A stretch of DNA of 64,000 nucleotides, taken from positions 52,033 through 116,032 of the IMG/VR virus record IMGVR_UViG_3300035698_013589; one strand, 5' to 3'. A program made the translations under genes and the position numbers. The notes beneath the pieces are model-generated. The model saw only the letters and a list, made by a program, of their open reading frames with translations. It had not been told where the DNA came from and searched no databases. Each line of letters starts with the position of its first letter. Positions within the stretch are counted from its first letter, which is position 1. Shown here one piece after another: positions 1 to 64,000 of this stretch. This DNA is from a virus. Lineage: Duplodnaviria > Heunggongvirae > Uroviricota > Caudoviricetes.

Positions 1-1
1 T

Positions 2-352
2 ATGGAACATGTAACAACATTTAAAATCAAAGGAAAAGATGTTGCATCATTCTTGAAAGATGCACAAATGAACAAAGACACTGCTGTGTTATTTGAAACT
101 GTAGATGGTGGAGTTAAAGTATCAAACACAGGTAAATATAAGTTCACTTACAACTTTGATTCAGAAGGAACAAAAGGCGGAGAAAAGATTAAATTTGGTG
201 CACCATTACTTGGAGCATTAAATGGAATCAATACTGGGGAATTAGTATTTCATGCTAAAACAAACTATCCGCTTTTGATAGATGACAACACAGAACATTA
301 TGAGATAACATTCTTAGTTGCTCCATTAGTTGAAAACGAAACAACTGAGTGA
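2..352 (+). CDS. PCNA-like sliding clamp, C-terminal fragment (5' end lies outside window)
   Basis: ORF open to window edge; C-terminal tail ITFLVAPLVENE resembles PCNA C-terminus (YLAPKIEDE pattern); immediately upstream of clamp loader gene. Confidence 0.4.
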   Translation: MEHVTTFKIKGKDVASFLKDAQMNKDTAVLFETVDGGVKVSNTGKYKFTYNFDSEGTKGGEKIKFGAPLLGALNGINTGELVFHAKTNYPLLIDDNTEHYEITFLVAPLVENETTE

Positions 353-362
353 GGAATAAAGA

Positions 363-1259
363 ATGAACCCAATTGATAGTATGTGGACAGAGAAGTATAG
401 ACCTAAGAAGATTGATGAGATGGTTGGTAGTTTCAAAGCTAAAATCAAAAAGTATCTTGAAGAACCATCAAAGATGCAACACTTACTTCTACACTCTTCT
501 GTCCCAGGAACAGGAAAAACTACATTAGCGAAAGCTATAATCAATGAACTTGGCGCTGATAAATTAGTATTAAATTCTTCAGACGATAGAAAGATTGAAG
601 CTGTTAGAGAGAAAGTAAATTCTTTTGTTAAGACTAAATCATCAGTGGAAGGTATGAGAAGAATAGTTTTCATGGATGAAGCAGATGGATTGACAAATGC
701 AGCACAGGATGCTTTAAGAAATTTAATGGAAACATATTCTGAGAATGCTTTATTTATTTTGACATGTAATTATTTGTCTAAGATAAGTGATGCAATACAA
801 TCTCGATGTGCGAGTATTGAATTTACAACACCAGCAAAAACAGAAATCTTAACCTATCTTGAAATGATATGTAAGAATGAAAGCATGGAATACACAGAGG
901 ATGGATTGAAACGAATAATTGAAATCAACTATCCAAGTATAAGAAATTGTGTTCAGGTTTTACAATCATTAAACACAGAAGGTAAAGGTGCTACTGCTGA
1001 AACAGCAAAGAGTTCTGATGAAGAATACCAAATGTTGTGGGATAAGATTAATACCGACAAGGATTGGAAATTTGTCAAACAGCATCTGTTTGAGAATATT
1101 GTAGATATAAGACAACTTAATAAGTTCTTCTGGTTCAAAGCTGTTGAAGAAAGTTATGTTAAGATGATTCAGATAACTGCAGTAAACGAAGATAAGTTTA
1201 CAAGAGGTGGTGAAGCAATCATAGTGTTTGTATCATCATTAATTGATATGGCAAAGTAG
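363..1259 (+). CDS. RFC small-subunit-like clamp loader AAA+ ATPase
   Basis: N-terminal WTEKYRPKK box, Walker A VPGTGKTT, Walker B FMDEAD, sensor SRC motif; GAGG RBS upstream. Confidence 0.9.
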   Translation: MNPIDSMWTEKYRPKKIDEMVGSFKAKIKKYLEEPSKMQHLLLHSSVPGTGKTTLAKAIINELGADKLVLNSSDDRKIEAVREKVNSFVKTKSSVEGMRRIVFMDEADGLTNAAQDALRNLMETYSENALFILTCNYLSKISDAIQSRCASIEFTTPAKTEILTYLEMICKNESMEYTEDGLKRIIEINYPSIRNCVQVLQSLNTEGKGATAETAKSSDEEYQMLWDKINTDKDWKFVKQHLFENIVDIRQLNKFFWFKAVEESYVKMIQITAVNEDKFTRGGEAIIVFVSSLIDMAK

Positions 1260-1281
1260 TCATTAAAACTGGAGTTGAAAA

Positions 1282-1794
1282 ATGAATATATTCGAGATAT
1301 TGAAAAATCTTTACACAAACCCTAAAGCAGATTGGATTTTAAAGTTAGATGATAAATTTATTAATCCTGTAGTGATTCAGAGATTTTTAGTAATGAATAA
1401 ATCTTCAGCTAAGAAAACCTCTATCTTGAATAAATTTTCTTTTTCTTTAACACCGAAGATGTATTTAGCATCAGCTTGGTCTTTATTATTTTTTAATGGA
1501 AAAAAAGCACATAAAGCACCATACACTAAATACATCAAACAAAAGAAAGATGAACATAACTATAAACCATTGTTTGATAAAATCAAGAGAGAATTTGATA
1601 TGTCTGATAAAGATATTAAAATCATGATTCCATTCCTTGAAAAAGATATATTAGCAAACAAGGTTGATTGGTTTGCATACTATGGTATGGAAGAAAAATT
1701 CTGGATAGATAACGAAGGAACTTATGATAGTCTTAAACTATATGGGAGTCGTCCTAAGATTGAAGTCAAGAAGGGGTTAGATATGTGGTTCTAA
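1282..1794 (+). CDS. hypothetical protein (possible clamp-loader accessory subunit)
   Basis: ORF with RBS, directly follows RFC gene; no recognisable motif. Confidence 0.4.
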   Translation: MNIFEILKNLYTNPKADWILKLDDKFINPVVIQRFLVMNKSSAKKTSILNKFSFSLTPKMYLASAWSLLFFNGKKAHKAPYTKYIKQKKDEHNYKPLFDKIKREFDMSDKDIKIMIPFLEKDILANKVDWFAYYGMEEKFWIDNEGTYDSLKLYGSRPKIEVKKGLDMWF

Positions 1795-1795
1795 T

Positions 1796-2338
1796 ATGAA
1801 AACAGAGCATAAAGGTATAGAGATACCAGATTACTTGGTAGTCATGAAATGGCTTGAAGGTGGTGGTAAGTGTATGGCTGATTTGCATAAAGAGTTAGGC
1901 GTAACATACAAACATCTTCATGAACTCAAACACACCTTTTTGGCTCTTCAATGGATTACATTTAAAAAAGTAGATAGAAGACATAACCTTTATTTAACAA
2001 AGGAAGGGAAAGCTATTGTGAAAGCTTCCGACATTCTTCTTGATACGATGGGATTTAATATCCTAGAAATATTACGTTTAATGAAGAAATCAAAATTGAA
2101 GAAAGAAGAACCAGTGGATTTAGAACAACTTGAAAAAGAGATAGCTGAAGTTCCTTTCGATGAAGATTTTACTGATATAGAAACCGAACCTGAGCCAGAA
2201 CCTGAGCCAGAACCTGAGCCAGAACCTGAACCTGAACCATTGGTTATACCTGAACCAACAGAAGAAGATTTAATACCTTTTGATGATGATGAAGATGATA
2301 ATGAGTTCCTACCATTTGATGATGAGGATAAAGAATGA
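1796..2338 (+). CDS. putative winged-helix DNA-binding protein with acidic (EP)n repeat tail
   Basis: N-terminal helix-turn-wing-like segment (LHKELGVTYKHLHELKHTFLALQWI); 12-nt tandem repeats gaacctgagcca at ~2176-2235 encode EPEPEP; DE-rich C-terminus. Confidence 0.4.
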   Translation: MKTEHKGIEIPDYLVVMKWLEGGGKCMADLHKELGVTYKHLHELKHTFLALQWITFKKVDRRHNLYLTKEGKAIVKASDILLDTMGFNILEILRLMKKSKLKKEEPVDLEQLEKEIAEVPFDEDFTDIETEPEPEPEPEPEPEPEPEPLVIPEPTEEDLIPFDDDEDDNEFLPFDDEDKE

Positions 2339-2482
2339 TAACAATTAAGAAAGCATATTCAAATTTTTTTAAATGACATCTATGTAGGTGTCCGTGCATA
2401 TATAATTGAGTTATCTGATTTTGGTTATGCAGAAAAAGAAGAGATTGTAGCAAGAGATGCGGCATCGTTTTCGTATGTTCTT

Positions 2483-2929
2483 TTGACAGGAGAAGAACCA
2501 TTAAAACAAATGTCAGCAGTGGCTTTATTATGTAAAGAAATTCAGATCTTAAATCCTTATATTAAAATAGTAATTCATACAGATGGGATGACAAGGCCAG
2601 TTAATATGACTAATATTAAAGGTGCAGAGTTTATAGTTTTTCCAAAATTGAAAGAAACAGGATTAACATATGGAGAAAGAATCAACGAGAACGCTTTGAA
2701 ATGGTTAGGTAAATCTGGAGCCAAACTGGTTTTCAAAGTAACTGGTGAAGAAGATTATGAAGAAATAAATATAATATTGGCTGCTTTATTGATAAAAAAG
2801 AATCTGGTATATGTTGATATTAATAATGATAGGTTTGAAGAATTAGCATTCTTGGCTTGCAATCACGGTTTTAATTTGTTCATCTCATATGATGGAGTGT
2901 GGTTTGATGGCACAAAAGAAGAAGCATAA
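2483..2929 (+). CDS. hypothetical protein
   Basis: ORF in track, same-strand operon context. Confidence 0.4.
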   Translation: MTGEEPLKQMSAVALLCKEIQILNPYIKIVIHTDGMTRPVNMTNIKGAEFIVFPKLKETGLTYGERINENALKWLGKSGAKLVFKVTGEEDYEEINIILAALLIKKNLVYVDINNDRFEELAFLACNHGFNLFISYDGVWFDGTKEEA

Positions 2930-3458
2930 GGAAACCAAAAGTAAGTTAGATAAAGAAATACATAAATTGGTGTTAGCTCGTCGTGAGTTATATATTAAAG
3001 AAGACACACACAAAATATCAAAGAAGGAATATGCCAAACAAATAAAATTAGTTGACGATGAATGCAGAAGGTTAACACAAATCAAAATTAAACAAATGAC
3101 AAAAGAGTTTAAAGAACGAACAACCGAACAAGATAAAATGAAAAAAGATGTTATTAACAAAGAAGCTGAAGCAAGGCGAGAACGATTAAGTGAAGGTGCA
3201 TTAACTAGGAAACCAAGAACCGATACTTGCACAGCTTTGATATTAAAAGCATTGTCTCATCCGAAAATTGATAATGAATCAAAGGTTGCCGCTATAGTTA
3301 TGAAGTGGAAACCTGGAACTAATGAACAGAATGTTAGAAAGGAAACACAAAACATAATCGGTTATATCAAAAAGAAGAAACCACAAAGGTTTGCTTGTTA
3401 TGAATGGGATGAAGAAAATTATAAGGTGAGTAAAATATGTCAAACAAAACTATTATGA
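2889..3458 (+). CDS. hypothetical basic/charged coiled-coil protein
   Basis: K/E/R-rich ORF. Confidence 0.4.
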   Translation: MMECGLMAQKKKHKETKSKLDKEIHKLVLARRELYIKEDTHKISKKEYAKQIKLVDDECRRLTQIKIKQMTKEFKERTTEQDKMKKDVINKEAEARRERLSEGALTRKPRTDTCTALILKALSHPKIDNESKVAAIVMKWKPGTNEQNVRKETQNIIGYIKKKKPQRFACYEWDEENYKVSKICQTKLL

Positions 3459-3664
3459 ATAAGAAAGGTCAGTATTATCCAAAACCATCATATACGTCGG
3501 TACATCCAGTGTTAATACTTGGAATTATATTTTTTGTTATACCATTTTTTTTCCCTGTGATAAAATTTTATCCAGCACAATGGGTGAAGACTATATTTAC
3601 AACAGGGGGAATACTAACAATAATAATTGGTGGGGCATTATCAATATTTAAATCATCAAACTAG
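3437..3664 (+). CDS. small membrane protein
   Basis: two hydrophobic helices (LILGIIFFVIPFFF, GGILTIIIGGAL). Confidence 0.4.
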   Translation: MSNKTIMNKKGQYYPKPSYTSVHPVLILGIIFFVIPFFFPVIKFYPAQWVKTIFTTGGILTIIIGGALSIFKSSN

Positions 3665-3676
3665 GAGGAGATTAAT

Positions 3677-3919
3677 ATGAGAACAGAAGGTTTGCAAAGT
3701 TTAGAAGCAAGATATAAGAGATTCATTCGTGATATAGCATTAGTGTTTGTGTATGACGTAGTTGGTTTAGTTTTATTTGTATTAGCATTTATCACAGATT
3801 ATATGGAAGCATTCTTAATACTTGGAACATTCGCTGGAGTCTTTATTGGAATGGGATTCGGTCAAAAGCTTGTTATGTTATATAGAATTTTAAGGAGGAC
3901 AAAATGGAGAAAAGCGTAA
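3677..3919 (+). CDS. small membrane protein
   Basis: AGGAGG RBS (taggaggagattaatATG); two TM helices. Confidence 0.45.
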   Translation: MRTEGLQSLEARYKRFIRDIALVFVYDVVGLVLFVLAFITDYMEAFLILGTFAGVFIGMGFGQKLVMLYRILRRTKWRKA

Positions 3920-4129
3920 GGATAATTAAAGTAGTTACCAGAAACTTTGTTCTTGATTTCTTTGCTAATATTCAGAACATCTTTGGTTCTAATTTAACAT
4001 CATATGAGAAGATGGTTCAAAAAGCAATCACACAGATAGATGATGAACTAAAAGAAAAAGACATCACCCTACAATGGTATAGATATGAAATCACACAATT
4101 GACTAATGGTGCTGTAGCAGTGTTGTTGT

Positions 4130-4639
4130 ATGGAGATAAGAATGAAAGGGAGTAGGGTATTCTTTTTTGCTATAATAGTTCTAGCATTCATGGGATTGTA
4201 TAGTGGTAGCGAGATGTATAAACATGATGCTGAGAATGGTATCAGTCGAGACATATATAATTTAACTGAATCTAAAATGGTATGGAACTCATCTATATTC
4301 CCTATGGAAAGTTATAATGCTTCTATTCATAATGATAGTAATACTATAATGTATATTAGATTAAATAACATAATATATAAGATAGGAGATGCCATGGGGT
4401 TTTCTTTGTTTGAAGGAACTAAAATCTTTATGGAGATTGGGTATAACACTCAAGGCAAATACAATCTTGGGTTCTTTTTAGTATTAATCAAATTAGTTTT
4501 TTGGGCTGTAATTATAGGTGCAATGTTTTATCCTGCAATGTTTATTGGAATGGCTTGTTATGAGTTATTTAAATGGACAAGAAAGTTTATAAAATCAAGA
4601 AACTCTAAAGGAGAAGAGAATCAAAATGAAGACAAATAA
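4130..4639 (+). CDS. membrane protein
   Basis: N-terminal signal/TM and C-terminal TM segments. Confidence 0.4.
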   Translation: MEIRMKGSRVFFFAIIVLAFMGLYSGSEMYKHDAENGISRDIYNLTESKMVWNSSIFPMESYNASIHNDSNTIMYIRLNNIIYKIGDAMGFSLFEGTKIFMEIGYNTQGKYNLGFFLVLIKLVFWAVIIGAMFYPAMFIGMACYELFKWTRKFIKSRNSKGEENQNEDK

Positions 4640-6404
4640 AGGGTCAGTCTATATCCCACAAATGGACAAAGAAGAAGTATTAATATACGACATTGAGACA
4701 GCTGTAGTTGGACCAAAACCTGATGCAACTAAAGATAGACTTAAACTATTTGGGTTCTATTCATACAAGATAGGAAAGTTTGGTATCATTCCATTCACAG
4801 ATAAAGCATCAATTCAGAAGTTAATTGACAAACATAAGTTTATGGTTGGTTTTAACAACGAACAATATGATGACCCAATTCTGAAGAGGGAAGGAATATC
4901 CTTAGAATACAAAAGGATTGTAGACCTAAGAAAAATATTAAAACTTAGAGCAGGTGGAATGATTACTAAGAAAGGAATGCTTGGTAATGTTCTAATGAAA
5001 TATTCTCTGGATTACATTACAAGATTCTTAGATATTGTTGATGAGAACTCAGCTAAAGATGAGATTGATTATAACATATTTAAAAAAGATAGTTGGACTA
5101 AAGAAGAAGTTGCAACTATGAGAAAATATACTCAAAGAGATATTGAAGTAACAAAGAAACTATTTGAATGGGTAGAAGATTATTTTATCAGTTTCAAAGA
5201 TTTTGTTCCAAAGAAAGACGTTGATGGTAAATATTATCTAACAGATACTATTGCTAAGTTTGCTTACAAAGCCATTTGCCATGCGCTTGGTTGGGAGCCT
5301 GTTTATGATAGTGAGGGTTTCCAAAACACTAATCCTGAAGATAGAATCTCTGGTGGTTATGTAGCTTATCCTGCAGGTGAAAAGTTTGAAGGGGACATCT
5401 ATTGTTTAGATTTCAATTGTTTTCCTCCAAATACTAAAATACGAATGGCTGGAAAAGGTGGAGCTGATGGCCACTACCATGATAAAAATATTCAGAATAT
5501 TAAACCTGGCGATACAATAATAAACCAAGATGGTGTGCAGGTAGTTGGTGGTGTGCAGACACAAAATTATACTGGAGATTTGATAGTTATAGAATTAGAA
5601 AATGGTAGACAAATTAAGTGTACGCCAGACCATAAATTCCCAATAATTAGAGATGGGAAAGAGATGGTTGTTGAAGCACAAAACATAAGTGATACAGATG
5701 ATATGTTAACAACTAATTCAAAACATGGTAAACTAAATGGACATCATAAAGGAAAGATTCTAAAGATGTGTGAAGTATGTGGTTCAGAACATTCTGTGTT
5801 CCCATCACATGAACATATTAAAACTTGTTCAACAGAGTGTGCAAATGTATTAAGAGAATTAAATAGTCCAAAAACAAATCTTGGAAAGACTAAATACGAT
5901 ACACCACATCTTATGAGAATGTCTGAAGCGAGAACTGGTGTGCCTAGAACAGATGAACATAAAAATATAATTAGTAATGCTACAAAAGAAGCTATGAAAG
6001 ATGTCAACATGTCTGAAGTGAATAAACAAAGAGATATGTCATTCATGCAAACATCTGAATGGAGATTAAAAGTCGCTCAGTCAAAAATGAATAGTGTGAA
6101 GGCAGGAAAATTTAGATATAAAGATATAAATTTCAGGAGTAATTGGGAAGTTATTGTTGCAAAAAACCTAGACAAGAATAACATAGAGTGGAAATACGAA
6201 CCACAAGTGTTTAAGTTAGATGACGAAACATTCTATTTGCCAGATTTCTATATTCCTAAGTTCGATAAGTGGGTAGAAGTAAAAGGTTATATGTATGACC
6301 ATAGTAGAATAAAAATAGAAAAGTTTATGGAAACACATGAAAATTTTATATTGGTTAATGATTTGAATAGTGTAAAAGACGAGGATGTAAAATGGTTAAG
6401 ATAA
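4626..6404 (+). CDS. polB: Family B DNA polymerase, N-terminal part: exonuclease domain plus motif A half (DFN), fused to intein N-terminal region and endonuclease domain
   Basis: Exo I YDIET, Exo II VGFNNEQYDDPIL, Exo III YTQRDI, then YCLDFN / CFPPNTK (intein block A) and TPDHKF (block B); AGGAG RBS. Confidence 0.85.
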   Translation: MKTNKGSVYIPQMDKEEVLIYDIETAVVGPKPDATKDRLKLFGFYSYKIGKFGIIPFTDKASIQKLIDKHKFMVGFNNEQYDDPILKREGISLEYKRIVDLRKILKLRAGGMITKKGMLGNVLMKYSLDYITRFLDIVDENSAKDEIDYNIFKKDSWTKEEVATMRKYTQRDIEVTKKLFEWVEDYFISFKDFVPKKDVDGKYYLTDTIAKFAYKAICHALGWEPVYDSEGFQNTNPEDRISGGYVAYPAGEKFEGDIYCLDFNCFPPNTKIRMAGKGGADGHYHDKNIQNIKPGDTIINQDGVQVVGGVQTQNYTGDLIVIELENGRQIKCTPDHKFPIIRDGKEMVVEAQNISDTDDMLTTNSKHGKLNGHHKGKILKMCEVCGSEHSVFPSHEHIKTCSTECANVLRELNSPKTNLGKTKYDTPHLMRMSEARTGVPRTDEHKNIISNATKEAMKDVNMSEVNKQRDMSFMQTSEWRLKVAQSKMNSVKAGKFRYKDINFRSNWEVIVAKNLDKNNIEWKYEPQVFKLDDETFYLPDFYIPKFDKWVEVKGYMYDHSRIKIEKFMETHENFILVNDLNSVKDEDVKWLR

Positions 6405-6505
6405 ATAAAATAACACGGGAACCATATAATGGATTAGTGTATGATTTATCTTTAAAGAATGTAGCATCCCCATATTTTTATGCTAATAGAATACTGACAC
6501 ACAAT
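5418..6505 (+). mobile_element. intein in polB motif A (Hint blocks A,B,F,G) carrying a non-LAGLIDADG endonuclease region (CxxC...HxH, two NUMOD3-like repeats, PD-(D/E)xK-like LPDFYIP...WVEVKG)
   Basis: insertion exactly between DFN and SLYP of polymerase motif A; N-terminal Cys, C-terminal HN followed by Ser; length 1088 nt is not a multiple of 3 (frame change near 6392-6404). Confidence 0.75.
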
Positions 6506-7771
6506 AGTCTTTATCCACACATAATGATTCAATGTAATCTTTATTCAAGAAATAAGAAGGTGGCAGATGGATGGCATGGAAGTGACATGTGGAAAGTTGA
6601 AGGGTTCTATAATGATGAAAAACTAAGCCCTGTTTGTAAACTTATGAGAGCATGGTATCATCTAAGATTAAAATATAAAAGAAAATTTGTTACTGGTGAA
6701 GGTAAAGTTGTCAAGATGCTTGATGAAAAGAAAGGAACATCAGCTATGGATTATGTTGGAAAAGAATATCATAGAGTTGTTCAAAATTCAGAAGGGCAGA
6801 TTAAACTTGAGCTTGCAATGATGACTGAAGAGTCAGCAAAGGAATATGTTGAACTTGCAAAAGAAGGTGTGGACAGAAGAGAATACACAATCAAGATTAT
6901 CATTAATACAATTTATGGTTTATTGAATAATGCATACTACAAACTTGTATATGATTTAATGGCTGGTGGAGATTGCACAAGAATAGGAAGACAATGGACT
7001 AAGTATGCTCGTAAGATATTCAAAGAAGCTGGTTATAAAATTGTATATACCGATACAGATTCATGGTATGTTATTGACCATTTGAATGATAAAAAGAAAC
7101 TGCTTGAAGTTAATAAGCAAGTGATTGATAAGATAAAAGCCACTGTTCCGTTTCCGCAATTAACCTTTGATGCAGGTATAGATGATGAGATTAAATACAT
7201 GTTCTTCTTTAAAGGAACAAAGAATGAGGAAAAAGAAACTGATAGTGAGATGGACTCAGAGGATTTCTTGAACAAACCATTAGGACTGATGAAGAAAAAC
7301 TATATCTATGTCACTAAAGAAAATAAGGTTAAGATAAAGAACTTAGGAATCAAGAAGAAAAATATAAGTGCTTTATCAAAAGAAATCTTTTGGAATCATT
7401 TAGTTCCTGTTATTAAATCAGAAGGGCGAGTTAAGTTTAGTGCTGTTGAGATTGAAAACCTTATGCGTAGATTGTTGAAAGATAACATTGAACTATCATA
7501 CATGAGAAAAGAAGTGTCTCCTATATCAGCATATTCTAAATCAATCAATGGCATCCAAGCACAAATATCTAAAGCATATGGACCAGGAATACATTTCCTT
7601 ATACCAAACAAAAGAAACATTGGTGTTGGGAAGAAAGTTAAATATTGTAATGTTGATGAGTTCCAGAAATATAAGATGGAGATTTCTGATATAGATTTCT
7701 CAAACTTCTGGAAAGAACTTAACTATTTTGTCAAAGCAAGGAAACAACCAAACTTATTTGATTGGAATTAA
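6392..7771 (+). CDS. polB: Family B DNA polymerase, C-terminal part: 38-aa intein C-terminal segment (blocks F,G ...ILTHN) followed by SLYPHIM (motif A), KIIINTIYG (motif B), YTDTDS (motif C)
   Basis: starts 13 nt before stop of previous ORF in another frame; GAGGA RBS-like sequence upstream of ATG. Confidence 0.85.
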   Translation: MVKINKITREPYNGLVYDLSLKNVASPYFYANRILTHNSLYPHIMIQCNLYSRNKKVADGWHGSDMWKVEGFYNDEKLSPVCKLMRAWYHLRLKYKRKFVTGEGKVVKMLDEKKGTSAMDYVGKEYHRVVQNSEGQIKLELAMMTEESAKEYVELAKEGVDRREYTIKIIINTIYGLLNNAYYKLVYDLMAGGDCTRIGRQWTKYARKIFKEAGYKIVYTDTDSWYVIDHLNDKKKLLEVNKQVIDKIKATVPFPQLTFDAGIDDEIKYMFFFKGTKNEEKETDSEMDSEDFLNKPLGLMKKNYIYVTKENKVKIKNLGIKKKNISALSKEIFWNHLVPVIKSEGRVKFSAVEIENLMRRLLKDNIELSYMRKEVSPISAYSKSINGIQAQISKAYGPGIHFLIPNKRNIGVGKKVKYCNVDEFQKYKMEISDIDFSNFWKELNYFVKARKQPNLFDWN

Positions 7772-7898
7772 ACATGGGATATAAAACAGAACGAGAACAA
7801 ACACAAAGAACTATAAGTGATGTTGTAGATAAAGATATAGTTAAATGGAATAAAGAACATCCTGGTGTGATACGAACAGGAAAATTTGAGTTACCAAG

Positions 7899-8399
7899 AT
7901 GGATGAGACCAGAAAAACCAAATACTACATCGGAATAGATAATGGTAATGCGGGAGGCATTGTTGTTTTAGATAGACAGCAGAATATTGTAGAGAAGATA
8001 ATCATGCCTGTGCTTGGAAAAACTAAGAAGGAATATGATATTCAAATCATATATGCATTCCTTAGTAAGTATACTAATTCTTTTGCAATACTGGAGAAAG
8101 CCCAACCACAATTCAGAGATGGTCGTAAACAGGCATTTAAGACAGGATACGGCTACGGAGTTATGCAGGGCATACTAACAGCCCTAAAGATTTCTTTTCA
8201 AGTAGCAGCCCCTAAAACGTGGCAGAGTAAAGTGTTCAAAGGACTAGAAGCTGATGATACTAAGACAGCTAGTATATTGTTCTGCAAAAGGAAATGGCCA
8301 GAGGAAGATTGGACAGCTACAGAAAGAAGCCAGAAAGCACATGATGGTATGACGGATGGTGCATGCATGGCTTATTATGGAGTGATTACTAATGTATGA
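7899..8399 (+). CDS. RuvC-like Holliday junction resolvase
   Basis: YYIGIDNGNAGG (first catalytic Asp), EKAQP (Glu), HDGMTDGAC (C-terminal acidic residues). Confidence 0.7.
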   Translation: MDETRKTKYYIGIDNGNAGGIVVLDRQQNIVEKIIMPVLGKTKKEYDIQIIYAFLSKYTNSFAILEKAQPQFRDGRKQAFKTGYGYGVMQGILTALKISFQVAAPKTWQSKVFKGLEADDTKTASILFCKRKWPEEDWTATERSQKAHDGMTDGACMAYYGVITNV

Positions 8400-9024
8400 G
8401 AAGATGATTATAATAATACTTGTATTGTTATTTTCATTGGGAGCTGTAGCAGGAGAAGAATATAAGTCTGGTGGTGTTGTCACTTTATATGAAATAGAAC
8501 AATGCCAAGGTCCAGTTAAAATAAAAGCCACATCTGAAGCAGGAATTAAAGCAAGTGAGATGCGTATTGAGAAATGTAAACTAGAAAACAATATATGGGA
8601 ATGTTCTTGTGGTGGTGGTTTTTTCAATGTTAAATTATTAACTCCAGGAGATACTAAAAACATATATGATTTCACAATTCAATATTACACACAATATGAA
8701 ACAGCAACAGTTGTTGGAAATGAAACACCATCAATTGATGAGCTTCAACGAGACAATTATTTAAAAACAGAGAAGATGCTTAATGTAATAATACAACCAG
8801 GGAAACCGATTAAACGAATGTTCAAGATTGATATGGAAACAAAAAATGCAGTTCTCTTTTCAATATTATTGTTTATATTTATTATAGGGATTGTGTTTTT
8901 TAAAGGAAAGAAAATGTTTGGTGGCAGTGCCAAAAAAAATAGTAATGATGTGTTAAGTTATAAGGTTACAAGAGACAAAGAATTAGACGACGATGTTAAC
9001 GAGATATTAAATCAGATAAAATAG
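8392..9024 (+). CDS. secreted/membrane-anchored Cys-containing protein
   Basis: N-terminal signal peptide, C-terminal TM (LFSILLFIFIIGIVFF). Confidence 0.45.
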   Translation: MYEKMIIIILVLLFSLGAVAGEEYKSGGVVTLYEIEQCQGPVKIKATSEAGIKASEMRIEKCKLENNIWECSCGGGFFNVKLLTPGDTKNIYDFTIQYYTQYETATVVGNETPSIDELQRDNYLKTEKMLNVIIQPGKPIKRMFKIDMETKNAVLFSILLFIFIIGIVFFKGKKMFGGSAKKNSNDVLSYKVTRDKELDDDVNEILNQIK

Positions 9025-9060
9025 CAACATTTATATACTACTAATCATTATAATATAGAA
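9022..9060 (+). promoter_or_regulatory. BRE/TATA-type promoter copy (gcaaCATTTATATActactaatcattataatatag)
   Basis: matches recurring promoter consensus seen before at least 12 genes in window. Confidence 0.5.
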
Positions 9061-9075
9061 GATGGGTGATAAAAA

Positions 9076-9444
9076 ATGAGCAAGGATTCAGGCGTAGATA
9101 TACTTTTAGAAGACTTAGATGAGAATGATATTGGTTCTATTTTAACAGTATACAATGATGTTAATCTTGTTAAGAAAGCAATTGAGGAACAAATCAACAT
9201 GCTTAGAGATAAGTTAAAAGTTCAATTGAAAGAACGAAAATGGGATTCATACATGGATGAGGGTAGTAAAATTTCTGTGTCGATAACCACACAACAACGG
9301 GAAAGTGTAAACAAGAAAGCACTGAAAATGTTATTGAACGATGAGCAATATGCTCAGGTAATAACAAAAACATCCTTTGAAAAGATGTTGATAATTAACC
9401 CAAAAGATAGGGAGAGGTTGAAACAATATGGCAACAAAAAATAA
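9076..9444 (+). CDS. hypothetical protein
   Basis: ORF downstream of promoter copy, GGGTG RBS. Confidence 0.45.
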   Translation: MSKDSGVDILLEDLDENDIGSILTVYNDVNLVKKAIEEQINMLRDKLKVQLKERKWDSYMDEGSKISVSITTQQRESVNKKALKMLLNDEQYAQVITKTSFEKMLIINPKDRERLKQYGNKK

Positions 9445-10402
9445 CTTCTTTTCATCCTTGTTTGGTGGAAAAGAAAAGAAATTACTTAAACAATTAAAAA
9501 AATTAAAGAAAGAGCACGACGCTCTTGATACAAAATTATTAAGTGGGAAAATAACAAAAAAGGAACTCGATAAGTATTATGAGTTAAAGGAGGATATTAC
9601 CAAAATGGCTAAGAAATTTATGTTAAAAGATGGAAAACTTGTTCTAAACACAGAGCAAAACAAAGGTGAAACAATGGACACAAAAATAGATGAAAGTAAA
9701 GTAAGTGCGCCAGCTCCTGTGCCACAACAAGCACCACAAGAGATGCCGCTACCACCAGCACCTGAACCTGTTCAACAACAAATACATGAACCTGTTCAAG
9801 AACCTGCGCCAATGAGAACAAGTCCTGCATATGTAGAAGCACAAATGAGAGCTGATGAAGATGCACAACAGCAAGCTATGATGCAAGCTCAACAACAAGC
9901 TCAAGCACAACAGCAAGCTATGGCTCAAGCACAACAGCAAGCTCAGATGCAAGCACAACAACAAGCTCAGATGCAAGCACAGGCACAACAACAAGCTCAG
10001 ATGCAAGCACAACAGGAAGCTCAGATGCAAGCACAACAACAAGCTCAGATGCAAGCACAACAGCAAGCTCAGATGCAAGCACAACAGGAAGCTCAGTATA
10101 GAGCACAACAAGAACAGGAACAACTTGAACTTCAAGCACAGCAAGAAGCACAAGCAAGAGTTGAACAGAGCAGTCAAATAAAATATGCTACTCAACAACA
10201 AACACCACCACAACAACCTGAAGGAAGAGCTTTAGTATATTTATCTGTTACTGATTTACCAGAACTTAATTTAGGAATAAACAAAGAAGCAATACCTGTT
10301 TTTGTAGATAAAATAAACAAAGCAATGCAGGATGCAACACCATTTCAGTTTGGTCCATACACAGTTAATGGAGCAAAGATATTAATGTACAGATTTGAAT
10401 AG
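9428..10402 (+). CDS. Q/A-rich low-complexity repeat protein
   Basis: tandem ~27-30 nt repeats (caacaagctcagatgcaagcacaa) at ~9890-10090 encode QQQAQMQAQ units. Confidence 0.5.
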   Translation: MATKNNFFSSLFGGKEKKLLKQLKKLKKEHDALDTKLLSGKITKKELDKYYELKEDITKMAKKFMLKDGKLVLNTEQNKGETMDTKIDESKVSAPAPVPQQAPQEMPLPPAPEPVQQQIHEPVQEPAPMRTSPAYVEAQMRADEDAQQQAMMQAQQQAQAQQQAMAQAQQQAQMQAQQQAQMQAQAQQQAQMQAQQEAQMQAQQQAQMQAQQQAQMQAQQEAQYRAQQEQEQLELQAQQEAQARVEQSSQIKYATQQQTPPQQPEGRALVYLSVTDLPELNLGINKEAIPVFVDKINKAMQDATPFQFGPYTVNGAKILMYRFE

Positions 10403-10550
10403 AGATGGAGAGAAGAATGAGCGGGTCACTAAAGGATTTTTTAACAGAAAAGAAACTTGTCGGTAGATGGATGATACTTGCTGCAGCCTTAGTAGGAGGA
10501 TTTGCAGGAGCGATTTTAATGTTTTTAGTGGCTCTGTTAGGTTTGGTATC

Positions 10551-11054
10551 ATGAAGATAAATAGTAAGTTATTGTGGGGCCTTATAATCGCATTTGGTAT
10601 TGCAAACTTACTTGATGTATCTACAGCTATGTTTATATTAGATGGAGAATCAAACCCAATTTATTTATTAACCCAATCTGTAGCAGTGTTGTGGATTATG
10701 AAAATAGGATTCATGATGTTGATTGGATGGATATATTTTAAAAACGAATATCCATCAAGATTTTGGTTATACTCATTCATATACATTTTAACAATTGGTA
10801 CATTTATTGTGAGTTTAGGTGTTTACAGTAACGTGTTAGGTATATTAAACCCAGCAATAGTTGAATCAGCAGCAGGAATATCATCAGCAGAAAAAGTAAA
10901 TTATTATACATATCTGATTAGTATTCTGATGGTCATACCATACATAATTTCAATGGTGGCATTCAAAATATATGATGTTGTTGAATCAAAAATCAAATAC
11001 AAATCACAGGTGGATGAGGAACTATGGGACTTAATGTCACAGGAAAAGAAGTAG
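10551..11054 (+). CDS. polytopic membrane protein
   Basis: 4-5 hydrophobic helices; start overlaps (ATGA) a 45-aa TM mini-ORF at 10417-10554. Confidence 0.45.
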   Translation: MKINSKLLWGLIIAFGIANLLDVSTAMFILDGESNPIYLLTQSVAVLWIMKIGFMMLIGWIYFKNEYPSRFWLYSFIYILTIGTFIVSLGVYSNVLGILNPAIVESAAGISSAEKVNYYTYLISILMVIPYIISMVAFKIYDVVESKIKYKSQVDEELWDLMSQEKK

Positions 11055-11165
11055 CAACAGGAGTACAAGACCCAATGGTAATGTTCTATATTGTTGCTGG
11101 TATATTTGGTGTTGGTGTGATTGTGATGATAGGATACTACTTGTACTCTTTACTAGGTAAATAAG

Positions 11166-11480
11166 ATGGAAGATGAACCTGATATTAAAATCCCAATAGA
11201 CAAAATAAACATCAAACTAAATTCTCTTTCAACAGGGAAAAAGGTATTCATAATAATTTTTTTGTTAGCAATACTTGGCTCATTATATTACATGACAACA
11301 ATAGATACATATGAAACAGTTAATTATATGCATCACGATACGATAGTATGCACAGAGCATTATGTTAATGGAGAGCTGAATGGCTCATCATGTGAAGAAT
11401 ATTACCCGAAACAAAAATGGCAGATAAACCAGCAATTACCAACCTTCGAAAATTGGACATTGACCCAGAATCAGAGTTAG
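11166..11480 (+). CDS. hypothetical protein with N-terminal TM
   Basis: ORF in track. Confidence 0.3.
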   Translation: MEDEPDIKIPIDKINIKLNSLSTGKKVFIIIFLLAILGSLYYMTTIDTYETVNYMHHDTIVCTEHYVNGELNGSSCEEYYPKQKWQINQQLPTFENWTLTQNQS

Positions 11481-11659
11481 GACAATCTTTACTTAAACTT
11501 GATGCTGTGTATGAACAACTCGAAAATATCGACAAACAAGTAGAATTTTTAAAAGATAAAAAGGTTCAACTTACTGAGGATGCCGACATGATGGAAATGT
11601 TATTGATGCATAAATTCAATAAGGATACGAGGATGGCTAAATGGGTCTCAAACAAATAG
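11417..11659 (+). CDS. hypothetical protein
   Basis: ORF in track. Confidence 0.3.
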   Translation: MADKPAITNLRKLDIDPESELGQSLLKLDAVYEQLENIDKQVEFLKDKKVQLTEDADMMEMLLMHKFNKDTRMAKWVSNK

Positions 11660-11788
11660 CAGCAGTTCTTATAATTATGGCTTCGTTGATGGTCATGTTC
11701 AAACAATATTTTGTAATTCTATTATTAATTTTCATAGGGTTGATAATATTATTTTTTATCATAAGATTGTTAGCTGATTTATATTGGT

Positions 11789-12865
11789 TTGGAAAAGACA
11801 GAGGTAACTGGTAATCAAATGAAACTTGGTGTTATTATTCTTTTATTATTGTTTCTTGCTAGCTGTACATATGTTGTTGATATACAAGTCTCAGACCAGG
11901 TTATGGATAATGTTGATACTTCGATAGAACAAGTAGAAGAGGAACCACAATATATAGTTAAACTTCTTCCAGGAGATACCATAACAAAAGAACTAACTTT
12001 CAAAGTTTATAACGATAAAGAATACACAGTCACATATGATTTGCATGAAAACTATTTAACATACTATGATTCATTACAACCTAATCTTGAAGCACCATTA
12101 GAAGATTTCTATCAACCATTCTTTGAAGAACAATATGGACAGGATATATTTGATGATATTTTATCCCAAGTAAAAGACATGACATCTGATGACAGAGAAA
12201 CAATTATTTATTTAATGCATCTTGTCGGCGGCATAGAATATAAAGAAGACTCAGAGTTTTATTATCCTTATACAATTTTGAATAATCAATTTGGAATGTG
12301 CACAGACAAATCATTTCTTATGGTAGAGTTCCTAAGACGTATGGGATATGGTGTAGCAATGTTAGAATTTTTAGATAACAATCACGTCGCTGTTGGTATC
12401 AAATGTGATTACAAACAATACGATGATTATTGTTTCATTGATACAACTTACGGATACAGAATAATTACAGACAACAAAGTAACATTCAAAAACAAAACTC
12501 CTTTATCTGAAGACGTTGATATTCTCTTTCTCTTTGATGGAAAAGAATATGATGCATCTTTAGATGTTAAAGAGTCAAAGGCTCTTCAATCCAACATATC
12601 ACGTTACTATGATATTTATGATGAGGCTTCAGGATACACTGAGTTCTTTGATGCAGTCAAAGACACAGGGTGTTTAGATGGTCGTGTGCTTGACCCAGTG
12701 CTAATGCCTGGTAGCATTATCATAATGGAGCTCAATGATATGAGCCCTTCATGCCGTGATATTATAATCAGACACAACGACAGAGTTGATGATTATAACA
12801 CTCTTATCGACGAGGGTGAGGCTATTGAGTCGTTGCTTGCTCGTTACAGTGGCTACAACGGATGA
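11789..12865 (+). CDS. transglutaminase-like cysteine protease lipoprotein
   Basis: lipobox LLFLASC; GMCTDKSFLMVEFLRRMGYGV (Cys motif), NNHVAVGIKCD (His) and downstream Asp fit transglutaminase-like core. Confidence 0.5.
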   Translation: MEKTEVTGNQMKLGVIILLLLFLASCTYVVDIQVSDQVMDNVDTSIEQVEEEPQYIVKLLPGDTITKELTFKVYNDKEYTVTYDLHENYLTYYDSLQPNLEAPLEDFYQPFFEEQYGQDIFDDILSQVKDMTSDDRETIIYLMHLVGGIEYKEDSEFYYPYTILNNQFGMCTDKSFLMVEFLRRMGYGVAMLEFLDNNHVAVGIKCDYKQYDDYCFIDTTYGYRIITDNKVTFKNKTPLSEDVDILFLFDGKEYDASLDVKESKALQSNISRYYDIYDEASGYTEFFDAVKDTGCLDGRVLDPVLMPGSIIIMELNDMSPSCRDIIIRHNDRVDDYNTLIDEGEAIESLLARYSGYNG

Positions 12866-13449
12866 GGCTGATGACCCTGAGTATACTCTAGTATATATTT
12901 GAAAAAAGAAAGAAAACCACAATACAAAAGAAATATATATATAAACGAGGTTCACTTTCCTCATCATAACAAGAGTACCTTACCATGCAGCGAAGTCGGC
13001 ATGGTTAGTATAGTAGGTGGAAATTTAATTTTCATAAGGCATACAAAACTGTGGATTTATGTGGTTTCACATATTAAGCATTGTATAACCTTGATACCAA
13101 AATTAACTTTTTGACGAAAAAATTTGAGCTAACCGAAGCCAAATAATTATTTCCCACCATTCTCAATAGTTTTCAATCCATCAGGATTTTCTCCAGGGAA
13201 AAAAACTTTTTTTTCTAAATAAAGGCCCTTTTCAAAAGACTCATGGTAATCTAATCCTCACTGTTTTTTGGGGGGTACGGTAGGCCCTTTCTGTGTTACT
13301 TGATTCAACTTAAATTTTTAATTTTGAAATCTGCAGCAGCACTTTCCTGGATAATGTATATACAATAAAACAATAGTTATAGAATATAACGTATAGTATA
13401 TATTTATTATTGTGTTACTTATCTTGGGCTGATTTGTGGCTGTGTTACC

Positions 13450-13492
13450 TGTGTTACCGCAGTAACACAAGTTACCTGCAAAAGCAGGTAAC
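13450..13492. repeat. twin perfect palindromes TGTGTTAC-cgca-GTAACACA and GTTACCTGC-aaaa-GCAGGTAAC
   Basis: read directly from sequence; share GTAACAC core with the cassette hairpins. Confidence 0.85.
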
Positions 13493-13499
13493 ACAGGGT

Positions 13500-13790
13500 G
13501 AACTTTGAAATTTGAAACTTCGTATTCAAATACAATATTGAATTTGGACTTTAAATTTAGAATTGATTTTTGGGGTTGAATTTTCAATAAAAGAATTGAA
13601 TTTTGAAAGATTGAATATTCAAAATTAGCTTCAATTTTGAATTTTAAAAAATTGGCTTTTGAAAATTGAATTTTTTTAGCTTTAAATTTTGAAATTGAAA
13701 ACCTTTTCAAAATTGAATCAGATTTCAATTTTAAAGGGGTTTAAATGGCTCAAAATTGAATCTTTTTTAATTTCTGATATTTGATATATC
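13500..13790. repeat. degenerate iteron field (TTGAATTTTGAAA / CAAAATTGAAT units, >15 copies, both orientations)
   Basis: visible tandem/inverted AT-rich repeats. Confidence 0.6.
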
Positions 13791-13839
13791 AAAATTTAAT
13801 CATGTAAGATTTAACATAAAAAGAGGAGTTAAAAACCAA

Positions 13840-14100
13840 AGTATCAAAGTAACACACTTGAAATGATGATACTTTGATACTTTGATATTTTTTACTACTT
13901 CTAAGTGTAGCTAAAATATTAAATAAACCACTCACTTTTTATATATTTGAAAGTGGGGTTTTATCGTGGTGAAATGGCAAAAATTAACAGCGAATTTTTT
14001 TTAAATCCTATTAGAAAACTATTAAAAAAATAGACTAATTTTAACTAAAAAATTTAGTATCATTTAGTATCATTTTTGGCGAAATGATACTAAACCTTTA
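13840..14100. repeat. short direct repeats (gatactttgata x2; tttagtatcat x2 plus inverted atgatactaaa)
   Basis: read from sequence. Confidence 0.5.
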
Positions 14101-14116
14101 TAAAGGGCTTTTATAA

Positions 14117-14238
14117 GTGTGTTACTTTTTTCTGACTTTTGAATTTTGAACATTAAAACGAAACATTTATATAGTAGTTAGTATATCCTAATTAATATAA
14201 AAGGTTATCATTAGCCATAAATTAATGATGGGGCAAAA
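14117..14238 (+). promoter_or_regulatory. leader module copy 1 (GTGTTACTTTT half-site, BRE/TATA 14166-14173, IR, conserved 5'UTR)
   Basis: near-identical to six downstream copies. Confidence 0.6.
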
Positions 14239-14550
14239 ATGGAAAAACAGAACAAATTTAGTTTATATATTGGTTTATTAAAATCAGACATGGAAACGGC
14301 TTTAAATTCTGAAAGTGTTTTAAATGTTGTATCAGACAATTTTTTAAAATTGGGAATCATGGGTTTTAATTCTGAAAATATAAAAGGTTTTTGGAACGGC
14401 AAACCTGAAGGGGCTTTAAAAATTTCTTTTATTAATACTTTTGATATTCATTTTAAAGATTTTTTAAAAGTGGTTGAATCTTTAAAAATTCAATTAGAGC
14501 AAGAATCTATTTTAATAGAGCAAGAGCAAGTTTTATATAATTTTGCTTAA
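14239..14550 (+). CDS. cassette gene 1, hypothetical small protein
   Basis: starts at ATGGAAA of conserved leader; ends at oligo-T. Confidence 0.6.
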   Translation: MEKQNKFSLYIGLLKSDMETALNSESVLNVVSDNFLKLGIMGFNSENIKGFWNGKPEGALKISFINTFDIHFKDFLKVVESLKIQLEQESILIEQEQVLYNFA

Positions 14551-14685
14551 ATTTTTTTTTCTCATGAAGCGTGTTACTTTCCTTGAATCCATGCAACAAA
14601 GTAACACAGATATATTTATATAGTAGTTAGTATATCCTAATTACATAAGGTTATCATTAACCATAAAATAATGATGGGGCAAAAA
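14551..14685 (+). promoter_or_regulatory. leader module copy 2: oligo-T, hairpin GTGTTACTTT...AAAGTAACAC, BRE/TATA, IR ATCATTAA-n7-TTAATGAT, GGGG RBS
   Basis: sequence identity with other copies. Confidence 0.7.
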
Positions 14686-15072
14686 ATGGAAACAATAAAA
14701 GAAAATAGCGAATATAAAATATTTGCAGTTAGTAGCTTTATGGCACATACAACAGCACAAATTTTTAAAGTTGTGGGTTTTCAGGAAAGTAAACCAATAG
14801 TAGTTTTTAAAAATCATAAAGGAAATTATGAAAGAAAAAAAAGACTTTTGGACATGGACAAAAAAGATATTATTATAATTCCTTTAAATGATTGTATTTT
14901 GAAAGCAGACAGCGAAACAGGGAATTTTTTTGGTAATGCGTGTTTTAATTTCTTAAATTCTGAATCACAAATTATAGAGCAATTAAAACTTAATTTAATT
15001 CAGGGTTTTGAATCAAGATGGAAATTTAACAGCGTGGACGAAAACCGAAATTATACAGAACTTTCTATTTAA
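14686..15072 (+). CDS. cassette gene 2, hypothetical protein (true start ATGGAAAC; track start MMGQK is leader read-through)
   Basis: conserved leader analysis; in copy 1 and copy 3 the upstream ATGATGGGG is out of frame or hits a stop. Confidence 0.6.
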   Translation: METIKENSEYKIFAVSSFMAHTTAQIFKVVGFQESKPIVVFKNHKGNYERKKRLLDMDKKDIIIIPLNDCILKADSETGNFFGNACFNFLNSESQIIEQLKLNLIQGFESRWKFNSVDENRNYTELSI

Positions 15073-15208
15073 TTTTTTTTTTTCGTTTCAGGCGTGTTAC
15101 TTCTCCTGAATCAAGCAAAAAGTAACACGGATAAGTTTATATAGTAGTTAGTATATCCTAATTATAAGAAAAGGTTATCATTAACCATAAATTAATGATG
15201 GGGTAAAA
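15073..15208 (+). promoter_or_regulatory. leader module copy 3
   Basis: hairpin GTGTTACTT...AAAGTAACAC 15094-15128, TATA 15136-15143. Confidence 0.7.
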
Positions 15209-15460
15209 ATGGAAATATGCGAAACGGCAACCGATAAAAAAGGCAGTTATTCAGAATTTGACAATAATGAAGAAAGGGTTTATATTTTTAATAAAAGTGA
15301 TGAATGTATAAACTATTTTGAAGCTTACGACCTTGAAGAATTGGCTTTAAATAATCACAAAAAAAGCGAACACTTATATTAATTTTTTTTTCTTGAATCA
15401 TGTGTTACTTTGTAAACGAATCAGGATAAAAGTAACACGGAAACATTTATATAGTAGTTA
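15209..15460 (+). CDS. cassette gene 3 (not in supplied track); ORF reads through oligo-T and next leader, possibly decayed
   Basis: ATGGAAATATGC start after leader (leader ATGATGGGG hits TAA here); manual translation gives 83 codons ending TAG at 15458. Confidence 0.3.
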
Positions 15461-15516
15461 GTATATCCTAATTACATAAGGTTATCATTAACCATAAATT
15501 AATGATGGGGCAGAAC
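15383..15516 (+). promoter_or_regulatory. leader module copy 4
   Basis: hairpin 15401-15437, TATA ~15445. Confidence 0.7.
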
Positions 15517-15888
15517 ATGAAAAAATCAGAACTTAAAACAACAACTTTAAAAAAGTTAATGACAGCACACAGAATAAACCAACAATGGCACAATAAAAAT
15601 AAATCAGGTGGCAATTTTGGTTTAAATTTCTATTTTGGCGAAACTTTTGAAAGGGGAAGAGATAAAAGTTTAAGTGGCTATTATAATGTAGATGGCGATT
15701 TATACAGCTTATCTTATGGTAATGCTTACGGCGTGGGGCAGAAAATACCAAAAGAAATTCTAAAAGATATTAACCTATTAGCTAAATATTTATTACACTT
15801 AAATAATAATGGTGATTGGTTGAAATTTCTCCAAGATAATAATTTATTTGAAGAGTATCAAGAAAGACAGGGGCTTAAAAATGAATAA
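15517..15888 (+). CDS. cassette gene 4, hypothetical protein
   Basis: start ATGAAAAAATCA following conserved GGGGCAGAAC. Confidence 0.55.
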   Translation: MKKSELKTTTLKKLMTAHRINQQWHNKNKSGGNFGLNFYFGETFERGRDKSLSGYYNVDGDLYSLSYGNAYGVGQKIPKEILKDINLLAKYLLHLNNNGDWLKFLQDNNLFEEYQERQGLKNE

Positions 15889-15902
15889 AAGAAATTTAGA
15901 AT

Positions 15903-16214
15903 ATGAGGAGAAATTTAAAAAATATCTTTTTAAATTTGATTTGCAGACACATAAAGAAATCTGTAAAAATATCAATGTTAGACATAATCAGGGTGGTAAA
16001 ATTGATTAGTAAACAATATATCAAAGAATTAGAATTTAAAGACATTTTTGAATTTTATAATTATGTTGTGGAATCAAAAATAAATGGCAATTACAGACAG
16101 ACAAAAGACTTTATTAACAAAATGAATCAAGAACAAAAACGGCAGTTTTTAGGGTTTTTAGTTTGTGAGGGGCATAGCGAACACATAGCAGAATTTAACA
16201 AAATGTTAATTTAG
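15903..16214 (+). CDS. hypothetical protein
   Basis: ORF in track, no own leader. Confidence 0.35.
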   Translation: MRRNLKNIFLNLICRHIKKSVKISMLDIIRVVKLISKQYIKELEFKDIFEFYNYVVESKINGNYRQTKDFINKMNQEQKRQFLGFLVCEGHSEHIAEFNKMLI

Positions 16215-16222
16215 GGGGCAAA

Positions 16223-16498
16223 ATGACAGATAAAAAAGAAGAGCCAAAACCTGAATATATCACAATTGTTGATATTAGAAAAAGCAATTTAACCAATAAA
16301 ATCTTTATTGTATCACAAGATTATATAATGCAAACTGATTTTTGTAATGGTGGATTTTATCAGGAACAAAGCACAGAATTAGAATTTGTAAACAGGAAAG
16401 ACCTTTTATTTACTATTCAGAAAAAAAAGGAACTTTCAAACAACACTATAAAAGAAGTGGGGCAGTTAGAAAAACTTTTAACAGGGGGCAAAAAATGA
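16223..16498 (+). CDS. hypothetical protein
   Basis: GGGGGCAAAATG RBS/start identical in style to leader RBS. Confidence 0.5.
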   Translation: MTDKKEEPKPEYITIVDIRKSNLTNKIFIVSQDYIMQTDFCNGGFYQEQSTELEFVNRKDLLFTIQKKKELSNNTIKEVGQLEKLLTGGKK

Positions 16499-16668
16499 AA
16501 ACATTTAGAGTAGAAATTTTTGAATATGCAACAGGAAAAACAGAAGCCGTTATTGGAACAGGATTAAACGAAGATAGGGCAGAAAAAAGAGCCATGACAG
16601 GTTTAAGCCGTTGTAATTCAGATTATGGAACAAGAAGCATAGACGAAAAAACAGGCGAAGTTTTGTAA
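16495..16668 (+). CDS. small hypothetical protein (57 aa, not in track)
   Basis: ACAGGGGGCAAAAAATG RBS/start; ATGA overlap with previous stop; ends at oligo-T. Confidence 0.4.
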   Translation: MKTFRVEIFEYATGKTEAVIGTGLNEDRAEKRAMTGLSRCNSDYGTRSIDEKTGEVL

Positions 16669-16802
16669 TTTTTTTTCTCAATAATGTGTTACTTTTTTTG
16701 TGAATCAGGATAAAAGTAACACGGAAACATTTATATATTAGTTAGTATATCCTAATTATAAGAAATGGTTATCATTAACCACAAATAATGATGGGGCATA
16801 AA
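16669..16802 (+). promoter_or_regulatory. leader module copy 5
   Basis: hairpin 16686-16722, TATA 16731-16738. Confidence 0.7.
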
Positions 16803-17180
16803 ATGGAAACTAAAAAGTTAATAGTAGGGCTTAATAAGTTGTTTAAGCATAAAGTAGATGATGGTGAAGAGATACCACAAAAAGAATTAAAGGGCTATTT
16901 AGAGCAGTCTAATGTTATTATGGTAATACCAAAAATTAGAGAACTAAAAAATTATTTAGTTGAAAATTTTGATGTTTCGGAATCAAAAATTCCTGAATTA
17001 AATTATAGTTCTGAAAATAGTGGAACTTCTAAATATTCATGTGATTTTATGAAAATGATTTTGGAACTATTAAAACACACAGAATTAGAAAGTTTTAAAC
17101 TTTCAGTTGCAAAAGATTACCCAATGACAATAGAAACTAAAGAGTATAAAGTTATTATTGCACCAAGAGTAGATAATTAA
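16803..17180 (+). CDS. cassette gene 5, hypothetical protein
   Basis: starts ATGGAAACT after leader. Confidence 0.6.
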   Translation: METKKLIVGLNKLFKHKVDDGEEIPQKELKGYLEQSNVIMVIPKIRELKNYLVENFDVSESKIPELNYSSENSGTSKYSCDFMKMILELLKHTELESFKLSVAKDYPMTIETKEYKVIIAPRVDN

Positions 17181-17314
17181 TTAATTTTTTTTCTCAACAA
17201 TGTGTTACTTTTCTTGAATCAGGATAAAAGTAACACGGAAACATTTATATAGTAGTTAGTATATCCTAATTACATAAGGTTATCATTAACCATAAATTAA
17301 TGATGGGGCAAAAA
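17181..17314 (+). promoter_or_regulatory. leader module copy 6
   Basis: hairpin 17202-17236. Confidence 0.7.
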
Positions 17315-17992
17315 ATGGAAACAATAAATGTTTATGAAAACGGCGTATTAATTGAATATGCAGAATGGGAAAAATTAGAGGAATCAGAACAAACCAATTT
17401 CTTAACTACTGATGACTTTGCAGATTGTGATTTTTTAAAAATTAAGGGCGAAATTGCAGTAAATTTTATTAATCATGATGACAAAATATTTTATATAATC
17501 TTTCCTGAATTTGAAGAGCATGAGGACATTATTAAATTTATTCTATTAAGATTTTTTTCAGATGATTTTAAGAAATCATTTACTGAATTGGATACATGGC
17601 ATACAGACCAAAAAGAAAAACAACAATATAAAGCTATATTAGAGACCAATATAGTCTTATTTTATAGGGGTGGCGTGGGTTATTCTTATGGGGTTCATAG
17701 ATTAGAGCCATTAAAATTAAATGAAGCTATTGGCTATTTAAACGGCTTTTGTGGGTATATTGATGTTGAGAATGATGAAGATTATAAAGAATCTGAAATT
17801 ATTGAGACAGCAAACAAAAAACTTTTTTCTGATTTTGAGTTAGATTATACATATATAGGGCATGAGACTATTAATAAATGCAAAAATTGTAATAGTTTTT
17901 TGCATAAAGAAATCCATGAGACAAAAGATAAATACCCTTTTGTTTGCTTAAATTGTGATGAAAATATGTTTGAATTTGAGGTTGAAAAATGA
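17315..17992 (+). CDS. cassette gene 6, hypothetical protein with C-terminal zinc ribbon (CKNC...CLNC)
   Basis: starts ATGGAAACA after leader. Confidence 0.6.
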   Translation: METINVYENGVLIEYAEWEKLEESEQTNFLTTDDFADCDFLKIKGEIAVNFINHDDKIFYIIFPEFEEHEDIIKFILLRFFSDDFKKSFTELDTWHTDQKEKQQYKAILETNIVLFYRGGVGYSYGVHRLEPLKLNEAIGYLNGFCGYIDVENDEDYKESEIIETANKKLFSDFELDYTYIGHETINKCKNCNSFLHKEIHETKDKYPFVCLNCDENMFEFEVEK

Positions 17993-18108
17993 AAATTAAA
18001 ACAAAATGTAAAAGTTGTGAAAGTGGTTTTTCAAAAGAAAAATTTTTATTCAATTGTTGTCCTATTTGTAAAGGAAAAAATTTAATAGAGGTTGAAAATG
18101 AAAACTGA
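17989..18108 (+). CDS. 39-aa zinc-ribbon mini-protein (CKSC...CPIC)
   Basis: ATGA overlap with upstream stop; four Cys in two CxxC pairs. Confidence 0.35.
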   Translation: MKIKTKCKSCESGFSKEKFLFNCCPICKGKNLIEVENEN

Positions 18109-18448
18109 ACAAATGCAAAACTTATTAATTGGGGCTTTTGAGGGTGGTTCTAATTATTGGTATCAAATAAAAGAATTTATCAACAGAAAACCAAAACAGG
18201 AAACTCCTGAATATTTGCCGTCCTATATAACTACTCCTTTTAGTAAAGATGGGGCTTTAATAATTTCAGATATTGAGGGAGATGAAGAGGACAAAACTTT
18301 AAATTTGAAAGCGTTAAAATCAGGGGCAAAAATCATGCATGAAAAATATCCTAAACATTATGCAGATGTTTTAAATGAAGATGATGATTGTATAACAGCA
18401 GATGTATATTTACAATGTTGTCTTTTTGGAGAAATTATTTTTGGTTAA
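18098..18448 (+). CDS. hypothetical protein (track start 18092 is a TTG; ATG at 18098 preferred)
   Basis: ORF ends at oligo-T before leader copy 7. Confidence 0.5.
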   Translation: MKTEQMQNLLIGAFEGGSNYWYQIKEFINRKPKQETPEYLPSYITTPFSKDGALIISDIEGDEEDKTLNLKALKSGAKIMHEKYPKHYADVLNEDDDCITADVYLQCCLFGEIIFG

Positions 18449-18540
18449 TTTTTTTTTCTTTAATCATGTGTTACTTTTCTTTGAATCAGGATAAAAAAGT
18501 AACACGGAAACATTTATATATTAGTTAGTATATCCTAATT
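18449..18540 (+). promoter_or_regulatory. leader module copy 7 (hairpin 18468-18505, TATA 18513-18520) followed by a second tandem promoter copy (TATA 18588-18595)
   Basis: sequence identity. Confidence 0.65.
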
Positions 18541-18671
18541 ATATGAATGGGATAACAAATAAAAAAATGGGATACACAAACGAAACATTTATATATTAGT
18601 TAGTATATCCTAATTACAACAAAGAAAAAAGTGTTTTTGGACACTCAAAAAATCCAAAGGTGGAAAATAAA

Positions 18672-19265
18672 ATGCGAAAAGAAATCATTGAAAAAACAAT
18701 TAAAAAGTTTGAAGAATTTTCAACAGAAGAGCAAGAAGAAATCATTGAAAATTACAGAGATATTAATACTGATTTCCAAGATTGGAACGATTATATATTA
18801 TCTGATTTTGTTGAATCAGTAAAAAAACAAACAGATTTAGAAATAGAGCCAAAAGATATTTTATGGGCAGTTGGTGATAGAAATGCTAAATTTGGGGTTT
18901 ATTCTAAAGTTATTATAAATCAATTAATCAGTAGATTTGAAGATAAAGGAGTTTACGATATTAATACTCCTGAAAAATTGGGTAGTTTTCTAAATCATTT
19001 AGGTGGTGGTATGTGTAACAAAAATAGCACAGAAACAGGGTTAGCAGACGTTTATTTTGAAGAGGATACAGATAAACAGGCAGACCAAAACAAAGCCGTT
19101 AAAGAGCAAATAAACGATATTATAGACACTATTATAGAGTTATGTAGTAAATATCACACACAGAACGAAGAAGCTTTTAATCATTCCATGAGTGATGAAG
19201 CCGTTAAGGATACTCTTATTGCTAATGAATATGAGTTTGAAGTAGAAACAAAGAGGATTTACTAA
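18672..19265 (+). CDS. acidic protein, tentatively ArdA-like antirestriction/DNA-mimic
   Basis: very acidic; DFQDWNDYILSDFVE resembles the FQDWEG region of ArdA N-domain; preceded by promoter, IR AGTGTttttggACACT and GGTGG RBS; track start at 18660 is GTG. Confidence 0.35.
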   Translation: MRKEIIEKTIKKFEEFSTEEQEEIIENYRDINTDFQDWNDYILSDFVESVKKQTDLEIEPKDILWAVGDRNAKFGVYSKVIINQLISRFEDKGVYDINTPEKLGSFLNHLGGGMCNKNSTETGLADVYFEEDTDKQADQNKAVKEQINDIIDTIIELCSKYHTQNEEAFNHSMSDEAVKDTLIANEYEFEVETKRIY

Positions 19266-19266
19266 A

Positions 19267-19512
19267 ATGGAATCTGATTATTTAAAAGACAAATTAAGAG
19301 AAATCAAAGATTTGCAGACCAAAGTTACAAGGAGTGATTTACAGGGTATTGTTATGGTTGAAGCAAAAAATCTGAACAAAGAAAAATCAGACGAAATTGA
19401 AAATATATTTTTACTTTTTTGTGATGAAGAACTTAATATCAATGAAGCAAAAAGGTATTTGTTGGATTTGGTGGATTTGTCAGTAATAGATAAATTACAG
19501 GTGGAAAAATGA
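19267..19512 (+). CDS. hypothetical protein
   Basis: ORF in track, ATGA-type coupling. Confidence 0.4.
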   Translation: MESDYLKDKLREIKDLQTKVTRSDLQGIVMVEAKNLNKEKSDEIENIFLLFCDEELNINEAKRYLLDLVDLSVIDKLQVEK

Positions 19513-19892
19513 AAATTGAAAAAGAAATGTTTAAGGATAGCCATTTTTTGATGGCTCAGGAAAAATATCAGATAGCAAAACACTTTCAAAGATTTGTGAA
19601 GAATGGATTTAAACCTAATGATTTTTTAAAAAGGGTTTATGAACATTTACATTTACATTGTGGATTTATTGCACACTATAATATCAATGGTTTTTATCAG
19701 ACATATTTTAATGGTAGTAAATCAGATTTGAGGACATTTGCAGAGCATTTTGTGAATCCTGAAAAACTCATGCCATTTGGAGATACATATAATAATTATG
19801 CAGTAAGTGGCGAATATGAGGACATTAACAAAGTTATAGCAGATATTTTGCTTGAAAACAATATATTGGAGATGATTCAAAATGAAAATTGA
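19509..19892 (+). CDS. hypothetical protein
   Basis: ORF in track. Confidence 0.4.
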   Translation: MKIEKEMFKDSHFLMAQEKYQIAKHFQRFVKNGFKPNDFLKRVYEHLHLHCGFIAHYNINGFYQTYFNGSKSDLRTFAEHFVNPEKLMPFGDTYNNYAVSGEYEDINKVIADILLENNILEMIQNEN

Positions 19893-20275
19893 TATTGAAA
19901 AGGCAAAAATCCATGCAAAAATAATGGAACATTTACAAAAATATTTCAAAGATTATGGAATGTTATCCAAAGATGATTTTTTGGGAATGATTATTCAAAG
20001 TGGTAAAGAAATCAAAGAGGAAAAGGACAATGAATAAACGAAAAGAAGAACGGATACAGGGGATTATAGACGACCTTTTAGAAGTGTTATCTTATGAAGA
20101 TTTGGAACAAAAACTCAAAGAAATTGCAGAGCATGAAGCAATTTCATTAAGAAGTTTAGAGGGCGAAAATGAAGATTGAAGAACTTGAAGAAAGGGAATT
20201 TATGGTAAATTCCAAAGGAAAAGTTTTGATAATTCAGGTAATGAATACAGGAACGAAAACGGAGAAATTGAGTAT

Positions 20276-20518
20276 TTGGATTCAGGAATGAAATTTAAAA
20301 TATTCTGTTATCAAAGAAGTTGTTATTTTGGAGATGATTCAGTTTTTGATTCATTGGAAGATATTAAAGAGCAATTAATATCTTATCACAGCAACGATTG
20401 GGAAGAGGACATAAAAGTATTGGAAAACATGGCTTTACATACACTTTTAGAATTTTTTGAGTGGGCTATACATGACGAATCAGAAAATCATATTGTTTTG
20501 ATTGGTGGAGATGAATAA
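20276..20518 (+). CDS. hypothetical acidic protein
   Basis: ORF in track. Confidence 0.35.
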   Translation: MDSGMKFKIFCYQRSCYFGDDSVFDSLEDIKEQLISYHSNDWEEDIKVLENMALHTLLEFFEWAIHDESENHIVLIGGDE

Positions 20519-20520
20519 AA

Positions 20521-21363
20521 ATGGAAATTGAAAAATTTAAAATAAGTATTGAGTTGTTAAAACGGCTTAATAACAGGAAATCAGAAGCACAAGAAATCAG
20601 GGGCAAAGCTATTGAAAAAGCACACACTAAAAAGTGGGAAAATGAAAGAAAAGTTCATCAGGTTTTTTATGATGAAGAAAGAAAAGCCAATGATATTTAT
20701 GAGAAGCTTGAAAAACAGATTGATTTTGAAAGTTCTTCTTATAGAGCCGACATTTTACAATACAACAGAGTTTTATCTTTCATGAAAATTGTAGAGGAAT
20801 CTATAAAAGAAAAACAAGATGTATCAGATTATGAAGTTTATCATTTTGATTATTTGAAAGATGAACAAGGACATAATGATTACTCACAGGAAAGACAGCA
20901 AGTAAACTATAAGGAAATTGGAACTCTTGAAGATAAGCACACTTTGAATATTAAAGTTTACATAACTGAAAACAGAAAACCAAAAAATAAGTTTTCTTTG
21001 ATTGTTGCAGGACGGAGTTTTTTCAATACTGATGTTATAGAAATTCCTTATGAATATGGTATAAATGCACATAATCATAATGCTAATATCTTTAAATTAG
21101 TAAGGGATATGCCGACAGAAAAATCATTAATTGCTTATTTTGAAAACAATAAGGACAAGATTTTAGCAGATTTCAGAAAAGAGCATACAAAACTTGATAC
21201 TGAATTTATCAATATTGTTGAAGAAGTCAAGGACAGCAAAGAGTGGCGAATTGCTTATCTTGAAAAAAGAAAAAGATACTTTGAAAATTCAGTATCAAAT
21301 CACACAGAAGAAAAGGAATATATCCACATTTTAAAATTCCTAAAGGAGTTGCAAGAATGTTAG
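20521..21363 (+). CDS. hypothetical protein
   Basis: 280-aa ORF, charged. Confidence 0.5.
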   Translation: MEIEKFKISIELLKRLNNRKSEAQEIRGKAIEKAHTKKWENERKVHQVFYDEERKANDIYEKLEKQIDFESSSYRADILQYNRVLSFMKIVEESIKEKQDVSDYEVYHFDYLKDEQGHNDYSQERQQVNYKEIGTLEDKHTLNIKVYITENRKPKNKFSLIVAGRSFFNTDVIEIPYEYGINAHNHNANIFKLVRDMPTEKSLIAYFENNKDKILADFRKEHTKLDTEFINIVEEVKDSKEWRIAYLEKRKRYFENSVSNHTEEKEYIHILKFLKELQEC

Positions 21364-21847
21364 AAATTATAAAATCAGTCAGGATTTGCGACACCTTTAA
21401 TCTATCTTTAGTTAGATTTGACAGCACACAAGGTTATGAGGTGCAATATAGTAATGATGACACAATATTAGACACAGACGGAATTTACAGCACTAAAAGA
21501 AGTGGACTAATAGCATTCAATGATTTTTTAAAATCATTAATCAAGGTGGTGGAACAATGAAAGTAAGCCAATTAATTCAGGAACTCCAAAAGGTAAAAAA
21601 CAAAGATGTAGAGGTTTACATTTTTGTAGGAGATGAAGCACAGATTAACAGCGAAATAATGCCTATTGACATGGTGGACGACAGCATGGACGATAGAGTA
21701 GATTTGAATATGGGGTTTTAAAGATGACAAAATTTGATAGCAGATTAAAGGAAAATATTGACGAATGGTTTGAGTTGAGAAAAGTCATGAGTAAAGACGA
21801 TTACAATATGATAAGAAGTTTTACACATAAGACGGAGAACAAATAAA

Positions 21848-22429
21848 ATGGGATACGAAACGACAGCACTATTTATTTCAGGTGGATACAGAAAAGAAGG
21901 ACACAAAGGATATTGTGGAGTAGAAGCCACTCTTGAAATGGGCAAAATTGCTTATGGGGAACTTCATGAATTAATGAAAAAATATACACTTCCAAAAGAA
22001 GAAAAAGACCAAATTAACAAAGAATTAGAGCAATATAAAACACAACATAAATATTGTTTTACAGCAGAGGGCGATTACACAGAAGCACTTAATGACATGA
22101 CAGAAGCACAAAAGAAAGTTCAGATTAATAAATTGAATAGGTTTGAAAAAGTTTTAGATAAAAAACTTCCTTATGTTTATCATGGCGACCACAACAAACA
22201 ACAATATGAGGATTGTTACGGAGATATTTTATTGGTTGTTGGACTTGAAGAATTAAAAATTGCAGTTATCAAAGAACAAGCAAGATTAATCACTAAAGGC
22301 GATTATGTGTTTGGATATAGACGATTTAATATTATCTTGAAAATGATTGAGGAATTTTCAGATGTTAAACAATGGGGAAGTTCAAAGATTGTAAAAGATA
22401 AAATAAAAGTAGTTTTGTGGGGGCATTAG
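21848..22429 (+). CDS. hypothetical protein
   Basis: ORF in track. Confidence 0.5.
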   Translation: MGYETTALFISGGYRKEGHKGYCGVEATLEMGKIAYGELHELMKKYTLPKEEKDQINKELEQYKTQHKYCFTAEGDYTEALNDMTEAQKKVQINKLNRFEKVLDKKLPYVYHGDHNKQQYEDCYGDILLVVGLEELKIAVIKEQARLITKGDYVFGYRRFNIILKMIEEFSDVKQWGSSKIVKDKIKVVLWGH

Positions 22430-22432
22430 AAA

Positions 22433-22633
22433 ATGGCAGAAAAAAATATACATAATTATGAAGCAGATGTTAGCAAAATAGATTCAAAATGTTTGTTATG
22501 CAAAACAAAAATCACAGACACAGAATTTGAATATGAAGATTATTTTATTGTATTCAGAGGATTTACAAAAGAATGTGTTGAGGGTTTTATTTGTTTCAAA
22601 TGTTTAAAAGAATCCATGAGGTTAAAAAAATGA
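22433..22633 (+). CDS. small zinc-ribbon protein (CLLC...CFKC)
   Basis: paired CxxC motifs. Confidence 0.45.
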   Translation: MAEKNIHNYEADVSKIDSKCLLCKTKITDTEFEYEDYFIVFRGFTKECVEGFICFKCLKESMRLKK

Positions 22634-22833
22634 ATATGTTTGAACAATTAAGTAAGGAAATAGTAGTTTTTTGCAAGAATCCAAAAAACTCACATCAAAA
22701 ATGTGTAGAGTTTGTTCAGTATGAATTATATTTACGAACAATAAGCAAGAACTATTTACAAGAAATAGCAAGACAACGAGAGCCAAAAGGCGATATAATC
22801 TTCCATGAAGAAGATAAAAGATTGGGGAAATGA
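22630..22833 (+). CDS. hypothetical protein
   Basis: ATGA overlap with upstream stop. Confidence 0.4.
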   Translation: MNMFEQLSKEIVVFCKNPKNSHQKCVEFVQYELYLRTISKNYLQEIARQREPKGDIIFHEEDKRLGK

Positions 22834-22836
22834 AAA

Positions 22837-23265
22837 ATGGGAACAAGAAGCACAACAAAAATATATCAGGAATTTGAAGATAAACATTTAGAAGATGGCG
22901 ACGACAGAACCGAATTAGTATTATCACTCTATAAACAGATGGACGGATATACTGATGGTTGGGGTCAAGAATTAAAAGATTTCATTGAAAAATGTATTAT
23001 TGTTAATGGGTTTAATGATAGTAAACGAAAGGACGACAAAATTTTATGTAACGGAGTAGGTTGTTTTGCATTACAATTAGTGAAAGAATTTAAGGACGGC
23101 ACAGGAAATTTATACGCAACAGGCAAAGACGATTCACAGCAATATAATTATGAATTAACTTTTGTTTCAAAAGATGGAAAATTTACAGAACTTAAATTTG
23201 TTTGTCTTGAAGAATCAGCGTTTAATCATGATTACAAAATTGCAGATGATGGAGTAGTAAATTAA
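22837..23265 (+). CDS. hypothetical protein
   Basis: ORF in track. Confidence 0.45.
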   Translation: MGTRSTTKIYQEFEDKHLEDGDDRTELVLSLYKQMDGYTDGWGQELKDFIEKCIIVNGFNDSKRKDDKILCNGVGCFALQLVKEFKDGTGNLYATGKDDSQQYNYELTFVSKDGKFTELKFVCLEESAFNHDYKIADDGVVN

Positions 23266-23274
23266 TAATTTAAG

Positions 23275-23547
23275 GTGAATACAATGACAGAAAAAGAACA
23301 AATAACAATCTCAAAAGACAAGTTAGTCTTATTGAGCAAACTACTAAAAGAAATTAAAGCTGTATATAAAGATGTTGAGGGTAAGGAATTACTTTCTTAT
23401 AAATACAAAACTCAGCGACGGATTGTAGAGACTTTTTTTGAAGAAAAACAGATTGATGATTTTATCAATAATCTTAAAGATAGATTATACAAAGCAAAAA
23501 TTAAATCACAGATAAAAGGAGAAATAAAAAATGACAAAGCCGTTTGA
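23275..23547 (+). CDS. hypothetical protein
   Basis: GGTG RBS. Confidence 0.4.
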   Translation: MNTMTEKEQITISKDKLVLLSKLLKEIKAVYKDVEGKELLSYKYKTQRRIVETFFEEKQIDDFINNLKDRLYKAKIKSQIKGEIKNDKAV

Positions 23548-23779
23548 AGTAGGAGACAGGATTTATGGTTTTTGTAATGGTTTCTTTGGTAGAGATTGTT
23601 ATGATAACAAAATTTGCATATTTGCTAATGATAGATACGCAGTTTTTGAAGATTTAGATGATGGATTTGCAAGAGCATTAAATTACCCATCAGAAGAAGA
23701 ATCAAAAGAAAAATGGGGAGATGAAAAATATTTTTTCAATGCTTGTCAGGAATGGAAAAATCAAGAGGAATCAGAATGA
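23531..23779 (+). CDS. hypothetical protein
   Basis: AAGGAG RBS. Confidence 0.4.
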   Translation: MTKPFEVGDRIYGFCNGFFGRDCYDNKICIFANDRYAVFEDLDDGFARALNYPSEEESKEKWGDEKYFFNACQEWKNQEESE

Positions 23780-23924
23780 TTTGTCAAGATTGTGCAGACA
23801 ATGTAGAACACCACATAACAGGGTTATGTTTACATTGTAGAGAAGAAAAAATCAAGGAGTTAGAAGCCCAAATAAAAGAACTTAGTTTATGATTTTGGGA
23901 TAAAACAATGAAAAATAGGATAAA

Positions 23925-24022
23925 TATAACGAAACATTTATATATTAGTTAGTATATCCTAATTACATCAAAGAAAAAAAGTGTTATTGAACACTAAAAA
24001 AATATCAATGGGGAAAAATAAA
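23925..24022 (+). promoter_or_regulatory. promoter (TATA 23937-23944) plus IR AGTGTT-attg-AACACT (23980-23995) leader
   Basis: same architecture as leader before 18672. Confidence 0.6.
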
Positions 24023-24517
24023 ATGGAAATAAAAAAAGCAGAAAAATTGGCAAAAGAACTTATTGCCGAACATTGCCCTGAATATGCATTTCAGTTTGAC
24101 AATGCCAAAGTTAGATTTGGTTATTGCAGTTGGCGAAAAAAACTAATTTCTTTATCAAGATATTTGGTTTTGTTGAATGACGAGCCAAAAGTATTAGATA
24201 CAATATTACATGAGATAGCCCACGCCTTAACAAAAGGTGAAGGACACAACAGAATATGGAGAGCAAAAGCTATTCAGTTGGGTTGTGATGGGCATAGATG
24301 TTATGACAGCAAGGAAGTAAATTACATCAAAGGCAAATTTGTTTATCAATGCCCAGCTTGTAAAAAACAATTTTATTATCATAGAAAAAAAAGAAGAAAA
24401 ACAGCTTGTGGCGATTGTTGTAATAAATTTAATTTCGGAAAATACTCAACTGATTTTCAGATGGTCTTTTTAGGAATCAAAAAACAGGATAATGTGGGTG
24501 GTATCAATGAATCTTAA
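24023..24517 (+). CDS. SprT-like zinc metalloprotease
   Basis: HEIAHAL (HExxH) plus C-terminal Cys cluster (CPACKK...CGDCC); track start 23981 is a GTG inside the leader IR. Confidence 0.65.
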   Translation: MEIKKAEKLAKELIAEHCPEYAFQFDNAKVRFGYCSWRKKLISLSRYLVLLNDEPKVLDTILHEIAHALTKGEGHNRIWRAKAIQLGCDGHRCYDSKEVNYIKGKFVYQCPACKKQFYYHRKKRRKTACGDCCNKFNFGKYSTDFQMVFLGIKKQDNVGGINES

Positions 24518-25010
24518 ACAAGTAGGTGGCGATATATCATATAAACAATATGGTGGTATTTTTGCGACTAAAAAACAGAACAATTCAGACTTTGATTATT
24601 GGCTTTTTGTTGAGTTAATCAATATGGAAGAAGCGACAGGCGAAACAGATAACGGCACATACATGATTACAATTAAAGCTGTAAGCCCATCAGAGCCATC
24701 TGAGGACACTAAAAAAAGTGCAATGGAATGTTTAGGGCTTGATGAAGAAGTGCCTGAAATGAGCAAAATTAAGCCGTTTAAGATGGCTAAAATCTTGAAT
24801 GAATACGGCACAGGGGCAGTTGTGTATAGTGAGATGGGTAATAATGCCGATAAACTATTCAAATTAGCAAGAGAAGAATGTGAAAAAATCCCAATGTTGT
24901 TTGGTTTTTATATGGATAGACAGCAAAACATGATAGGAAATACAGGGTGGGATTTTATCAAAGGAGAAATAGGATTTAAAAAATTAACAGGTGAAAACAA
25001 TGAAAACTGA
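24507..25010 (+). CDS. hypothetical protein
   Basis: ORF in track (start ambiguous 24492/24507). Confidence 0.4.
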   Translation: MNLKQVGGDISYKQYGGIFATKKQNNSDFDYWLFVELINMEEATGETDNGTYMITIKAVSPSEPSEDTKKSAMECLGLDEEVPEMSKIKPFKMAKILNEYGTGAVVYSEMGNNADKLFKLAREECEKIPMLFGFYMDRQQNMIGNTGWDFIKGEIGFKKLTGENNEN

Positions 25011-26103
25011 ACAAAAAATGAATGTTATATTTAAAGATAGTGAGAATGTGAGATACGATATTGATATTGAAATCACTCACAGAAACGGATACCCTGAATT
25101 TTCAATGTCAGGACAAGGAAACGGCAGTTGTGGTCAATGCGATACTGGTATAAAACCATCAAATAAGGCACAAAAAGAATTGCTTGATGTTTGGACTGAA
25201 TACCATTTAAACGGCATGAATGCAGGAACTCCAAAGCAGTCAGCGAAACTTAAAGACATGAAAGAATCTTATGAATATGATAGGGCTTGTAGTTTTCTGA
25301 ATAGTTTTAGTCCTGATGGTAAACCGATTTCAGCTTATGATTTAAAAAATATTGAATCAGAAAGGGAAGAACTTAAAACAAAAATTTCAGACCTTAACAG
25401 CGAGTTGTTTATTCTTCAAGAACAAGAGCCAATACATAAAGCTAAATGGAGAAGTGGTGGCGATTGGGTTATTATTAAAGACCTTGATGTTAAAGAGTGT
25501 TGTCATACTGATTTGAAGCGAAATCAACTATTCAAAAAGTTAAATTTAATCAGAACTAAAAGACTTGAAGTTTTAAATAAAGAATTTGAAACAGCAAACG
25601 AAAAAACAATGCTTTTTGATAGACAAGAGGACGGCACATTATACCAATATGGTCATGGGTGGATTAAGAAAGATTTACCTAAAACACTTTGGGCAGATGT
25701 TAAAAAATTGGTTAAGAAAATTGAAGATATTGAAGAAGCCAATAAAAAAACTGGTGGCTCTTGGGATAACATTTCAGATGATAAAATCATTCAACTTGGT
25801 AAACATTTGGAACTTGAACCATCAGAAGCAGAGGAAGATATTGAAGAATCATCAGACGGAATTTACTCCTATTGTGGAACTGAATATCATGTTTTAACAG
25901 ATAATGAAGCATACGATAAAGCAATGGATTATTTGGGAGATGAATTATGGCAGATGGCAGTTTCAGATGGACGGACAGAATTAGGCATGAAAGAATGGTG
26001 CGAAATGGTTATTGATACCGACGGATACGGAAGTATTCTTAATGGTTGGGACGGCTCAAAAGACGATTCAGAAAATGGCGAATATGTCATCATGAGGTGT
26101 TAA
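24991..26103 (+). CDS. hypothetical protein (370 aa)
   Basis: ORF in track. Confidence 0.5.
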   Translation: MKTMKTEQKMNVIFKDSENVRYDIDIEITHRNGYPEFSMSGQGNGSCGQCDTGIKPSNKAQKELLDVWTEYHLNGMNAGTPKQSAKLKDMKESYEYDRACSFLNSFSPDGKPISAYDLKNIESEREELKTKISDLNSELFILQEQEPIHKAKWRSGGDWVIIKDLDVKECCHTDLKRNQLFKKLNLIRTKRLEVLNKEFETANEKTMLFDRQEDGTLYQYGHGWIKKDLPKTLWADVKKLVKKIEDIEEANKKTGGSWDNISDDKIIQLGKHLELEPSEAEEDIEESSDGIYSYCGTEYHVLTDNEAYDKAMDYLGDELWQMAVSDGRTELGMKEWCEMVIDTDGYGSILNGWDGSKDDSENGEYVIMRC

Positions 26104-26229
26104 AATGGCGAATAAATGTTCAATATGTGGGAAAAATATGGTATCAGGACGAAAACATCAACCAACAGGAGAATTGATTTGTGATTCTCAGAATTGTTGG
26201 AGTGAATGGTTTATCAATAATACTAATCA

Positions 26230-26520
26230 ATGGGGGCGAATGTGATGAAAGAAGTAGATGAAGAACGAATCAGAGAAATTGTTTCAGAAGAACTTGAGGG
26301 TTCAATTTTTCAATGTTTTAAAGATGAAATCAAAGACTTAATTAAAACAATGATTGAGGACGGAGATTTTGACAAATTAAAAGAAGAAATGATTGAAGAA
26401 TCAAAAGACGAAATTGTTGATGCAGTTAGAGAGGACATTCCAATGTTAGATGTGTTTGAACAACATTTCAGATTGAACAACGGAACATTACATTTAGAAA
26501 ATGTGAGGATTGAAGATTAA
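26230..26520 (+). CDS. hypothetical acidic protein
   Basis: ORF in track. Confidence 0.4.
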   Translation: MGANVMKEVDEERIREIVSEELEGSIFQCFKDEIKDLIKTMIEDGDFDKLKEEMIEESKDEIVDAVREDIPMLDVFEQHFRLNNGTLHLENVRIED

Positions 26521-26932
26521 AATGGGATTAGATATGTATTTATCAGCAAAAGTGTATCTTTCTTCTCATATTCAAGAAGAAAAAACAGCAAGGAAAGAAA
26601 TCATAAAATTGTTTCCTGAGTTTGCGAACCTTAAAGTTACAAATGTAACATTTGCATTAGGGTATTGGCGAAAAGCTTATGCTATTCATGATTGGTTTGT
26701 AGAAATTATTGGGTGGGAAGACGATTACACAAGTGTTGATTTAAAGCAGTTGGAAGAATTAAAATCATTATGTGAACAGGTCATAAAAGACCCATCAAAA
26801 GCAAAAGAATTATTGCCGATTGAAGATAATGATTACAACAAATATTATTTTGATGATTTGAAAGAAACCATCAAGATTGTAGATGAAGCATTGAGTTTAC
26901 CTGAATGTCAATTCATCTACTTTGCAGGATAA
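26510..26932 (+). CDS. hypothetical protein
   Basis: ORF in track. Confidence 0.4.
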   Translation: MKIKMGLDMYLSAKVYLSSHIQEEKTARKEIIKLFPEFANLKVTNVTFALGYWRKAYAIHDWFVEIIGWEDDYTSVDLKQLEELKSLCEQVIKDPSKAKELLPIEDNDYNKYYFDDLKETIKIVDEALSLPECQFIYFAG

Positions 26933-26949
26933 TTGGGGGAAAAAAGAAA

Positions 26950-27561
26950 ATGCCAAACTGGTGCAATAACTCTATATGGGTTAAAGGAAAAATTGAAGAT
27001 TTAGAGAAGTTAAAAACTTTTGTTAAAGGAGAGAAAACTTGTTTTGATTTAGAGAAAGTTATACCATTAACAGATACACATAACAAATCAAAAGTTTTAT
27101 GGGATAAACTTTCCAAAGAAGAACAAAAGGAAAAATGGGATAACGATTTTGAACATTTTTGGTTTAATGTTGGAAAAGGTCATGGTTGGTGTGCAGAGCA
27201 TTGGGGAACTAAATGGAATACTGAATGTGAAGAGCCAAGAGATTACAAAGATGGAATCATATATGGTTTTGAAACGGCATGGTCGCCATGCGAACCAGTT
27301 GTTAAAAAACTTATTGAGATGTTTCCAAATTTAGAATTTACCCATGAATATGACGAATGTGGAATGGAATTTGGGGGAATACTTGCAGGTAAAAATGGAG
27401 AAATCACAGATGAAAGAACATGGGAAACTGAAAGTTTTGATTGCCCTGAATGTGAGCATTGGATTAACTTACCAAAAACAGATGAAGATGAAATAGAATG
27501 CGACGATTGTGGTCATAAATTCATGAGAAATGAGGTAGATAAAGATGACGGCGATAACTAA
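26950..27561 (+). CDS. hypothetical protein with C-terminal zinc ribbon (CPEC...CDDC)
   Basis: GGGGG RBS then ATG at 26950 (MPNW...); WGTKWN motif. Confidence 0.5.
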   Translation: MPNWCNNSIWVKGKIEDLEKLKTFVKGEKTCFDLEKVIPLTDTHNKSKVLWDKLSKEEQKEKWDNDFEHFWFNVGKGHGWCAEHWGTKWNTECEEPRDYKDGIIYGFETAWSPCEPVVKKLIEMFPNLEFTHEYDECGMEFGGILAGKNGEITDERTWETESFDCPECEHWINLPKTDEDEIECDDCGHKFMRNEVDKDDGDN

Positions 27562-27898
27562 AAGACAGGTTGGAACAATATTAAGACGGCTTGGAAAGAA
27601 GTTAAATTTTGATTATTATTCAGGATTTACTTGTTGTAATAGTTGTTTCACAGCAGAATTGCCTGAAAATAAGCCGTATGTTTACATGAAACATGGGCTT
27701 AAAGGCATGAATTATACATCATCAAAGCAGTTTAACGAGCAGAATGATTGGTATTTAGCTTACGATTTGCCTGATTACATGAAAGTGTTTAAGGCATTTA
27801 AACAAGAAGCAGAAAAAATTGGAAAAACAAAAGTCATGATTCCTGAATCAAGCAGTAAATGTTTGGCAATAATAAGGAATGGAGATGAAAAAAAATGA
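27545..27898 (+). CDS. hypothetical protein
   Basis: ORF in track. Confidence 0.4.
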   Translation: MTAITKRQVGTILRRLGKKLNFDYYSGFTCCNSCFTAELPENKPYVYMKHGLKGMNYTSSKQFNEQNDWYLAYDLPDYMKVFKAFKQEAEKIGKTKVMIPESSSKCLAIIRNGDEKK

Positions 27899-28784
27899 AA
27901 TTTTTGGTGCATTTTGAACAAACAAATTCAGTAGAATTGGAAGTTGAAGCAGACGACAAAGAAGAAGCACAACAAAAAGGCATAGACCTATTAGGCGAAT
28001 ATTCACATGAACAACTATTAGATAAAAGTCAAGTTGGTTATTGGGAATTTTGTTATACAGACGAGGACGAAAACAATGATGTTTAAAGATGGAATTAAGG
28101 TAAAAGAATTGATTGCACACTTACAAAAATTGCCACAGGATAAATTATTTTTTGTGTCAAGTGATGAAGAACAAAATCAGATATTCAAAGGTGTTTTTAT
28201 TGAACATTATGACGATTGCGTTTTGATTGCAGGGTTAAGTGGTTGTGAGGCAGAAGAATGAGAATTAATGTAACCACAACATTAGAAATTGACAAAGATG
28301 AATCAGAAAATTTCAAGCAAGAAGAAATTGATAAGATTTATGATGATTTCAAAGAAATCATAAAAGATGCACATGAATCAGGAGATTTAACTGGTTTTTT
28401 GTTTATTAATCCTGATACAAATATGCAAATTGAAGACGAGGTTGATGAACAATGAAAATCCAAATTTCAGGTGAAGATTTTGTTGCGTTTGTTGAAGCAG
28501 ACAGCAACGAGGAAGCTTATTTTAAATTAAAGAATGGGCTTGATAGTGAAGATGTAAAATATCATGAGGTAGAAAAAAAATGAAATACAAATTTAATTTT
28601 TTCAGGACAAGAGAAGAATCAGACAAATATGTTGAGATTGAAGCAGACAATGACAGAGAGGCAGTTCTTAAATTTTTTGAGAGCAATGGTAATTGTGAAT
28701 TTGGTTGTATCAGAGAAGATGGAACTTTTTTCACAGATGATAAATTTCCAAAGGAAAGAGAAGTCATCATGAATGGGTGTTAAT

Positions 28785-29216
28785 ATGAAAATCACAAGTT
28801 GGAACATTAATGTTCAGTTGGAAGATGGAAGAAGTGTAGAGGTTGCAGATATGCCTGATGATGTTTCACAAGGTGTTGATGATTATTTAACAGAACTTGA
28901 AGAGAAAGGAGAGTTCAAACTAAATTGTCCGATTCCTGAAGACAAATTAAAGAAATTATCTGATGATGTTGGATTGAAGTTTTTGTATGGCAATGCTTTA
29001 CATAAACTTAATGGTGGATATGCCAATGCAGAATTTGACGAGTGCGAGACAGAACTTGCAAATGATGAAAACGAGACACCTGAAGAAACTACATTTTTAG
29101 TTTTTAACATGGATTATGGAGAGCAAGACACAGGAGATGGTGGAAATACATCTTCTTGCAGAGTTATTGTAACGATAGATAAAGACTACAAAATAGTCAA
29201 GGTGGACGATTATTAA
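28785..29216 (+). CDS. hypothetical acidic protein
   Basis: ORF in track (ATG 28785 preferred). Confidence 0.4.
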   Translation: MKITSWNINVQLEDGRSVEVADMPDDVSQGVDDYLTELEEKGEFKLNCPIPEDKLKKLSDDVGLKFLYGNALHKLNGGYANAEFDECETELANDENETPEETTFLVFNMDYGEQDTGDGGNTSSCRVIVTIDKDYKIVKVDDY

Positions 29217-29471
29217 GATGACATTAACAACAAGAAAGTGGAAAACCACAAAAGAAGATTTTAGGGCGAGACAGGAAAAAGCAATTCAACTCATTAAAGA
29301 TGTTGAGTTCATTTCCACGCCAAAAACAAGATTTATGTTTTCAGAAAAACAACTCCGAGAAGAGTTTGCATTTGAAGATATTGACAAACTTTATGACAAA
29401 TATGATAATGTTTTTTTCAATGGTGATTATGTGGTTTATCCATTAGAAAAAATCATTTGGGTGTAGATAAA

Positions 29472-29909
29472 ATGCCATATAAATTTGATACTGATAAAAA
29501 GAAAGTCGGCAGAAAGAACGACAAACGAATAAAATTATCACTTCAAGATAGAAAGGAAATCAAAGATTTATATGGTAAAATATCACAGAGAAAATTAGCA
29601 AAAGCATACGGAGTATCAAGACGATTAATCATATTTATAGGGTGTCCTGAAAAGTATATTCAAAATTTAAAAGACCGAGCAGACAGAGGTGGTAGCAAAT
29701 TTTACTATCACCCTGACACTCAAAAAGAATATATGAAGAAGCACAGGCATTATAAAAAATCATTAAATGAGGACGAGAAATTAGAGCAAGGTGGCAAAGA
29801 AATGGAAGTCAAACAAAGGTGTAGGATTTGCAAAGAGTGGTTTATTAATCATAACGCTAACAGAGTTTATTGTTATGAATGCAGTCCTAAAACAAGCGTA
29901 AACAGATGA
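29472..29909 (+). CDS. putative HTH DNA-binding protein with C-terminal zinc ribbon
   Basis: QRKLAKAYGVSRRLI helix-turn-helix-like; CRIC...CYEC. Confidence 0.4.
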   Translation: MPYKFDTDKKKVGRKNDKRIKLSLQDRKEIKDLYGKISQRKLAKAYGVSRRLIIFIGCPEKYIQNLKDRADRGGSKFYYHPDTQKEYMKKHRHYKKSLNEDEKLEQGGKEMEVKQRCRICKEWFINHNANRVYCYECSPKTSVNR

Positions 29910-29916
29910 GGGAAAA

Positions 29917-30231
29917 ATGGAAAAAAAAATAATTACATTGAAACTTAATAGTAGAATTTTTGAAGTTAATATTGATAAAAATATTACTGATGAAGATGAG
30001 ATAATGGAAGAAGCACATACTCAAGTTGAAGAACAACTTGGCAGAAATAACGAGGCAGTTACAAATGTGTTTTTTGAAGAGTTGGAAATTGTTGATACAG
30101 AAGCAAACGACGAATACAGACAATGCAGTTATTGTGTTCATAGACATAGCAAAAGTCCATGTCCTTGTGATAGTTGCGACCAAAACACACCAACAAATTT
30201 ATCAGAAAACGAGGATGATTTAAATGAATAG
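29917..30231 (+). CDS. hypothetical acidic protein with Cys cluster
   Basis: ORF in track. Confidence 0.4.
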   Translation: MEKKIITLKLNSRIFEVNIDKNITDEDEIMEEAHTQVEEQLGRNNEAVTNVFFEELEIVDTEANDEYRQCSYCVHRHSKSPCPCDSCDQNTPTNLSENEDDLNE

Positions 30232-30374
30232 AACAGAAACAATTTACAAAATTATTGAACATTCAGATGATGAAGTTTTACGAGATTATGCATACTCACA
30301 TCTTGATACTTGGAATGATGAATCATTGAAAGAACAAGTTGAAAACATTGATTGTGCAGACGAGGATGACTAAA

Positions 30375-30707
30375 ATGGGTTGGAATGTTATAGCGTTTGG
30401 AAACATAGAAGTAGAAGAAAAACACAACGAAAAAGTGTTAGCAAAATTAAAGGAAATAAAAGAAAATCCTGATAGTGCTATTTGGAGAGTTGAAACAGAT
30501 TTAAGTTTTGAGATGTCAGGAAACAAAGGAGTTCCTTATGGTCATCTTGAGATTTTAGGTGAATGGGCAATAGAACAAAATATCCCAATGACAATTACAA
30601 CAAATGAATATTCGGAAAGTGGCGACGGATTTTATTTTGATACCGAAGAAAAGAAAGAAGAACTTGAAGTTGAAGAAGAAAAAGATGAGAAGAGGATGAG
30701 TGATTAA
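30375..30707 (+). CDS. hypothetical acidic protein
   Basis: GAGGA RBS before ATG 30375. Confidence 0.4.
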   Translation: MGWNVIAFGNIEVEEKHNEKVLAKLKEIKENPDSAIWRVETDLSFEMSGNKGVPYGHLEILGEWAIEQNIPMTITTNEYSESGDGFYFDTEEKKEELEVEEEKDEKRMSD

Positions 30708-31658
30708 TATGGCAGATGGAACTTATGTAGCAATAAATGGAAAATTCACATTTGAAATTAATCAGAATGGTTTGGATTATGATAACGAAAAAGAAAGACA
30801 ACAGGCAGTAGATGATTTCAGAGATTGTTGGGACAATTTTTTAGAGAGTATCAAACATTTAGACCATATACCAACATTTGAGTTTGATGAAGCAGAAGTT
30901 GAAGTTAATGAGGGTGAATGAGAAATGAAATCAGAATCAGAATTGAATGAAAAGGCAGAAGAAATCAAAGTTATGCTTACGGAAAAAGATTACACCATAG
31001 CAGAACAAGATAAAATAATTGCTCTTTTGATTGACAAAATGGAGAACGATTAATATGACTAAAATAGGACAATTAAGATTATGGCACTTTTCAAATCTTG
31101 GAAGCAAAACATATTTTCATGCAGACGTTGAATCAGTTGAAGAGGCAAAATCAAAATTAAAATTATTGGCAGACTATGACCTTGTTTTAGGTGATTTGAT
31201 TGAATCAAACGCACAGGGACTTGAAATTTATGTTGGTCTTGATGTTGATTATGAAACCAATGACGGATGGGAAGAGTGGATGGATGATGACGGAAACGAT
31301 ATTGGTGAACAAGATGAGTAAAGTTAAGGAAGGAACAACTTGCGAAATTGAAGCTGAAACTGGAAAAGGATTTCAAGAATACAAATACGCTGACGGCTCA
31401 AAAGTTCCATCAGGAACACCAATAGGAAAAGAGATTTTTTCAAATGGTGAATGGAAATTAAAATTATATGATGGGATATTTTTTTCAGATGAAGCAGGTG
31501 ATGATGATGAGTGATATATTTGTAAAAAACATTGATATTGATTTGATGCGAGAACAAAGAGATTGGCTTCTTGAGACATTTGAAGCTGGAACTAATGACA
31601 ATGCAGATGGGCTTGTTAATATGCTTGATGAGATGCTTGACATAGCAGAGGGACACAA

Positions 31659-32009
31659 ATGAAATTTAACGAATTGACTAAGGTTGCGAAAGCAGTAGCA
31701 GTAAATGATTACATGAATGGTTGGAAAGAAACTCATCCTGATGAGGAATTATCAATAAAAGAAGCAACTGAATTATGTATAGATACAAATGAAGATGTAA
31801 ATTATAATCATAAAGGTGTGTTAGTCTCAACACTTGATGTTAAAGTTGGGGATATTGTTGAGATAAATTCACCATTAACAAAAAGATGGTGTAGAGGAAC
31901 TTTTGAGGTTAAAGAAATAATCACAGAACACGCATTTTCAACAGGTGGAACAATATTCACAAATGAAGAAATCACAAAAATTATTTCAAGAGGTAAAAAT
32001 GATAATTGA
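31659..32009 (+). CDS. hypothetical protein
   Basis: ORF in track. Confidence 0.4.
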   Translation: MKFNELTKVAKAVAVNDYMNGWKETHPDEELSIKEATELCIDTNEDVNYNHKGVLVSTLDVKVGDIVEINSPLTKRWCRGTFEVKEIITEHAFSTGGTIFTNEEITKIISRGKNDN

Positions 32010-32225
32010 ACTTAAAATACAACATGATGAGATTTATCCTGATGGAGATTGGAGAAAAATCGCACATGAAGAAGATAAAAAAGATTTCACAGATGAACAA
32101 GACGAAATGATATATCATTATATCAATGAAGACGACGATTGTTATGATTTTGAAGCATTAAAAGTCGGTGATATAATCATGCTTGACGAAGAATTTAAGA
32201 TATTAGAAATCGGAGAATTACAAAA

Positions 32226-33053
32226 ATGAAAAACACAGAAAAACAGATAGATAGAATCAAACAAAAACTTTCAATAACATTCAAGAAATATCATTTGGAT
32301 ATTTATAATTTAATGAAGTCAATTTATGATATTAGAATAAAGGAAAAATCAAAATACACAATAATGGATTTGAGCAAAGAAAGTGTAATATCTGAAATGT
32401 TTGATTATCATTATGTTGCAACTATTATGAATATATCTCATATAGGAAAAAGAACAATGCGACTTGTTGATAATGGCACATTTACATTGTTTGAGGTTGC
32501 AAACACTTTACGGAAAAGCACAAGATTGCATAAACCAATGGAGCAATATAAATTTTTCAAGAAGAACGCTGATAAAATTGAAGCAGGAGAAATGACTAAA
32601 ACTGAGTTCAGAGAACAAATTGTTTTACAAAATGACGGCAGTAAGAAAAACATGAGTGATGAACAAATTTGGTTACTTCAAACTATTTATGAAATTAAAA
32701 GTGTTGCTAAATATGTGAAGACAAGATTCAATAAATTATCACCTTTAAATCAAGCTAAAGTTAAGAAAGAAGTTGTAAATTTATACAATTTTATTAAAGG
32801 AAAACAGAACAAAGAATTAAGTTTAGTTCCAATGAAGCATGATACATTGAAGCGATTAAGATTAATAAAAATCAAAGGTATTGGTGGGCTTAATAATAGT
32901 GCTAAAGTTGAAAGATTGATTGAGCATTATACAACAAAAGATGTTATGGTTTGTAAAAATTGTAAAAATCCATTTACTAAGAAAAGAGCAGACCAAATAT
33001 TTTGTAAACCTACTTGTAAAAGTGCATTTGGCAACAAACAGAGGAAAAAATGA
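32226..33053 (+). CDS. hypothetical protein with C-terminal zinc ribbon (CKNC...CKPTC)
   Basis: ORF in track. Confidence 0.5.
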   Translation: MKNTEKQIDRIKQKLSITFKKYHLDIYNLMKSIYDIRIKEKSKYTIMDLSKESVISEMFDYHYVATIMNISHIGKRTMRLVDNGTFTLFEVANTLRKSTRLHKPMEQYKFFKKNADKIEAGEMTKTEFREQIVLQNDGSKKNMSDEQIWLLQTIYEIKSVAKYVKTRFNKLSPLNQAKVKKEVVNLYNFIKGKQNKELSLVPMKHDTLKRLRLIKIKGIGGLNNSAKVERLIEHYTTKDVMVCKNCKNPFTKKRADQIFCKPTCKSAFGNKQRKK

Positions 33054-33275
33054 AAGTTACAAAAGACACGCACCTTTGGGTGCAACATCACAGGAAAAGC
33101 GACTTCAAGGGAATCGCTTTAAAGGATTTTGATACAGAAGCAGATGAATGGTATCCTATTGCAACATTAGAAGCGACAGAGAGCAATGTAACAGGAAAAG
33201 TTTGGGAAGCAGGGGAAGAGACACCATGTAGAAAAGGACTCTGTAAAGTGCATCTATTGAAGGATGTAGCGACAG

Positions 33276-33674
33276 GTGAAAAAGATGAATAAATATGAAG
33301 AAGAATCAAATGAGATAATTGAACTTGTATCAAGTGTTATTGAAGAACATTATGGTATTGAACCAAAAAATATCACAGATGACGATATTGAAAGTCCAGC
33401 TTTGATAAATGGAACTATTTATTATGATTTAGAATCGGCTATTGCAGACAAGATAAAAAATCTTGTTGAGAAAAAACCAGTATATTTGGTTAAATATATT
33501 GATTGTAATGATAGTAAAAACAACTCTCTTGAGGGTTATGCAATAACAGAAGAAGCATTCAAAGAATGGTTAAAACAACACAATGCAGAAAGAAAAGCTG
33601 ATGGTGAAATTGAAGAGCATGAAGACGAATTTCAACTTATTGAAGTGCATAATTTAGAGGTAAAAGAAACATGA
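33276..33674 (+). CDS. hypothetical acidic protein
   Basis: ORF in track. Confidence 0.4.
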   Translation: MKKMNKYEEESNEIIELVSSVIEEHYGIEPKNITDDDIESPALINGTIYYDLESAIADKIKNLVEKKPVYLVKYIDCNDSKNNSLEGYAITEEAFKEWLKQHNAERKADGEIEEHEDEFQLIEVHNLEVKET

Positions 33675-33851
33675 AATGCATGAAAGAAGAATGTGAGGGT
33701 GTGTTGGAACATACAGACACAGATAACAGAGATGAGTGGATGGAACAAAGGTATGTTTGTAAGACTTGTGGGCAAATTCATGTTCTTAGAACAGAATTTC
33801 AAACACAAAGCAGTTTAATAGAAAATCAAGAATTGAATATGGAGGATTAAA

Positions 33852-34238
33852 ATGGGAATGAATGAAGCAGAAAAATTTTGGAAACATTACGCTGAAATGC
33901 CAGATGAAGTTCAGTTAAAATACATGAATGAACGATTTGGTGATTTATCTTGGGATATTTCAAGAGATTGGGAAGATTATGATTGTGAACATGAAGAACT
34001 TGAAAAGTTAAAATCAAAGACAGAGTTTTTTAATATTCCTTCAATGGTAGTTCACAGGGACGATATTGTTGCACAATTTGAAGGACGAGATGACTTTACA
34101 GAAATGCAGGAAAAAATAAAGAAATTAACTTACGACCAAATGGATTCAATCGCACACAGAATGACTGATATGATGATGGAACAATTTAATTTAGCAGTCA
34201 AAGAATCATTTGATTGGGAGATGGAAAAAAATGAATAA
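33852..34238 (+). CDS. hypothetical protein
   Basis: GGAGG RBS. Confidence 0.45.
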   Translation: MGMNEAEKFWKHYAEMPDEVQLKYMNERFGDLSWDISRDWEDYDCEHEELEKLKSKTEFFNIPSMVVHRDDIVAQFEGRDDFTEMQEKIKKLTYDQMDSIAHRMTDMMMEQFNLAVKESFDWEMEKNE

Positions 34239-35255
34239 AGAAGCAGTAATGATTGGTAATTTTAAAACCAAAACAAAGACAAAGTTAGTTGATAAACCTA
34301 AAAAGAAGTTTAGGATAATCATTCAGGAACGGCTTTCAAAAGGTAATAGTGTAGAGAAAGCAAGGTCTTTTATGATATATGATTTCACAGGTAGGACAAC
34401 AATAGATTCACTTAAAAGAAGACTTGAGAACGGGATGAAAAAATGAAAGCATACGACAAAGAAGATTTACAAACTGATGTAGATTGGCTTATAGGTCAAG
34501 GTGTGGATGAAGCAGAAGCAGAACCTTTTATCATGACTCTTTTAAAAAGTGAATGGAGTGAAAAATGAGTTTTGAACAACAAATAAAAAGAAAATTGATA
34601 TTAGAATTAGATGATTTGTTTGACAAATTTAGTGATTATAATTTTAAACAGATTAACAATGGCGAAGAGGTTTCTGACGAAGAAGCTGATGAGATTGAAA
34701 CTATTTTCATGGCATTTAGAAATGTTATTGCAGGGACAGAAGTTGATGGGTCTTTGAAGTTAGAATATGAAAAATATCAGGTGTAAAAATGGAAGATAAA
34801 AAACCAATATTAAAAATATTACGAAAACCATTCATGGAATGGTATTTTCAAGATAAGGACGATTTCAAAACAATTCATGAGGATATGTATAACACTTTAA
34901 TTAAAGGTGGAACATACGAAATATCATTAGAATCTATTTGGAGCAATTTAGGATATATTGAAATGCGAATGATTGCAAATCCTGAAATTGTATCATCTGA
35001 TGATATTAAAGATAATGAAATTGCAGAACCATCATCAAGTTATGATGTAGAGTTTATTTCAGAAAAATAACAACAGAAGGTGGCAAAATAAAATGAGTGA
35101 AATGAAAATAATATGTGCAAATAAAGATTGCCCAAACAAAAATTCAATGAAACCAGTTGATATTGAACCAATGTTATTATTGATTGGGGATAGTTATAAA
35201 TGTCCATATTGTAGAGAGTATAAGTTTTTCCTTGTGGCAGTCAAAAAGGTGAAAA

Positions 35256-35855
35256 ATGATAATTAGTAGAGCAGAATTTCATAAACGAATGGGAACTTTC
35301 ACTCAAACAACAATCATTGAAGAAAAAGATGAATTGATGTCAGTTGAAAGGTTATTCAAAGAAATAATGGCAGACGCACCTTTTAGAAATCATAATTATA
35401 TGTTCAATGAAAAAATAGATTGGAAGAATTTGGAACTTCAAGAAGATAGTGTTGGTATTAAGAATAAATTTCCTGATATTAAAACTGAAGGAGAAAGGTA
35501 TGCTAAAATCAAAGAAGAAATGATTGCAGATACTTATGAGGCAATTCCAGTTTCAAAAGACATTGATTATAATGATGTAATTTATGTTAATGATGGTTTT
35601 CATCGGATTTACATAGCACAAGAATTAGGTTATAAAACAATAAGAGTTAAGGCAAAATACGGAAAGTATTTCCTTGAAAAAAGTATAACAATGAAAGATA
35701 TTACTACTTTAATTCCAATGATGATTGGAGTATTTGGAAAAAATTTAACATTAGAAAAATTGAAAGTTGGTTTAGAAAAAGCAATAGAAAAGAAACCTGA
35801 ACTTGCAAACCAATATTCAATAAGTTATGGAAGTTATAAAGAAAACGGAAGGTAA
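35256..35855 (+). CDS. ParB/Srx-like nuclease-domain protein
   Basis: VNDGFHRIYIAQELGYKTIRV fits DGxHR...G...I.V ParB N-domain signature. Confidence 0.5.
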   Translation: MIISRAEFHKRMGTFTQTTIIEEKDELMSVERLFKEIMADAPFRNHNYMFNEKIDWKNLELQEDSVGIKNKFPDIKTEGERYAKIKEEMIADTYEAIPVSKDIDYNDVIYVNDGFHRIYIAQELGYKTIRVKAKYGKYFLEKSITMKDITTLIPMMIGVFGKNLTLEKLKVGLEKAIEKKPELANQYSISYGSYKENGR

Positions 35856-36212
35856 AAAATGACAGATGAATTAACATTAGAACAAAAACGAATATTAAAA
35901 ATTTTAGTTAGCAGAGAAAAAGAATGTGCATCTGATGTAGCAGAATTTTTAACAGAGGGTGAATGGAGAAAATATAATAGTAATTTGGATGCTATTAACA
36001 ATTTTTTAGGAGATATAGAATGAAGATTTTGATGTTGAATAGAATCATTAATTATGAAATTGGGTATCTTGGAAAAGAATACACACTTCAAGAATTATTT
36101 GATGCAAACACCAACACAGAGCATTCTGTATTATATGATGAACAAGGGCATGATATAACAGACACACCGAAAGGTAAAGAGGTCTTATTACAATACAAAC
36201 GAGAAAGTTAAT

Positions 36213-36548
36213 ATGATTTTAGAAAAACAGGAGTGGGATAATGCAGTCAGTAAATGGCTCATTCAGAAGAAGAAACATTCAAGATTGATGTATGCACATT
36301 TTTTGATTTCAATACCCATGTTACTTTGGATTATGACGAGAGTAAACACAGGAGATTATGAATTAAATTTTATTGGTGGTAGCATTGTCAATGTATCATT
36401 TTTGTTTGGAATACTTATAATAATTACATTTTTTCAAATTGAAAAACAGAGGAAATATTTGATAGCTTCTCATAAGATGTTATCAATGATTGAAAAACCA
36501 AAAAATCAATGGGGGTTTACTGAAGATGGAAATAAAACAGATGCTTGA
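36213..36548 (+). CDS. membrane protein
   Basis: two TM helices. Confidence 0.4.
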   Translation: MILEKQEWDNAVSKWLIQKKKHSRLMYAHFLISIPMLLWIMTRVNTGDYELNFIGGSIVNVSFLFGILIIITFFQIEKQRKYLIASHKMLSMIEKPKNQWGFTEDGNKTDA

Positions 36549-36971
36549 TGTTATAATTGTTTGGAGAAGATGTGAACACTTCAAAGATTGGAGTATTGAA
36601 AGAGTTATTCCAACAGAGCATGAAGGACGAGGAAAAAAATTCATTAAAGACGAATTGAAGAAAGAAGCAGACCGATATATCAGAACCACATTGGTTGCAG
36701 GAAATACAGGGGCTTTTATCAAGCTTGAATACAAAGTATCTTATGGAAAATTAGAAATTGGAAAACGAGCAATCTTTTCAAAAGGATACAAGGATATTAA
36801 AACAAAAACAAGAAAGCGTGTCGTCAAAGATGTTACTCATTATGTGAAATAGATTAGGAGGATGAACAATGAATGCATGGTTAATAGGAATAGGACTTTA
36901 CATTTTGTTTTTAATAGGAATATTAATTTTTATCAGAATAGCAAAAACAAGAGACATAGAGGATTACAAAC

Positions 36972-37322
36972 ATGACAAAGAATAAAGGAAAAGGCGATTG
37001 TTATGAAGTTCATGGCAACATGATTGTTGAGAAATACATGGCACATACTGGTGATGGTTGGTTTTTATGTCATGGTCAAGCAATAGGTAGAGGTCTCATT
37101 GAAGGTATCAAACATGGTCATTCATGGCTTGAATATGGAGATGTAGCATTTGATTACAGCAATGGCATAAATGGTGCTATCAGGAAACAAAAATACTACG
37201 AATTAGGTCAGATTACAAAGGTTGTGAAATACACACCAAAACAAGCTTCAATGTTGATGTTAAAGACTGAACATTATGGGGCTTGGAATAAAAAAGAAAG
37301 ATTATTAGTGGGGTTAAAATGA
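36972..37322 (+). CDS. hypothetical protein
   Basis: ORF in track. Confidence 0.4.
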   Translation: MTKNKGKGDCYEVHGNMIVEKYMAHTGDGWFLCHGQAIGRGLIEGIKHGHSWLEYGDVAFDYSNGINGAIRKQKYYELGQITKVVKYTPKQASMLMLKTEHYGAWNKKERLLVGLK

Positions 37323-37867
37323 ACACAATAAGAATAGGAAATTATGATGTTAGTAAAGATGATGCATGGATTTATATTCAGCATTTTGGTAGAGATAAAT
37401 CTAATCTTCATGCATGGGAAAAAATGCGAAAGTATCTACATGATTATATTTTTGAGAATCTTGAGTTAGATAGAACATCTGATGAAGGTATAAAATTTGG
37501 TAGAGCGTTTGACAAATGGGCAGAACCACACATTTTAAAATATGACCCAATATCAGCAAAGGCAAAATCATTAGTAAATGCTAAAACAGATGTAGAAATA
37601 AAACATTCACAAATGCAACTAATGGCAGAAATGAAAAGAGAAGAAATGTTAAATAAAATGGGTGGAAGACATTTCAGTTCTGATGACAGCAATCTTTGTA
37701 GAATTTGTAAGAAAGATATGGTTGAAGGAATCGCAAGAGTGAATGACCATCTAATGTGTCCAACAGGATTTGATGATATTAATTCACCAATATGCATGAA
37801 ATGTGGAGAAGAAACTCCTGACGAATATCATACAGCATTTAGAAAACAATTTTGGAGTAAAAAATGA
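37319..37867 (+). CDS. hypothetical protein with Cys cluster
   Basis: ORF in track. Confidence 0.45.
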   Translation: MNTIRIGNYDVSKDDAWIYIQHFGRDKSNLHAWEKMRKYLHDYIFENLELDRTSDEGIKFGRAFDKWAEPHILKYDPISAKAKSLVNAKTDVEIKHSQMQLMAEMKREEMLNKMGGRHFSSDDSNLCRICKKDMVEGIARVNDHLMCPTGFDDINSPICMKCGEETPDEYHTAFRKQFWSKK

Positions 37868-38679
37868 AAAGTTCAAGTAAATTAGTAGAATCACATGAGC
37901 ATATAATTCCAGTAAAGGAATTTATGGAAAAGTTTAATATCAAAGGAGATTCAGATACATTAAGAGTTCACAGAGGACTTGATTCAATGAATGTGATTGT
38001 TGAAATTGATGAAAGAAAAAAATAAGGGCAAACAATATGGAACGAATTGAAGAGCAGAAATTAGAAATTATTATAGAAAAAGAAAAGATACCAATAGTCA
38101 AATTTCAACAATATGCAGATGATGAACAATTTTTTGCATACGGAAATGATGGGCATTTGTATTATAGAACAGGAAACAACGGAAAAAAACAATATCAAGT
38201 TTTATCAAGAGATTTTTGGGATGCAAAATCAGGAGAAGTGTATCATTAGGATGGTGAAAAAATGAGAGTATATGGAGATGTTTGGTTTTCTTTGATGACA
38301 GGGGAAACCATAGGAATAATAACAATGAATAATGGTCATGAAGATAAAGCATATATTGGGCTTTCAATCACAGGCGACAAAGAAGCAGATATTAAACATA
38401 TCTTGGAAAGGGGAACACCTTTTCCATTTGAAGAAGCAATAAAATTAACAGGTGGTAAACTTGACTAATGAAGAATTAAGTAAATTGGTAAAAACATATC
38501 ATGCAACAGAAGTAAAAATCCTTGACATACTTGATGGTATGGAAATGGACGAGTGTAGTTGTGATGATTGTGAGACCATTGATTTTATACATGATGGTGA
38601 ATGGGCAGAGATTATAACAAGATGCATTAATTGTGGTGGTGCTATAATGAGTGTTAGATAAAAAAGCATAAAAACGAAA

Positions 38680-38738
38680 GTTTTATATAGTAACTATATT
38701 GTATTAATCAGTATATTAGAGATGGTGGTTTTTACAAT
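38680..38738 (+). promoter_or_regulatory. BRE/TATA promoter copy (cgaaagTTTTATATAgtaactatatt)
   Basis: consensus match, 77-nt intergenic gap. Confidence 0.55.
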
Positions 38739-39560
38739 ATGCGAAATACACAGATGGAAACATACAGGGATTATATAAATATGCTAATTAAAGGGCATGT
38801 TCATAGCGTTCTGTGTCATTCAAAAGCTGGGTTTGGAAAAACACACACGACAATCACATTGTTAAAAGAGCATGGGGTGGATTATAGTTATAGTAGTGGT
38901 GTTGCAACAGCAGTAGCATTATTCAAATTACTTTACGAGCATAAAGATAAAATATTGATACTGGATGATATTGAAACCATCTTTCAAGATGATAGGATAA
39001 TAAATCTCTTGAAATCGGCATTATGGGATGTTGATGGAAAGCGAATAGTAGCATACAAAACAACATCAAAAGTGTTACAGGATTATCCTGATTCATTTCA
39101 ATACAAGGGCAAACTCATCATTCTTGCGAATGAATTGCGAGGCAGAAATGATGAATCATATAGAGCATTGATAAGTCGGTGTTTGAAATATGAACTTGTT
39201 TATTCATTAGAAGAATTAAAAGAAATATCAAAAGAGATTGTGTATGCAAGAAACGACATATCACAAAAACAAAAAGCGAAAGTGCTATTAATTATGGATA
39301 GTAACATAAAGGTGCAACACAATTTTAATTTTAGATTGTTGATGCGACTTATTGCAATGGTGAAGTATGACTTTGATAAATCAGAAGATTTGTTTCTGAA
39401 TAGTTTAGATGTGGACGAGGAAACAGAAATATTACTTGAAATATTAGAAAAGCATAGTGAATCATCAAAGCAAGTTGCTGTGTATCATGAGATGACAGGA
39501 AAAAGTAGAATGACATTTTTCCGTAAGAAAAAGAAACTTAAATCAGAGGGATTGATATGA
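38739..39560 (+). CDS. AAA+/P-loop ATPase (DnaC/IstB-like or Orc-like loader?)
   Basis: Walker A AGFGKTHT, Walker B ILILDD, SRC arginine finger-like, basic C-terminus. Confidence 0.55.
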   Translation: MRNTQMETYRDYINMLIKGHVHSVLCHSKAGFGKTHTTITLLKEHGVDYSYSSGVATAVALFKLLYEHKDKILILDDIETIFQDDRIINLLKSALWDVDGKRIVAYKTTSKVLQDYPDSFQYKGKLIILANELRGRNDESYRALISRCLKYELVYSLEELKEISKEIVYARNDISQKQKAKVLLIMDSNIKVQHNFNFRLLMRLIAMVKYDFDKSEDLFLNSLDVDEETEILLEILEKHSESSKQVAVYHEMTGKSRMTFFRKKKKLKSEGLI

Positions 39561-39799
39561 CATTTTTCACAAAAAAATATAAAAAAAGTAACATGATAAA
39601 AGTATTTTTTGCAAAACTTAAAGCAAGAGATGAACAAGAAGCAAAATATATATTGCGTGAAAAACATCCTTTTTGTAAAATATTAACATACAGATTTGAA
39701 AAAGATTTTAAATTTGTGCCTAAAGAAAAAAGAGATTATACAAAGAGAATTATTGAAGTTGTGTTTGTGAAAAATATAAAAGATATATGGAACGATTAA
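39557..39799 (+). CDS. hypothetical basic protein
   Basis: ORF in track. Confidence 0.35.
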   Translation: MTFFTKKYKKSNMIKVFFAKLKARDEQEAKYILREKHPFCKILTYRFEKDFKFVPKEKRDYTKRIIEVVFVKNIKDIWND

Positions 39800-41139
39800 A
39801 AATGAAATTACCTGAACAAATAACAAACATCATGGCTCATATAATTAGTCATGGATACAAGGCGTATGTAGTTGGTGGTGCAATAAGAGATTTCAAGATG
39901 AATTTTGAACCACACGATTATGATATTTTCACAAATGCCAGAGGAGAAGAATTGCTGCAACTTTTTCCAGATGGTCATGTTATTGGAAATGAAGAACGAC
40001 AGAACAAGATTTTAACCGTAATGGTTGATGATGTAGAGGTATCTACTTTCAGGCTTAACGGCGACAGAACTGAAATTGGTAACACGCTTGAAGACCATCA
40101 AAAGACTTGTGATTTCACAATGAACTCTATTGCTTGTGATATTAATGGAACTATTGATTTAGAGAATCCTTACAATGAACAAGGAGTTAAAGACATTGCA
40201 GGTAACATGCTAAGGTTTGTTGGTGAAGCTAAAGATAGGATTGAAGAAGACCAATTGAGGATATTGCGAGGACTTAGATTCTTGTTAAAATATAACATGA
40301 TGTGTGATAAAAACACAATGAACTTATTAGAACATCATGAAGTAGATGTTCCTAAAGAACGAATCAGAGAAGAACTTTTGAAGATATTTTCATTAAATCT
40401 TTATAGTGGTTTTTTAAGATTCATATTAAGATTTATGCCTAAATGTATGGCTCATTCACAGAATTTTTCATCAGGCGGAAAATGGCATGATGAAATGCCT
40501 TATGCACATTTTGAAAGTTCTTTTTTAGAGGTATCTAAGATAACATCAAACCCATTATTAAGAATGGCAGTGTTATTACATGATTCAGGAAAAGGTATCA
40601 CAAGAACTGAAGATGACGGCGAAGTTCATTTTTATGAGCATCAAAAAGTTGGTGCTGATGAAGTTAGAGCATGGATGAATGAACATAAATTTAGTAATGA
40701 TGATATTAATTATGTAACTACATTTATCTATAATCATATGCATGGATATGCAGAGAAAGAACCAAGTAAGAAATCATACATCAAATTGTTTGTTGCTCTT
40801 GATGGTGCAGGTATTTCGATAGAAGAATATGTAATGCATCTTTATGGAGATAATCAAGGTAATCATGCTAAACCAAGAATCAAGTTTGGTGATTTTGTTA
40901 AAGATAGTTTATACATCAAAAAGTATTATGAACTTAAATTCACAAATGAACCTTTCAAAATACATGACATGGAAATCTCTGGAAAAGATTTGATTGAAAA
41001 ACATGGAATGAAAGCAGGTAAACAACTTGGTGGCGTATTGAAAGAGATTTTTAATTTGATACTTGAAGGCGATTTGAAGAACGAAAAAGCTGAACTTAAT
41101 AATTATGTGAAGACAAAGGTGATTCCAAATGGAAAGTGA
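39787..41139 (+). CDS. cca: class II tRNA nucleotidyltransferase (CCA-adding enzyme) with C-terminal HD domain
   Basis: GGAIRD head motif, DYDIFT, TFRLNGDR, ERIREE; HD motif LLHDSGKG. Confidence 0.8.
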   Translation: MERLKMKLPEQITNIMAHIISHGYKAYVVGGAIRDFKMNFEPHDYDIFTNARGEELLQLFPDGHVIGNEERQNKILTVMVDDVEVSTFRLNGDRTEIGNTLEDHQKTCDFTMNSIACDINGTIDLENPYNEQGVKDIAGNMLRFVGEAKDRIEEDQLRILRGLRFLLKYNMMCDKNTMNLLEHHEVDVPKERIREELLKIFSLNLYSGFLRFILRFMPKCMAHSQNFSSGGKWHDEMPYAHFESSFLEVSKITSNPLLRMAVLLHDSGKGITRTEDDGEVHFYEHQKVGADEVRAWMNEHKFSNDDINYVTTFIYNHMHGYAEKEPSKKSYIKLFVALDGAGISIEEYVMHLYGDNQGNHAKPRIKFGDFVKDSLYIKKYYELKFTNEPFKIHDMEISGKDLIEKHGMKAGKQLGGVLKEIFNLILEGDLKNEKAELNNYVKTKVIPNGK

Positions 41140-41515
41140 AATAGAATACAAACAATTTGTTGTAGTGCCTAAACATCCTAAGATGAGTACTGGTAAGATT
41201 GCAAGTCAAGTGGCTCATGCTACTTTTATGGCTCTATCTAAGAATGAAGATGGTATAATCAAAGGATGGAAAAAATCAGGAATGTGTGTTATTGTGCTTG
41301 AATGCCCAACACAAACAGAACTTATGGGTATTGCTAAATATTGTGAACAATGGGATATTCCACATCATATTTATATTGATGAAGGTATGACTGAAATACC
41401 TATGGGAACAGCAACAGCATTTGCAACAGGTGTAGTGCCTAAACATCAACATTGGATGTTTGGTCAATTAAAATTATTCACTGATAAAAAAATCAAAAAA
41501 AGAACATTTTTTTAA
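41129..41515 (+). CDS. pth2: peptidyl-tRNA hydrolase Pth2 (archaeo-eukaryotic type), copy 1
   Basis: FVVVPKHPKMSTGKIASQVAHA ... CVIVLE ... IDEGMTEIPMGTATAFA matches PTH2 fold signature. Confidence 0.8.
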   Translation: MESEIEYKQFVVVPKHPKMSTGKIASQVAHATFMALSKNEDGIIKGWKKSGMCVIVLECPTQTELMGIAKYCEQWDIPHHIYIDEGMTEIPMGTATAFATGVVPKHQHWMFGQLKLFTDKKIKKRTFF

Positions 41516-41521
41516 TTCAAC

Positions 41522-41863
41522 ATGGCACTATCATTAAAAGAAGCAAAAAAACTTGGAAATCAGTTTGCTGAAGAGTTGCAGGAAGAGTTTAAAGCTGAAC
41601 TTTCATGGTGGTTTGTCGGCTCAATAAAGGAAGGCAAATATAATGCAGGAACTTCCGATATTGATATGGTCATAATTCCAAAACATGAAGGGATGTTTGG
41701 TTATGAAGCAATAAAACGTGTTCTTGCAAAGATGGAAGAATACAAAAAATACGGAATGGTTTTTAAGAAAGGTAGAGACATTTCACTGATTGATGTAGTA
41801 ATATTTTTAAACTTAGAAACCGTAAATACTATTAGAAAAATGAACAAGGAAGTGAAAAAATGA
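41522..41863 (+). CDS. minimal nucleotidyltransferase (Pol beta superfamily MNT domain)
   Basis: GSIKEGKYNAGTSDIDMVI = GSx9-13 DxD signature. Confidence 0.55.
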   Translation: MALSLKEAKKLGNQFAEELQEEFKAELSWWFVGSIKEGKYNAGTSDIDMVIIPKHEGMFGYEAIKRVLAKMEEYKKYGMVFKKGRDISLIDVVIFLNLETVNTIRKMNKEVKK

Positions 41864-42004
41864 ATAAATTTCATTGCTTTAATTGTAAGCTATGGCACAA
41901 CGTAGAAGGTAATCAGGAAGAAGGTATGGTAAGTATCGTAAAATGTCCAAATTGCAAAAGTTTAAATAGTATTAATATTTAATCTTATTAAATAAGAGTG
42001 GTAT

Positions 42005-42385
42005 ATGATGAGAACAGGAGAAGACAAAGGATTTGACAAACTAAAGTTGGTGTGTTACATATTCGGTACTTTATTTGGACTCATGGCGTTAGGCATTCAT
42101 TTCTTTGGATTACCAAATTTTACAAATTTAGAAGAGCAAAGAGAGTTCTGTTTAGAAAATAATGGCATGATTATAGAACCAACAAGAGATAATCATAATA
42201 TAATGCTTTGTGGATTTAATCATGACGGCATGTTAGTTGAGTATGCAATGGATGAAGTGGTCAATGAAGAATGGGCTGAAGCAGTCGGTTTTGAAGTTGG
42301 TGATTATTGTTTTGGTTGTTGGGATTCTAATTCTTGTGGTTCGCCACATAATAATATTTTAAGAGAAGCAGGGGTGCATTGTTAA
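42005..42385 (+). CDS. membrane-anchored Cys-rich protein
   Basis: ORF in track. Confidence 0.4.
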   Translation: MMRTGEDKGFDKLKLVCYIFGTLFGLMALGIHFFGLPNFTNLEEQREFCLENNGMIIEPTRDNHNIMLCGFNHDGMLVEYAMDEVVNEEWAEAVGFEVGDYCFGCWDSNSCGSPHNNILREAGVHC

Positions 42386-42861
42386 TGGACGATAAATATT
42401 GTAAAGCTAAATGTCAAAATTGTGGTGATGAAGTTACAATTTTAAAAAATCATCCTTATTTTGGGATTTTATGTTCCAAATGTATGAAGGGTGGAAAGGT
42501 GTATTCAAAATGAATTGTAATAAATGCGGGAAGAGAATTATAGGTGCGGCAGTTATGTCGCCGACAACAGTTGAATCAGAAAGACAAATGTGTCCTAAAT
42601 GTGCAAAGAAAGTAATGGGTATGCATACATTTCATATTCAAGGTGGTGGTGATTCTGATGTAGGTCTTGCTGACACAGATGCACAGGTTATGATAGTAGA
42701 TAACATGGATTGGACTGAAGATATGAAAAAGGAAATGAAGTCGCTTCTAAGCGAGTTTTATGATGTTCCACAAGATTGCGTTGAAACTGATGAAGAGTAT
42801 GAAAAATTACTTGAATATGAAAGAGAAATGGAAGCGAAAGTTGAAGCTGAAGAGGTCAAAA

Positions 42862-43362
42862 ATGAAAACAATAACTGATGTAGTAAAATTATTAGGTAAA
42901 ACTAAACATAATGGAATAGCTGAACTAAGTCAAGCAGTCTATGAGAAATGCAAAGAATTTGGTATTGAAAAAACAAAAGCCAAGAGAGAAATCACAATTT
43001 TAATTGTTGATAAAACAGTAAGAAGTATTTTGAGCTGTATCAAGACAGGAAAGGGAAAATGGGAGCAATGGTCGTATAGACATGGTAAGAATTATATCAA
43101 ACTCTATGACAACGCAGTTGTGGACATATTAAGCGCCAATAAGACCACTTTGGAAGCATTTGAATATGTTGATGCACCTGAGATTAAAGTGCGTGTAAAC
43201 CCTAAGAAAGAGGGTGTGGACGCAGAACCATTTTACCATGTGTGCAAGACATTATCTGAAGCACAAGAGTATTATGAAAAAGAAGAATTTACGACAGGGA
43301 TATTCGTAGCAGTTGGCAATATTATTATCCCATTAGATGATATTGAAAAACGAAACATTTAA
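42862..43362 (+). CDS. hypothetical protein
   Basis: ATG 42862 preferred over track start inside upstream gene. Confidence 0.4.
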   Translation: MKTITDVVKLLGKTKHNGIAELSQAVYEKCKEFGIEKTKAKREITILIVDKTVRSILSCIKTGKGKWEQWSYRHGKNYIKLYDNAVVDILSANKTTLEAFEYVDAPEIKVRVNPKKEGVDAEPFYHVCKTLSEAQEYYEKEEFTTGIFVAVGNIIIPLDDIEKRNI

Positions 43363-43459
43363 ATATATGTTGTATTATACTAATTAATACAACACATATA
43401 TTAAATTACATATAAGAAAATAACGGTCAAATATGACAAGATATACGAGGTAGAACAAA
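43350..43459 (+). promoter_or_regulatory. promoter copy with 10-bp IR TGTTGTATTA-n7-TAATACAACA at start-site region
   Basis: consensus cgaaaCATTTAAATATA at 43351-43367; IR 43368-43394. Confidence 0.5.
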
Positions 43460-43795
43460 TGGAAGACATATTAGAATACACTGAAATACAAGGTTTCAAC
43501 AACGAAGACATCGTGCCAGACATCGACCCACAAGGGATTATTGATGATATTTTAGGCACAGATACGGAGTGAGGTAAAACAAAATGGAAGAAAGAAAATT
43601 GACCAACATTGAGATGTTTTTAATGTTTGTAGGACTTGCATGTCTAATTCTTGCAGTAGGATACCAAAATATAATTCTTGGTGGAGTATTTGCAGTATGT
43701 GGATTTTTTGTAGTTGCAAGTATCGTTCTTAGACGAAGCAAACAGAAAAAACAAGAAGAAGAAGGCGACAAAGAATTTTATTAAGATGAGATAAA

Positions 43796-44659
43796 ATGGA
43801 AAAATCAAGAAGGTTTGTTATAGGCGACATTCACGGCAGATTTAATCCTTTGAAAAAAGTATTAAAATTAGCCAAGTTCGATAAGGACAAGGATTTATTA
43901 ATTGTTCTTGGAGATATAGTGGATGGTGGTTTTAATACTGACAAAGTGTTAGAGCAGTTGTTGAAAATTAAAAATGTTGTGTTTATAACAGGCAACCATG
44001 ACCAATGGTTTATTGATTACACCTTTAAGGGTAGAACACCATCAGAATGGATTAATCAGGGTGGTGCTAATACTCTCAATAGTTATGGTGGAAAAGTAAT
44101 TCCAGGGAAACGGTTTCGAGATAAACCCATTTTAATTGATGTTAATGGTGTGAAAATACCAAAGAAACATATAGAATTTTTTGCGAATAGATTGTATTAT
44201 TTTGAGTTTGAGGGAATGTTGTTTGTGCATGGTGGGTATGACCCATCAAAACCGATAGCAGAACAAACACATGACATTTTGTTATGGGACAGGGATTTGA
44301 TAGCATTTGCAGGTCATTCAAAGATTCCAAAGTATGAAAAAGTTTTCATAGGTCACACAACAACACAACACATTGAAAGAGAATGGGTTAATTATAAATG
44401 TCGTGATTGTGAAAAAGAATGGTCATTAGAAATTAACACATTTGAAGATTTGCGTAATAGCAAACAAGATATTTCTTGTGAAAAATGTAGTTCAACAAAC
44501 ATATTTCAGGCGTTAGGATGTGTGAATCCAATAAAGATTGGTAATTTATTTTGTTTAGATACAGGGGCAGGATGGAATGGAAAATTATCCATCATGGATA
44601 TTGATTCAGAAGAATTTTATCAGTCGGAATTACAAGAACCAGCGATAACAAAAGAGTGA
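43796..44659 (+). CDS. PPP-family metallophosphatase (calcineurin-like) with C-terminal zinc ribbon
   Basis: GDIHG, GDIVDGG, GNHD motifs; CRDC...CEKC. Confidence 0.8.
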   Translation: MEKSRRFVIGDIHGRFNPLKKVLKLAKFDKDKDLLIVLGDIVDGGFNTDKVLEQLLKIKNVVFITGNHDQWFIDYTFKGRTPSEWINQGGANTLNSYGGKVIPGKRFRDKPILIDVNGVKIPKKHIEFFANRLYYFEFEGMLFVHGGYDPSKPIAEQTHDILLWDRDLIAFAGHSKIPKYEKVFIGHTTTQHIEREWVNYKCRDCEKEWSLEINTFEDLRNSKQDISCEKCSSTNIFQALGCVNPIKIGNLFCLDTGAGWNGKLSIMDIDSEEFYQSELQEPAITKE

Positions 44660-44907
44660 GTAGGAGGACAAGCAAATGGAAAAGTTTATGGCAATAGTGT
44701 ATAAGGAAATGGAATTGATACAACTTAAAAGTTCTGAAGAATTAGATAATTTATATCAAATCATTGAAAGTGAAGAAAATTTTATTTTACAATGGACTGA
44801 AGGGGAGAAATTAAAATCAGAAGTAATCATAGTAACGAATATCTCCAGTAAAGTAAAAACAGGAGAAATGAAATTAACTGCTCAAGAGCAGAACGGAGGA
44901 AAATAGA

Positions 44908-46317
44908 ATGATACCATTAATATTAATAGGAATTGGAATAGTAATTTTAATCGCAATTATATGCTCATTTGCATGGTATAGAATTGTAGACCCAAGTGAA
45001 GCACATTTGGTAGTAACACCATCAGGAAAATTTGTAGTATCACCTGACGAGAAAGTTGGAGAACGAAGAACATATTTCGCAATTCCAAGTTGGTTGCCAT
45101 TTGTCGGTAGAGCAATTAGAATCATGGATGTAACAATCAAAGAAATTCTAATTGAACAAGAAACAATTGAAAAGAATCAAGCAAGATACAGCGTTAAATC
45201 ATCTACAAAATATAGAGTTAAAGATGTTAAAGTTTCAGCAGAAACATTCATTAGTGATAAAGACCTACAAGAACAATTAAAAGAAATTGTTAGAGCAGGT
45301 GTAAGAGCAATCTCGGTTCAGTATGATGTTGTTGATGCAAGAGGAAACAAAAGAGACATTGAGAAAAAAATCAGAGAAGAAATTGTTGATGACTTACAAA
45401 AATGGGGTCTTGAATTAATTAACTTCCAGTTAGTTGAATTTAAAGATACTGCAGATAGTAAGATTATTTCTAACATATCACGAAGAAGTGAAGTAGAAAT
45501 TGAAGCAAGAACAAGAGAACAGAATGCTGAAAAATTAAAACAAGCTAAAATTAAAGAAGCTGAAGCTGACGAAAAATCAAAAGAAAGAGAAATTGCAAGA
45601 GATAAAGTAGTTGGTGAGAAAGAAGAGAACAAGAAACAAGCTATCGCCGAACAGCAAAAAATTGCTGAAGAAAAACGATTTGCAGTTGTTCAAGTTCAAG
45701 TAATTAAACAAGCTGAAATTGACAAAGAAAAAGCAATTGTTTTAGCAAACCAAAACAAAGAAACTGAAACTATCAACAAGGAACAGAAAAGACTTGAAGG
45801 AGAGGGTGACAGACTTAGAGCAGAAGAAGTTGCTAAGGGAGATGCCGCACCAATCTTACAGAAAGGTCTAGCTGAAGCTAAAGCAAAAGAAGCACTTCAG
45901 GAAGCTTTAAACAAGTTTGGTGATGATGCAATCAGAGCATTAGTTGCAGAGAAAGTTGTAGCTATGCAGGAAGTTGTTGGAGTTGAAACCGCTAAAGCAC
46001 TTATGAATGCTGATGTAAAAGTATTCGCAGGTGGCGGAAAAGCAGGAGAAGAAGGCTTTGAACTTGGTAAGATGATTCAGTCTATGGCTGTATCAAATTC
46101 CACAACAGCAGATGCAGTTCTGAATAAGATTGCAAGACCAAATGATTTGGGTCTTTCAGTGTTAGGTTTAGAATCTTTGAAAGATAAATCAGACAAAAAG
46201 GCAGAAGGAAAGGCTGATTTTGTGAAAAAATCACAAAAACAACCTAAACAGAGGCCAAATCAAGCTGAGTTAGCATCAAGGAATCAAAAACCTATGGGGA
46301 ACAAAAATAAGGCTTAA
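44908..46317 (+). CDS. flotillin-like SPFH/band-7 protein
   Basis: N-terminal TM, SPFH core, long EA-rich coiled coil. Confidence 0.7.
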   Translation: MIPLILIGIGIVILIAIICSFAWYRIVDPSEAHLVVTPSGKFVVSPDEKVGERRTYFAIPSWLPFVGRAIRIMDVTIKEILIEQETIEKNQARYSVKSSTKYRVKDVKVSAETFISDKDLQEQLKEIVRAGVRAISVQYDVVDARGNKRDIEKKIREEIVDDLQKWGLELINFQLVEFKDTADSKIISNISRRSEVEIEARTREQNAEKLKQAKIKEAEADEKSKEREIARDKVVGEKEENKKQAIAEQQKIAEEKRFAVVQVQVIKQAEIDKEKAIVLANQNKETETINKEQKRLEGEGDRLRAEEVAKGDAAPILQKGLAEAKAKEALQEALNKFGDDAIRALVAEKVVAMQEVVGVETAKALMNADVKVFAGGGKAGEEGFELGKMIQSMAVSNSTTADAVLNKIARPNDLGLSVLGLESLKDKSDKKAEGKADFVKKSQKQPKQRPNQAELASRNQKPMGNKNKA

Positions 46318-46340
46318 TTGCCTTAATTTTTTTATTTTTT

Positions 46341-46586
46341 ATGTCGCCTACACTGAGAAGAACATTATCTTTATTGATATTTACCATATTTAATTTAGTT
46401 GCAATCGTAGTATTACATTTGGGAGTATCAAACAAGAAGATAGTGTTTATAGGAACAATATCAATCATAATAATTCATGCATTAGAGTTAATTCATATAA
46501 CACATATGCAAGATTCATATGGTAATTTTAATATAAAAATACCATTACCGCCAAAACCAACAAACGATAAAAATGGACATAAATAA
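46341..46586 (+). CDS. small membrane protein
   Basis: TM helices. Confidence 0.4.
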   Translation: MSPTLRRTLSLLIFTIFNLVAIVVLHLGVSNKKIVFIGTISIIIIHALELIHITHMQDSYGNFNIKIPLPPKPTNDKNGHK

Positions 46587-46791
46587 TCCAAAAGACCGAA
46601 AGAATAGAGTAGAGCAGTTGCAGATATTCAACATAATACTATCTATATCAATGGCGATATACTATAGTAAAACTGGAGATATTAGATGGCCTGCATGGTT
46701 TTGGTTATTCAATATGATTATCAATATTGTATGGTTTGTAGGCAATTCACAGAGGCAAGGGAGGTTAAAACATGAAATCCAAAAAGGGTAG
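46573..46791 (+). CDS. small membrane protein
   Basis: TM helices. Confidence 0.4.
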   Translation: MDINNPKDRKNRVEQLQIFNIILSISMAIYYSKTGDIRWPAWFWLFNMIINIVWFVGNSQRQGRLKHEIQKG

Positions 46792-47143
46792 TGTAGAAGT
46801 ATGGGTAATAGGCATTTTCCTAATACTGTTAGCAATATCATTAGTATATAATGTAATTTATGCTTTCACATCAGGAAGCGAATCAATTACGATAGAAGAG
46901 AAGTGGGTTAAGTATAAAGGAGATAAAGCGAAATATCTTGTATCGACCACAAACGACCAAGTGTTTGAGATTTCAGATACTTGGATAAAAGGTAGATGGG
47001 ATAGTTCAAATCTTTATGCTAAACTTAAAGAAGGTCAAACATGTAAATTAGAAACTCAAGGCTGGCGTTTTCCGTTTTTGAGTGATTATAAAAATATAAT
47101 TACTGCAGAATGTAACGAAGCCATTGAGATGATAATACCATGA
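46772..47143 (+). CDS. membrane-anchored protein
   Basis: N-terminal TM. Confidence 0.4.
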   Translation: MKSKKGSVEVWVIGIFLILLAISLVYNVIYAFTSGSESITIEEKWVKYKGDKAKYLVSTTNDQVFEISDTWIKGRWDSSNLYAKLKEGQTCKLETQGWRFPFLSDYKNIITAECNEAIEMIIP

Positions 47144-48195
47144 ATCAACAAGAAAAGTTAAGACAAAGAAGACTTGAGCAAGAAGAAAAGCTTACACAAC
47201 GGCGTGCCGATTTAGGCATTGCAGGTCGTACAAAAAGGTTCTTTTTTGAAAAGAAAGAACAAGAAAAAATCATTGAGGATGTTCCTGTTGAAGATGTTGA
47301 AAGAGTTTTAGAAGAAAATCAAATTCAAGCTGAAGAACTTAAAAAAATTACTGAAGCGCCACCTGGCGAATCATCAGAAGAAAAAGTAAATAGGCTTAAA
47401 GTTGTTAGAACAAAGATTTTCATAAAACATAAAAAGGTCATCAACGATAGATATTCAGAAGCAACAAAAACACTTGATACTGAGTTTGGAAGAAGATTAA
47501 CTGAAGCTGAAACTGAGTATAAAGATACGATTAAAAGTCATAAGGAAGATTTAAAACAAGCTATTGAAGATGCTTATGATGTTAGCGATAAACGAGAAGC
47601 AAGAAATAATAATCGTGAATCCGTTGAGGAAGAAACTCAAGGGCATGAAGAAAATAAAGAAGCTATCGTTGAAGAACATAAAGGAAGTTTGAAAGAGTTA
47701 AAAGAAGAGCTTGAAACTAAACTTAAAGAACTTCAACAATCATTTGACAATGATATGTCAGATATTCAAGATGATACTTTTGGTGAAGCTGATATTCAAG
47801 AATGTAATAAAGAATTTGAAGCTGAAACTATCACATTTGATACACTTGAAGAATATGATTCAGGCGATGATAATTCCGATGATGATGATGATTCAAGCAG
47901 TTCAAGTTATTCAAGAGATTACAGCAGTTCAGGGCCAAACATATTTAGTATGGTGATTGGACTTATTGGGATTGCGATTGTCCTTATGGTAGGATTTACT
48001 GTTGTTAATAGTGTCACAGATGCACTAGAAGACTCAGGACAAATGACAAATTCAACAATGGAAGGAATGACATCAATATCATCATTGTTTGGTGGATTAA
48101 ATCAAACAGCATTATTGTTATTATTAGCACCATTAGGTCTTGTAATATTTTTTCAGATATTCAAGATTTTTGGTGGTAGAGGAGGATACATGTGA
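47140..48195 (+). CDS. acidic coiled-coil protein with C-terminal TM anchors
   Basis: E/K-rich, DDDDDSSSSS tract, hydrophobic C-terminus. Confidence 0.5.
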   Translation: MNQQEKLRQRRLEQEEKLTQRRADLGIAGRTKRFFFEKKEQEKIIEDVPVEDVERVLEENQIQAEELKKITEAPPGESSEEKVNRLKVVRTKIFIKHKKVINDRYSEATKTLDTEFGRRLTEAETEYKDTIKSHKEDLKQAIEDAYDVSDKREARNNNRESVEEETQGHEENKEAIVEEHKGSLKELKEELETKLKELQQSFDNDMSDIQDDTFGEADIQECNKEFEAETITFDTLEEYDSGDDNSDDDDDSSSSSYSRDYSSSGPNIFSMVIGLIGIAIVLMVGFTVVNSVTDALEDSGQMTNSTMEGMTSISSLFGGLNQTALLLLLAPLGLVIFFQIFKIFGGRGGYM

Positions 48196-48403
48196 TACCA
48201 GACTTAAAACGATTTGGAAGATATTGGGCAACATTACTAATTGCAAAAGAATTTTTGTATTTACTATTTGCCTTTGTTTTCAAGATTAGCATAAACATTG
48301 ACCATATTAGATGGACGATAGGAATTAGTTTTATTGGGGCATGGATTTGGTATGGTATTTGGTATGTAGAACATTCTGATAAAGACGAGGGGAGTAAAAC
48401 ACA

Positions 48404-48652
48404 ATGAAAACACCGATATGGATGAGATTTATACTTCATATAGAGAGCGACAACATGAGCAGATTATCATTCAAGATGGATGTGACATATTCACATTTAT
48501 CAAAAACAGCAAAAGAAATGGAAGCTAAAGGATGGTTAACAAGAATTAAACGTGGACGAGTTAATCAGTTTGCGTTAACACAAAAAGGTATTGAAATGCG
48601 ACAAGCTTGTCAAATAATAGCACAAGAAATTGGTAACGCATATCTAAAATGA
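48404..48652 (+). CDS. winged-helix transcription regulator (MarR/TrmB-like)
   Basis: SHLSKTAKEMEAKGWLTRIKRGRVNQFALTQKG. Confidence 0.45.
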   Translation: MKTPIWMRFILHIESDNMSRLSFKMDVTYSHLSKTAKEMEAKGWLTRIKRGRVNQFALTQKGIEMRQACQIIAQEIGNAYLK

Positions 48653-49005
48653 CATACACACATAAGTTAGTTGTTGTCGTTGATAACAACGTAAAGATGC
48701 CAAAGGGTAAACTTGCAAGAGAAGTAGCTGGAGCTGTGACACATGTAATTATGTATCATTGGAGCTTTTTTAAGTTTGCATCAATGCTTGCTTGGTATAA
48801 GAATGGCATGAAAACTGTCGTGCTTAAAACAGATGACATGGGTAAATTTATGGAAGATTTAAAGGTGTTTAGGATAAAACATTTTCCTATGGTAGATGCA
48901 GGTGACACAGTATTTGATGGTGTTGCAACAATGACTTGTATTGGGTTTCCTATCTGTAAAGAAGAGAAAACACCAGTAATATTACAGGAGTTAAAATTAT
49001 TATAA
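48649..49005 (+). CDS. pth2: peptidyl-tRNA hydrolase Pth2, copy 2
   Basis: KLVVVVDNNVKMPKGKLAREVAGA ... KTVVLK ... DAGDTVF...TMTCIGFP. Confidence 0.7.
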   Translation: MTYTHKLVVVVDNNVKMPKGKLAREVAGAVTHVIMYHWSFFKFASMLAWYKNGMKTVVLKTDDMGKFMEDLKVFRIKHFPMVDAGDTVFDGVATMTCIGFPICKEEKTPVILQELKLL

Positions 49006-49714
49006 AATGGTATCAGAAGCAACTAAGAAACGCTGGAAGCAGAATGAAGAGTTAGCTAAAGAGGAGAAGGAAAAGGTTATTGATTTCATATTATTTTTAA
49101 TGGAAAAATATGACCTTGATGGGATAAATCCTTTGGAATTAAAATGACTAAAATATTAGAATATTTACGGAAATTGAAAGGTCACAAGACACTCAGAAAT
49201 GTATTTGTTTGGAGAGTGGTCGGTGGTATAGAAATGGCATTTAATTTCATATATAAAATAACAGTTCCTCTTATTCCAGCTATAGTATTTTTCATAATTG
49301 GTCAGGATTTTCTTGGAATTATATTACTTATCTGTGGAATGTTAAGAATCATATACGGAGCATTCAATAGATACTCAATCAAAGAGATTTGGCTTTTAAT
49401 GAGATGGAAGCGTGAAGGCAGATGATTGAAGAAATATTAGAAGGAATTGTAGCATTTTGGGATATGATAACAAGTATATTCAAGAGGGATGATGATGACT
49501 GAGAAGAAACCACGGACATATGTAAATAGAGTATTAGTGAAACAATTAGAGAATGAAGTGCAATGCGCACTTGGTGAAAATTTTGGGATTAGAAAAGGCA
49601 TAGAAGCAATGAACACTTTAATTGCAAAAAATAAAAGACGTATTAAAAAAATACAGGATAGAATTAAAGACGAGAAAAAGGGAACTCTTAGAGGAACTCC
49701 AATAGAACTTAAAA

Positions 49715-50032
49715 ATGATAATAGCAATAAATGATAACAAATGTTGGGTGTGTGATAAAACAAAAGGTGTTACAATGCATCACGCTATTCCTCAACATAT
49801 CAAACCTAAACAGAATATCATGATACCAATTTGTAGAGGATGCCATGATAAAATACATTATGATGATGTCACAGGCATGTATTCATATCTTCATAAGATA
49901 GAAAAAGTGTTTGAAGATGGTGGACGAAACATATCAATTTTGAAGAAAATGCTTGGTGAAAATACTAAATATAAACAAGATTTAGAGAAACTTATGAAAG
50001 GAAAAAAAGTAAGTTTGAGTGGTCAAAAATGA
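49715..50032 (+). CDS. HNH endonuclease
   Basis: CWVCDK...HHAIPQH...CRGCHDKIH. Confidence 0.65.
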   Translation: MIIAINDNKCWVCDKTKGVTMHHAIPQHIKPKQNIMIPICRGCHDKIHYDDVTGMYSYLHKIEKVFEDGGRNISILKKMLGENTKYKQDLEKLMKGKKVSLSGQK

Positions 50033-50672
50033 AGTCTCAAATATTTATGCAAATATTTATGATGTGTTTATCTGTATTTATAGTAGGATTAGTTGGATTT
50101 TTTGTAACTGATGCTATGTTGGATTCAGCAGTTGGTGAACATTATACTGAAGAAAAATGGTTTGCTGCAGAACAAATACATTGTGTATCACAAGGCATGG
50201 AAGCTGTTGAATATGTAGGACAGAATTGTGGATTGTTTGGTTGTATTGATGTTGAGAAAACTAAATGTGTTGGAACTAATAGAGAAAAATTGATTGATTA
50301 TGATGATAAGATTTTTTGCAAATATAAACTTGCAGGAGATTATGGATGGTGCTAAAATGGTAGAAAATATAAAAGGAATATATGATATTAGTGGAATGGG
50401 AGAAGGTTATGAAGAAGCATGTCAAACAATGCTTCAGTCAGGATATGAATGGTTAGTTGAGAACGGCAAAGAAGCTGATTTAAAGGCTACTACAATTAAG
50501 AATGTTTATGGTATCCTAACACCAGAAAGTGACGATGCTAAGGCTTTATCAAAGGCTGTGACATCTAAGGTAGACGATTGCTCAGGTGCTATGCATCAAG
50601 CAGTTATGGGACATTTATTTTTTATCAATAAAAACGGCATAACTAAGTGGAAAGAAGAAGTTCAAAAGAAGA

Positions 50673-50945
50673 ATGGAAAAAAAGACTAAGGCGAAAGTGT
50701 TCAGTATAATTACTATTGTAGTAATGGTAGTTATTATTACATTTGTACTTAGTATAATTATGCCAGGGCCAAATTGTTGTATGTGTGGAGACACAGCTAA
50801 CAAATGTTGTCCTTGTCCAAACCCAGAGCTTATTGATTTAGTTGAAGACCATACAGGTCAAAGAGCTTCATCAGCAGGGTCATGGTTATCAATGTGTGAA
50901 AAATATCAAAGAGATACTAACGACACAAGGATGTGTTTTGAGTAG
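50673..50945 (+). CDS. TM plus Cys-rich small protein
   Basis: ORF in track. Confidence 0.4.
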   Translation: MEKKTKAKVFSIITIVVMVVIITFVLSIIMPGPNCCMCGDTANKCCPCPNPELIDLVEDHTGQRASSAGSWLSMCEKYQRDTNDTRMCFE

Positions 50946-51705
50946 AGTAGGTGGAAATATATGGGAAAAAAATTAAACAATAAACAAGCTAACATGTTAT
51001 TTGATGATGTGTTGGAAGGTGATGTTCAACGATTCGGTAACTTTAAGATTGGTAAATATAGCGTGACAATATATAGAAATGCTACTGATACAGGAACACA
51101 AAGAACAAGAGCTTTAAATGATAGAAGAAAAGAAGCTGGTGTTTGTGTTGATTGTGAAGCTCCTTTAACTAAGGTTGTAAGATGCAGAGTTTGTCTTGAT
51201 AAAGTAAACAAAAGACGAGCTGAACGATTATTAAAAAAACCTAGAAAGAATAGTAATTCTGAGGCGTACTATTAAGATGAGATGTCCAATTTGTGGTGGA
51301 GGATTAGACCTAAATGATGACGAACTTATTTGTTGTGGTTGTGGTGGTGTGTTTGGCTTACAATATTTAGGTGTATATCCTGAACCTGTAAGTGAACGAT
51401 TAGATGAAGGATTCGAACCTGAATGGTGGAAGGAGAAATATTATGACCGATTACGAAAATCTGGAACAAGACTTTGATAAAAAAGTTAAGGAATTGCAAG
51501 ATACTTGCCCACATAAGAAAACCCATTGGGCAGAACATTGGTGGGCGATAGCTCATTCATCAGGATATAGTGTGCTTGTATGTGACAACTGCAGGAAGAC
51601 TTTAGAAGAAAAACCAACTAAAGAAGAACGAGAAAAAACTAAGCAGAAATGGTTAGATGAGCACAAACATGAATTTAATAAAATTACAAAGGGGAAAAAG
51701 AAAAA

Positions 51706-52143
51706 ATGAGCGCAGATAATTGGACAATATGCCCTGACTGTCAAAAGAGAGTTAAAGGTATGAAAGAAGCTTTTGTTAAGAAGTATTATGGAGAGTTAGA
51801 CGCTTTTGTGTATGGACAGATGCTTGATGAAGTCTCTAAAGCTGTGGAACATATGGCAAGTTATTCCTCTGATGAACATAAACCAGACGAAAAGATATTG
51901 GCCCTGATGGAAGAGCGTGATATATCTGTCAAATGGAGTGGTCATGATTATGACGCTGGTGAAATCTTATGTCAATGCTGTATTTCATGCTGTTTAAGAG
52001 AAGATTACGAGCAGGGTGTTAATGATGATGGTTGTATATATTTTTATTACACATGCTCATGTGATTGCGGATTTGGCGACGATGTTAAATATGAAGCAAG
52101 TAAACACAAAATAGTAGAAAAGACCGATGGAACTAAACAATGA
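51706..52143 (+). CDS. Cys-rich hypothetical protein
   Basis: ORF in track. Confidence 0.4.
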   Translation: MSADNWTICPDCQKRVKGMKEAFVKKYYGELDAFVYGQMLDEVSKAVEHMASYSSDEHKPDEKILALMEERDISVKWSGHDYDAGEILCQCCISCCLREDYEQGVNDDGCIYFYYTCSCDCGFGDDVKYEASKHKIVEKTDGTKQ

Positions 52144-52581
52144 AATGAGTATAACTGACATAGTTCAAAGAGCTATGACAGACAAAAAGATGCCTGTATT
52201 GTTGCCTATCATAGCTAAATATGATAAAGAATATAAAGGTGTTTCAATGACAGGCCAAAAATATGATGAGTATGTTGGGAAAGTATTTAAGGAATATATG
52301 ACGGAGACACAAAATGACACATGATTTTGAATGCCCTTATTGTGGAGCAGAAGACGATTATTGTGACGACCCAGTGGGTGAAGGCGACCCAATAGAAATA
52401 GAATGCCATAAATGTGAAAAGAACTTCATTATCAGACCATCATATTCAATAGATTATTCAAGCGAAAAAGCACCATGTCTTAATGGCGGAAAACATGAAT
52501 GGAGACCACAATGTGGCGCACCAAAAGAGTTTTTTGAAGGTAAGTTTGAGTGCATAATTTGCGATAAGAGGAAGAACGAAA

Positions 52582-52851
52582 ATGTGCAAAAAAACTGAAT
52601 ATAAGATACCAAATCCACGGATTGATAAGTGCATGAGAGTGTTCATGCATAATCTATCTCAAGGATGTGACGGAACATACGAAATACTCGGATGTTGTTG
52701 CGGACACGGAAAGTACCCAATGACGATTGTTACAAAAAATAAACGAGGACAAATCTTCGATATGGTCAGTAACGTCGATATACCAAGAAAAAGAAAGTTT
52801 TACAAACGAGATAAAGATGGTTATTATTACATTCCAGAGATATTAAAATAG
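52582..52851 (+). CDS. Cys-rich hypothetical protein
   Basis: ORF in track. Confidence 0.4.
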   Translation: MCKKTEYKIPNPRIDKCMRVFMHNLSQGCDGTYEILGCCCGHGKYPMTIVTKNKRGQIFDMVSNVDIPRKRKFYKRDKDGYYYIPEILK

Positions 52852-52889
52852 AAACCTTTATATATTAGTTATCTTATACTAATTACATT
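52852..52889 (+). promoter_or_regulatory. BRE/TATA promoter copy (gaaaccTTTATATAttagttatcttatactaattaca)
   Basis: consensus match; TATA 52858-52865. Confidence 0.55.
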
Positions 52890-53205
52890 ACACTCACAGG
52901 CTACCCATCTAGCCTCACCTGATGGGAGTTTACGTTTTTTGCTCTGAAAAAAACAGTCTTCAGCAGGTTGCAACTACATCAACCGCAGTTCGGAGTGAAT
53001 TGACCATCTGAGCAATCAGGAGTGACCAACAGCTTGTGGGCGTGTCACGTCAGGTCTTTTTACATCTACAAGCCCAGACATTTGGATGCAATACTCCATT
53101 TGTTTTCATACTCACATTAAAGATGTGGGCTAAGAGCAGAGTTGATGGCCATGATTGTGAGATTGTGGAACCCCTGATGAGTTGCTCTCCATGTCTTTAA
53201 TCATG
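52890..53205 (+). ncRNA. candidate structured non-coding RNA (GC-enriched, promoter-driven, ~315 nt)
   Basis: no ORF; nested helices 53116-53128/53189-53201 and 53134-53138/53183-53187; pseudoknot candidate 52898-52926; several other hairpins. Confidence 0.4.
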
Positions 53206-53211
53206 ATTAAA

Positions 53212-53340
53212 ATGGAAAAAACAAACAAACAGAAACTACACTCTTGCACACATAGAACATATTGTAAAAAAAGTGCATTTGATTGCAAGGAATGTAATGA
53301 TTGGGAACATGACAAAAGAGTTGTGATTTCAAAGATATAG
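53212..53340 (+). CDS. 42-aa zinc-ribbon mini-protein (CTHRTYC...CKEC)
   Basis: manual ORF, four Cys plus His. Confidence 0.3.
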   Translation: MEKTNKQKLHSCTHRTYCKKSAFDCKECNDWEHDKRVVISKI

Positions 53341-53350
53341 GGGGATATAT

Positions 53351-53581
53351 ATGGAAAATAAACCAAAAAGCAAATTAACATTTACTATTATTATGATTGT
53401 CTTGGTTGCTACTATGATTGTAATTGCAGGATTTTTAGGCGGTGCAATCAAGCATAAAGAGATACAAAATAACCTTAAAGTTGGCATTGATACTTGTGCT
53501 GATGTAGAATCAGAAGCACGGCTTGAAACGGCTGAAGGTAGCAAAGATATAATCTGGCGATGTGTAAAACCAGCTAATTAA
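53351..53581 (+). CDS. TM protein, paralog family member (KHxEIQxNL...IIWRC)
   Basis: similarity to 54485-54802. Confidence 0.5.
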   Translation: MENKPKSKLTFTIIMIVLVATMIVIAGFLGGAIKHKEIQNNLKVGIDTCADVESEARLETAEGSKDIIWRCVKPAN

Positions 53582-53619
53582 TTTTTTTTATTTCACAAAT
53601 ATTAGAGTAGGTAAACAAT

Positions 53620-54252
53620 ATGGGAATAATAGGTTCAAGACAAATAAAATTCGGAACAGCATCCGTACCACCAATCAAATACAATGAAAGCGTTAACATT
53701 GATGGATACGAGAAAGTTGTTACAGTTTTTTCTAAATTGTTTTTAGCAAGATTCTCTGCAGAATCAGAATTTTATCCTGATTCATCAGATAGATACAATG
53801 ATTACATTAAACAAACTATAGGATTCTTGACCAAGATTAATGCCTTACATAAAGTATCAAATAAACATCTCAGGAAAGTAAAGCTATGGAAAGAACGTGT
53901 TGAGATGCCACCTTTTTATGAAGGTATCGCAGTATCACTAAAAAGTATGTTGATTAAGAAACATTTTCCATCTATGGACAAGGCAATGAATGAAGGTGCG
54001 GTTTATAGTCATTATTCACTAACTGTTGTAGGTGAATGTGTTGAATATATTATGGAGTTTTTTCAGTCTCATAAAATGTTCAAAGATGTAGATGTGGTGA
54101 TTAAAAACCCAGTAGTTATCAAATGGGTTGATGACCATAATAAATATCTTGAAGAAAATAAGGAACGGCTTGAAAAGGAAGAGAAACAACGAGAAGATAA
54201 ACGAGCTAAGGATTTCGAAGAAATTAACAAAAAGCTTGACGAATTAAAATGA
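53620..54252 (+). CDS. hypothetical protein
   Basis: ORF in track. Confidence 0.45.
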   Translation: MGIIGSRQIKFGTASVPPIKYNESVNIDGYEKVVTVFSKLFLARFSAESEFYPDSSDRYNDYIKQTIGFLTKINALHKVSNKHLRKVKLWKERVEMPPFYEGIAVSLKSMLIKKHFPSMDKAMNEGAVYSHYSLTVVGECVEYIMEFFQSHKMFKDVDVVIKNPVVIKWVDDHNKYLEENKERLEKEEKQREDKRAKDFEEINKKLDELK

Positions 54253-54484
54253 CTAAAGAATTTGAATTTAAACCAATTACTTATGTTGTTGGTTTTGTTA
54301 TAGGATATTCACCATCATTTTTCATGTCAGATTTGACAATTACACGATTTGGTTACAAACTTGGAATCTTATTTGTAACATTAGGTATGTTTTTATTTCT
54401 GATGTATCTTTTAGATAAGAAATTTTATAATGACCGAATTAAGAGGCAAAAGAAAAAAAAATTATTAAATAATGAGGATGAATA

Positions 54485-54802
54485 ATGAGTGTACATGATA
54501 AACCTTGGAGACCACAAGCTCGTGAAATATTAGAGCATTTAGAAGAAGAAGAATACAAAAATTTAATGGTTATTCGAAAGCCAAACATTATAACTGGTAT
54601 ATGTTTTATTATTATTATCGGTTGTATTGCAATGTTTGGTAGTCTCGTTGGTGAATCAAACAAACATGCAGAAATTCAAAAAAATCTTGCTAATGGTATC
54701 AAAACATGCGGTGAACATTCAGCAGAAGCACGGCTTGAAATTGATGTTAATGGAAGCATTATTTGGCGATGCATGATACCTTCAAACTACACAGGTGATT
54801 GA
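54485..54802 (+). CDS. TM protein, paralog of 53351-53581
   Basis: shared NKHAEIQKNLANGIKTCGEHSAEARLE...IIWRC. Confidence 0.5.
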   Translation: MSVHDKPWRPQAREILEHLEEEEYKNLMVIRKPNIITGICFIIIIGCIAMFGSLVGESNKHAEIQKNLANGIKTCGEHSAEARLEIDVNGSIIWRCMIPSNYTGD

Positions 54803-54988
54803 TAATGAATAAAGATTACGACAATGCAGTAAACGATTATGAACAGGTACAAGGAGATGCAAGTTTAGAGACATCGGACTCTTATATATTACTATTAATC
54901 TTAGCTGAATTGAAAGGCATGAGGCGTGAGATTAGAGCAACTAACAACAAAATCGGTAGGTATTACCAATAAAAATTGAGGATGAAAT

Positions 54989-55345
54989 ATGAAGACAGTA
55001 TTAATCGTGGAAGACACTGAGGCATTAGCTTTTTTGTACGAAGAAGTAATAGAAGATTTAGGGTATAATGTCATACTTGCAGAAAATGGTGTTGAAGGGT
55101 TTAAAAAATACAACGTGAATAAACCTGATGCGGTTATCACAGATAGTAAAATGCCTATCATGGCAGGACAGGAATTGGTTGACATCATAAGAGAAATTGA
55201 TGGGAAAACACCAATCTTGTTTCATAGTATGGATGACTTACCAACTGTGTATGGAATACCAAATTTATACACAGCAAAGAAAGACCCATGCCAAGATTAT
55301 ATAGTTGAATTTTTAGAAAGAACAATAGGTAAATGTGATGTTTAA
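54989..55345 (+). CDS. standalone CheY-like response-regulator receiver domain
   Basis: VLIVEDTE, DAVITDSKMPIMAGQEL, KTPILFHS (Thr and Lys positions). Confidence 0.7.
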   Translation: MKTVLIVEDTEALAFLYEEVIEDLGYNVILAENGVEGFKKYNVNKPDAVITDSKMPIMAGQELVDIIREIDGKTPILFHSMDDLPTVYGIPNLYTAKKDPCQDYIVEFLERTIGKCDV

Positions 55346-55690
55346 ATGATAGTTTGTTTTGATTGTGGGAACACTAAAGTGTGTTCTATATGGGATAGAG
55401 AAAAATATCTTTGCAAGAAATGTTGGGAAAAGAGAATGGCCGCAATGAAAAAAGATTTTGAAGAAGATTCAGGGTATTATTAATGAGAAAATGTGAAGTA
55501 TGTGGGGACGATGCAGAAAAGTGTATTCTTTTCAAACCATCAGATGTATTCGTATTTTTATGCTACCCACACATGGCTAAAGTGTTAAGAGAAAAACCAG
55601 GAGAAATGCCTATTGCAAGCTGGTTAAAGACACAAAAAGCTAAACATGAATCATTACAAGCATTTTTAAAAACAATCGCTAAAGCGAACT

Positions 55691-56179
55691 TTGAGGATAC
55701 ACACAATGGATAGAGATATGAACGCACCAAATGAATGGCAATGTAGCCATTGTAAGAAAACTTACACATTCAACGAATTTATCAAGCTAAAGACTGAATA
55801 CGTCAATCCTGACAAACCTGAAGAATATGGTAAGCGATGTATCTGTGAATGCGGAAAGCCATTTCACAAGGGTAAATGGAGCATTGTAGAAGACTTTACA
55901 ACATTCCCTCATTGGTTCACTTGTCTATTATATCCTAAGATTAGGTTATCTACTGTTCATTTAGAACTTAATCACTTTGGTCATTGGTATGAAACTATGG
56001 TATTTGCAGAAGATAGATTTTTTCCTGCATTGTTACCAGTTGAAATATACATTCAAGATAGATATAAAACTCAAGATGAAGCAATTAAAGGTCATGAAGA
56101 GATACTTAGAAAACTCAGGATTGGTCAATACACTCTTACACATAATGATGACGGAAAAAGAGAGTTGAGGCTACAATGA
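55691..56179 (+). CDS. hypothetical zinc-binding protein
   Basis: ORF in track. Confidence 0.4.
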   Translation: MRIHTMDRDMNAPNEWQCSHCKKTYTFNEFIKLKTEYVNPDKPEEYGKRCICECGKPFHKGKWSIVEDFTTFPHWFTCLLYPKIRLSTVHLELNHFGHWYETMVFAEDRFFPALLPVEIYIQDRYKTQDEAIKGHEEILRKLRIGQYTLTHNDDGKRELRLQ

Positions 56180-56405
56180 ACTGGAAACATTTGTTTTGGA
56201 TTGTGCCTTTAGTATTAATTATTGGAGCACTTATCGGACTGAGATTTTTTTCTTTTACACTTGGTGTTTTAGATGATATGGTGCAAACTGTAGACAAATG
56301 CTCAATGCAGACATTGACTTATGTTGCAGAACAAAACGAAGATTGTCAAATTTTAATTAGTGGGTATTTAACACAATGTGTAGAAGATACCTCTGGGAGT
56401 TAACG

Positions 56406-56861
56406 ATGGAAGCAAAAATAAAACAAGGTATGCCAAAGTCTATAATGGGCTCAGAAAAATTAGCAGGTAGCGTTGCTATGCTTGGAGTTACGGCAGGGAT
56501 TACAGGTTTACTTTTAGGAGGAATGGAAAAAATGTTTGGAAGTTTAGGAGAAAACGAAAAAGTCCCAAAGGGCGTAGTTAAGGAAATGATGCACGGAATG
56601 GTTTTAGGTTTTGTAGATTTAATTAATGAAAAAGATGCAGAAATCAAGAACTTGCAACAAAAGATTCAAATGAAAGAAGTTGAAGCTAATGAAGCATGTG
56701 CAGACAAAGAATCAGCAGACAGAAGATACGAAGAAGTAATGGGATTCTTGCAAGATGCTAAGAAAAGAGAAGCTGAAGCAATGAAGAAAACTCGAAAGAA
56801 GCCAGGGCCAAAACCAAAATACAAAGGTAACAAACCAGGGCCTAAACCTAAGAAGAAGTGA
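56406..56861 (+). CDS. coiled-coil protein with basic PGPKPK tail
   Basis: ATG 56406 preferred. Confidence 0.4.
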   Translation: MEAKIKQGMPKSIMGSEKLAGSVAMLGVTAGITGLLLGGMEKMFGSLGENEKVPKGVVKEMMHGMVLGFVDLINEKDAEIKNLQQKIQMKEVEANEACADKESADRRYEEVMGFLQDAKKREAEAMKKTRKKPGPKPKYKGNKPGPKPKKK

Positions 56862-56865
56862 TTTA

Positions 56866-57246
56866 ATGGCAGTCACAACAGGAAGCGGATTTTTAGCTAA
56901 AAAAAGTAAGCTAAAAATGTTTGAGTATGACATCACGTTTTATGCTATTTGGATTTTTATTGGACTTGGTATCTGGTTAAGTTTAGGACTTTTTAGTAGT
57001 TTAATAGGCTACTCTAAATCATTTCACATGATTGAACGAATGTTTTGGTGGTTATGGTTTTTAGTATCAGCAATGGCATTTAACATGAGAGTGTCATCAT
57101 TGACACACAAACACAACATGCAAGTCATTGATGCAGATTTTAGAGAACTATTTGATGCAAGAATTAACAGAGATTTGATTAGAGAAGTGCTTGAACAGAG
57201 AAGAGCAGAGGAAAAGAAGAAGAATGTCAAAAGAAGAAAAAAATAA
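56866..57246 (+). CDS. membrane protein
   Basis: ORF in track. Confidence 0.4.
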   Translation: MAVTTGSGFLAKKSKLKMFEYDITFYAIWIFIGLGIWLSLGLFSSLIGYSKSFHMIERMFWWLWFLVSAMAFNMRVSSLTHKHNMQVIDADFRELFDARINRDLIREVLEQRRAEEKKKNVKRRKK

Positions 57247-57625
57247 AAAACCTTTTCCCATGGTTCACCCTGAACATTTTCAGGTAAAATTATCGAGCTG
57301 TGGGGTTAGTTCTTTTTCAGGTAGTTACAAGATTATGAAGGAAAAGGATGGGTTAGATTTGTTATTACTTGCAACACATGTAATGGCAAAAGACTTTGTT
57401 GGTAAAGACCAATCACCTACCTTAAAGTATCATTTAGCTTGTTGTTTACTTAACGGAATAAACTTCCCTGCAGAAAAGCTTTTAAAGGACATTGAGGACT
57501 CTAAAAAGTTCATGGGGCGTTGGGTTCACATTCCTAAAGAAGAGGCAGAGAAGCGACGTGAAGAAGCTGAATTGGTTGATGAGAAAGCTTTAAAAGAATT
57601 AAAGAAGACTAAAACAGGTAAATAA
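57224..57625 (+). CDS. hypothetical protein
   Basis: ORF in track. Confidence 0.4.
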   Translation: MSKEEKNKKPFPMVHPEHFQVKLSSCGVSSFSGSYKIMKEKDGLDLLLLATHVMAKDFVGKDQSPTLKYHLACCLLNGINFPAEKLLKDIEDSKKFMGRWVHIPKEEAEKRREEAELVDEKALKELKKTKTGK

Positions 57626-57764
57626 TGGTAGAAGTAGATAATTTCGAAATAGGAAAACATTTCATACAGAAGCGTTGGGTTTGTTCATGTGGAGCATCCA
57701 ACCCAGACACAAAGACATTTTGTTCTGTGTGTAAAAAGGATAGATACAAGAAAGGAAAAACAAA

Positions 57765-58034
57765 ATGAACATCTTAGAAGAAGCTAACAAAATCACGTCA
57801 GATGATAGGCAAAAGGCTTACGGCAAGCCTAAAGAGAACTTTAATCACATTGCTAAGATTGCATCGTCAATACTTGGTAAGGAAATCACTGCAAAAGAGA
57901 TTGTAATGATTATGTTTGCTACAAAATTGAGCAGGGAAATGCATTGTTCAAAACATGATAATCATGTTGATTTAGCAGGATACTCTTGGGTTTTGAATCA
58001 AGTTGTTGAAGAAGAAATACCAAAAACAGAGTAA
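57765..58034 (+). CDS. hypothetical protein
   Basis: ORF in track. Confidence 0.4.
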   Translation: MNILEEANKITSDDRQKAYGKPKENFNHIAKIASSILGKEITAKEIVMIMFATKLSREMHCSKHDNHVDLAGYSWVLNQVVEEEIPKTE

Positions 58035-58095
58035 AAACGAAACATTTAAATATAAGTTACATTATACTAACTATTATACATGGAGGTGTATACAA
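58030..58095 (+). promoter_or_regulatory. BRE/TATA promoter copy plus GGAGGTG RBS upstream of Ro60 gene
   Basis: aaacgaaaCATTTAAATATAagttacattatactaactatta; TATA-like 58045-58054. Confidence 0.55.
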
Positions 58096-59691
58096 ATGAG
58101 TAGGTTCAATAAAACAAGCGTAAGCGACAAGATTACAACAAACAAAGAAGGTTCAAAAGCATTCAAGCTAACTTCTGATTATGAATTATATACATTAGTT
58201 GCAACATCAGCACTAAATAACAAATTCTATGAAAAAACAGATGAAAGAATTGAAAGATTAAGAACTCTGATTAAGAAATGCGACCCTATGTTCGTGGCTA
58301 AATTAGCTGTGTATGCAAGGGAATCAATGTATTTGAGAAGTATTCCATTAGTATTAACTGTGGAACTTAACAAACATCTTAATGAAATCAAAGCTAAGAA
58401 AAGCATGATTACAACATTATCAACAAGAGTAATCCAAAGAGCTGATGAAATTACTGAAATCCTAGCATATTACTCACTTGCTAACAAAGCAAATGAGAAA
58501 GCTGGTGAAGCTGGTCAAGTTAAGAAATTAGCTAAATTATCAAAGGCACTTCAAAAAGGTGTAGCTAATGCTTTCCACAAATTTGATGAATATCAATTTG
58601 CAAAGTATAATAGGAAAACTGACATCAAATTAAAAGATGCATTATTCCTTACACACCCAAAACCTGAAAGTTCTACAGAAACAGAACTCTTTAAGAAAAT
58701 TGCAAGTGATACTTTGGAAACTCCTAAGACTTGGGAAGTTGAAATGTCTACTGCAAAAGGTAAAGACAAAACACCTAAACAAGTTTGGGAAGATATGATT
58801 GATTCAGGTAAACTTGGTTACATGGCTCTAATGAGAAATTTGAGAAACATTCTGCAAGCAGATGTATCCCAAAAACATGTATTCAAAGTAGCTGATATGT
58901 TAGAAAACAAAGAACTTGTTGTGAAAGCTAAACAATTACCATTCAGATTTTTGGCAGCATATAACGAACTGAAAAAGGCTTCAGGCGACTATCCTAGTGG
59001 TAGATACTCCTATTCCGATGAAACAGAAGTGACATTAAAAAATAAAGCAAATGTCACAATCATCTTGGAAGCCCTTGACAACGCAATCAAAGCATCTGTT
59101 GAAAACTTAAAAGGATTCAGCAGAGACATGAATGTAATGATTGCTTGTGATGTTTCAGGTAGTATGATGTCAAAAATCAGTCCTCAAAGTTCAATCGAAA
59201 TGTATGACATTGGATTAACTTTAGGTATGATTTTACAACATAAATGCAAGTATGTAGTTACTGGTATCTTCGGTGATACTTTCAAAACTAAAGCATTCCC
59301 AAGAGATAGTATCCTTGAAAATGTAATGAAGTTTAAGAAAATCGAAGGTGAAGTAGGTTACAGCACTAACGGATACAAAGTACTTGATTACCTAATCCAA
59401 GCAGGCGATAAAGTAGACAAAGTAATGATGTTTACTGATTGTCAAATGTGGAACAGCTCTGGATATAATAGAGATAATCTTATTCCTGCAAGATGGAACA
59501 GATACAAAGAAATTAATCCAGAAGCTAAACTTTACTTGTTCGACATGCAAGGTTACGGAGATACACCAATTGACATGATTCAAAAGGATGTATTCTTGAT
59601 TGCAGGTTGGTCTGACAAAGTGTTTGACATACTTGAAAGTCTTGAAAATGGTGAAGATGCGATTAAAGTAATTAATGACATCAAATTATAA
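58096..59691 (+). CDS. rsr: Ro60 orthologue (TROVE domain plus vWA domain; Rsr-like)
   Basis: TROVE features (RSIPLVLTVEL, LPFRFLAAYNEL like Ro60 PFHILIA...Y), vWA MIDAS MIACDVSGSM and MMFTDCQMW; ~530 aa typical size; true start ATG 58096 after GGAGGTG. Confidence 0.85.
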   Translation: MSRFNKTSVSDKITTNKEGSKAFKLTSDYELYTLVATSALNNKFYEKTDERIERLRTLIKKCDPMFVAKLAVYARESMYLRSIPLVLTVELNKHLNEIKAKKSMITTLSTRVIQRADEITEILAYYSLANKANEKAGEAGQVKKLAKLSKALQKGVANAFHKFDEYQFAKYNRKTDIKLKDALFLTHPKPESSTETELFKKIASDTLETPKTWEVEMSTAKGKDKTPKQVWEDMIDSGKLGYMALMRNLRNILQADVSQKHVFKVADMLENKELVVKAKQLPFRFLAAYNELKKASGDYPSGRYSYSDETEVTLKNKANVTIILEALDNAIKASVENLKGFSRDMNVMIACDVSGSMMSKISPQSSIEMYDIGLTLGMILQHKCKYVVTGIFGDTFKTKAFPRDSILENVMKFKKIEGEVGYSTNGYKVLDYLIQAGDKVDKVMMFTDCQMWNSSGYNRDNLIPARWNRYKEINPEAKLYLFDMQGYGDTPIDMIQKDVFLIAGWSDKVFDILESLENGEDAIKVINDIKL

Positions 59692-59788
59692 TTTTTTTTT
59701 ATTTATATTCATAATCGAAAGAAATAAAAAGGAGAACAACTCCTGTTCATGTTAATGAAGACTGAACCTCTTCATTATTTGTTTGTTT

Positions 59789-60250
59789 AATGGCGTAGAA
59801 TACGGATACTTCAAATCTGGAAAAAAACCGTATTTGTTCTTTCCTTAAATAACCTACTCATGGTGGCGTAGGTTGGTAATACTTCGAAACTGAAAATATC
59901 GTTGGGAGCAATCCCAAAACCTTACCAATCGTTTGTTCCCCTTCATTATCCTAACCAGCTATGGTGGATTATGGGAGCCAAGGATGTGCACACTAACTTG
60001 GTAAACTCAAATAGTAAACAATGGTGGCGTAGAGCACGATTTCATCGAAACTGAAACCAAATTTCAACTAAAAACTTCGTGTTTGATTGTTCCCCACTCA
60101 TATTCAAAAGGTGGCGTAGTAAAGAGTTACTTCGACATGTAATCGAGAGGCCACGGGTTCAAATCCCGTTGCATCCTTCGGGATGTATAGCTCAGTCTGG
60201 TAGAGCGCTAAAATCTCTCTTTACGATTGTTCCCCTTTCATATTCAATCA
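59789..60250 (+). ncRNA. array of five tandem structured RNA-like units (candidate Y RNAs) with conserved junction motif ...GATTGTTCCCCWYTCATATTC...(A)GGTGGCGTAG
   Basis: units start at ~59789, 59862, 59963, 60023, 60110; each has a different but internally complementary helix (ATACGG/CCGTAT, TTGGTAA/TTACCAA, GCACGA/TCGTG, TAAAGAG/CTCTTTA). Confidence 0.5.
60110..60235 (+). ncRNA. YrlA-like Y RNA candidate with circularly permuted tRNA-like module (T-arm 60153-60169, acceptor hairpin closed by TTCG 60170-60187, D-arm 60190-60206)
   Basis: ACGGG-TTCAAAT-CCCGT, TGCATCC-ttcg-GGATGTA, TA-GCTC-AGTCTGGT-AGAGC all readable; enclosed by helix TAAAGAG/CTCTTTA. Confidence 0.55.
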
Positions 60251-60409
60251 AAAAGGTGTATATACGATGAAAAAGAAAGACATAACAATGTTACCAGGTA
60301 ATGTAAAAATCACTCCTGAATTAAGAATTTTAAAACGTAATAATTATCTTAAATATCTAAGTGAGTATCAAAAACTTCTTCTATCTAATAATAAAAAGGT
60401 GCAAAAACA

Positions 60410-60742
60410 ATGGTAGAGTTTAAAGAACATCCAACTAAATGGGAATGCCCATATTGTAATGATGTGTACGATGATGAAGACGAAGCTGAAGATTGTGCAA
60501 GAGATTGTGTGTTAGATGATGTAGATTCTCCAAGAGAAGTAGAGGGGTCTGCAGACGAACACATTTGTGAATACTGCAGCAAATCATATAGAAGTAATAG
60601 TAGTGCAGTAGAGTGTGAGGAAAAGCATATTGAAAAAGAAGATATGCATTTCCAAGAAAAAGAGAGGAGAGATTCAATGCAAAAATTAGCTGAAGCTGCG
60701 GAACATCCGTCGCAAATTACACTAGAATCTTTTTCTAAATAG
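60410..60742 (+). CDS. acidic zinc-binding protein
   Basis: CPYC...CARDC...CEYC...CEEKH. Confidence 0.4.
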   Translation: MVEFKEHPTKWECPYCNDVYDDEDEAEDCARDCVLDDVDSPREVEGSADEHICEYCSKSYRSNSSAVECEEKHIEKEDMHFQEKERRDSMQKLAEAAEHPSQITLESFSK

Positions 60743-60753
60743 GTTAATTTAAA

Positions 60754-62598
60754 ATGTATTGGAACCAAGTATTTACTGAAAACGGACAGGCTTTAACGCC
60801 AAGAAAATACTCTTCTGGAAAAACTCAAGAAGATGTTATTAAAGAATGTGTAGAATATTTCTTAGAAACTCCTATAAAATTTGATGCTGAAGATAATATC
60901 AGACCTACATTTTTATTGTTAAAAGGTGGGGTTGGTTCAGGTAAAAGTTCAATCGGGTTAGGTGTTGCAAGTTTCTTTAAAAAAACACAACTTGTAGTGC
61001 CAACAAAGATTCTACAAGACCAATATAGAAATGATTATGCAGGCGACAAACCAAGAATATATATCAAAAAACCTGAAACTGGTGAAGTAGTAAAAATAAC
61101 TACACCGAAAGGGAAGAGTAATTTTAAATGTATTTTTGAAGATAGAGACATGCACGATATGAAATGCGATAATATATTATTGCCTTGTAATGTTGAATTA
61201 ATGAAGAATGAAAAGCGTGTTGATATGGCAGTTGAATGTCCGCATTGGTCTCCTGTGTATCCTGTGATTGATGAGATTAAGAATGAAAATCTTATAGAAG
61301 TTGATAACAGAAGCAAACCTATTATCTTTGAAGCTATGCGTGATTGTAAGACATATTACAGAGCTGAGAACCCTTGCAAATATAATAAACAATACGATGA
61401 AATTTTGGATTATGATGTCTTAGTTCTAAACAATGAAAAGTTTAAGATAGAGCAAATGATAGGCAGGCTTCCTCAAACAGATATTGTTATTATAGATGAA
61501 GCAGATAAGTTCCTTGACGATTTAACAGAAAAAACAGAAATTAGTATCAATCTCCTTCTCAAGAAAATTGAGAAAAAAACATTCTTGTCAAAAGATGTGT
61601 TTGAAGCAAAGCTTAATCTCCTTAAAGGATGGTGCGAAATGCATTCATATAAGAATAATGAGTCTGATGTTTTCAACATGAAAAATAGTGAATTATTAGA
61701 CCTAATAGATTTCATGGTTAATGATAAAGAAATATGTAAATTAGATGAGCTGGAACAAACAATGGCAAAAATCCAGTTCATTAAAAGGTATGTTGATGAT
61801 GCAATATTTGTAATAAAAAGAAATGAATACAATGGTAAAATATATATCAAATTCGAGATATATATCTTAAATTTTACTGAGTATATGCAAGACTTATTCA
61901 AAGGGTTCAAACATGTATTATTCATGAGTGGAACTTTTATTGAAGATAGAAATCTGTTGAAAGAGATGTATGGTATAGATAAAATCAAAACAATCAGAAC
62001 AGAGAAAACTATATCAGGTAAACTGAATGTTATGATGTCAAAGAACGCAAAATCTTATAGCAGTGCAGTAACAAAAGCTAATAGAGCCACATACCTTAAA
62101 AGTTATAATTCAGCCATAGAGTTTTGTAAACAACATGGGAAAACTCTTGTTCATGTGAAGGCATTTAAAACTGATTGTAAACAGAAAAATGATGATATAG
62201 ATAATACTAAATATCCACATATTATATATGAAGAAGACTTACGAAAATATCAAGAAGATAATGTTCCTCAAAACATTTTGAAAGATTTTAAAACAGGTGA
62301 TAATAATGTTTTATTTTCAACCAATTTTGTTAGAGGTGTGGATTTACCTGGAGACCAATGTAGATTTATAATCGTACCAAGAGCGCCATATTCATACATG
62401 GATGCTTTCTGGAAAGGATTGGCCGAAAAGTATAAAATACAAAGAAGAATAAATATATATTGGAGCTTGTATAAAGATAAGATGTGCAGAGAACTAACAC
62501 AAGCAGTTGCAAGAGGATTAAGAAGTAATGCCGATGAAGTTACTGTCGTATGTTTTGATACAAGATTGCATGAACCTTTAAATAAAATAAAGACTTAA
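60754..62598 (+). CDS. SF2 helicase, XPD/Rad3/DinG-like with putative Fe-S cluster insert
   Basis: motif I GGVGSGKS, four Cys between motif I and II (CIFED...KCDN...LPCN...ECPHW), motif II VIIDEADKF, motif VI TQAVARGLRS. Confidence 0.6.
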   Translation: MYWNQVFTENGQALTPRKYSSGKTQEDVIKECVEYFLETPIKFDAEDNIRPTFLLLKGGVGSGKSSIGLGVASFFKKTQLVVPTKILQDQYRNDYAGDKPRIYIKKPETGEVVKITTPKGKSNFKCIFEDRDMHDMKCDNILLPCNVELMKNEKRVDMAVECPHWSPVYPVIDEIKNENLIEVDNRSKPIIFEAMRDCKTYYRAENPCKYNKQYDEILDYDVLVLNNEKFKIEQMIGRLPQTDIVIIDEADKFLDDLTEKTEISINLLLKKIEKKTFLSKDVFEAKLNLLKGWCEMHSYKNNESDVFNMKNSELLDLIDFMVNDKEICKLDELEQTMAKIQFIKRYVDDAIFVIKRNEYNGKIYIKFEIYILNFTEYMQDLFKGFKHVLFMSGTFIEDRNLLKEMYGIDKIKTIRTEKTISGKLNVMMSKNAKSYSSAVTKANRATYLKSYNSAIEFCKQHGKTLVHVKAFKTDCKQKNDDIDNTKYPHIIYEEDLRKYQEDNVPQNILKDFKTGDNNVLFSTNFVRGVDLPGDQCRFIIVPRAPYSYMDAFWKGLAEKYKIQRRINIYWSLYKDKMCRELTQAVARGLRSNADEVTVVCFDTRLHEPLNKIKT

Positions 62599-62692
62599 TA
62601 CTCATGAGATTATCAATGACGGAGCGTGGTTGTAGCAATACTTGGAAGGTTTACACCTCTTTTTCCCTACGAGCATCTATGAACCGATGAAA

Positions 62693-62800
62693 GATACGAG
62701 AAGGCTTTCGCTTTCTTTCGTATGCATCAAATGCAGAAAAGAGTATACCACACCTCATGCGGTAAACCCACCCTTAATTTATTTGATGCATACGTCTTTT
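62693..62800 (+). promoter_or_regulatory. structured leader with mutually exclusive helices; 14-bp perfect IR CGTATGCATCAAAT(62719-62732)/ATTTGATGCATACG(62781-62794) followed by T-tract
   Basis: read from sequence; alternative helix ATACGAGAAGG/CTTTCTTTCGTAT shares the CGTAT segment. Confidence 0.35.
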
Positions 62801-62806
62801 TAATGA

Positions 62807-63118
62807 ATGAAAATGGAAAATAACAAAATACAAATCAACGGAATGAATAAGAAACACTTATTTTGGATAATTCCAGTAGTGCTTATAGTTGGATTCTTTA
62901 TGGGGTCTTATGTAGTTGCATCAGGCACAGCTATCGCTATGGAACATTATCCTATAATGAGTTGCATACAAAATCTTGATATGGCACTAAATCCTATGTC
63001 TAACAAAATGCCAATCACTAAAGAAAGTCAGTATGAAGCTATTCAGTGGCGTTGTGCTAAAGAAACGGTAGATTTTAATATAACTGATTATGCAGATATT
63101 TTCGTGATGATTGAATAA
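62807..63118 (+). CDS. TM protein of IIWRC/IQWRC paralog family
   Basis: KKHLFWIIPVVLIVG TM, C-terminal AIQWRC. Confidence 0.45.
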   Translation: MKMENNKIQINGMNKKHLFWIIPVVLIVGFFMGSYVVASGTAIAMEHYPIMSCIQNLDMALNPMSNKMPITKESQYEAIQWRCAKETVDFNITDYADIFVMIE

Positions 63119-63251
63119 TGCCATTTGTGGAAAACACACCACTTAGACCTGCATTCTGTCCCTATTGTATAGATGGGTATGTTGTCTTAGATAGACATAC
63201 AAAGATTCCTTGTTGCGCAGTTTGTAATCAAAAAATTCTATTAGAAGAACG

Positions 63252-63500
63252 CTAATCAGCAATCGCTGCAATAATTATAACTCCTAATAAAAAGATTAAC
63301 AATCCTACTATAATTGTAACGAACATTATTGTTGGGAACCATACAACCCACCAAGGCATTGTGTATTTCAGTCCATAGTGTAAGAAAAACATCACACATT
63401 GAATCAATACATAACCTGGTTTTGGTATCAATGAATTAGTAACATTATTTTTAACTTTTTCTTTGTCTATCTTAATCACCTTTGTGTTCTGGGTCTTCAT
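63252..63500 (-). CDS. small membrane protein
   Basis: ORF in track, minus strand, two TM helices. Confidence 0.4.
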   Translation of the reverse strand: MKTQNTKVIKIDKEKVKNNVTNSLIPKPGYVLIQCVMFFLHYGLKYTMPWWVVWFPTIMFVTIIVGLLIFLLGVIIIAAIAD

Positions 63501-64000
63501 ATGAAACTAATGCTTTAAATCCGCATAAATAATTCTTTATTTGTTCATCAGTAAATTTGTTGCCAGTTGTGATTTTTTGAACCATCAGTCCTGGAAAATA
63601 AATTATTTTGTTATACCATTTGTCGCCACTAGCTCTTAAAAATAGCTCATATCCTATCGTTGGAAATAGCAGCCATACAAATGCTGATGGTAAGTTAAAT
63701 AACCCTACCCATATAATCTCAATAATGATTGCAATACCTAATAAAGTTCCGCCACATCTTGGTGTTTCTTTTGGCTGCTTTCTAACATTTTCAACTGTCA
63801 ATGGCAATCCTTTATTATATGCTGCAATTATTTTATGTTCAAGACCATGCAAATTTCTAATAGATATTATGTAAGTAAATATCCCTGCAACCATTACAAA
63901 ATTTAATACTATCCATATCACATCAAACATTGTATAAACTTTATCTGCAGTTGGAACTGGTTCGCCAATAAACAGACCGAGAATGAATGATACTAAAGCC
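63472..64000 (-). CDS. membrane protein with HGLEHK...PRCGG motif (possible metal-dependent membrane enzyme), 5' end beyond window
   Basis: reading frame stays open upstream of the Met at 63930 to the window edge. Confidence 0.4.
   Translation of the reverse strand, partial: ALVSFILGLFIGEPVPTADKVYTMFDVIWIVLNFVMVAGIFTYIISIRNLHGLEHKIIAAYNKGLPLTVENVRKQPKETPRCGGTLLGIAIIIEIIWVGLFNLPSAFVWLLFPTIGYELFLRASGDKWYNKIIYFPGLMVQKITTGNKFTDEQIKNYLCGFKALVSYEDPEHKGD

What the first reader, a model, noticed from the sequence alone, without database searches (positions are those of the whole stretch)
12866..14238. 1.4-kb iteron- and palindrome-rich non-coding region (putative origin of replication)
This is the longest ORF-free stretch in the window. 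It contains:
- a field of more than 15 degenerate TTGAATTTTGAAA-type repeats in both orientations at 13500-13790
- direct repeats gatactttgata and tttagtatcat
- the twin GTAACAC palindromes
- a G-run, TTTTTTGGGGGG, next to AGGCCCTTT direct repeats at 13215-13290

It sits downstream of the replication-gene block (PCNA-like, RFC, PolB, RuvC). These are hallmarks of an origin or partition locus. Alternatively it may be the boundary between conserved and hypervariable genome modules.
Basis: inference. Interest (0 to 1): 0.55.

Follow-up and report, generated by a model that had tools for sequence, protein, structure and literature searches.

The report
Conserved non-coding control hub in virus
This 1.4-kb gene-free stretch of an uncultured virus is a real, evolutionarily conserved block of protein-binding repeats and promoter-like boxes that sits where the conserved DNA-replication genes end and a fast-changing island of small genes begins; it may also be the replication origin, but nothing I could compute shows that.

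Summary
Homologous 1.1-1.6 kb non-coding regions occur at the same position in at least five related metagenomic viruses, with the same ordered set of elements:
- promoter-like palindromes;
- a TTTTCYCCWGGGAAAA palindrome;
- a cluster of GTGTTAC stem-loops;
- a single-copy array of about 20 TTSAA sites;
- inverted arrays of the 8-mer TGATACTT.

More distant relatives keep the TGTTAC boxes and the TTSAA array. Some carry an integrase or a TnpB-like gene at this spot.

The last 120 nt is the first of nine or more repeated cassettes (T-run, GTGTTAC stem-loop, 36-nt promoter box, 5'-UTR hairpin). These cassettes punctuate a roughly 7-kb hypervariable island, which recalls the PeSL cassettes of T4-type phages. 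The first gene after the region has a SAM-lyase-like fold, which would fit an early anti-restriction gene.

Best reading: a transcription-control hub at the boundary between the conserved and hypervariable modules.

The origin idea remains open. For it: unique repeat arrays and unstable, AT-rich DNA. Against it: no GC-skew inflection, no DnaA boxes, and no initiator gene among the neighbouring genes I scanned.

The parts
12880..12897 (+). B1: the palindrome AGTATACTCTAGTATATA (family consensus TATATACTnnAGTATATA). It is promoter-like and is the first element after the upstream gene.
   Evidence: It is conserved in all five aligned relatives, with 1-3 tandem copies in L015, L017 and L009. It shares the TTATATA...TAGTATAT layout of the repeated promoter box. 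Apart from a weaker copy at 13385, it is unique in the window.
13074..13089 (+). B2: conserved block, TTAAGCATTGTATAAC in the window (family consensus ATAAGTATTGTATAAC).
   Evidence: Seen in alignment A2. No other match with two or fewer mismatches occurs in the window.
13141..13152 (+). B3: conserved AAATAATTATTT block.
   Evidence: Columns 424-436 of alignment A2 are nearly invariant in the five relatives.
13187..13214 (+). B4: the palindrome TTTTCTCCAGGGAAAAAAA, followed by a C and a T8 run.
   Evidence: It is conserved in all five relatives as TTTTCYCCWGGGnAAAAA. It is the only exact copy in the 64 kb.
13264..13290 (+).
   Evidence: Present. GGGGTAC or its complement GTACCCC also lies near the GTGTTAC boxes in L009 and L015, but the AGGCCCTTT repeat is not conserved.
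13385..13402 (+). B1': a second B1-type promoter-like box, directly upstream of the GTGTTAC cluster.
   Evidence: A B1-type match lies at the same relative position in L014, L015, L017 and L009. It also falls within the second least stable 60-nt window of the 64 kb, which starts at 13351.
13293..13299 (+). Solitary GTGTTAC box.
13412..13496 (.). Cluster of five GTGTTAC/GTAACAC boxes that form nested or alternative stem-loops.
   Evidence: DNA fold -17.3 kcal/mol, z = -2.4. A perfect 9-bp stem lies at 13471-13492. Equivalent clusters occur in L009, L014, L015 and L017. The TGTTAC core is also kept in L001, L012 and L003.
13505..13760 (.). Array of 20 TTSAA sites with unit about AAWTTTGAAATTT. 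Spacings are 6-8 or 11-13 nt and both orientations occur.
   Evidence: It is the only such array in the window. Six relatives have a similarly enriched array at the syntenic position.
13831..13890 (.). B8: inverted arrays of 8-mers, AAAAACCA AAGTATCA AAGTAACA, a 12-nt spacer, then TGATACTT TGATACTT TGATATTT.
   Evidence: Inverted repeat I4 has 24-nt arms that are 88% complementary. It is among the best-conserved blocks of alignment A2: TGATACTTTGrTACTT is invariant in the five relatives. It is unique in the window.
13891..14118 (+). Variable insert with a TATA-like box (13938), a 19-codon mini-ORF (13968-14027), a T8 run (13995-14002) and AGTATCA direct and inverted repeats (14052-14099).
   Evidence: An insert is present at this position in the window, L014 and L017 and absent in L009 and L015. 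In the window it is bracketed by a perfect 14-nt inverted pair, AAAGTAACACACTT at 13846-13859 and AAGTGTGTTACTTT at 14115-14128 (I23).
14119..14238 (+). First copy of the repeated intergenic cassette. It holds a GTGTTAC half-site (14119-14125), TTTGAATTTTGAAC (14138-14151), the promoter box GAAACATTTATATAGTAGTTAGTATATCCTAATTA (14160-14194) and a 5'-UTR hairpin ATCATTA/TAATGAT (14207-14229). The ATG follows at 14239.
   Evidence: The 27-nt box occurs nine times with at most one mismatch, against 0 expected. The cassettes align. GAAA-N1-3-TTTAWATA occurs 11 times on the + strand and never on the - strand.
14239..14550 (+). First gene after the region, 103 aa, with a SAM-lyase-like fold. Context only, not part of the non-coding region.
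   Evidence: It has 16 homologues. The structural model has pLDDT 92.8. The best PDB matches are phage SAM lyases, with E = 5e-6 and TM 0.67-0.69.
14551..18660 (+). Downstream cassette copies (T-run, GTGTTAC...GTAACAC stem-loop, promoter box, 5'-UTR hairpin) between small ORFs. Context only.

Best explanation
The region is a conserved, composite cis-regulatory hub. It separates the conserved replication and recombination gene block from a hypervariable island of small genes that are probably early host-takeover or anti-defence genes.

Proposed working, with shown and inferred steps marked:
1. Transcription from the upstream block ends here, at T-runs and at the clustered GTGTTAC stem-loops. 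This is inferred.
2. New rightward transcription starts at promoter-like boxes B1 (12880), B1' (13385) and the 36-nt box at 14160-14194. The last of these drives the SAM-lyase-like first gene. The boxes are shown to be conserved and repeated. Their promoter activity is inferred.
3. The GTGTTAC boxes occur only here and in the cassettes of the downstream island. I infer that they are the recognition element of one factor that co-regulates this island. They could act as an operator on DNA or as a stem-loop in RNA.
4. Two arrays lie between B1' and the first gene's promoter: about 20 TTSAA sites and the inverted TGATACTT 8-mers. Both are single-copy. I infer that they are a high-density binding platform for an unidentified DNA-binding protein. 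That nucleoprotein complex could gate firing of the early promoters, and it could in addition serve as the replication origin.
5. The near-identical cassettes that begin at the 3' end of the region provide homology for gene shuffling, as PeSLs do in T4-type phages.
For: Conservation:
- The ordered blocks B1, B2, B3, B4, B1', the GTGTTAC cluster, the TTSAA array and B8, followed by a promoter and the first ORF, are conserved in five relatives whose flanking proteins are only 27-75% identical to the window's.
- There is no conserved coding potential in any frame.
- There is no Rfam or tRNA match.

Link to the downstream cassettes:
- The region shares the GTGTTAC boxes and the 27-nt promoter box with the downstream cassettes.
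- In the window and in four relatives, stem-loop plus box pairs occur only in or after this region. The box alone also occurs elsewhere.
- The box motif is strictly on the + strand and intergenic.

Context:
- The hypervariable island starts right after the region.
- The first gene has a phage SAM-lyase-like fold. From my own knowledge, the T3 SAM-degrading enzyme is the first early gene of that phage.
- PeSL cassettes (stem-loop, early promoter, Shine-Dalgarno sequence) in hyperplastic regions are documented in PMC2839356 and PMC4122927.
Against: - No transcript data exist. The box is not a sigma-70 consensus, and the sigma-70 scan gave 17 sites against 17 expected, so promoter identity is inferred from repetition and position only.
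- No binding protein has been identified for any motif.
- Arrays of about 20 sites are unusual for pure transcription control. From my own knowledge they are more typical of origins or centromeres.
- B1, B2, B4, B8 and the TTSAA array are single-copy. That suits a unique cis site such as an origin, a packaging site or a terminus at least as well as it suits a regulatory site.
Confidence: 0.55

Rival explanations
1. Replication origin. In this reading the TTSAA array and/or the inverted 8-mer arrays are initiator-binding repeats. The neighbouring very AT-rich DNA is the unwinding element. Initiation is possibly primed or activated by transcription from B1', as at T7 or T4 origins. This reading does not exclude the hub reading.
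For: - The arrays and palindromes are unique and dense.
- They are kept at the same position next to the replication genes in relatives down to 51% PolB identity.
- The region holds the 2nd and 4th least stable 60-nt windows of the 64 kb.
- Promoter-like boxes lie here with no ORF downstream.
- A comparable multi-repeat non-coding region is the proven origin of the PLE satellite (PMC7145576).
Against: - GC skew shows no inflection.
- There are no DnaA boxes in the region.
- The repeats have a core of about 5-7 bp, in mixed orientation and with irregular spacing. They are not 17-22-bp phased iterons.
- No Rep, Orc or initiator-like domain was found in the flanking genes scanned.
- The low duplex stability is shared by the whole 13.3-18.6 kb stretch.
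Confidence: 0.3
2. Physical genome end or packaging site. In this reading the region holds the boundary of a terminal repeat, or a terminase recognition site, just upstream of the first-injected early genes. Phages T5 and SPO1 and the Twort-like phages are arranged this way.
For: - The region lies immediately upstream of an island of small ORFan genes with repeated strong promoter boxes, and of a SAM-lyase-like first gene.
- It contains unique palindromes.
- From my own knowledge, early host-takeover genes sit in or next to the terminal repeats of T5, SPO1 and phage K.
Against: - The region is internal in the 64-kb window and in the 82.6-kb, 127-kb and 183-kb contigs of relatives.
- No duplicated copy of the region occurs in the window.
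- No terminase gene was seen among the neighbouring genes I scanned.
- There are no read-level data.
Confidence: 0.1
3. Integration module (attP) or a landing pad for mobile elements.
For: - Relatives L001 and L003 carry a tyrosine recombinase on the minus strand inside the syntenic non-coding region (Pfam Phage_integrase, 1.3e-16).
- L010 carries a minus-strand gene at the same spot that I read as TnpB-like by eye; this was not tested.
Against: - The window has no integrase or integrase remnant here.
- The five closest relatives have none either.
- There is no tRNA-like attachment core.
- The conserved blocks are present whether or not an integrase is present.
Confidence: 0.05
4. Plasmid-type centromere: arrays of short repeats bound by a partition adaptor protein. 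Examples from my own knowledge are the omega heptads of pSM19035 and parC of plasmid R1.
For: Short sites at roughly 7-nt spacing in both orientations, and 8-mer arrays in inverted blocks, resemble known centromere arrays. The resemblance rests on my own knowledge.
Against: - No ParA, ParB or ribbon-helix-helix gene was detected among the genes scanned.
- Relatives carry integrases rather than plasmid-maintenance genes.
- Nothing indicates a plasmid lifestyle.
Confidence: 0.04

Closest known systems
PeSL cassettes (promoter-early stem-loops) of the hyperplastic regions of T4-type phages (PMC2839356, PMC4122927)
   Same: - Both are repeated intergenic cassettes with a stem-loop, then a promoter, then the ribosome-binding region and start codon of a small ORFan gene.
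- Both are concentrated in a hypervariable island that lies between conserved core blocks.
- Both provide near-identical copies that could mediate modular shuffling.
- Here, the window, L014 and L017 carry an insert that L009 and L015 lack. In the window it is bracketed by GTAACAC and GTGTTAC.
   Different: - The promoter box is not a sigma-70 consensus (GAAACATTTATATAGTAGTTAGTATATCC).
- The stem has a sequence-conserved TGTTAC core rather than poly-G/poly-C.
- A T-run precedes the stem rather than following it.
- Only the last 120 nt of the finding is such a cassette. The 1.2 kb upstream, with its unique arrays, has no counterpart in the PeSL papers I read.
Multi-repeat non-coding origin regions of phages and satellites, for example the PLE non-coding region with repeats 1-4 (PMC7145576). 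From my own knowledge, also the lambda and P4 iteron origins, the noncoding AT-rich origins of lactococcal phages, T4 oriE, and the T7 primary origin (promoters plus an AT-rich stretch).
   Same: Both are long AT-rich intergenic regions with several families of direct and inverted repeats. The region here lies next to replication genes, and in some relatives next to an integrase. It has promoter-like boxes with no ORF downstream.
   Different: - No cognate initiator gene has been identified.
- The repeat unit is much shorter and irregularly spaced.
- There are no host-factor boxes.
- There is no skew or depth evidence.
- In the PLE only one of the four repeat types proved to be the iteron, so repeat richness alone does not identify an origin.
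Archaeal ORB and mini-ORB origins (PMC1904270, PMC3089459)
   Same: - Multiple short AT-rich dyads carry TTTCA/TGAAA-type half-sites. The S. solfataricus mini-ORB is GATTTTCAGATGAAACG.
- B4 (CTCCAGGGAAA) loosely resembles the Pyrococcus mini-ORB TTCCAGTGGAA.
- The virus has an archaeal-like RFC small subunit and BRE/TATA-like promoter boxes.
   Different: - B4 is single-copy and is not arranged as an inverted pair around an unwinding element.
- The TTSAA sites are mostly direct or in mixed orientation.
- No orc1/cdc6 gene was seen.
- The host domain is unresolved. The clamp loader is equally similar to those of T4-superfamily phages of bacteria, and the CCA-adding enzyme and Ro60 look bacterial.

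Membership tests
Iteron-type (Rep-dependent) replication origin | Three or more direct repeats of about 17-22 bp, spaced in helical phase | tested here: not met
   The repeat core is TTSAA within a unit of about 13 nt. Spacings are 6-8 or 11-13 nt and orientation is mixed. The dominant AA/TT period is 13.25 nt, not 10-11 nt.
Iteron-type (Rep-dependent) replication origin | Adjacent AT-rich DNA-unwinding element | tested here: met
   GC is 0.22 in the array. The region contains the 2nd and 4th least stable 60-nt windows of the 64 kb. This is not exclusive, because the following 5 kb are similarly AT-rich.
Iteron-type (Rep-dependent) replication origin | Cognate initiator gene in cis or adjacent | tested here: inconclusive
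   No Rep, DnaA, Orc or primase-initiator domain was found in the ORFs scanned with Pfam and PHROGs on both sides. Most small ORFs have no annotation at all.
Iteron-type (Rep-dependent) replication origin | Host-factor sites (DnaA boxes) | tested here: not met
   No TTATCCACA match with one or fewer mismatches lies within 12866-14238. The window total is 24 against 26.7 expected.
Iteron-type (Rep-dependent) replication origin | Strand-composition switch or marker-frequency peak at the site | tested here: not met
   GC skew is positive on both sides and the cumulative skew rises monotonically through the region. This is a weak test, because genes on both flanks are on the + strand. Read depth cannot be tested here.
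Transcription-primed origin (T7 primary origin, T4 oriF/oriG type) | A promoter followed by an AT-rich unwinding region with no ORF | tested here: inconclusive
   Conserved promoter-like boxes B1 and B1' are followed by ORF-free, AT-rich DNA. Promoter activity and R-loop formation cannot be tested with these tools.
PeSL-type regulatory cassette | A stem-loop plus a promoter plus a ribosome-binding site, repeated between small ORFan genes | tested here: met
   There are nine copies of the 27-nt box. Six of them have a GTGTTAC...GTAACAC stem-loop upstream and a conserved 5'-UTR downstream. The first copy is at 14119-14238.
PeSL-type regulatory cassette | Located in a hyperplastic region between conserved core blocks | tested here: met
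   Comparing the window with L014, all 13 upstream ORFs are shared. Between 14.5 and 21.3 kb only 2 of about 17 are shared. Collinearity resumes after that.
PeSL-type regulatory cassette | Sigma-70 consensus early promoter | tested here: not met
   The box has no TTGACA-17-TATAAT match. The sigma-70 scan found no excess of sites (17 found, 17.0 expected).
Archaeal ORB/mini-ORB origin | Several ORB dyads (TTCC...GGAA) in inverted orientation around an unwinding element, next to orc1/cdc6 | tested here: not met
   Only one B4 element is present. The TTSAA sites are mostly direct or in mixed orientation. No orc1/cdc6 gene was found among the neighbours scanned. The ORB sequences used for comparison are from PMC1904270 and PMC3089459.
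attP / integration module | An integrase gene adjacent to the site | tested here: not met
   There is no integrase or remnant in the window (tblastn, best E = 2.2). An integrase is present at this site in L001 and L003.
attP / integration module | A core identical to a host attB, often the 3' end of a tRNA | tested here: inconclusive
   No tRNA or tmRNA-like sequence lies in the region or in its syntenic counterparts. The host is unknown, so attB cannot be searched.
Plasmid-type centromere (parS, parC, omega heptads) | A partition ATPase and adaptor gene next to the repeat array | tested here: inconclusive
   None was detected among the ORFs scanned. Many ORFs are unannotated and the window does not cover the whole genome.
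Terminal-repeat boundary or packaging site | Read-start pile-up or a two-fold coverage step; a duplicated terminal sequence | not testable with these tools
   No reads are available. No second copy of the region occurs in the window. The region is internal in the long contigs of relatives.

The most novel reading that the evidence does not exclude
The single-copy TTSAA array and the inverted 8-mer arrays would be the replication origin of a previously undescribed clade of 80-180-kb uncultured viruses. These viruses have a split PolB and an RFC-type replisome. The origin would be activated by transcription from the adjacent conserved promoter boxes.

The promoter boxes look like archaeal BRE/TATA elements (GAAAC-A-TTTATATA, followed upstream by oligo-T terminators). 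If they really are, the clade would infect archaea, as the magroviruses are thought to do. This would then be the first defined origin and promoter architecture for such viruses.
Probability: 0.15. Interest if true: 0.65.

Novelty: new member of a known kind. Interest (0 to 1): 0.4.

Why it matters
If the reading is right, this region defines three things for an uncultured virus lineage that has no isolate relatives: its promoter box, a candidate operator or stem-loop motif (TGTTAC), and the control point of its early or anti-defence gene island. Neither the region's DNA nor its PolB matched any of the 50,697 phage records searched.

The ordered, conserved cis-elements give concrete targets. 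They can be used to map transcription starts, genome termini and replication peaks in metagenomic, virome and metatranscriptomic reads. The TTSAA array can be used as bait to fish out the protein that binds it.

The finding also extends the idea of PeSL-type shuffling cassettes beyond T4-type phages with sigma-70 promoters.

Tried and rejected
- **Known RNA genes.** Rfam at gathering and at E <= 10 thresholds, and ARAGORN, on the region and on five relatives found nothing credible. Single-sequence RNA folds of 12895-13300 are not unusually stable (z = -0.9 on the + strand and -1.8 on the - strand).
- **Hidden or unusual gene.** A six-frame comparison of the five homologous regions gave only short matches that follow the nucleotide-conserved blocks on both strands. 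The 136-aa minus-strand ORF is therefore rejected.
- **Integrase remnant in the window.** None was found.
- **Sigma-70 promoters and intrinsic terminators.** There is no excess over shuffles.
- **DnaA boxes.** None lies in the region.
- **Phased A-tract bending.** The dominant AA/TT period is about 13 nt, not 10-11 nt.
- **GC-skew inflection.** None is present.
- **Close relatives by DNA.** There was no blastn hit in the phage collection, and no exact copy of the promoter box in IMG/VR.
- **Host inference.**
  - The MAG bins that hold related PolB genes are scattered across bacteria and archaea.
  - The cluster names gave only one mis-binned 'Pacearchaeota' label.
  - The clamp loader is equally close to archaeal RFC small subunits and to T4-superfamily phage loaders.
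  - The host domain is left unresolved.
- **ORB-like reading of B4 and the TTSAA sites.** The resemblance is loose and the arrangement is wrong.
- **G-run and AGGCCCTTT repeats as functional elements.** They are not conserved in relatives.
Full report
**Observation**

The stretch 12866-14238 lies between the stop of a 358-aa ORF and the ATG of a 103-aa ORF. It is the longest stretch of the window without an ATG-ORF of at least 70 aa: 1271 nt, against 718 nt for the next longest.
- The field at 13505-13760 holds 20 TTGAA/TTCAA pentamers. The window average is about 2.3 per 300 nt. Dinucleotide-preserving shuffles of the field itself give 5.3 +/- 1.9, with a maximum of 12 in 500. The unit consensus is about AAWTTTGAAATTT. 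Spacings are 6-8 or 11-13 nt and orientation is mixed, so these are not classical phased iterons.
- TGATACTT occurs 3.1 times and ATTTAGTATC 2.4 times as tandem repeats.
- GTGTTAC occurs 25 times in the window against 4.9 expected, and 8 copies lie in the region.
- The G-run and the AGGCCCTTT copies exist but are not conserved in relatives.

**What the GTGTTAC palindromes and the 3' end really are**

Outside the region, GTGTTAC occurs as six inverted pairs (GTGTTAC, 21-24 nt, GTAACAC). Each pair sits in a short spacer between small + strand ORFs at 14.5-18.5 kb.
- Each pair is preceded by a stop codon and a T7-T11 run.
- Each is followed by an invariant box, GAAACATTTATATAGTAGTTAGTATATCCTAATTA, and most by a conserved 5'-UTR hairpin before the ATG.
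- The 27-nt core of the box occurs nine times with at most one mismatch, against 0 expected. Degenerate copies occur further downstream.
- GAAA-N1-3-TTTAWATA occurs 11 times on the + strand and never on the - strand.

The last 120 nt of the finding (14119-14238) is the first copy of this cassette.

**The virus**

The window has low GC (about 0.25-0.36), and its genes are on the + strand up to about 63 kb.
- Upstream of the region lie an RFC-like clamp loader, a PolB interrupted by an intein/endonuclease segment, and a Holliday-junction resolvase.
- Neither the region's DNA nor the PolB matches any record of the phage collection.
- The clamp loader is as close to archaeal RFC small subunits (2e-43) as to clamp loaders of T4-superfamily phages of bacteria (2e-42).
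- MAG bins that hold related PolB genes are taxonomically scattered.
- The promoter box looks like an archaeal BRE/TATA element, and the T-runs look like archaeal terminators. GC content and the split PolB recall the magroviruses (PMC10768690).
- On the other hand, the class II-type CCA-adding enzyme and the Ro60 protein look bacterial.

I leave the host domain open.

**Relatives**

Through PolB homologues and homologues of the 103-aa first gene I obtained contigs of related viruses. Five of them have a 1.1-1.6 kb non-coding region at the same place: L009, L014, L015, L017 and L016 (L016 and L017 share an identical first-gene protein). Alignment of four of them with the window (A2) and motif mapping in all five show the same ordered elements. 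L016 was mapped only, not aligned. Coordinates are for the window.
- B1: palindrome TATATACTnnAGTATATA at 12880-12897, with 1-3 tandem copies in relatives.
- B2: ATAAGTATTGTATAAC at 13074-13089.
- B3: AAATAATTATTT at 13141-13152.
- B4: palindrome TTTTCYCCWGGGAAAAA followed by T-runs, at 13187-13214.
- B1': a second B1-type box at 13385-13402.
- The GTGTTAC cluster at 13412-13496.
- The TTSAA array.
- B8: inverted arrays of 8-mers (AAAGTATC AAAGTAAC, about 12 nt, TGATACTT TGATACTT) at 13831-13890. This is among the best-conserved blocks.
- A promoter box and the first ORF.

B1, B2, B4, B8 and the TTSAA array are single-copy in the 64 kb, apart from the weaker B1-type copy at 13385. More distant relatives (L001, L012; PolB 51-54% identical) keep TGTTAC-core palindromes and an enriched TTSAA array at the syntenic site; in L003 (PolB 46%) the TGTTAC boxes are kept but TTSAA is not clearly enriched. 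The flanks of the TGTTAC core differ between lineages, and sometimes change on both arms together. Loop lengths range from 9 to 47 nt.

There is no conserved coding potential and no Rfam or tRNA match. The region is therefore functional non-coding DNA under selection. It is not a chance low-complexity patch.

**Boundary of a hypervariable island**

All 13 ORFs between 4.6 and 12.9 kb have collinear homologues in L014. Between 14.5 and 21.3 kb only 2 of about 17 ORFs are shared, and collinearity resumes from 21.3 kb.
- In the window and four relatives, stem-loop plus box pairs occur only within or after the non-coding region. The box alone also occurs elsewhere.
- The window, L014 and L017 carry an extra 250-300 nt between B8 and the first gene that L009 and L015 lack. 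In the window this insert is bracketed by a perfect 14-nt inverted pair that contains GTAACAC and GTGTTAC (I23).
- L001 and L003 carry a tyrosine recombinase inside the syntenic region. L010 carries a minus-strand gene there that I read as TnpB-like by eye; this was not tested.

This is the behaviour described for the PeSL cassettes of T4-type phages, which combine a stem-loop, an early promoter and a Shine-Dalgarno sequence and mediate modular shuffling in hyperplastic regions (PMC2839356, PMC4122927). The promoter here, however, is not a sigma-70 consensus.

**First gene**

The 103-aa protein has 16 homologues. It models with pLDDT 92.8. Its best solved-structure matches are phage SAM lyases, with Foldseek E = 5e-6 and TM 0.67-0.69. 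PII-like folds rank next. From my own knowledge, the SAM-degrading enzyme of phage T3 is its first early gene and acts against restriction. This fits, but does not prove, an early anti-defence role for the island.

**Origin hypothesis**

For:
- The arrays are unique and dense, and their position is conserved next to the replication genes.
- The DNA is very AT-rich. The region holds the 2nd and 4th least stable 60-nt windows of the 64 kb.
- Promoter-like boxes lie here with no ORF behind them.
- A multi-repeat non-coding region is the proven origin of the PLE satellite, although only one of its four repeat types is the iteron (PMC7145576).

Against:
- There is no GC-skew inflection. This is a weak test, because transcription runs in the same direction on both sides.
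- There are no DnaA boxes.
- No initiator-like gene was found among the neighbours scanned.
- The geometry of the repeats is irregular.
- The low stability extends over the following 5 kb.
- The comparison with archaeal ORB and mini-ORB elements (PMC1904270, PMC3089459) gave only a loose resemblance and the wrong arrangement.

**Verdict**

The best-supported description is a conserved composite control hub at the junction of the conserved replication block and a hypervariable, cassette-punctuated gene island. It contains promoter-like boxes, the first members of the TGTTAC stem-loop/operator family, and two single-copy binding arrays for an unknown protein. I give this reading a confidence of 0.55.

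Whether the arrays are also the replication origin (0.3, not exclusive of the hub reading), a genome end or packaging site (0.1), an integration site or a centromere (about 0.05 each) cannot be decided without read-level or experimental data. The kind of element is known. The lineage, the motifs and the non-sigma-70 cassette are new. Interest is moderate.

Noticed in passing
window 58003-59691 and 60109-60179: A Ro60/TROVE protein (Pfam TROVE 1.8e-31, plus the Ro60 vWA domain) is followed about 420 nt later by the window's only tRNA call. That call is a tRNA-Thr scoring barely above Rfam threshold (30 bits against a cut-off of 29). It could be a Y-RNA-like tRNA mimic rather than a true tRNA. 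Relatives L009 and L015 encode RtcB, and the window encodes a CCA-adding enzyme (39787-41139). Together these suggest an RNA-repair module.
   Followed up: no
window 14239-14550: The first gene after the region has a high-confidence model (pLDDT 92.8). Its best PDB matches are phage SAM lyases, followed by PII-like folds. It is a candidate anti-restriction gene.
   Followed up: partly
window 4626-7771; L009 10001-12061; L014 638-3835: PolB is split in the window. A 592-aa ORF carries the N-terminal part plus intein-splicing and endonuclease matches, and it overlaps a 459-aa C-terminal ORF. In L009, PolB is one uninterrupted 686-aa ORF. In L014 it is one 1065-aa ORF. The insertion is therefore variable within the clade.
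   Followed up: no
L001 16145-17284 (-); L003 about 19860-20480 (-); L010 15235-16014 (-): Relatives carry a tyrosine recombinase (L001, L003) or a minus-strand gene that I read as TnpB-like by eye (L010). In each case the gene sits at the intergenic site syntenic to the finding. The site appears to be a hotspot for mobile or integration genes.
   Followed up: partly
window 14160-58083 (13 sites: 14160, 14609, 15130, 15440, 16724, 17238, 18507, 18582, 23931, 38676, 43352, 52851, 58039): The virus-wide promoter-like box, (A)CGAAAC-A-TTTAWATA followed after 8-10 nt by TATAYYTAAT, occurs on the + strand only. Together with T7-T11 runs right after stop codons and GGTG-type ribosome-binding sites, it looks like an archaeal BRE/TATA element with oligo-T terminators. 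The host domain is unresolved.
   Followed up: partly
window 9863-10111: A 24-nt tandem repeat of about 9.8 copies, encoding a Gln/Ala-rich stretch, lies inside the 324-aa ORF 9428-10402. The length of this ORF varies among relatives (251-336 aa).
   Followed up: no
L012 20125-20240: In the 183-kb relative, a 26-30-nt box, CATATAGGTTAGGATATATATATTGGAGA, occurs three times in tandem just upstream of its first small gene. It is a diverged counterpart of the window's promoter box.
   Followed up: no
window 63001-64000: GC skew turns negative, and a minus-strand ORF (63472-63930) appears at the right edge of the window. This may be a switch in transcription direction.
   Followed up: no

What the first reader, a model, noticed from the sequence alone, without database searches (positions are those of the whole stretch)
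14117..18600. Array of seven near-identical ~130-nt leader modules, each driving a different unrelated small gene
The leader occurs seven times in 4.4 kb. It reads TAATTTTTTTTTCTC (oligo-T after the upstream stop), then hairpin GTGTTACTTT...AAAGTAACAC, then GGAAACATTTATATAGTAGTTAGTATATCCTAATTACATAAGG, then TTATCATTAACCATAAATTAATGATGGGGCAAAAAATGGAAAC. Copies lie at ~14117, 14551, 15073, 15383, 16669, 17181 and 18449. They are almost base-for-base identical. The ORFs they precede share no detectable similarity. Non-coding conservation far above coding conservation points to cassette shuffling by homologous recombination between leaders, giving a hypervariable accessory island. It also points to strong selection on a regulatory element. 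The region looks like a plug-in locus for small effector genes, for example anti-defence or host-takeover genes. It is the most repetitive structured part of the window.
Basis: seen in the sequence. Interest (0 to 1): 0.8.

Follow-up and report, generated by a model that had tools for sequence, protein, structure and literature searches.

The report
Repeated terminator-promoter cassettes in viral early-gene array
An uncultivated virus carries about seven copies of a ~130-base unit (transcription stop, inverted repeat, strong promoter, leader) between small unrelated genes, and related viruses hold different genes between the same units; this kind of shuffling cassette is already known from T4-type phages and archaeal viruses.

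Summary
The repeats are real. A 29-nt core, TTTATATA[G/T]TAGTTAGTATATCCTAATTA, occurs nine times exactly (0 expected by chance). Six copies sit in complete ~130-nt modules. Each module runs: stop codon, T8-11 run, inverted repeat GTGTTACTTT…AAAGTAACAC 9-11 nt later, GAAACA-TTTATATA promoter, palindromic box, 5'UTR hairpin, ribosome-binding site, ATG.

The same architecture is present in all seven related metagenomic genomes that include this region. It is therefore not an assembly artefact.

Gene content between modules differs among relatives. In the closest long relative, all three homology blocks in the array end at the 3' edge of a module. Leader sequences are also homogenised within each genome.

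The best reading is composite terminator/promoter/leader cassettes. They make each small gene group its own transcription unit and act as recombination hot spots. The closest known equivalents are the PeSL cassettes of T4-type phages and the conserved BRE/TATA regulatory sequences of early genes in archaeal viruses.

The promoter does not match the sigma-70 consensus. It matches the archaeal BRE + TATA consensus, and oligo-T runs follow stop codons with no hairpin before them. Whether the host is archaeal or bacterial stays unresolved.

The first conserved array gene has a phage SAM-lyase-like predicted fold.

The parts
13293..13860 (+). Control region upstream of the array. It holds seven GTGTTAC/GTAACAC 7-mers in direct and inverted orientation (13293-13494, 13849) next to an AT-rich block of TTGAAWTT-type iterons (13500-13800). 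It may be an origin or a regulatory hub.
   Evidence: GTGTTAC occurs 25 times against 4.9 expected, and 20 of the 25 lie in 13293-18505. Repeats. The same two features adjoin the array in L003/L016, L007, L008, L010 and L001.
14117..14241 (+). Module 1 (partial). Left repeat arm only (14119-14125), no T-run, promoter core 14155-14198, 5'UTR hairpin, GGGG ribosome-binding site, ATG at 14239.
14239..14550 (+). ORF1 (103 aa). It is the one cassette gene conserved in all relatives (59-75% identity). Its predicted fold is closest to phage SAM lyase and SAM-AMP lyase.
   Evidence: AlphaFold2 mean pLDDT 95.2. Foldseek best hits 9gab, 9lqd, 6zm9, 6znb, E 3e-6 to 2e-5, TM 0.68-0.75.
14548..14688 (+). 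Module 2 (complete). Stop TAA, T9 at 14552-14560, inverted repeat 14571-14607, TATA-like box 14615-14622, core to 14643, UTR hairpin, ATG at 14686. It drives a 128-aa ORF (14686-15072) with no homologue in the relatives.
15070..15211 (+). Module 3 (complete). T11 at 15073-15083, repeat 15094-15128, core 15136-15164, ATG at 15209. It drives a 57-aa ORF (15209-15382).
15380..15519 (+). Module 4 (complete). T9 at 15383-15391, repeat 15402-15438, core 15446-15474, ATG at 15517. It drives an operon of four ORFs (15517-15888, 15903-16214, 16223-16498, 16495-16668).
   Evidence: The last ORF (57 aa) is 93% identical to L017 11749-11922.
16666..16805 (+). Module 5 (complete). T8 at 16669-16676, repeat 16686-16722, core 16730-16758, ATG at 16803. 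It drives a 125-aa ORF (16803-17180). In L008 the homologue of this ORF sits directly after ORF1 plus one module.
17178..17317 (+). Module 6 (complete; used as the exemplar). Stop 17178-17180; T8 17185-17192; repeat arms 17202-17212 and 17226-17236; GGAAACA 17237-17243; TTTATATA 17244-17251; palindromic box within 17252-17272; inferred start site about 17273-17276; alternative UTR hairpins GGTTA/TAACC (17278-17291) and TTATCATTAA/TTAATGATGG (17280-17306); GGGG 17305-17308; ATG 17315. It drives ORFs 17315-17992, 17989-18108 and 18092-18448.
   Evidence: The 225-aa ORF has only 27 representatives among 1.84 billion proteins.
18446..18674 (+). Module 7 plus tandem class-2 promoter. T9 at 18449-18457, repeat 18468-18505, core 18513-18541 with no gene of its own. 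Then two GGGATA(A/C) direct repeats (18549, 18569), a second core 18588-18616, UTR hairpin AGTGTT/GACACT, AAGGTGG, ATG at 18672 (197-aa ORF).
   Evidence: The same tandem arrangement is in L017 at 12569-12791.
23893..24010 (+). Ninth core copy (class 2). GGGATAA/AGGATAA repeats, core 23937-23965, UTR hairpin, ATG at 24008 of the conserved SprT-like gene. It marks the far end of the variable region.
9030..9075 (+). Diverged promoter of the same family (AGCAACA-TTTATATA). Others lie at 38682, 43358, 52857 and 58045. They share only the upstream A-rich element, TTTAWATA, and a TATACT-like element 10 nt downstream.
59692..59700 (+). Example of a T-run directly after a stop codon outside the array (also 46327 and 53582). 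The same putative stop signal is used genome-wide, with no hairpin before it.
   Evidence: Bacterial-type hairpin+T terminators are not enriched: 4 found against 4.3 in shuffles.

Best explanation
The repeats are composite transcription cassettes. They punctuate the hypervariable early-gene region of a large, uncultivated, AT-rich virus.

Each cassette appears to do three things.

(1) It ends the upstream transcript. An oligo-T run starts at the stop codon. A fixed 9-11 nt downstream lies an inverted repeat whose arms carry the 7-mer GTGTTAC. That 7-mer also occurs as stand-alone sites clustered in the control region upstream of the array, so it is probably a protein recognition site. The repeat may form a hairpin, or bind a factor that insulates neighbouring units, for example by stalling the polymerase on the T-run.

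(2) It restarts transcription from a strong promoter. The invariant part is (A/G)AAAC-N-TTTA(T/A)ATA. A conserved palindromic box (TTAGTATAT(A/C)CTAA) follows and overlaps the inferred start site, about 23 nt downstream. That is where a repressor would sit to shut early genes off.

(3) It supplies a short 5'UTR with a stem-loop abutting the ribosome-binding site, then the start codon.

Because about 130 nt of near-identical sequence flanks every gene group, the cassettes also serve as substrates for homologous recombination. Genes are then gained, lost and swapped as self-sufficient units, and the cassettes are homogenised within each genome.

Shown here: the anatomy, its conservation across relatives, gene turnover, and breakpoints at cassette edges. 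Inferred: promoter and terminator activity, early timing, the protein that binds GTGTTAC, and recombination as the mechanism.

Which polymerase reads the promoter is open. The sequence fits archaeal TBP/TFB-type promoters and oligo-T termination best. I put that at about 50%, against a bacterial host using a phage-encoded sigma factor or RNA polymerase.
For: Anatomy and non-randomness.

The same architecture recurs in all seven other related genomes whose contigs include this region, with PolB 50-79% or ORF1 59-75% identical.

The T-run-to-repeat gap is 9-11 nt in 15 of 19 modules from 8 genomes. The repeat-to-TATA distance varies from 7 to about 110 nt, so the repeat belongs with the stop signal. 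The repeat folds at -12 to -14 kcal/mol, z -2.0 to -3.7. Its arms co-vary: G-C to A-T at the base, TT/AA to CC/GG or TC/GA inside, and three T:G wobbles.

Promoter: the sigma-70 scan finds no excess (87 against 92.6) and flags none of the cores apart from a match at copy 1 that uses the TATA-like box as its second hexamer. TTTATATA plus the upstream A-rich element persists in L001, L002 and L008, where the downstream part differs. The archaeal TATA box is TTTAWATA with a purine-rich BRE (PMC11065993), and TTTATATA in methanogens (PMC5512572). Archaeal RNA polymerase stops at T5-6 without a hairpin, and downstream sequence modulates this (PMC2253867).

UTR hairpin: 80.7% of cells paired against 72% in shuffles (0/500). 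Pair 21-39 is C-G in the window and U-A in the relatives.

Turnover: only 4 of 11 array ORFs have homologues in relatives' arrays, while the flanks are 66-75% identical. Homology blocks with L017 (14160-14703, 16486-16788, 18437-18667) all end at the 3' edge of a cassette. Leader variants are genome-specific. Contigs L018 and L019 both break about 130 nt after ORF1, inside the repeat.

Early or anti-defence flavour: ORF1 has a SAM-lyase-like fold.
Against: - There are no transcript data. Start sites, stop sites and timing are all inferred.
- The UTR hairpins are thermodynamically weak: -5 to -7.5 kcal/mol, z -0.4 to -1.9. Their covariation rests largely on one lineage split.
- The order 'T-run, then hairpin' is the reverse of a bacterial intrinsic terminator, so termination is unexplained if the host is bacterial.
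- One homology block (16486) begins at a gene start with no cassette, so not all exchanges used cassettes.
- Within-genome uniformity could reflect recognition by genome-specific factors instead of gene conversion.
- Host evidence conflicts. Archaeal-type: RFC small subunit, PolB, a weak PCNA hit, two PTH2 genes, and Thg1 in a relative. Bacterial or phage-type: Ro60 with YrlA-like RNAs, a class II CCA-adding enzyme, and clamp-loader and PTH2 matches to rhizobial T4-like phages.
Confidence: 0.72

Rival explanations
1. The virus infects bacteria, and the conserved AT-rich 35-nt motif is the promoter of a virus-encoded RNA polymerase or sigma factor. Models are the virion polymerases of phiKZ/AR9-type phages, or a T4 gp55-type sigma that reads a TATAAATA-like box. 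The resemblance to BRE/TATA is then coincidental. The cassette logic (stop, start, shuffle) stays the same.
For: - AR9 and phiKZ early promoters are extended, highly conserved AT-rich motifs (AAATATATATTAT-N6-G; PMC5312081).
- TTTAAATA matches the T4 late box TATAAATA at 7 of 8 positions.
- The clamp loader is as close to T4-superfamily phage proteins (2e-42) as to archaeal RFC.
- Ro60 with YrlA-like RNA, a class II CCA-adding enzyme and a SAM-lyase-like first gene are typical of bacteria and phages.
- The only phage PTH2 genes found are in rhizobial T4-like phages.
- Relatives of PolB sit mostly in bins labelled bacterial.
Against: - No RNA polymerase or sigma domain was found among the roughly 65 window ORFs scanned.
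- PolB has no tblastn match in 50,697 phage records.
- T4 late promoters have no conserved upstream element, whereas GAAAC is conserved here.
- T-runs without a preceding hairpin are not a known stop signal for these systems.
- The taxon labels on the bins are mutually inconsistent, which points to mis-binning.
Confidence: 0.4
2. The array is an integron-like site-specific cassette system. The GTGTTAC…GTAACAC inverted repeat is a recombination site, analogous to attC, cut by a tyrosine recombinase. Cassettes would be captured and excised as circles at this site.
For: - Every gene group is followed by an imperfect inverted repeat with a conserved core.
- Relative L001 has a tyrosine integrase (Pfam 1.3e-16) divergently oriented right at the head of its array, with GGAGTAACAC repeats beside it.
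- Module 1 has only a half-site. A reversed pair of arms brackets 13846-14128.
Against: - The window, L016 and L017 have no integrase at this locus.
- Homology breakpoints lie at the 3' end of the leader, about 100 nt past the repeat, not within it.
- The cassettes carry their own promoters, unlike integron cassettes.
- The arms do not fit the RYYYAAC/GTTRRRY cores, and there are no extrahelical bases.
- GTGTTAC also occurs as direct repeats in the control region, like a binding site for a regulator or an origin protein.
Confidence: 0.06
3. The modules are selfish miniature mobile elements (MITE-like or homing-type) that spread into intergenic gaps. Their regulatory features would be secondary.
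For: - High copy number.
- An internal inverted repeat.
- Within-genome homogeneity.
Against: - All copies have the same orientation.
- Each spans exactly from a stop codon to the next start codon.
- Orthologous positions are kept between genomes: before and after ORF1, the tandem pair, and the SprT gene.
- There are no target-site duplications and no terminal inverted repeats at the module ends.
- No transposase was found.
Confidence: 0.05
4. The repeats are an assembly or sequencing duplication artefact.
For: Repeats of this kind do break assemblies: L018 and L019 both end inside a leader.
Against: - The copies differ from one another (64-89% identity). Each is joined to unique flanking ORFs in frame-consistent fashion.
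- The same architecture was recovered independently from JGI, ENA and Logan assemblies of different samples.
Confidence: 0.01

Closest known systems
PeSLs (promoter-early stem-loops) of T4-type phages (Arbiol et al. 2010, PMC2839356; Comeau et al. 2014, PMC4122927)
   Same: - Motifs of about 100 nt, repeated tens of times.
- They begin at the upstream stop codon in an AT-rich stretch.
- They combine a stem-loop, a strong early promoter and the Shine-Dalgarno/start of the next gene.
- They are concentrated in hyperplastic regions in front of orphan genes.
- Indels and replacements between related phages map to them.
- They are proposed to mediate modular shuffling by homologous recombination.

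Here: the same span from stop to start, the same genomic context, and breakpoints at cassette edges.
   Different: [quoted passage not shown] Here there is no sigma-70 match, and the invariant element looks like BRE/TATA.
- PeSL stem-loops are G/C-rich terminators placed within or around the promoter, with no sequence-conserved arms. Here the stem has an invariant 7-mer that is also used as stand-alone sites. It sits at a fixed distance after an oligo-T run and is not followed by U's.
- Here there is an extra operator-like palindrome and a UTR hairpin.
- Membership of the T4 superfamily is unproven.
- Mini-circles were not tested.
Conserved early-gene regulatory sequences of archaeal viruses (SIRV2 and others; Bhoobalan-Chitty et al. 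2024, PMC11065993)
   Same: - Many small, mutually unrelated, unannotated genes are each preceded by a highly similar regulatory sequence.
- That sequence consists of a purine-rich BRE plus the TATA box TTTAWATA.
- It is interpreted as strong immediate-early promoters controlled by a small repressor.
- It marks anti-defence genes.

Here: the same motif type, the same contrast between leader and gene conservation, an operator-like palindrome over the start site, and a first gene with an anti-restriction-type fold.
   Different: - Those viruses infect Sulfolobales and are rod-shaped, filamentous or spindle-shaped, with the genes at genome termini. Here the genome is large (relatives of 127-183 kb) with PolB and a clamp loader, and the host is unknown.
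- No terminator/inverted-repeat unit or shuffling role was described there.
- No Aca-like regulator has been identified here.
Early promoters of virion RNA polymerases in phiKZ/AR9-type jumbo phages (PMC5312081)
   Same: A long, AT-rich, nearly invariant motif precedes dozens of early genes. It is unrelated to the host sigma-70 consensus.
   Different: - The motif sequence is different.
- No split beta/beta' polymerase genes were seen in the window.
- Those promoters are not embedded in stop-to-start cassettes with inverted repeats.
Integron gene-cassette arrays
   Same: An array of unrelated small genes in one orientation, each followed by an imperfect inverted repeat. One relative has a divergent tyrosine recombinase at the head of the array.
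   Different: - The cassettes have their own promoters.
- The repeat lacks the attC core sequences.
- Breakpoints are not at the repeat.
- The recombinase is absent from the window and from two relatives.

Membership tests
PeSL cassettes of T4-type phages | Repeated intergenic motif of about 100 nt that spans from the upstream stop codon to the SD/start of the next gene | tested here: met
   Six complete modules of 136-142 nt run from TAA to ATG.
PeSL cassettes of T4-type phages | Promoter that matches the sigma-70 -35/-10 consensus | tested here: not met
   The sigma-70 scan is not enriched (87 against 92.6). Apart from a match at copy 1 that uses the TATA-like box as its second hexamer, no core scores 9/12 or better. 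The best bacterial reading is GAAACA-18-TATCCT, which is only 3/6 in the -35 hexamer. L001 lacks even that -10.
PeSL cassettes of T4-type phages | Stem-loop that acts as a transcription terminator or attenuator | tested here: inconclusive
   A stem of 9-11 bp is present (-12 to -14 kcal/mol). The T-run comes before it, not after it, so it is not a canonical intrinsic terminator. Its function was not assayed.
PeSL cassettes of T4-type phages | Located in hyperplastic regions in front of orphan genes, with differences between related genomes mapping to the motifs | tested here: met
   7 of 11 array ORFs have no homologue in relatives' arrays. 3 of 3 homology blocks in the array end at a module edge.
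PeSL cassettes of T4-type phages | The host genome is a T4-type myovirus | tested here: inconclusive
   The clamp loader resembles rhizobial and Campylobacter T4-like proteins (2e-42 to 1e-36). The gene order clamp, loader, PolB resembles T4. But PolB has no match in any of 50,697 phage records. No structural genes lie in the window.
PeSL cassettes of T4-type phages | Formation of circular excision products (mini-circles) | not testable with these tools
   This needs reads or PCR across junctions.
Archaeal-virus early regulatory sequence (BRE/TATA) | TATA box TTTAWATA immediately preceded by a purine-rich BRE | tested here: met
   (A/G)AAAC-N-TTTA[TA]ATA is present in 14 window promoters and in L001, L003/L016, L007, L008, L009 and L017. 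The consensus comes from PMC11065993 and PMC5512572.
Archaeal-virus early regulatory sequence (BRE/TATA) | Precedes clustered, small, mutually unrelated, poorly conserved genes | tested here: met
Archaeal-virus early regulatory sequence (BRE/TATA) | The virus infects an archaeon and is transcribed by the host RNA polymerase with TBP and TFB | tested here: inconclusive
   For: archaeal-type RFC small subunit, PolB and two PTH2 genes, Thg1 in a relative, oligo-T runs after stop codons, and one homologue in a Pacearchaeota bin. Against: Ro60 with YrlA-like RNAs, a class II CCA-adding enzyme, matches to T4-like phages, and bins labelled bacterial.
Archaeal-virus early regulatory sequence (BRE/TATA) | Immediate-early expression and repression by an Aca-like DNA-binding protein | not testable with these tools
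   There are no transcriptomes. A palindromic box overlaps the inferred start site, but no regulator has been identified.
Integron | IntI-type tyrosine recombinase adjacent to the array | tested here: not met
   None at 12866-14238 in the window, nor in L016 or L017. One is present only in L001.
Integron | attC sites with RYYYAAC…GTTRRRY cores, and promoterless cassettes | tested here: not met
   The arms are GTGTTAC…GTAACAC, and each unit carries its own promoter.
Bacterial intrinsic terminator | G+C-rich hairpin immediately followed by a U-run | tested here: not met
   The T-run lies 9-11 nt upstream of the hairpin, and the hairpin is followed by CGGAAACA. The terminator scan finds 4 against 4.3 in shuffles, none in a module.

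The most novel reading that the evidence does not exclude
The window belongs to a large (about 130-180 kb), so far undescribed lineage of viruses of low-GC archaea. One homologue sits in a DPANN/Pacearchaeota bin. In this reading, host-type BRE/TATA promoters and oligo-T terminators are packaged into PeSL-like shuffling cassettes. A dedicated factor binds GTGTTAC exactly one polymerase footprint downstream of each T-run and acts as a roadblock or insulator, possibly coupling termination to re-initiation at the next promoter, as in the Pol III-like recycling described for archaeal RNA polymerase. This would be the first such cassette system in an archaeal virus. It would also give a ready map of that lineage's early and anti-defence genes.
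Probability: 0.25. Interest if true: 0.75.

Novelty: new variant of a known kind. Interest (0 to 1): 0.5.

Why it matters
The cassette gives a sequence handle, the promoter core plus the GTGTTAC repeat. With it, early and accessory genes can be picked out across a whole uncultivated virus lineage: 281 PolB relatives in metagenomes and none among 50,697 sequenced phages. The same strategy was used successfully to find anti-defence genes in archaeal viruses.

It also extends the PeSL principle, that regulatory cassettes double as recombination sites, beyond sigma-70 promoters and T4-type coliphages.

If the promoter is truly archaeal, the locus would show how an archaeal virus organises and shuffles its early genes. 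It would also offer a compact test bed for oligo-T termination and for how downstream sequence modulates it.

Tried and rejected
Searches that found nothing:
- Megablast of 13000-25000, distant blastn of one leader, and tblastn of PolB (C-terminal half and full length) against 50,697 phage records: no match.
- Exact-pattern scans of IMG/VR for the promoter core: 0 hits, twice.
- Exact look-ups of window proteins in the contig index: not on record.
- Rfam: nothing in the array.

Host assignment did not resolve:
- PolB relatives in GTDB genomes fall in bins labelled Thermotogaceae, Bacilli (two), Planctomycetaceae and Rhodobacter. The labels are inconsistent, so I read them as mis-binning.
- Homologues of the CCA-adding enzyme carry no organism names.
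- PDB searches with the helicase and Ro60 were uninformative.

Annotation of cassette ORFs:
- Pfam and PHROGs gave nothing significant for 9 of 9 cassette ORFs.

Readings I considered and dropped:
- Sigma-70 promoter and bacterial intrinsic terminator: not enriched and wrong geometry.
- crAss-like virion-polymerase early promoters: that work found no common early motif.
- Upstream ATGATG as the start codon: out of frame in modules 1 and 3.
- A eukaryotic giant-virus origin, suggested by the GVMAG label of L002: overlapping ATGA gene junctions and SD motifs argue for a prokaryotic host.
- Integron-like, MITE-like and artefact readings: see the rival explanations.

Full report
OBSERVATION

The element is present at every stated position. 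A 29-nt core, TTTATATA[G/T]TAGTTAGTATATCCTAATTA, occurs nine times with no mismatch. All copies are on the + strand: 14166, 14615, 15136, 15446, 16730, 17244, 18513, 18588 and 23937. None was found in 100 dinucleotide-preserving shuffles.

Six copies (m2-m6, plus m7 up to its promoter) belong to modules with the same order of parts:
- stop codon TAA
- a run of 8-11 T
- 9-10 nt further on, an inverted repeat GTGTTACTTT-(13-17 nt)-AAAGTAACAC
- GGAAACA
- TTTATATA
- GTAGTTAGTATATCCTAATTA
- about 40 nt that can form a hairpin
- GGGG
- 5-6 nt
- ATG

Whole modules are 64-89% identical pairwise, so 'base-for-base identical' applies only to the core and the repeat arms.

Copy 1 lacks the T-run and the right repeat arm. 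Copy 7 has no gene and is followed 75 nt later by a second promoter copy. Five more diverged promoters (9030, 38682, 43358, 52857, 58045) keep only AAAC-N-TTTA(T/A)ATA and a TATACT-like element 10 nt downstream.

The array ORFs show no similarity to one another.

GENOMIC CONTEXT

The window is virus-like. It is about 32% G+C, and nearly all genes are on one strand. Annotated genes:
- a clamp-loader (RFC-like) gene
- a family B DNA polymerase interrupted by an intein/endonuclease
- a Holliday-junction resolvase
- a class II CCA-adding enzyme
- two PTH2 peptidyl-tRNA hydrolases
- Ro60/TROVE
- an XPD/DinG-like helicase
- an SprT-like protease

There is no nucleotide or PolB-protein match in 50,697 phage records. 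PolB does have 281 metagenomic relatives.

The array lies between a 1.37-kb non-coding control region and a conserved block that starts with the SprT-like gene.

RELATIVES

I fetched related contigs through PolB and through the first array gene. Every relative that includes this region shows the same architecture. This holds for L017, L016 (the same contig as L003), L007, L008, L009 (its locus is also seen on L010, L018 and L019) and the more distant L001.

Three points follow.

First, the T-run always starts at the stop codon, and the repeat follows at 9-11 nt in 15 of 19 modules. The distance from the repeat to the TATA-like box ranges from 7 nt (window, L017) to about 110 nt (L001). The repeat therefore belongs with the T-run, not with the promoter.

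Second, the repeat arms keep the core (G/A)TGTTAC…GTAACA(C/T) everywhere. The inner stem co-varies (TT/AA, CC/GG, TC/GA) and shows three T:G wobbles.

The 7-mer GTGTTAC occurs 25 times in the window against 4.9 expected. Twenty of the 25 lie between 13293 and 18505. Seven of those are stand-alone direct or inverted copies in the control region, next to a block of TTGAAWTT iterons. The relatives have the same cluster. A motif used both singly and in pairs is most simply a protein recognition site, although the + strand could also fold (-12 to -14 kcal/mol, z -2.0 to -3.7).

Third, the block (A/G)AAAC-N-TTTATATA is the part of the promoter that survives in the most distant relatives (L001, L002, L008). 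The downstream box TAGTTAGTATAT(A/C)CTAATTA is shared only by the closer ones. It contains the palindrome TTAGTATATACTAA, which is perfect in L016, L017 and L007. In L016 a second copy of this box lies just upstream of the TATA-like element.

A second promoter class serves the 197-aa gene at 18672 and the SprT-like gene at 24008, and their L017 counterparts. It replaces the repeat with two (T)GGGATA(A/C) direct repeats 20-21 nt apart.

WHAT THE PARTS ARE

The TTTATATA block is almost certainly a promoter:
- It sits a fixed distance upstream of SD-ATG.
- It is oriented with the genes.
- It also precedes non-array genes, and a 339-nt non-coding stretch.

It does not look like a sigma-70 promoter. 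The consensus scan finds no excess over shuffles (87 against 92.6). It picks up none of the cores, apart from a match at copy 1 that uses the TATA-like box as its second hexamer. The best bacterial reading (GAAACA, 18 nt, TATCCT/TATACT) has a poor -35 hexamer and leaves the most conserved bases unexplained.

It does match the archaeal promoter consensus. That consensus is a purine-rich BRE directly upstream of TTTAWATA (PMC11065993), with TTTATATA being the methanogen form (PMC5512572). This places the start site about 23 nt downstream, exactly where conservation ends.

The T-runs point the same way. Of 11 runs of T>=8 in the window, 8 begin directly after a stop codon, and none is preceded by a hairpin. 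Bacterial-type terminators are not enriched. Archaeal RNA polymerase terminates at T5-6 without a hairpin, and the sequence just downstream modulates both termination and re-initiation (PMC2253867).

A long invariant AT-rich motif can also be the promoter of a phage-encoded polymerase, as in AR9 and phiKZ (PMC5312081). That reading cannot be excluded.

The 5'UTR can form two alternative hairpins. The SD-proximal one (TTATCATTAA/TTAATGATGG) is supported by a compensatory C-G to U-A change between the window and its relatives. It also beats shuffled and slid controls: 80.7% of cells paired against 72% in shuffles (0/500) and 29-64% when slid. Its energy is weak, however. I treat the UTR structure as probable and its role (stability or translation control) as unknown.

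GENE TURNOVER

Between the conserved first gene and the SprT-like gene, the window, L017 and L016 carry 9.7, 6.0 and 9.5 kb of largely different genes.

Of the 11 window ORFs inside the array, only four have homologues in any relative's array:
- ORF1
- a 57-aa ORF that is 93% identical in L017
- 15903-16214
- 16803-17180

The flanking genes are 66-75% identical. In L008 the homologue of the gene after module 5 follows ORF1 directly.

At nucleotide level, homology with L017 inside the array falls into three blocks: 14160-14703, 16486-16788 and 18437-18667. All three end at the 3' edge of a cassette. The third block is a cassette alone, with different genes on both sides.

Leader variants are genome-specific. 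For example the UTR is ATCATTAA…TTAATGAT in all window copies and ATTATT…AATAAT in all L017 copies. That is concerted evolution.

Two independent contigs end about 130 nt after ORF1, inside the repeat.

Recombination is still an inference, and one breakpoint (16486) lies at a gene start with no cassette.

GENE FUNCTIONS

None of the nine array ORFs scanned has a significant Pfam or PHROG match. The 225-aa ORF has only 27 representatives among 1.84 billion proteins and is a fusion of two small modules.

ORF1 is the one conserved gene and the first in the array. It gives a confident model (pLDDT 95.2). Its best matches in the PDB are phage SAM lyases and a CRISPR-associated SAM-AMP lyase (E 3e-6 to 2e-5, TM 0.68-0.75), ahead of generic PII-like proteins. 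From general knowledge, SAM lyase is the first early gene of phage T3 and an anti-restriction function. The match is at fold level only, and I did not check catalytic residues.

HOST DOMAIN

This stays open.

Archaeal-type features:
- The promoter and the T-runs.
- The clamp loader's best solved relatives are archaeal RFC small subunits (2e-43, against 4e-29 for T4 gp44).
- PolB matches only archaeal PolB structures.
- The clamp has a weak hit to Haloferax PCNA.
- There are two PTH2 genes whose best solved relatives are archaeal. Pth2 is predominantly archaeal and eukaryotic (PMC4929431).
- A relative carries Thg1.
- One PolB homologue is labelled Pacearchaeota.

Bacterial or phage-type features:
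- The clamp loader is equally close to rhizobial and Campylobacter T4-like phages.
- The only phage PTH2 genes are in Sinorhizobium T4-like phages.
- There is a Ro60 gene followed by tRNA-like repeats, one of which matches the bacterial YrlA family (E 5e-6).
- There is a class II CCA-adding enzyme.
- A relative carries a Panacea domain.
- Genome bins with relatives carry inconsistent, mostly bacterial labels.

I put the archaeal reading at about one half.

COMPARISON WITH KNOWN SYSTEMS

The function and evolutionary behaviour match the PeSL cassettes of T4-type phages: composite terminator/promoter motifs from stop codon to SD, in hyperplastic regions, that mediate modular shuffling (PMC2839356, PMC4122927). 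The defining sigma-70 promoter is not present here, and the stop signal is built differently. So this works like a PeSL but should not be filed as one.

The promoter type, and the contrast between conserved leaders and unrelated small genes, match the early-gene regulatory sequences of archaeal viruses (PMC11065993). An archaeal host is unproven.

Integron, MITE-like and artefact readings fail specific tests; see the rival explanations and the membership tests.

VERDICT

This is a real, well-structured regulatory repeat whose logic is already known. It appears in a new sequence guise and in an undescribed virus lineage. The unusual points worth following up:
- the fixed oligo-T to GTGTTAC-repeat unit
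- the archaeal look of the transcription signals in a genome that mixes archaeal-type and bacterial-type accessory genes
- the direct use of the motif to catalogue early and anti-defence candidates

Noticed in passing
window 58087-60260: A Ro60/TROVE gene (Pfam 1.8e-31) is followed by four tandem units of about 80-110 nt. Each begins (A)TGGTGGCGTAG. One scores as YrlA (Y RNA-like), E 5e-6, below the gathering score. ARAGORN's 'tRNA-Thr' at 60109-60179 (Rfam tRNA only 30 bits) is probably the tRNA-like domain of one of these RNAs and not a true tRNA.
   Followed up: partly
window 52857-53190: A promoter of the same family (AGAAACC-TTTATATA) is followed by 339 nt with no ORF and with visibly higher G+C and self-complementarity. 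This may be a structured non-coding RNA. No Rfam match at E<=1 apart from a chance miRNA hit.
   Followed up: partly
window 4626-7771: The family B DNA polymerase is split into two overlapping ORFs. The first carries an intein splicing domain plus an HNH/resolvase-like endonuclease. Relatives have an uninterrupted 686-aa PolB (L003) or a 1065-aa version (L017).
   Followed up: no
window 41129-41515 and 48649-49005: Two genes encode PTH2-type (archaeal/eukaryotic-type) peptidyl-tRNA hydrolase. With the CCA-adding enzyme (39787-41139), Ro60, and RtcB and Thg1 in relative L016, this makes an extensive RNA-repair and translation-rescue gene set.
   Followed up: partly
window 13500-13800: A dense block of TTGAAWTT/AAATTGAA iterons in both orientations lies beside the GTGTTAC cluster. 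The position is conserved in all relatives. It may be a replication origin or a genome end.
   Followed up: partly
window 9428-10402 (repeats 9836-10140): A glutamine/alanine-rich protein is encoded by repeats with an 18-30 nt period (CAAGCACAACAGCAAGCTCAGATG). Homologous repeat proteins are in L002 and L003.
   Followed up: no
L001 16145-17284 (minus strand): A tyrosine integrase sits divergently at the head of the early-gene array in this relative only, with two GGAGTAACAC direct repeats at its 5' end. This suggests that some members of the lineage are temperate, or that the 7-mer relates to recombination.
   Followed up: partly
L018 and L019 (ends, about 130 nt after ORF1): Two independent assemblies of the same relative both terminate inside the first leader after ORF1. 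The repeats break short-read assemblies, so arrays are probably under-represented in metagenomic contigs.
   Followed up: no
window 54989-55345: A stand-alone response-regulator receiver domain (CheY-like, Pfam 2.6e-15) is encoded by the virus.
   Followed up: no
window 13831-13893: This is the only canonical-looking hairpin-plus-T terminator near the array (CAAAGTATCAAAG…CTTTGATACTTTG followed by ATATTTTTT). Its loop contains a GTAACAC site whose 14-nt partner lies 255 nt downstream at 14115-14128, in reversed arm order.
   Followed up: no

What the first reader, a model, noticed from the sequence alone, without database searches (positions are those of the whole stretch)
14651..14690. Inverted repeat ATCATTAA-n7-TTAATGAT overlapping the RBS in every leader copy
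Within the 5' UTR of each cassette gene the 3' arm of an 8-bp inverted repeat runs straight into the GGGG ribosome-binding site (TTAATGATGGGGCAAAAAATG). As RNA the hairpin would occlude the RBS. As DNA it is an operator-like palindrome between transcription start and start codon. Either way, the whole cassette family could be regulated coordinately at translation or by a repressor.

It also explains the ORF-track artefact MMGQK/MMGHK at the N-termini. The leader ATGATGGGG is in frame in some copies but out of frame (14239) or stopped by TAA (15209) in others. So the real start is the downstream ATGGAAA.
Basis: partly seen in the sequence, partly recalled or inferred. Interest (0 to 1): 0.55.

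Follow-up and report, generated by a model that had tools for sequence, protein, structure and literature searches.

The report
Two-hairpin leader in viral gene cassettes
The inverted repeat is real and lies in the transcribed leader of six tandem small-gene cassettes of what looks like an uncultivated archaeal virus, but it is a weak helix that competes with a better-conserved hairpin and covers only the edge of the ribosome-binding site, so it is a modest regulatory detail.

Summary
Partly confirmed. Six tandem cassettes (14.1-18.5 kb) share a 31-nt leader block, GGTTATCATTAACCATAAATTAATGATGGGG. The repeat is a perfect 8 bp in three copies and 7 bp in the other three, including the cited copy.

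Context changes the reading. The upstream "promoter" looks like an archaeal BRE/TATA box. A T8-T11 run follows each cassette's last stop codon, as in archaeal U-tract terminators. The replication proteins look archaeal. The predicted transcription start puts the repeat in a 41-45 nt 5' UTR.

The block can form two mutually exclusive RNA helices:
- Helix A: GGUUA-UCAU-UAACC, at the 5' end.

Relative L012 keeps B with one compensatory change (C-G to U-A), but B is weak there. More distant L014 keeps only A, also with a compensatory change. In the window, A and B are about equally stable (about -5 kcal/mol). GGGG stays 50-75% unpaired in the 37 C model.

My best reading is an RNA-level leader structure that tunes mRNA stability or translation. 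It is not a strong RBS occluder or a DNA operator. A better operator candidate is the palindrome between TATA and start site.

Closest known: halovirus HF2 intergenic promoter repeats and T4-type PeSL cassettes.

The parts
14653..14675 (+). The inverted repeat at the cited coordinates (helix B), cassette 2: ATCATTA-ACCATAAAA-TAATGAT. It has 7 bp; the 8th pair is A.A.
14207..14229 (+). Helix B, cassette 1. It has 7 bp plus a G.T (G.U in RNA) closing pair.
15177..15199 (+). Helix B, cassette 3. Perfect 8 bp, 7-nt loop.
15484..15506 (+). Helix B, cassette 4. Perfect 8 bp, 7-nt loop.
16771..16792 (+). Helix B, cassette 5. It has 7 bp and an 8-nt loop (one base shorter, C in the loop).
17282..17304 (+). 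Helix B, cassette 6. Perfect 8 bp, 7-nt loop.
14649..14679 (+). Conserved 31-nt leader block GGTTA...GGGG of cassette 2. The other copies are at 14203-14233, 15173-15203, 15480-15510, 16767-16796 and 17278-17308. Each holds helix A, helix B and the GGGG Shine-Dalgarno sequence.
   Evidence: Three of 31 columns vary, against 7 of 13 in the flanks.
14649..14662 (+). Helix A, the 5'-proximal hairpin GGUUA-UCAU-UAACC. It excludes helix B. The other copies are at 14203-14216, 15173-15186, 15480-15493, 16767-16780 and 17278-17291.
   Evidence: Kept in L012 and in L014, where a U-A to C-G compensatory change occurs.
14676..14679 (+). GGGG Shine-Dalgarno-like site, 5-6 nt before the real ATG. The first two G's can pair with UU at the base of helix B.
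   Evidence: SD-type motifs lie upstream of 66 of 98 starts, against 14 of 98 control windows; GGGG is used 14 times.
14686..15072 (+). Cassette 2 gene from its real start codon; the ORF list started it at 14671. The other real starts are 14239, 15209, 15517, 16803 and 17315.
14615..14643 (+). Promoter core TTTATATA-GTAGTTAGTATATCCTAATTA. It consists of a TATA box, an imperfect palindrome AGTTAGTAT|ATCCTAATT, and an initiator region. There are nine identical or near-identical copies: 14166, 14615, 15136, 15446, 16730, 17244, 18513, 18588 and 23937. In most copies a BRE-like CGAAAC/GGAAAC lies upstream.
   Evidence: The archaeal reading rests.
14552..14560 (+). T9 run starting 2 nt after the stop codon of cassette 1. 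I read it as a U-tract terminator. The others are at 15073-15083, 15383-15391, 16669-16676, 17185-17192 and 18449-18457.
14571..14607 (+). Inverted repeat GTGTTACTT-N19-AAGTAACAC between the T-run and the BRE/TATA. It recurs before cassettes 2-6 and before 18513. Its function is unknown. It is probably a DNA-level element, because it lies after the terminator.

Best explanation
The repeat is one of two mutually exclusive RNA helices in a conserved 31-nt block of the 5' untranslated leader. Six tandem promoter-leader cassettes share this block. They belong to an uncultivated virus that, judged by its transcription signals, most likely infects an archaeon.

**Cassette layout.** Each cassette reads: U-tract terminator of the previous unit; GTGTTACTT...AAGTAACAC repeat; BRE/TATA promoter with a palindrome before the start site; 41-45 nt leader; GGGG Shine-Dalgarno; ATG; one to four small genes, nearly all with no family match and the one searched having no homologue.

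**The two helices.** Transcription is predicted to start 2-7 nt before GGUUA.
- Helix A (GGUUA-UCAU-UAACC) forms first, at the extreme 5' end. It is the element kept across related viruses.
It reuses the loop and 3' arm of A. In this virus it is about as stable as A.

**Inferred mechanism.** The leader sets mRNA stability and ribosome access for the six cassettes together.
- Helix A protects the 5' end and leaves the A-rich spacer and SD open.
- Helix B gives a weak, easily melted partial masking of the SD. Temperature or a bound factor could shift the balance.

**Shown versus inferred.** Shown: the anatomy, the conservation pattern, the pairing potential, and the few compensatory changes. Inferred: the transcription start, the archaeal host, and any effect on stability or translation.
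For: **The repeat is transcribed**
- TTTATATA lies 71 nt before the ATG of cassette 2. It is preceded by CGAAAC/GGAAAC.
- In validated archaeal-virus promoter repeats the TATA box begins at -26 (PMC8707807).
- A relative has the same BRE/TATA 24 nt before an ATG, which implies a leaderless mRNA (L016).

**Archaeal context**
- T8-T11 runs start 1-5 nt after the last stop codon of each cassette. U-tract terminators are described in PMC8716108.
- The clamp loader matches archaeal RFC small subunit best (2e-43) and T4 gp44 less well (4e-29).
- PolB hits only Thermococcales PolB in the PDB and nothing in 50,697 phage records.
- PTH2 is present.
- The 21-mer TATA-plus-palindrome recurs in 16 GTDB contigs, 12 of them archaeal MAGs.

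**Constraint on the block**
- Three of 31 columns vary, against 7 of 13 in the flanks (p = 0.003). The variable ones are the loop and the closing pair.

**Helix B**
- 91% of cells are paired over 10 leaders from 3 genomes. Three pairs have changes on both sides. The covariation score is 0.209, against 0.119 +/- 0.027 in shuffles (0 of 500 reach it).
- C-G becomes U-A in all three L012 copies.
- The U.G pairs at the SD become U-A where the SD is AAGGUGA.
- Arm spacing varies (7, 8 or 9 nt). A loop tolerates that; a dimeric DNA site would not.

**Helix A**
- 88% of cells are paired, the G-C pairs are invariant, and L014 has a U-A to C-G change.
- It is the minimum-free-energy structure in L012 and L014.

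**A second leader class behaves the same way**
- The leaders at 18630-18645 and 23980-23995 and their L012 counterparts carry a 6-bp tetraloop hairpin that is 100% paired, with one G-C to A-U compensatory change.
Against: - The folds are thermodynamically marginal. Whole-leader z-scores are -0.03 to -1.2 and helix B is -4.6 to -5.7 kcal/mol.
- Independent evolutionary events are few, about two for B and one for A. The copies within a genome evolve in concert, so the shuffle control overstates the support.
- Relative to the window, L012 also carries two changes that break B's inner pairs. B is only about -2 kcal/mol there and absent in L014. B may therefore be lineage-specific or incidental.
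- Between orthologous cassettes the leader block is no better conserved (77%) than the coding sequence (77%). The promoter core is 93% (and sequence).
- GGGG stays 50-75% unpaired in the 37 C model (33-68% at 10-20 C), so any translational effect would be small.
- The transcription start, the host and the expression timing are all inferred. No RNA data were available.
Confidence: 0.5

Rival explanations
1. Helix B is incidental. The elements under selection are the 5' hairpin A, the A-rich spacer and the SD. The reader's repeat is a chance complementarity between A's U-rich loop and arm and the A/U-rich spacer. It was copied to all six cassettes by recombination or concerted evolution of a mobile regulatory cassette.
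For: - 8-bp AT-rich inverted repeats are common: 41 in the window and about 14 in shuffles.
- The copies are homogenised within each genome but differ between genomes.
- B is only about -2 kcal/mol in L012 and absent in L014, whereas A is kept.
- Two of the five window-to-L012 differences in the block break B.
- I estimate the chance of one doubly-hit, complementary pair among five changes at roughly 0.05-0.07. This is my own figure, not a tool result.
Against: - The 3' arm AATGAT is invariant in all six copies, although the spacer just after GGGG and the linker before GGTTA vary freely.
- The C-G to U-A double change and the U.G to U-A change at the SD both keep pairing.
Confidence: 0.25
2. 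The repeat is a DNA operator. A dimeric repressor encoded by the virus or the host binds the palindrome between the transcription start and the start codon. It blocks the six cassettes together.
For: - The arms are palindromic and invariant, and the centre is variable.
- A symmetric change on both arms in L012 is also what a co-evolving half-site would show.
- Archaeal viruses are known to carry small repressors. Short ORFs were not fully screened.
Against: - The invariant 7-bp arms are separated by 8 or 9 bp within one genome.
- The centre-to-centre distance of about 15 bp puts the half-sites on opposite faces of the helix.
- Pairs at the SD end and in L014 are T.G, which is not symmetric in DNA.
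- L014 has no palindrome here.
- No HTH, RHH or sigma-type Pfam hit at E<=1e-4 appeared among 109 ORFs.
- The half-site is not enriched elsewhere in the window.
- Three copies of the same promoter lack the repeat.
- A better-placed operator candidate exists: the palindrome between TATA and the start site, present in all nine promoter copies.
Confidence: 0.08
3. The block is a sequence-specific RNA target. A translational repressor or an endoribonuclease would recognise it, in the way T4 RegA binds early RBS regions and T4 RegB cuts within early SD sequences. That would shut the cassettes off together later in infection.
For: - Conservation covers the whole block, including single-stranded parts (GG, CCA, GGGG), not just the arms.
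- Only this subset of promoters carries the block, so it defines a sub-regulon.
- The cassette genes are small and, apart from one (18092-18448, phrog_2355), match no Pfam or PHROG family. This is typical of early takeover genes.
Against: - No RegA- or RegB-like or other RNA-binding regulator was detected.
- The block differs at 7 of 31 positions between orthologous cassettes of two related viruses. That is loose for a sequence-specific site.
- The idea rests on analogy with bacterial phages, recalled from my own knowledge.
Confidence: 0.1

Closest known systems
Class I intergenic repeats of halovirus HF2 (Haloferacalesvirus), experimentally shown to be promoters (PMC8707807)
   Same: - Multiple near-identical intergenic repeats in the early/middle region of a tailed archaeal virus.
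- Each repeat holds BRE, TATA, a conserved motif running up to the start site, and an initiator.
- They are proposed to hold binding sites for viral regulators.
- They are conserved in position in related viruses.
   Different: - The HF2 repeats are 56-58 bp and end at about the transcription start. No conserved structured leader or SD block is described for them.
- The sequences are unrelated and HF2 is GC-rich.
- Here the repeat unit also includes a terminator T-run, an upstream inverted repeat and a 31-nt leader block.
PeSL (promoter-early stem-loop) cassettes of T4-type phages (PMC2839356, PMC4122927)
   Same: - Composite repeated units: stem-loop, then promoter, then SD and start codon.
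- The units flank small genes without known relatives in a hyperplastic region.
- Their repetition is thought to drive modular shuffling. That would explain unrelated genes behind identical leaders.
   Different: - PeSLs use sigma-70 type -35/-10 promoters in bacterial myoviruses. Their stem-loop is the terminator of the upstream gene.
- Here the promoter is BRE/TATA-like and termination is by a bare T-run.
- The upstream repeat has a 17-22 nt loop and lies after the T-run.
- There is an extra structured leader.
SD-sequestering leader hairpins and RNA thermometers (for example FourU, where U's pair with AGGA through A-U and G.U pairs). Recalled from my own knowledge.
   Same: - An AU-rich, low-stability helix.
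- Its 3' strand runs into the SD through U.G pairs.
- In L014 a UUUU stretch could pair with AGGA.
   Different: - Only two of four SD bases are covered.
- A competing hairpin exists.
- No temperature data are available.
- There is no match to any Rfam family.
5'-terminal stabilising stem-loops of bacterial and phage mRNAs (ompA leader, T7 and SP82 early transcripts). Recalled from my own knowledge.
   Same: Helix A begins an estimated 0-7 nt from the predicted 5' end. An unstructured A-rich spacer and the SD follow it.
   Different: - A protective role against archaeal 5'-3' exonucleases is only inferred.
- In the second leader class the hairpin starts about 13 nt from the predicted 5' end.

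Membership tests
PeSL cassettes (T4-type phages) | Stem-loop immediately upstream of the promoter | tested here: met
   GTGTTACTT-N17-22-AAGTAACAC ends 7 nt before the TATA box in cassettes 2-6 and at 18468-18505. The loop is unusually large, and the T-run lies before the repeat, not after it.
PeSL cassettes (T4-type phages) | Sigma-70 type early promoter (-35, N17, -10) | tested here: not met
   The consensus scan does not pick the repeated motif as a good sigma-70 promoter. The motif reads as BRE/TATA, and the -35-like part varies between copies.
PeSL cassettes (T4-type phages) | SD and start codon at the 3' end of the repeat; flanks genes without relatives in a plastic region | tested here: met
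   GGGG-N5/6-ATG closes the repeat. The cassette proteins have no Pfam hit. Only one of them has a significant PHROG hit (18092-18448, phrog_2355, 1.2e-09). The one cassette protein searched had no homologue in 5.8 billion proteins.
PeSL cassettes (T4-type phages) | Host genome is a T4-like myovirus of bacteria | tested here: not met
   PolB has no tblastn hit in 50,697 phage records. The clamp loader is closer to archaeal RFC than to gp44.
Archaeal-virus promoter repeats (HF2 class I type) | BRE plus TATA box about 26 nt upstream of the start site, with a conserved motif up to the initiator | tested here: inconclusive
   The sequence fits: CGAAAC-A-TTTATATA followed by a 21-nt conserved block ending AATTA-CA. 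A leaderless example in relative L016 has 24 nt between the TATA box and the ATG. The start site was not measured.
Archaeal-virus promoter repeats (HF2 class I type) | Promoter activity shown experimentally | not testable with these tools
   This needs a reporter assay or transcript 5'-end mapping.
SD-sequestering hairpin / RNA thermometer | SD (and/or AUG) base-paired in the dominant structure at the non-permissive condition | tested here: not met
   GGGG is 50-75% unpaired at 37 C and still 33-68% unpaired at 10-20 C in the ensemble model. Only G1-G2 pair.
SD-sequestering hairpin / RNA thermometer | Pairing maintained by covariation | tested here: inconclusive
   91% of cells are paired and three pairs have double changes. 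There are only about two independent events, and B is weak or absent in the relatives.
Any curated RNA family (Rfam 15) | Covariance-model match | tested here: not met
   There is no relevant match in 12860-18700 even at E<=1. At gathering scores the whole window yields only a tRNA.
Palindromic repressor operator | Fixed half-site spacing and strict Watson-Crick symmetry | tested here: not met
   The spacing between the invariant arms is 8 or 9 bp within the window. The outer and L014 pairs are T.G.
Palindromic repressor operator | A cognate DNA-binding protein | tested here: inconclusive
   No HTH or RHH Pfam hit at 1e-4 among 109 window ORFs. ORFs below 60 aa and the rest of the genome were not searched.

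The most novel reading that the evidence does not exclude
The 31-nt block is a true two-state RNA switch. Helix A would be the 'on' state with a protected 5' end. Helix B would be the SD-masked state. Temperature or a viral or host factor would flip it, giving coordinated translational control of six early genes. That would be the first 5'-UTR conformational switch described for an archaeal virus. It would sit inside a mobile promoter-leader-terminator cassette, the archaeal counterpart of the T4 PeSLs.
Probability: 0.15. Interest if true: 0.6.

Novelty: new variant of a known kind. Interest (0 to 1): 0.35.

Why it matters
The repeat by itself matters little. It is a weak AU-rich helix at the edge of a ribosome-binding site, a kind of feature known from many mRNAs.

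The context is more interesting:
- The window appears to come from a large, AT-rich, uncultivated virus with archaeal-type promoters and terminators.
- Its early region is built from repeated regulatory cassettes.
- Post-transcriptional control through leader structure is poorly documented in archaea and essentially unexplored in their viruses.
- The cassette offers a compact element for testing it. Mutations can separate the two helices cleanly:
  - UCAU and AAUGAU affect only B.
  - GG/CC affect only A.

The cassettes also suggest that recombination at repeated promoter-leader units, proposed for T4-type phages, operates in archaeal viruses too.

Tried and rejected
**Searches for the same virus or close relatives by DNA**
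- megablast and blastn against phage genomes found nothing.
- Leader and promoter patterns in IMG/VR gave only chance hits or none.
- The promoter 20-mer in JGI metagenomes gave one chance hit, next to a CRISPR-like repeat array.

**Homologues of the cassette proteins, to reach other leaders**
- The 225-aa cassette protein has no homologue.
- Exact look-ups gave only two short, identical contigs, or nothing.
- The protein downstream of the cassettes (18660-19265) has no IMG/VR relative.
- A GTDB scan with the 10467 family found nothing.

**Relatives that stop short**
- Contigs reached through the 10467 homologues and the clamp loader mostly end just before the cassette region (L014-L021, L040). 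Assemblies probably break at the repeats. The 127-kb contig L040 stops about 2 kb short.

**More distant relatives**
- L007/L023 and L008 share the TATA motif and T-run/repeat architecture but have unrelated leaders.

**Ideas considered and dropped**
- A sigma-70 promoter reading.
- An AR9-like or T4-late-like promoter. These were leads from memory, superseded by the BRE/TATA reading.
- A box C/K-turn (UGAUG). The motif is Watson-Crick paired in helix B and lost in L012.
- A pseudoknot between GG and the loop CC. It is sterically implausible.
- A conserved hairpin inside the promoter core. The pairing register differs between promoter classes.
- Shared half-sites with the 13-bp inverted repeat at 14055-14093. 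The half-site is not enriched.
- The archaeal MAG loci that carry the 21-mer share no proteins with the window, so they do not identify the host.
Full report
**1. What is in the sequence**

Between 14.1 and 18.5 kb the window holds six tandem units with the same regulatory region in front of unrelated small genes. The alignment of the six units (A3) shows four zones:
- a promoter-like core, TTTATATA[G/T]TAGTTAGTATATCCTAATTA, with 28 of 29 positions invariant;
- a 5-8 nt linker that varies in sequence and length;
- a 31-nt leader block, GGTTATCATTAACCATAAATTAATGATGGGG;
- a variable 5-6 nt spacer, then ATG.

- The pattern search finds five copies with at most two mismatches, against 0.36 expected. 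A sixth copy at 16771 has one base fewer in the centre.
- The repeat is a perfect 8 bp in three copies. It is 7 bp in the other three, including the copy at the cited coordinates (14653-14675, inner pair A.A).
- A single AT-rich 8-bp repeat is unremarkable. The window has 41, and shuffles have about 14. The six copies share ancestry.
- The conservation pattern is what counts. Three of 31 block columns vary, against 7 of 13 flanking leader columns (Fisher p = 0.003). The three are one loop base and both sides of the closing pair.

**2. Start codons**

- GGGG sits 5-6 nt before a conserved ATG(G/A)AA in all six copies.
- The upstream ATGATG belongs to the 3' arm of the repeat. It is out of frame at 14239 and terminated by TAA at 15209.
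- In relative L012 one copy has no upstream ATG at all.
- The orthologous first-cassette proteins (window 14239-14550 and L012 12436-12747) align from residue 1 of the downstream start at 75% identity.
- SD-type motifs precede 66 of 98 ATG starts, against 14 of 98 control windows. GGGG is used 14 times.

**3. What kind of genome this is**

Nearly all genes are on the + strand, and G+C is about 32%. Identifiable genes:
- an RFC-like clamp loader;
- a family B polymerase split by an intein/HNH-like insert;
- a CCA-adding enzyme, Ro60, a helicase, and PTH2.

PolB has no tblastn hit in 50,697 phage records. In the PDB it hits only Thermococcales PolB, weakly. The clamp loader matches archaeal RFC small subunits (2e-43) better than T4 gp44 (4e-29).

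The repeated 'promoter' reads as an archaeal BRE/TATA element.
- CGAAAC or GGAAAC lies one base upstream of TTTA[T/A]ATA at 13 sites.
- From memory, it is nearly the same as the Pyrococcus gdh promoter.
- T8-T11 runs begin 1-5 nt after the last stop codon of each cassette, and after two other genes, with no preceding hairpin. Archaeal termination relies on U-tracts (PMC8716108).
- A relative (L016) has the same BRE/TATA with 24 nt between the TATA box and an ATG, which is the geometry of a leaderless archaeal mRNA.
- The 21-mer TTTAWATAKTAGTTAGTATAT occurs in 16 GTDB contigs. Twelve are archaeal MAGs, and it typically lies just upstream of small genes. Those loci share no proteins with the window.

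I therefore read the window as part of an archaeal virus, with about 75% confidence. This remains an inference. The group is large and uncultivated: 5,884 clamp-loader relatives reach E<=1e-20, with contigs up to 127 kb.

**4. Where the repeat sits in the transcript**

In the validated archaeal-virus promoter repeats of halovirus HF2 the TATA box begins at -26 (PMC8707807). In L016 there are 24 nt between the TATA box and the ATG.
- Applied here, cassette 2 starts at about 14641-14647, in AATTA-CA.
- That gives a leader of about 41-45 nt.
- The whole 31-nt block is then RNA, beginning 2-7 nt from the 5' end.

**5. Two competing helices**

Folding shows two mutually exclusive structures.
- Helix A is GGUUA-UCAU-UAACC: 5 bp with a tetraloop, at the very 5' end.
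It is up to 10 bp with a 7-nt loop. It uses A's loop and 3' arm as its 5' strand.
- In the window the two are about equally stable: A about -4.8, B -4.6 to -5.7 kcal/mol at 37 C.
- Whole-leader folds are not better than shuffles (z -0.03 to -1.2).
- GGGG remains 50-75% unpaired at 37 C, and 33-68% at 10-20 C. The last two G's, the spacer and the AUG are mostly open.
- 'Occludes the RBS' is therefore too strong.

**6. Comparative evidence**

Most searches for relatives of the leader failed (see 'tried and rejected'). The membrane-protein-like gene at 10467-11054 has 20 homologues. One of them led to L012, a 24.5-kb ENA contig.

L012 is syntenic with the window. It has the same T-run, GTGTTACTT repeat and promoter core. 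It carries three leaders of the same type: GGTTATTATT[T/G/A]ACC(T)TAAAAAAATAAT followed by GGGG or AAGGTGA. The more distant L014 has one leader: AAGGTC-ATTTTC-GACCTT-AAAAAAAGGAGAC.

Results on the 10-sequence alignment A5:
- Helix B is 91% paired. C-G is replaced by U-A in all three L012 copies. One A-U to U-A flip occurs. U.G changes to U-A at the SD end where the SD is AAGGUGA. The covariation score is 0.209, against 0.119 +/- 0.027 in shuffles, and 0 of 500 shuffles reach it.
- Helix A is 88% paired. The G-C pairs are invariant. L014 has a U-A to C-G change, and both relatives have extra outer A-U pairs.

Caveats:
- Copies within a genome are homogenised, so B rests on about two independent events and A on one.
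- L012 also carries two changes that break B's inner pairs.
- B is worth only about -2 kcal/mol in L012 and cannot form in L014. A is the minimum-energy fold in both.
- Between the orthologous first cassettes the block is 77% identical, the same as the coding sequence (77%; third positions 64%). The promoter core is 93% (and direct reading).

Helix A is therefore the conserved element. Helix B is at best a lineage-specific addition.

**7. A general habit of this virus group**

The same promoter core also drives leaders of a second type, at 18588 and 23937.
- These have a 6-bp tetraloop hairpin (AGUGUU-N4-AACACU; 18630-18645 and 23980-23995), followed by an A-run and the SD.
- With the two L012 counterparts, every pair is kept. 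There is one G-C to A-U compensatory change and a U.G/U-A alternation, while the loops differ.
- The Ro60 leader has a hairpin that presents GGAGG in its loop (58075-58092).

Small leader hairpins thus recur in these transcripts. That favours an RNA-level reading of helix A and makes it the counterpart of these hairpins.

**8. RNA or DNA?**

A palindromic operator would also show invariant arms, a variable centre and symmetric changes. Several points count against it:
- The spacing of the invariant arms is 8 or 9 bp within one genome.
- Several maintained pairs are wobbles.
- L014 has no palindrome here.
- The half-site is not enriched elsewhere.
- No DNA-binding regulator was found among 109 ORFs.
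- Three promoters of the same class lack the repeat.

If the cassettes are repressed together at the DNA level, a better candidate exists. It is the imperfect palindrome AGTTAGTAT|ATCCTAATT between the TATA box and the start site. It is 8 of 9 symmetric in L012, is present in all nine promoter copies, and sits where, from memory, archaeal repressors usually act.

**9. Most likely mechanism**

The block is a structured leader shared by a sub-regulon of six early cassettes.
- Helix A forms first. It probably protects the 5' end and keeps the SD accessible.
- Helix B offers a weak, meltable partial masking of the SD. It could tune translation downward, perhaps depending on temperature or a factor.
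- The anatomy, the conservation and the pairing potential are shown. The function is inferred. Confidence is 0.5.

Rivals:
- B is incidental (0.25).
- A protein-recognised RNA site in the manner of T4 RegA/RegB (0.10).
- A DNA operator (0.08).

**10. Comparison with known systems, and novelty**

The unit as a whole works like two known systems: the HF2 class I intergenic repeats, which are validated promoters in an archaeal virus, and the PeSL cassettes of T4-type phages.
- It is not a PeSL member, because the sigma-70 promoter and T4-like genome criteria are not met.
- Membership in the HF2-type class cannot be settled without transcript mapping.
- The leader matches no Rfam family.

I rate it a new variant of a known kind. 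The repeat itself is of modest interest. The archaeal-virus regulatory cassette around it is the more notable observation.

Noticed in passing
window 14155-14194, 14604-14643, 15125-15164, 15435-15474, 16719-16758, 17233-17272, 18502-18541, 18577-18616, 23926-23965, 38671-38720, 43347-43396, 52846-52895, 58034-58083: Thirteen copies of a BRE/TATA-like promoter, (A)ACGAAAC-A-TTTA[T/A]ATA. Nine of them share an identical 29-nt core that contains an imperfect palindrome, AGTTAGTAT|ATCCTAATT, between the TATA box and the predicted start site. The 21-mer TTTAWATAKTAGTTAGTATAT recurs in 16 GTDB contigs. Twelve are archaeal MAGs (Methanosarcinales, Woese-, Nano- and Micrarchaeota), where it typically lies just upstream of small genes, several with N-termini that look RHH/wHTH/zinc-finger-like. 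These loci share no proteins with the window.
   Followed up: partly
window 14552-14560, 15073-15083, 15383-15391, 16669-16676, 17185-17192, 18449-18457, 53582-53589, 59692-59700: T8-T11 runs start 1-5 nt after stop codons with no preceding hairpin. They look like archaeal U-tract terminators rather than bacterial intrinsic terminators.
   Followed up: partly
window 14571-14607, 15094-15128, 15402-15438, 16686-16722, 17202-17236, 18468-18505; also 13293, 13412, 13440-13497, 13847, 14119: An inverted repeat, GTGTTACTT-N17-22-AAGTAACAC, lies between each T-run and the next BRE/TATA. Of the 25 GTGTTAC/GTAACAC motifs in the window, 20 lie between 13.3 and 18.5 kb. One group forms a nested set of inverted repeats at 13440-13497. 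The motif is conserved in L012 and L014. Its function is unknown; it may be a DNA-level binding site.
   Followed up: partly
window 12870-14150: A 1.3-kb stretch with no convincing gene lies ahead of the cassettes. It contains many TTGAATTTTGAAA-type iterons (13500-13760), a 13-bp perfect inverted repeat TTTAGTATCATTT-ttggcg-AAATGATACTAAA (14062-14093), and a 12-bp repeat AGTATCAAAGTA...TACTTTGATACT (13841-13882). Equivalent repeat-rich regions precede the cassettes in L012 (10930-12360) and L014 (10400-12650). It may be a replication origin or genome terminus. The 136-aa minus-strand ORF at 13318-13728 inside it is probably spurious.
   Followed up: no
window 58096-59691 and 59700-60270: A Ro60/TROVE gene is followed by a weak tRNA-Thr call (60109-60179, 30 bits against a gathering score of 29). 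That call overlaps a partial YrlA (Y RNA-like) match at 60146-60209 (35.7 bits, E 5e-6, below gathering). Three related 36-nt modules lie at 59787, 59860 and 60021. Together these look like a Ro60 plus Y-RNA-like module carried by a virus. The Ro60 start is probably the ATG at 58096, not the TTG at 58003. Its SD, GGAGG, sits in the loop of the hairpin UAUACA/UGUAUA (58075-58092).
   Followed up: partly
window 52846-53350: A promoter copy is followed by about 450 nt with no convincing ORF. The stretch is relatively G+C-rich and begins CACAGGCTACCCATCTAGCCTCACCTGATGGGAG. It may be a non-coding RNA. No Rfam match reached the gathering score.
   Followed up: no
window 4626-7771: The family B DNA polymerase is split into two ORFs. 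The first (4626-6404) carries an intein-splicing and HNH/endonuclease-like insert. Relatives have it either split (L017), fused with an intein (L016, 895 aa), or uninterrupted (L012, 1065 aa).
   Followed up: partly
window 18630-18645 and 23980-23995: A second leader class sits behind the same promoter core. It has a 6-bp tetraloop hairpin, AGUGUU-N4-AACACU, followed by an A-run and the SD. The hairpin is conserved in L012 with one G-C to A-U compensatory change.
   Followed up: yes
window 18513-18541 and 18588-18616: Two copies of the promoter core lie 75 nt apart. The first has no gene behind it. L012 has the same arrangement at 15064/15149.
   Followed up: no
window 9836-10140: A tandem 24-nt (18-30 nt) repeat encodes a Q/A/M-rich low-complexity segment of the 324-aa protein at 9428-10402. 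Relative L008 has a similar Q-rich repeat at 17121-17300.
   Followed up: no
L016 5312-5470: A relative carries a BRE/TATA promoter with 24 nt between the TATA box and the ATG of a small RHH-like gene, which implies a leaderless mRNA. The gene lies next to an IS605 OrfB/TnpB-like gene inserted beside the polymerase.
   Followed up: no
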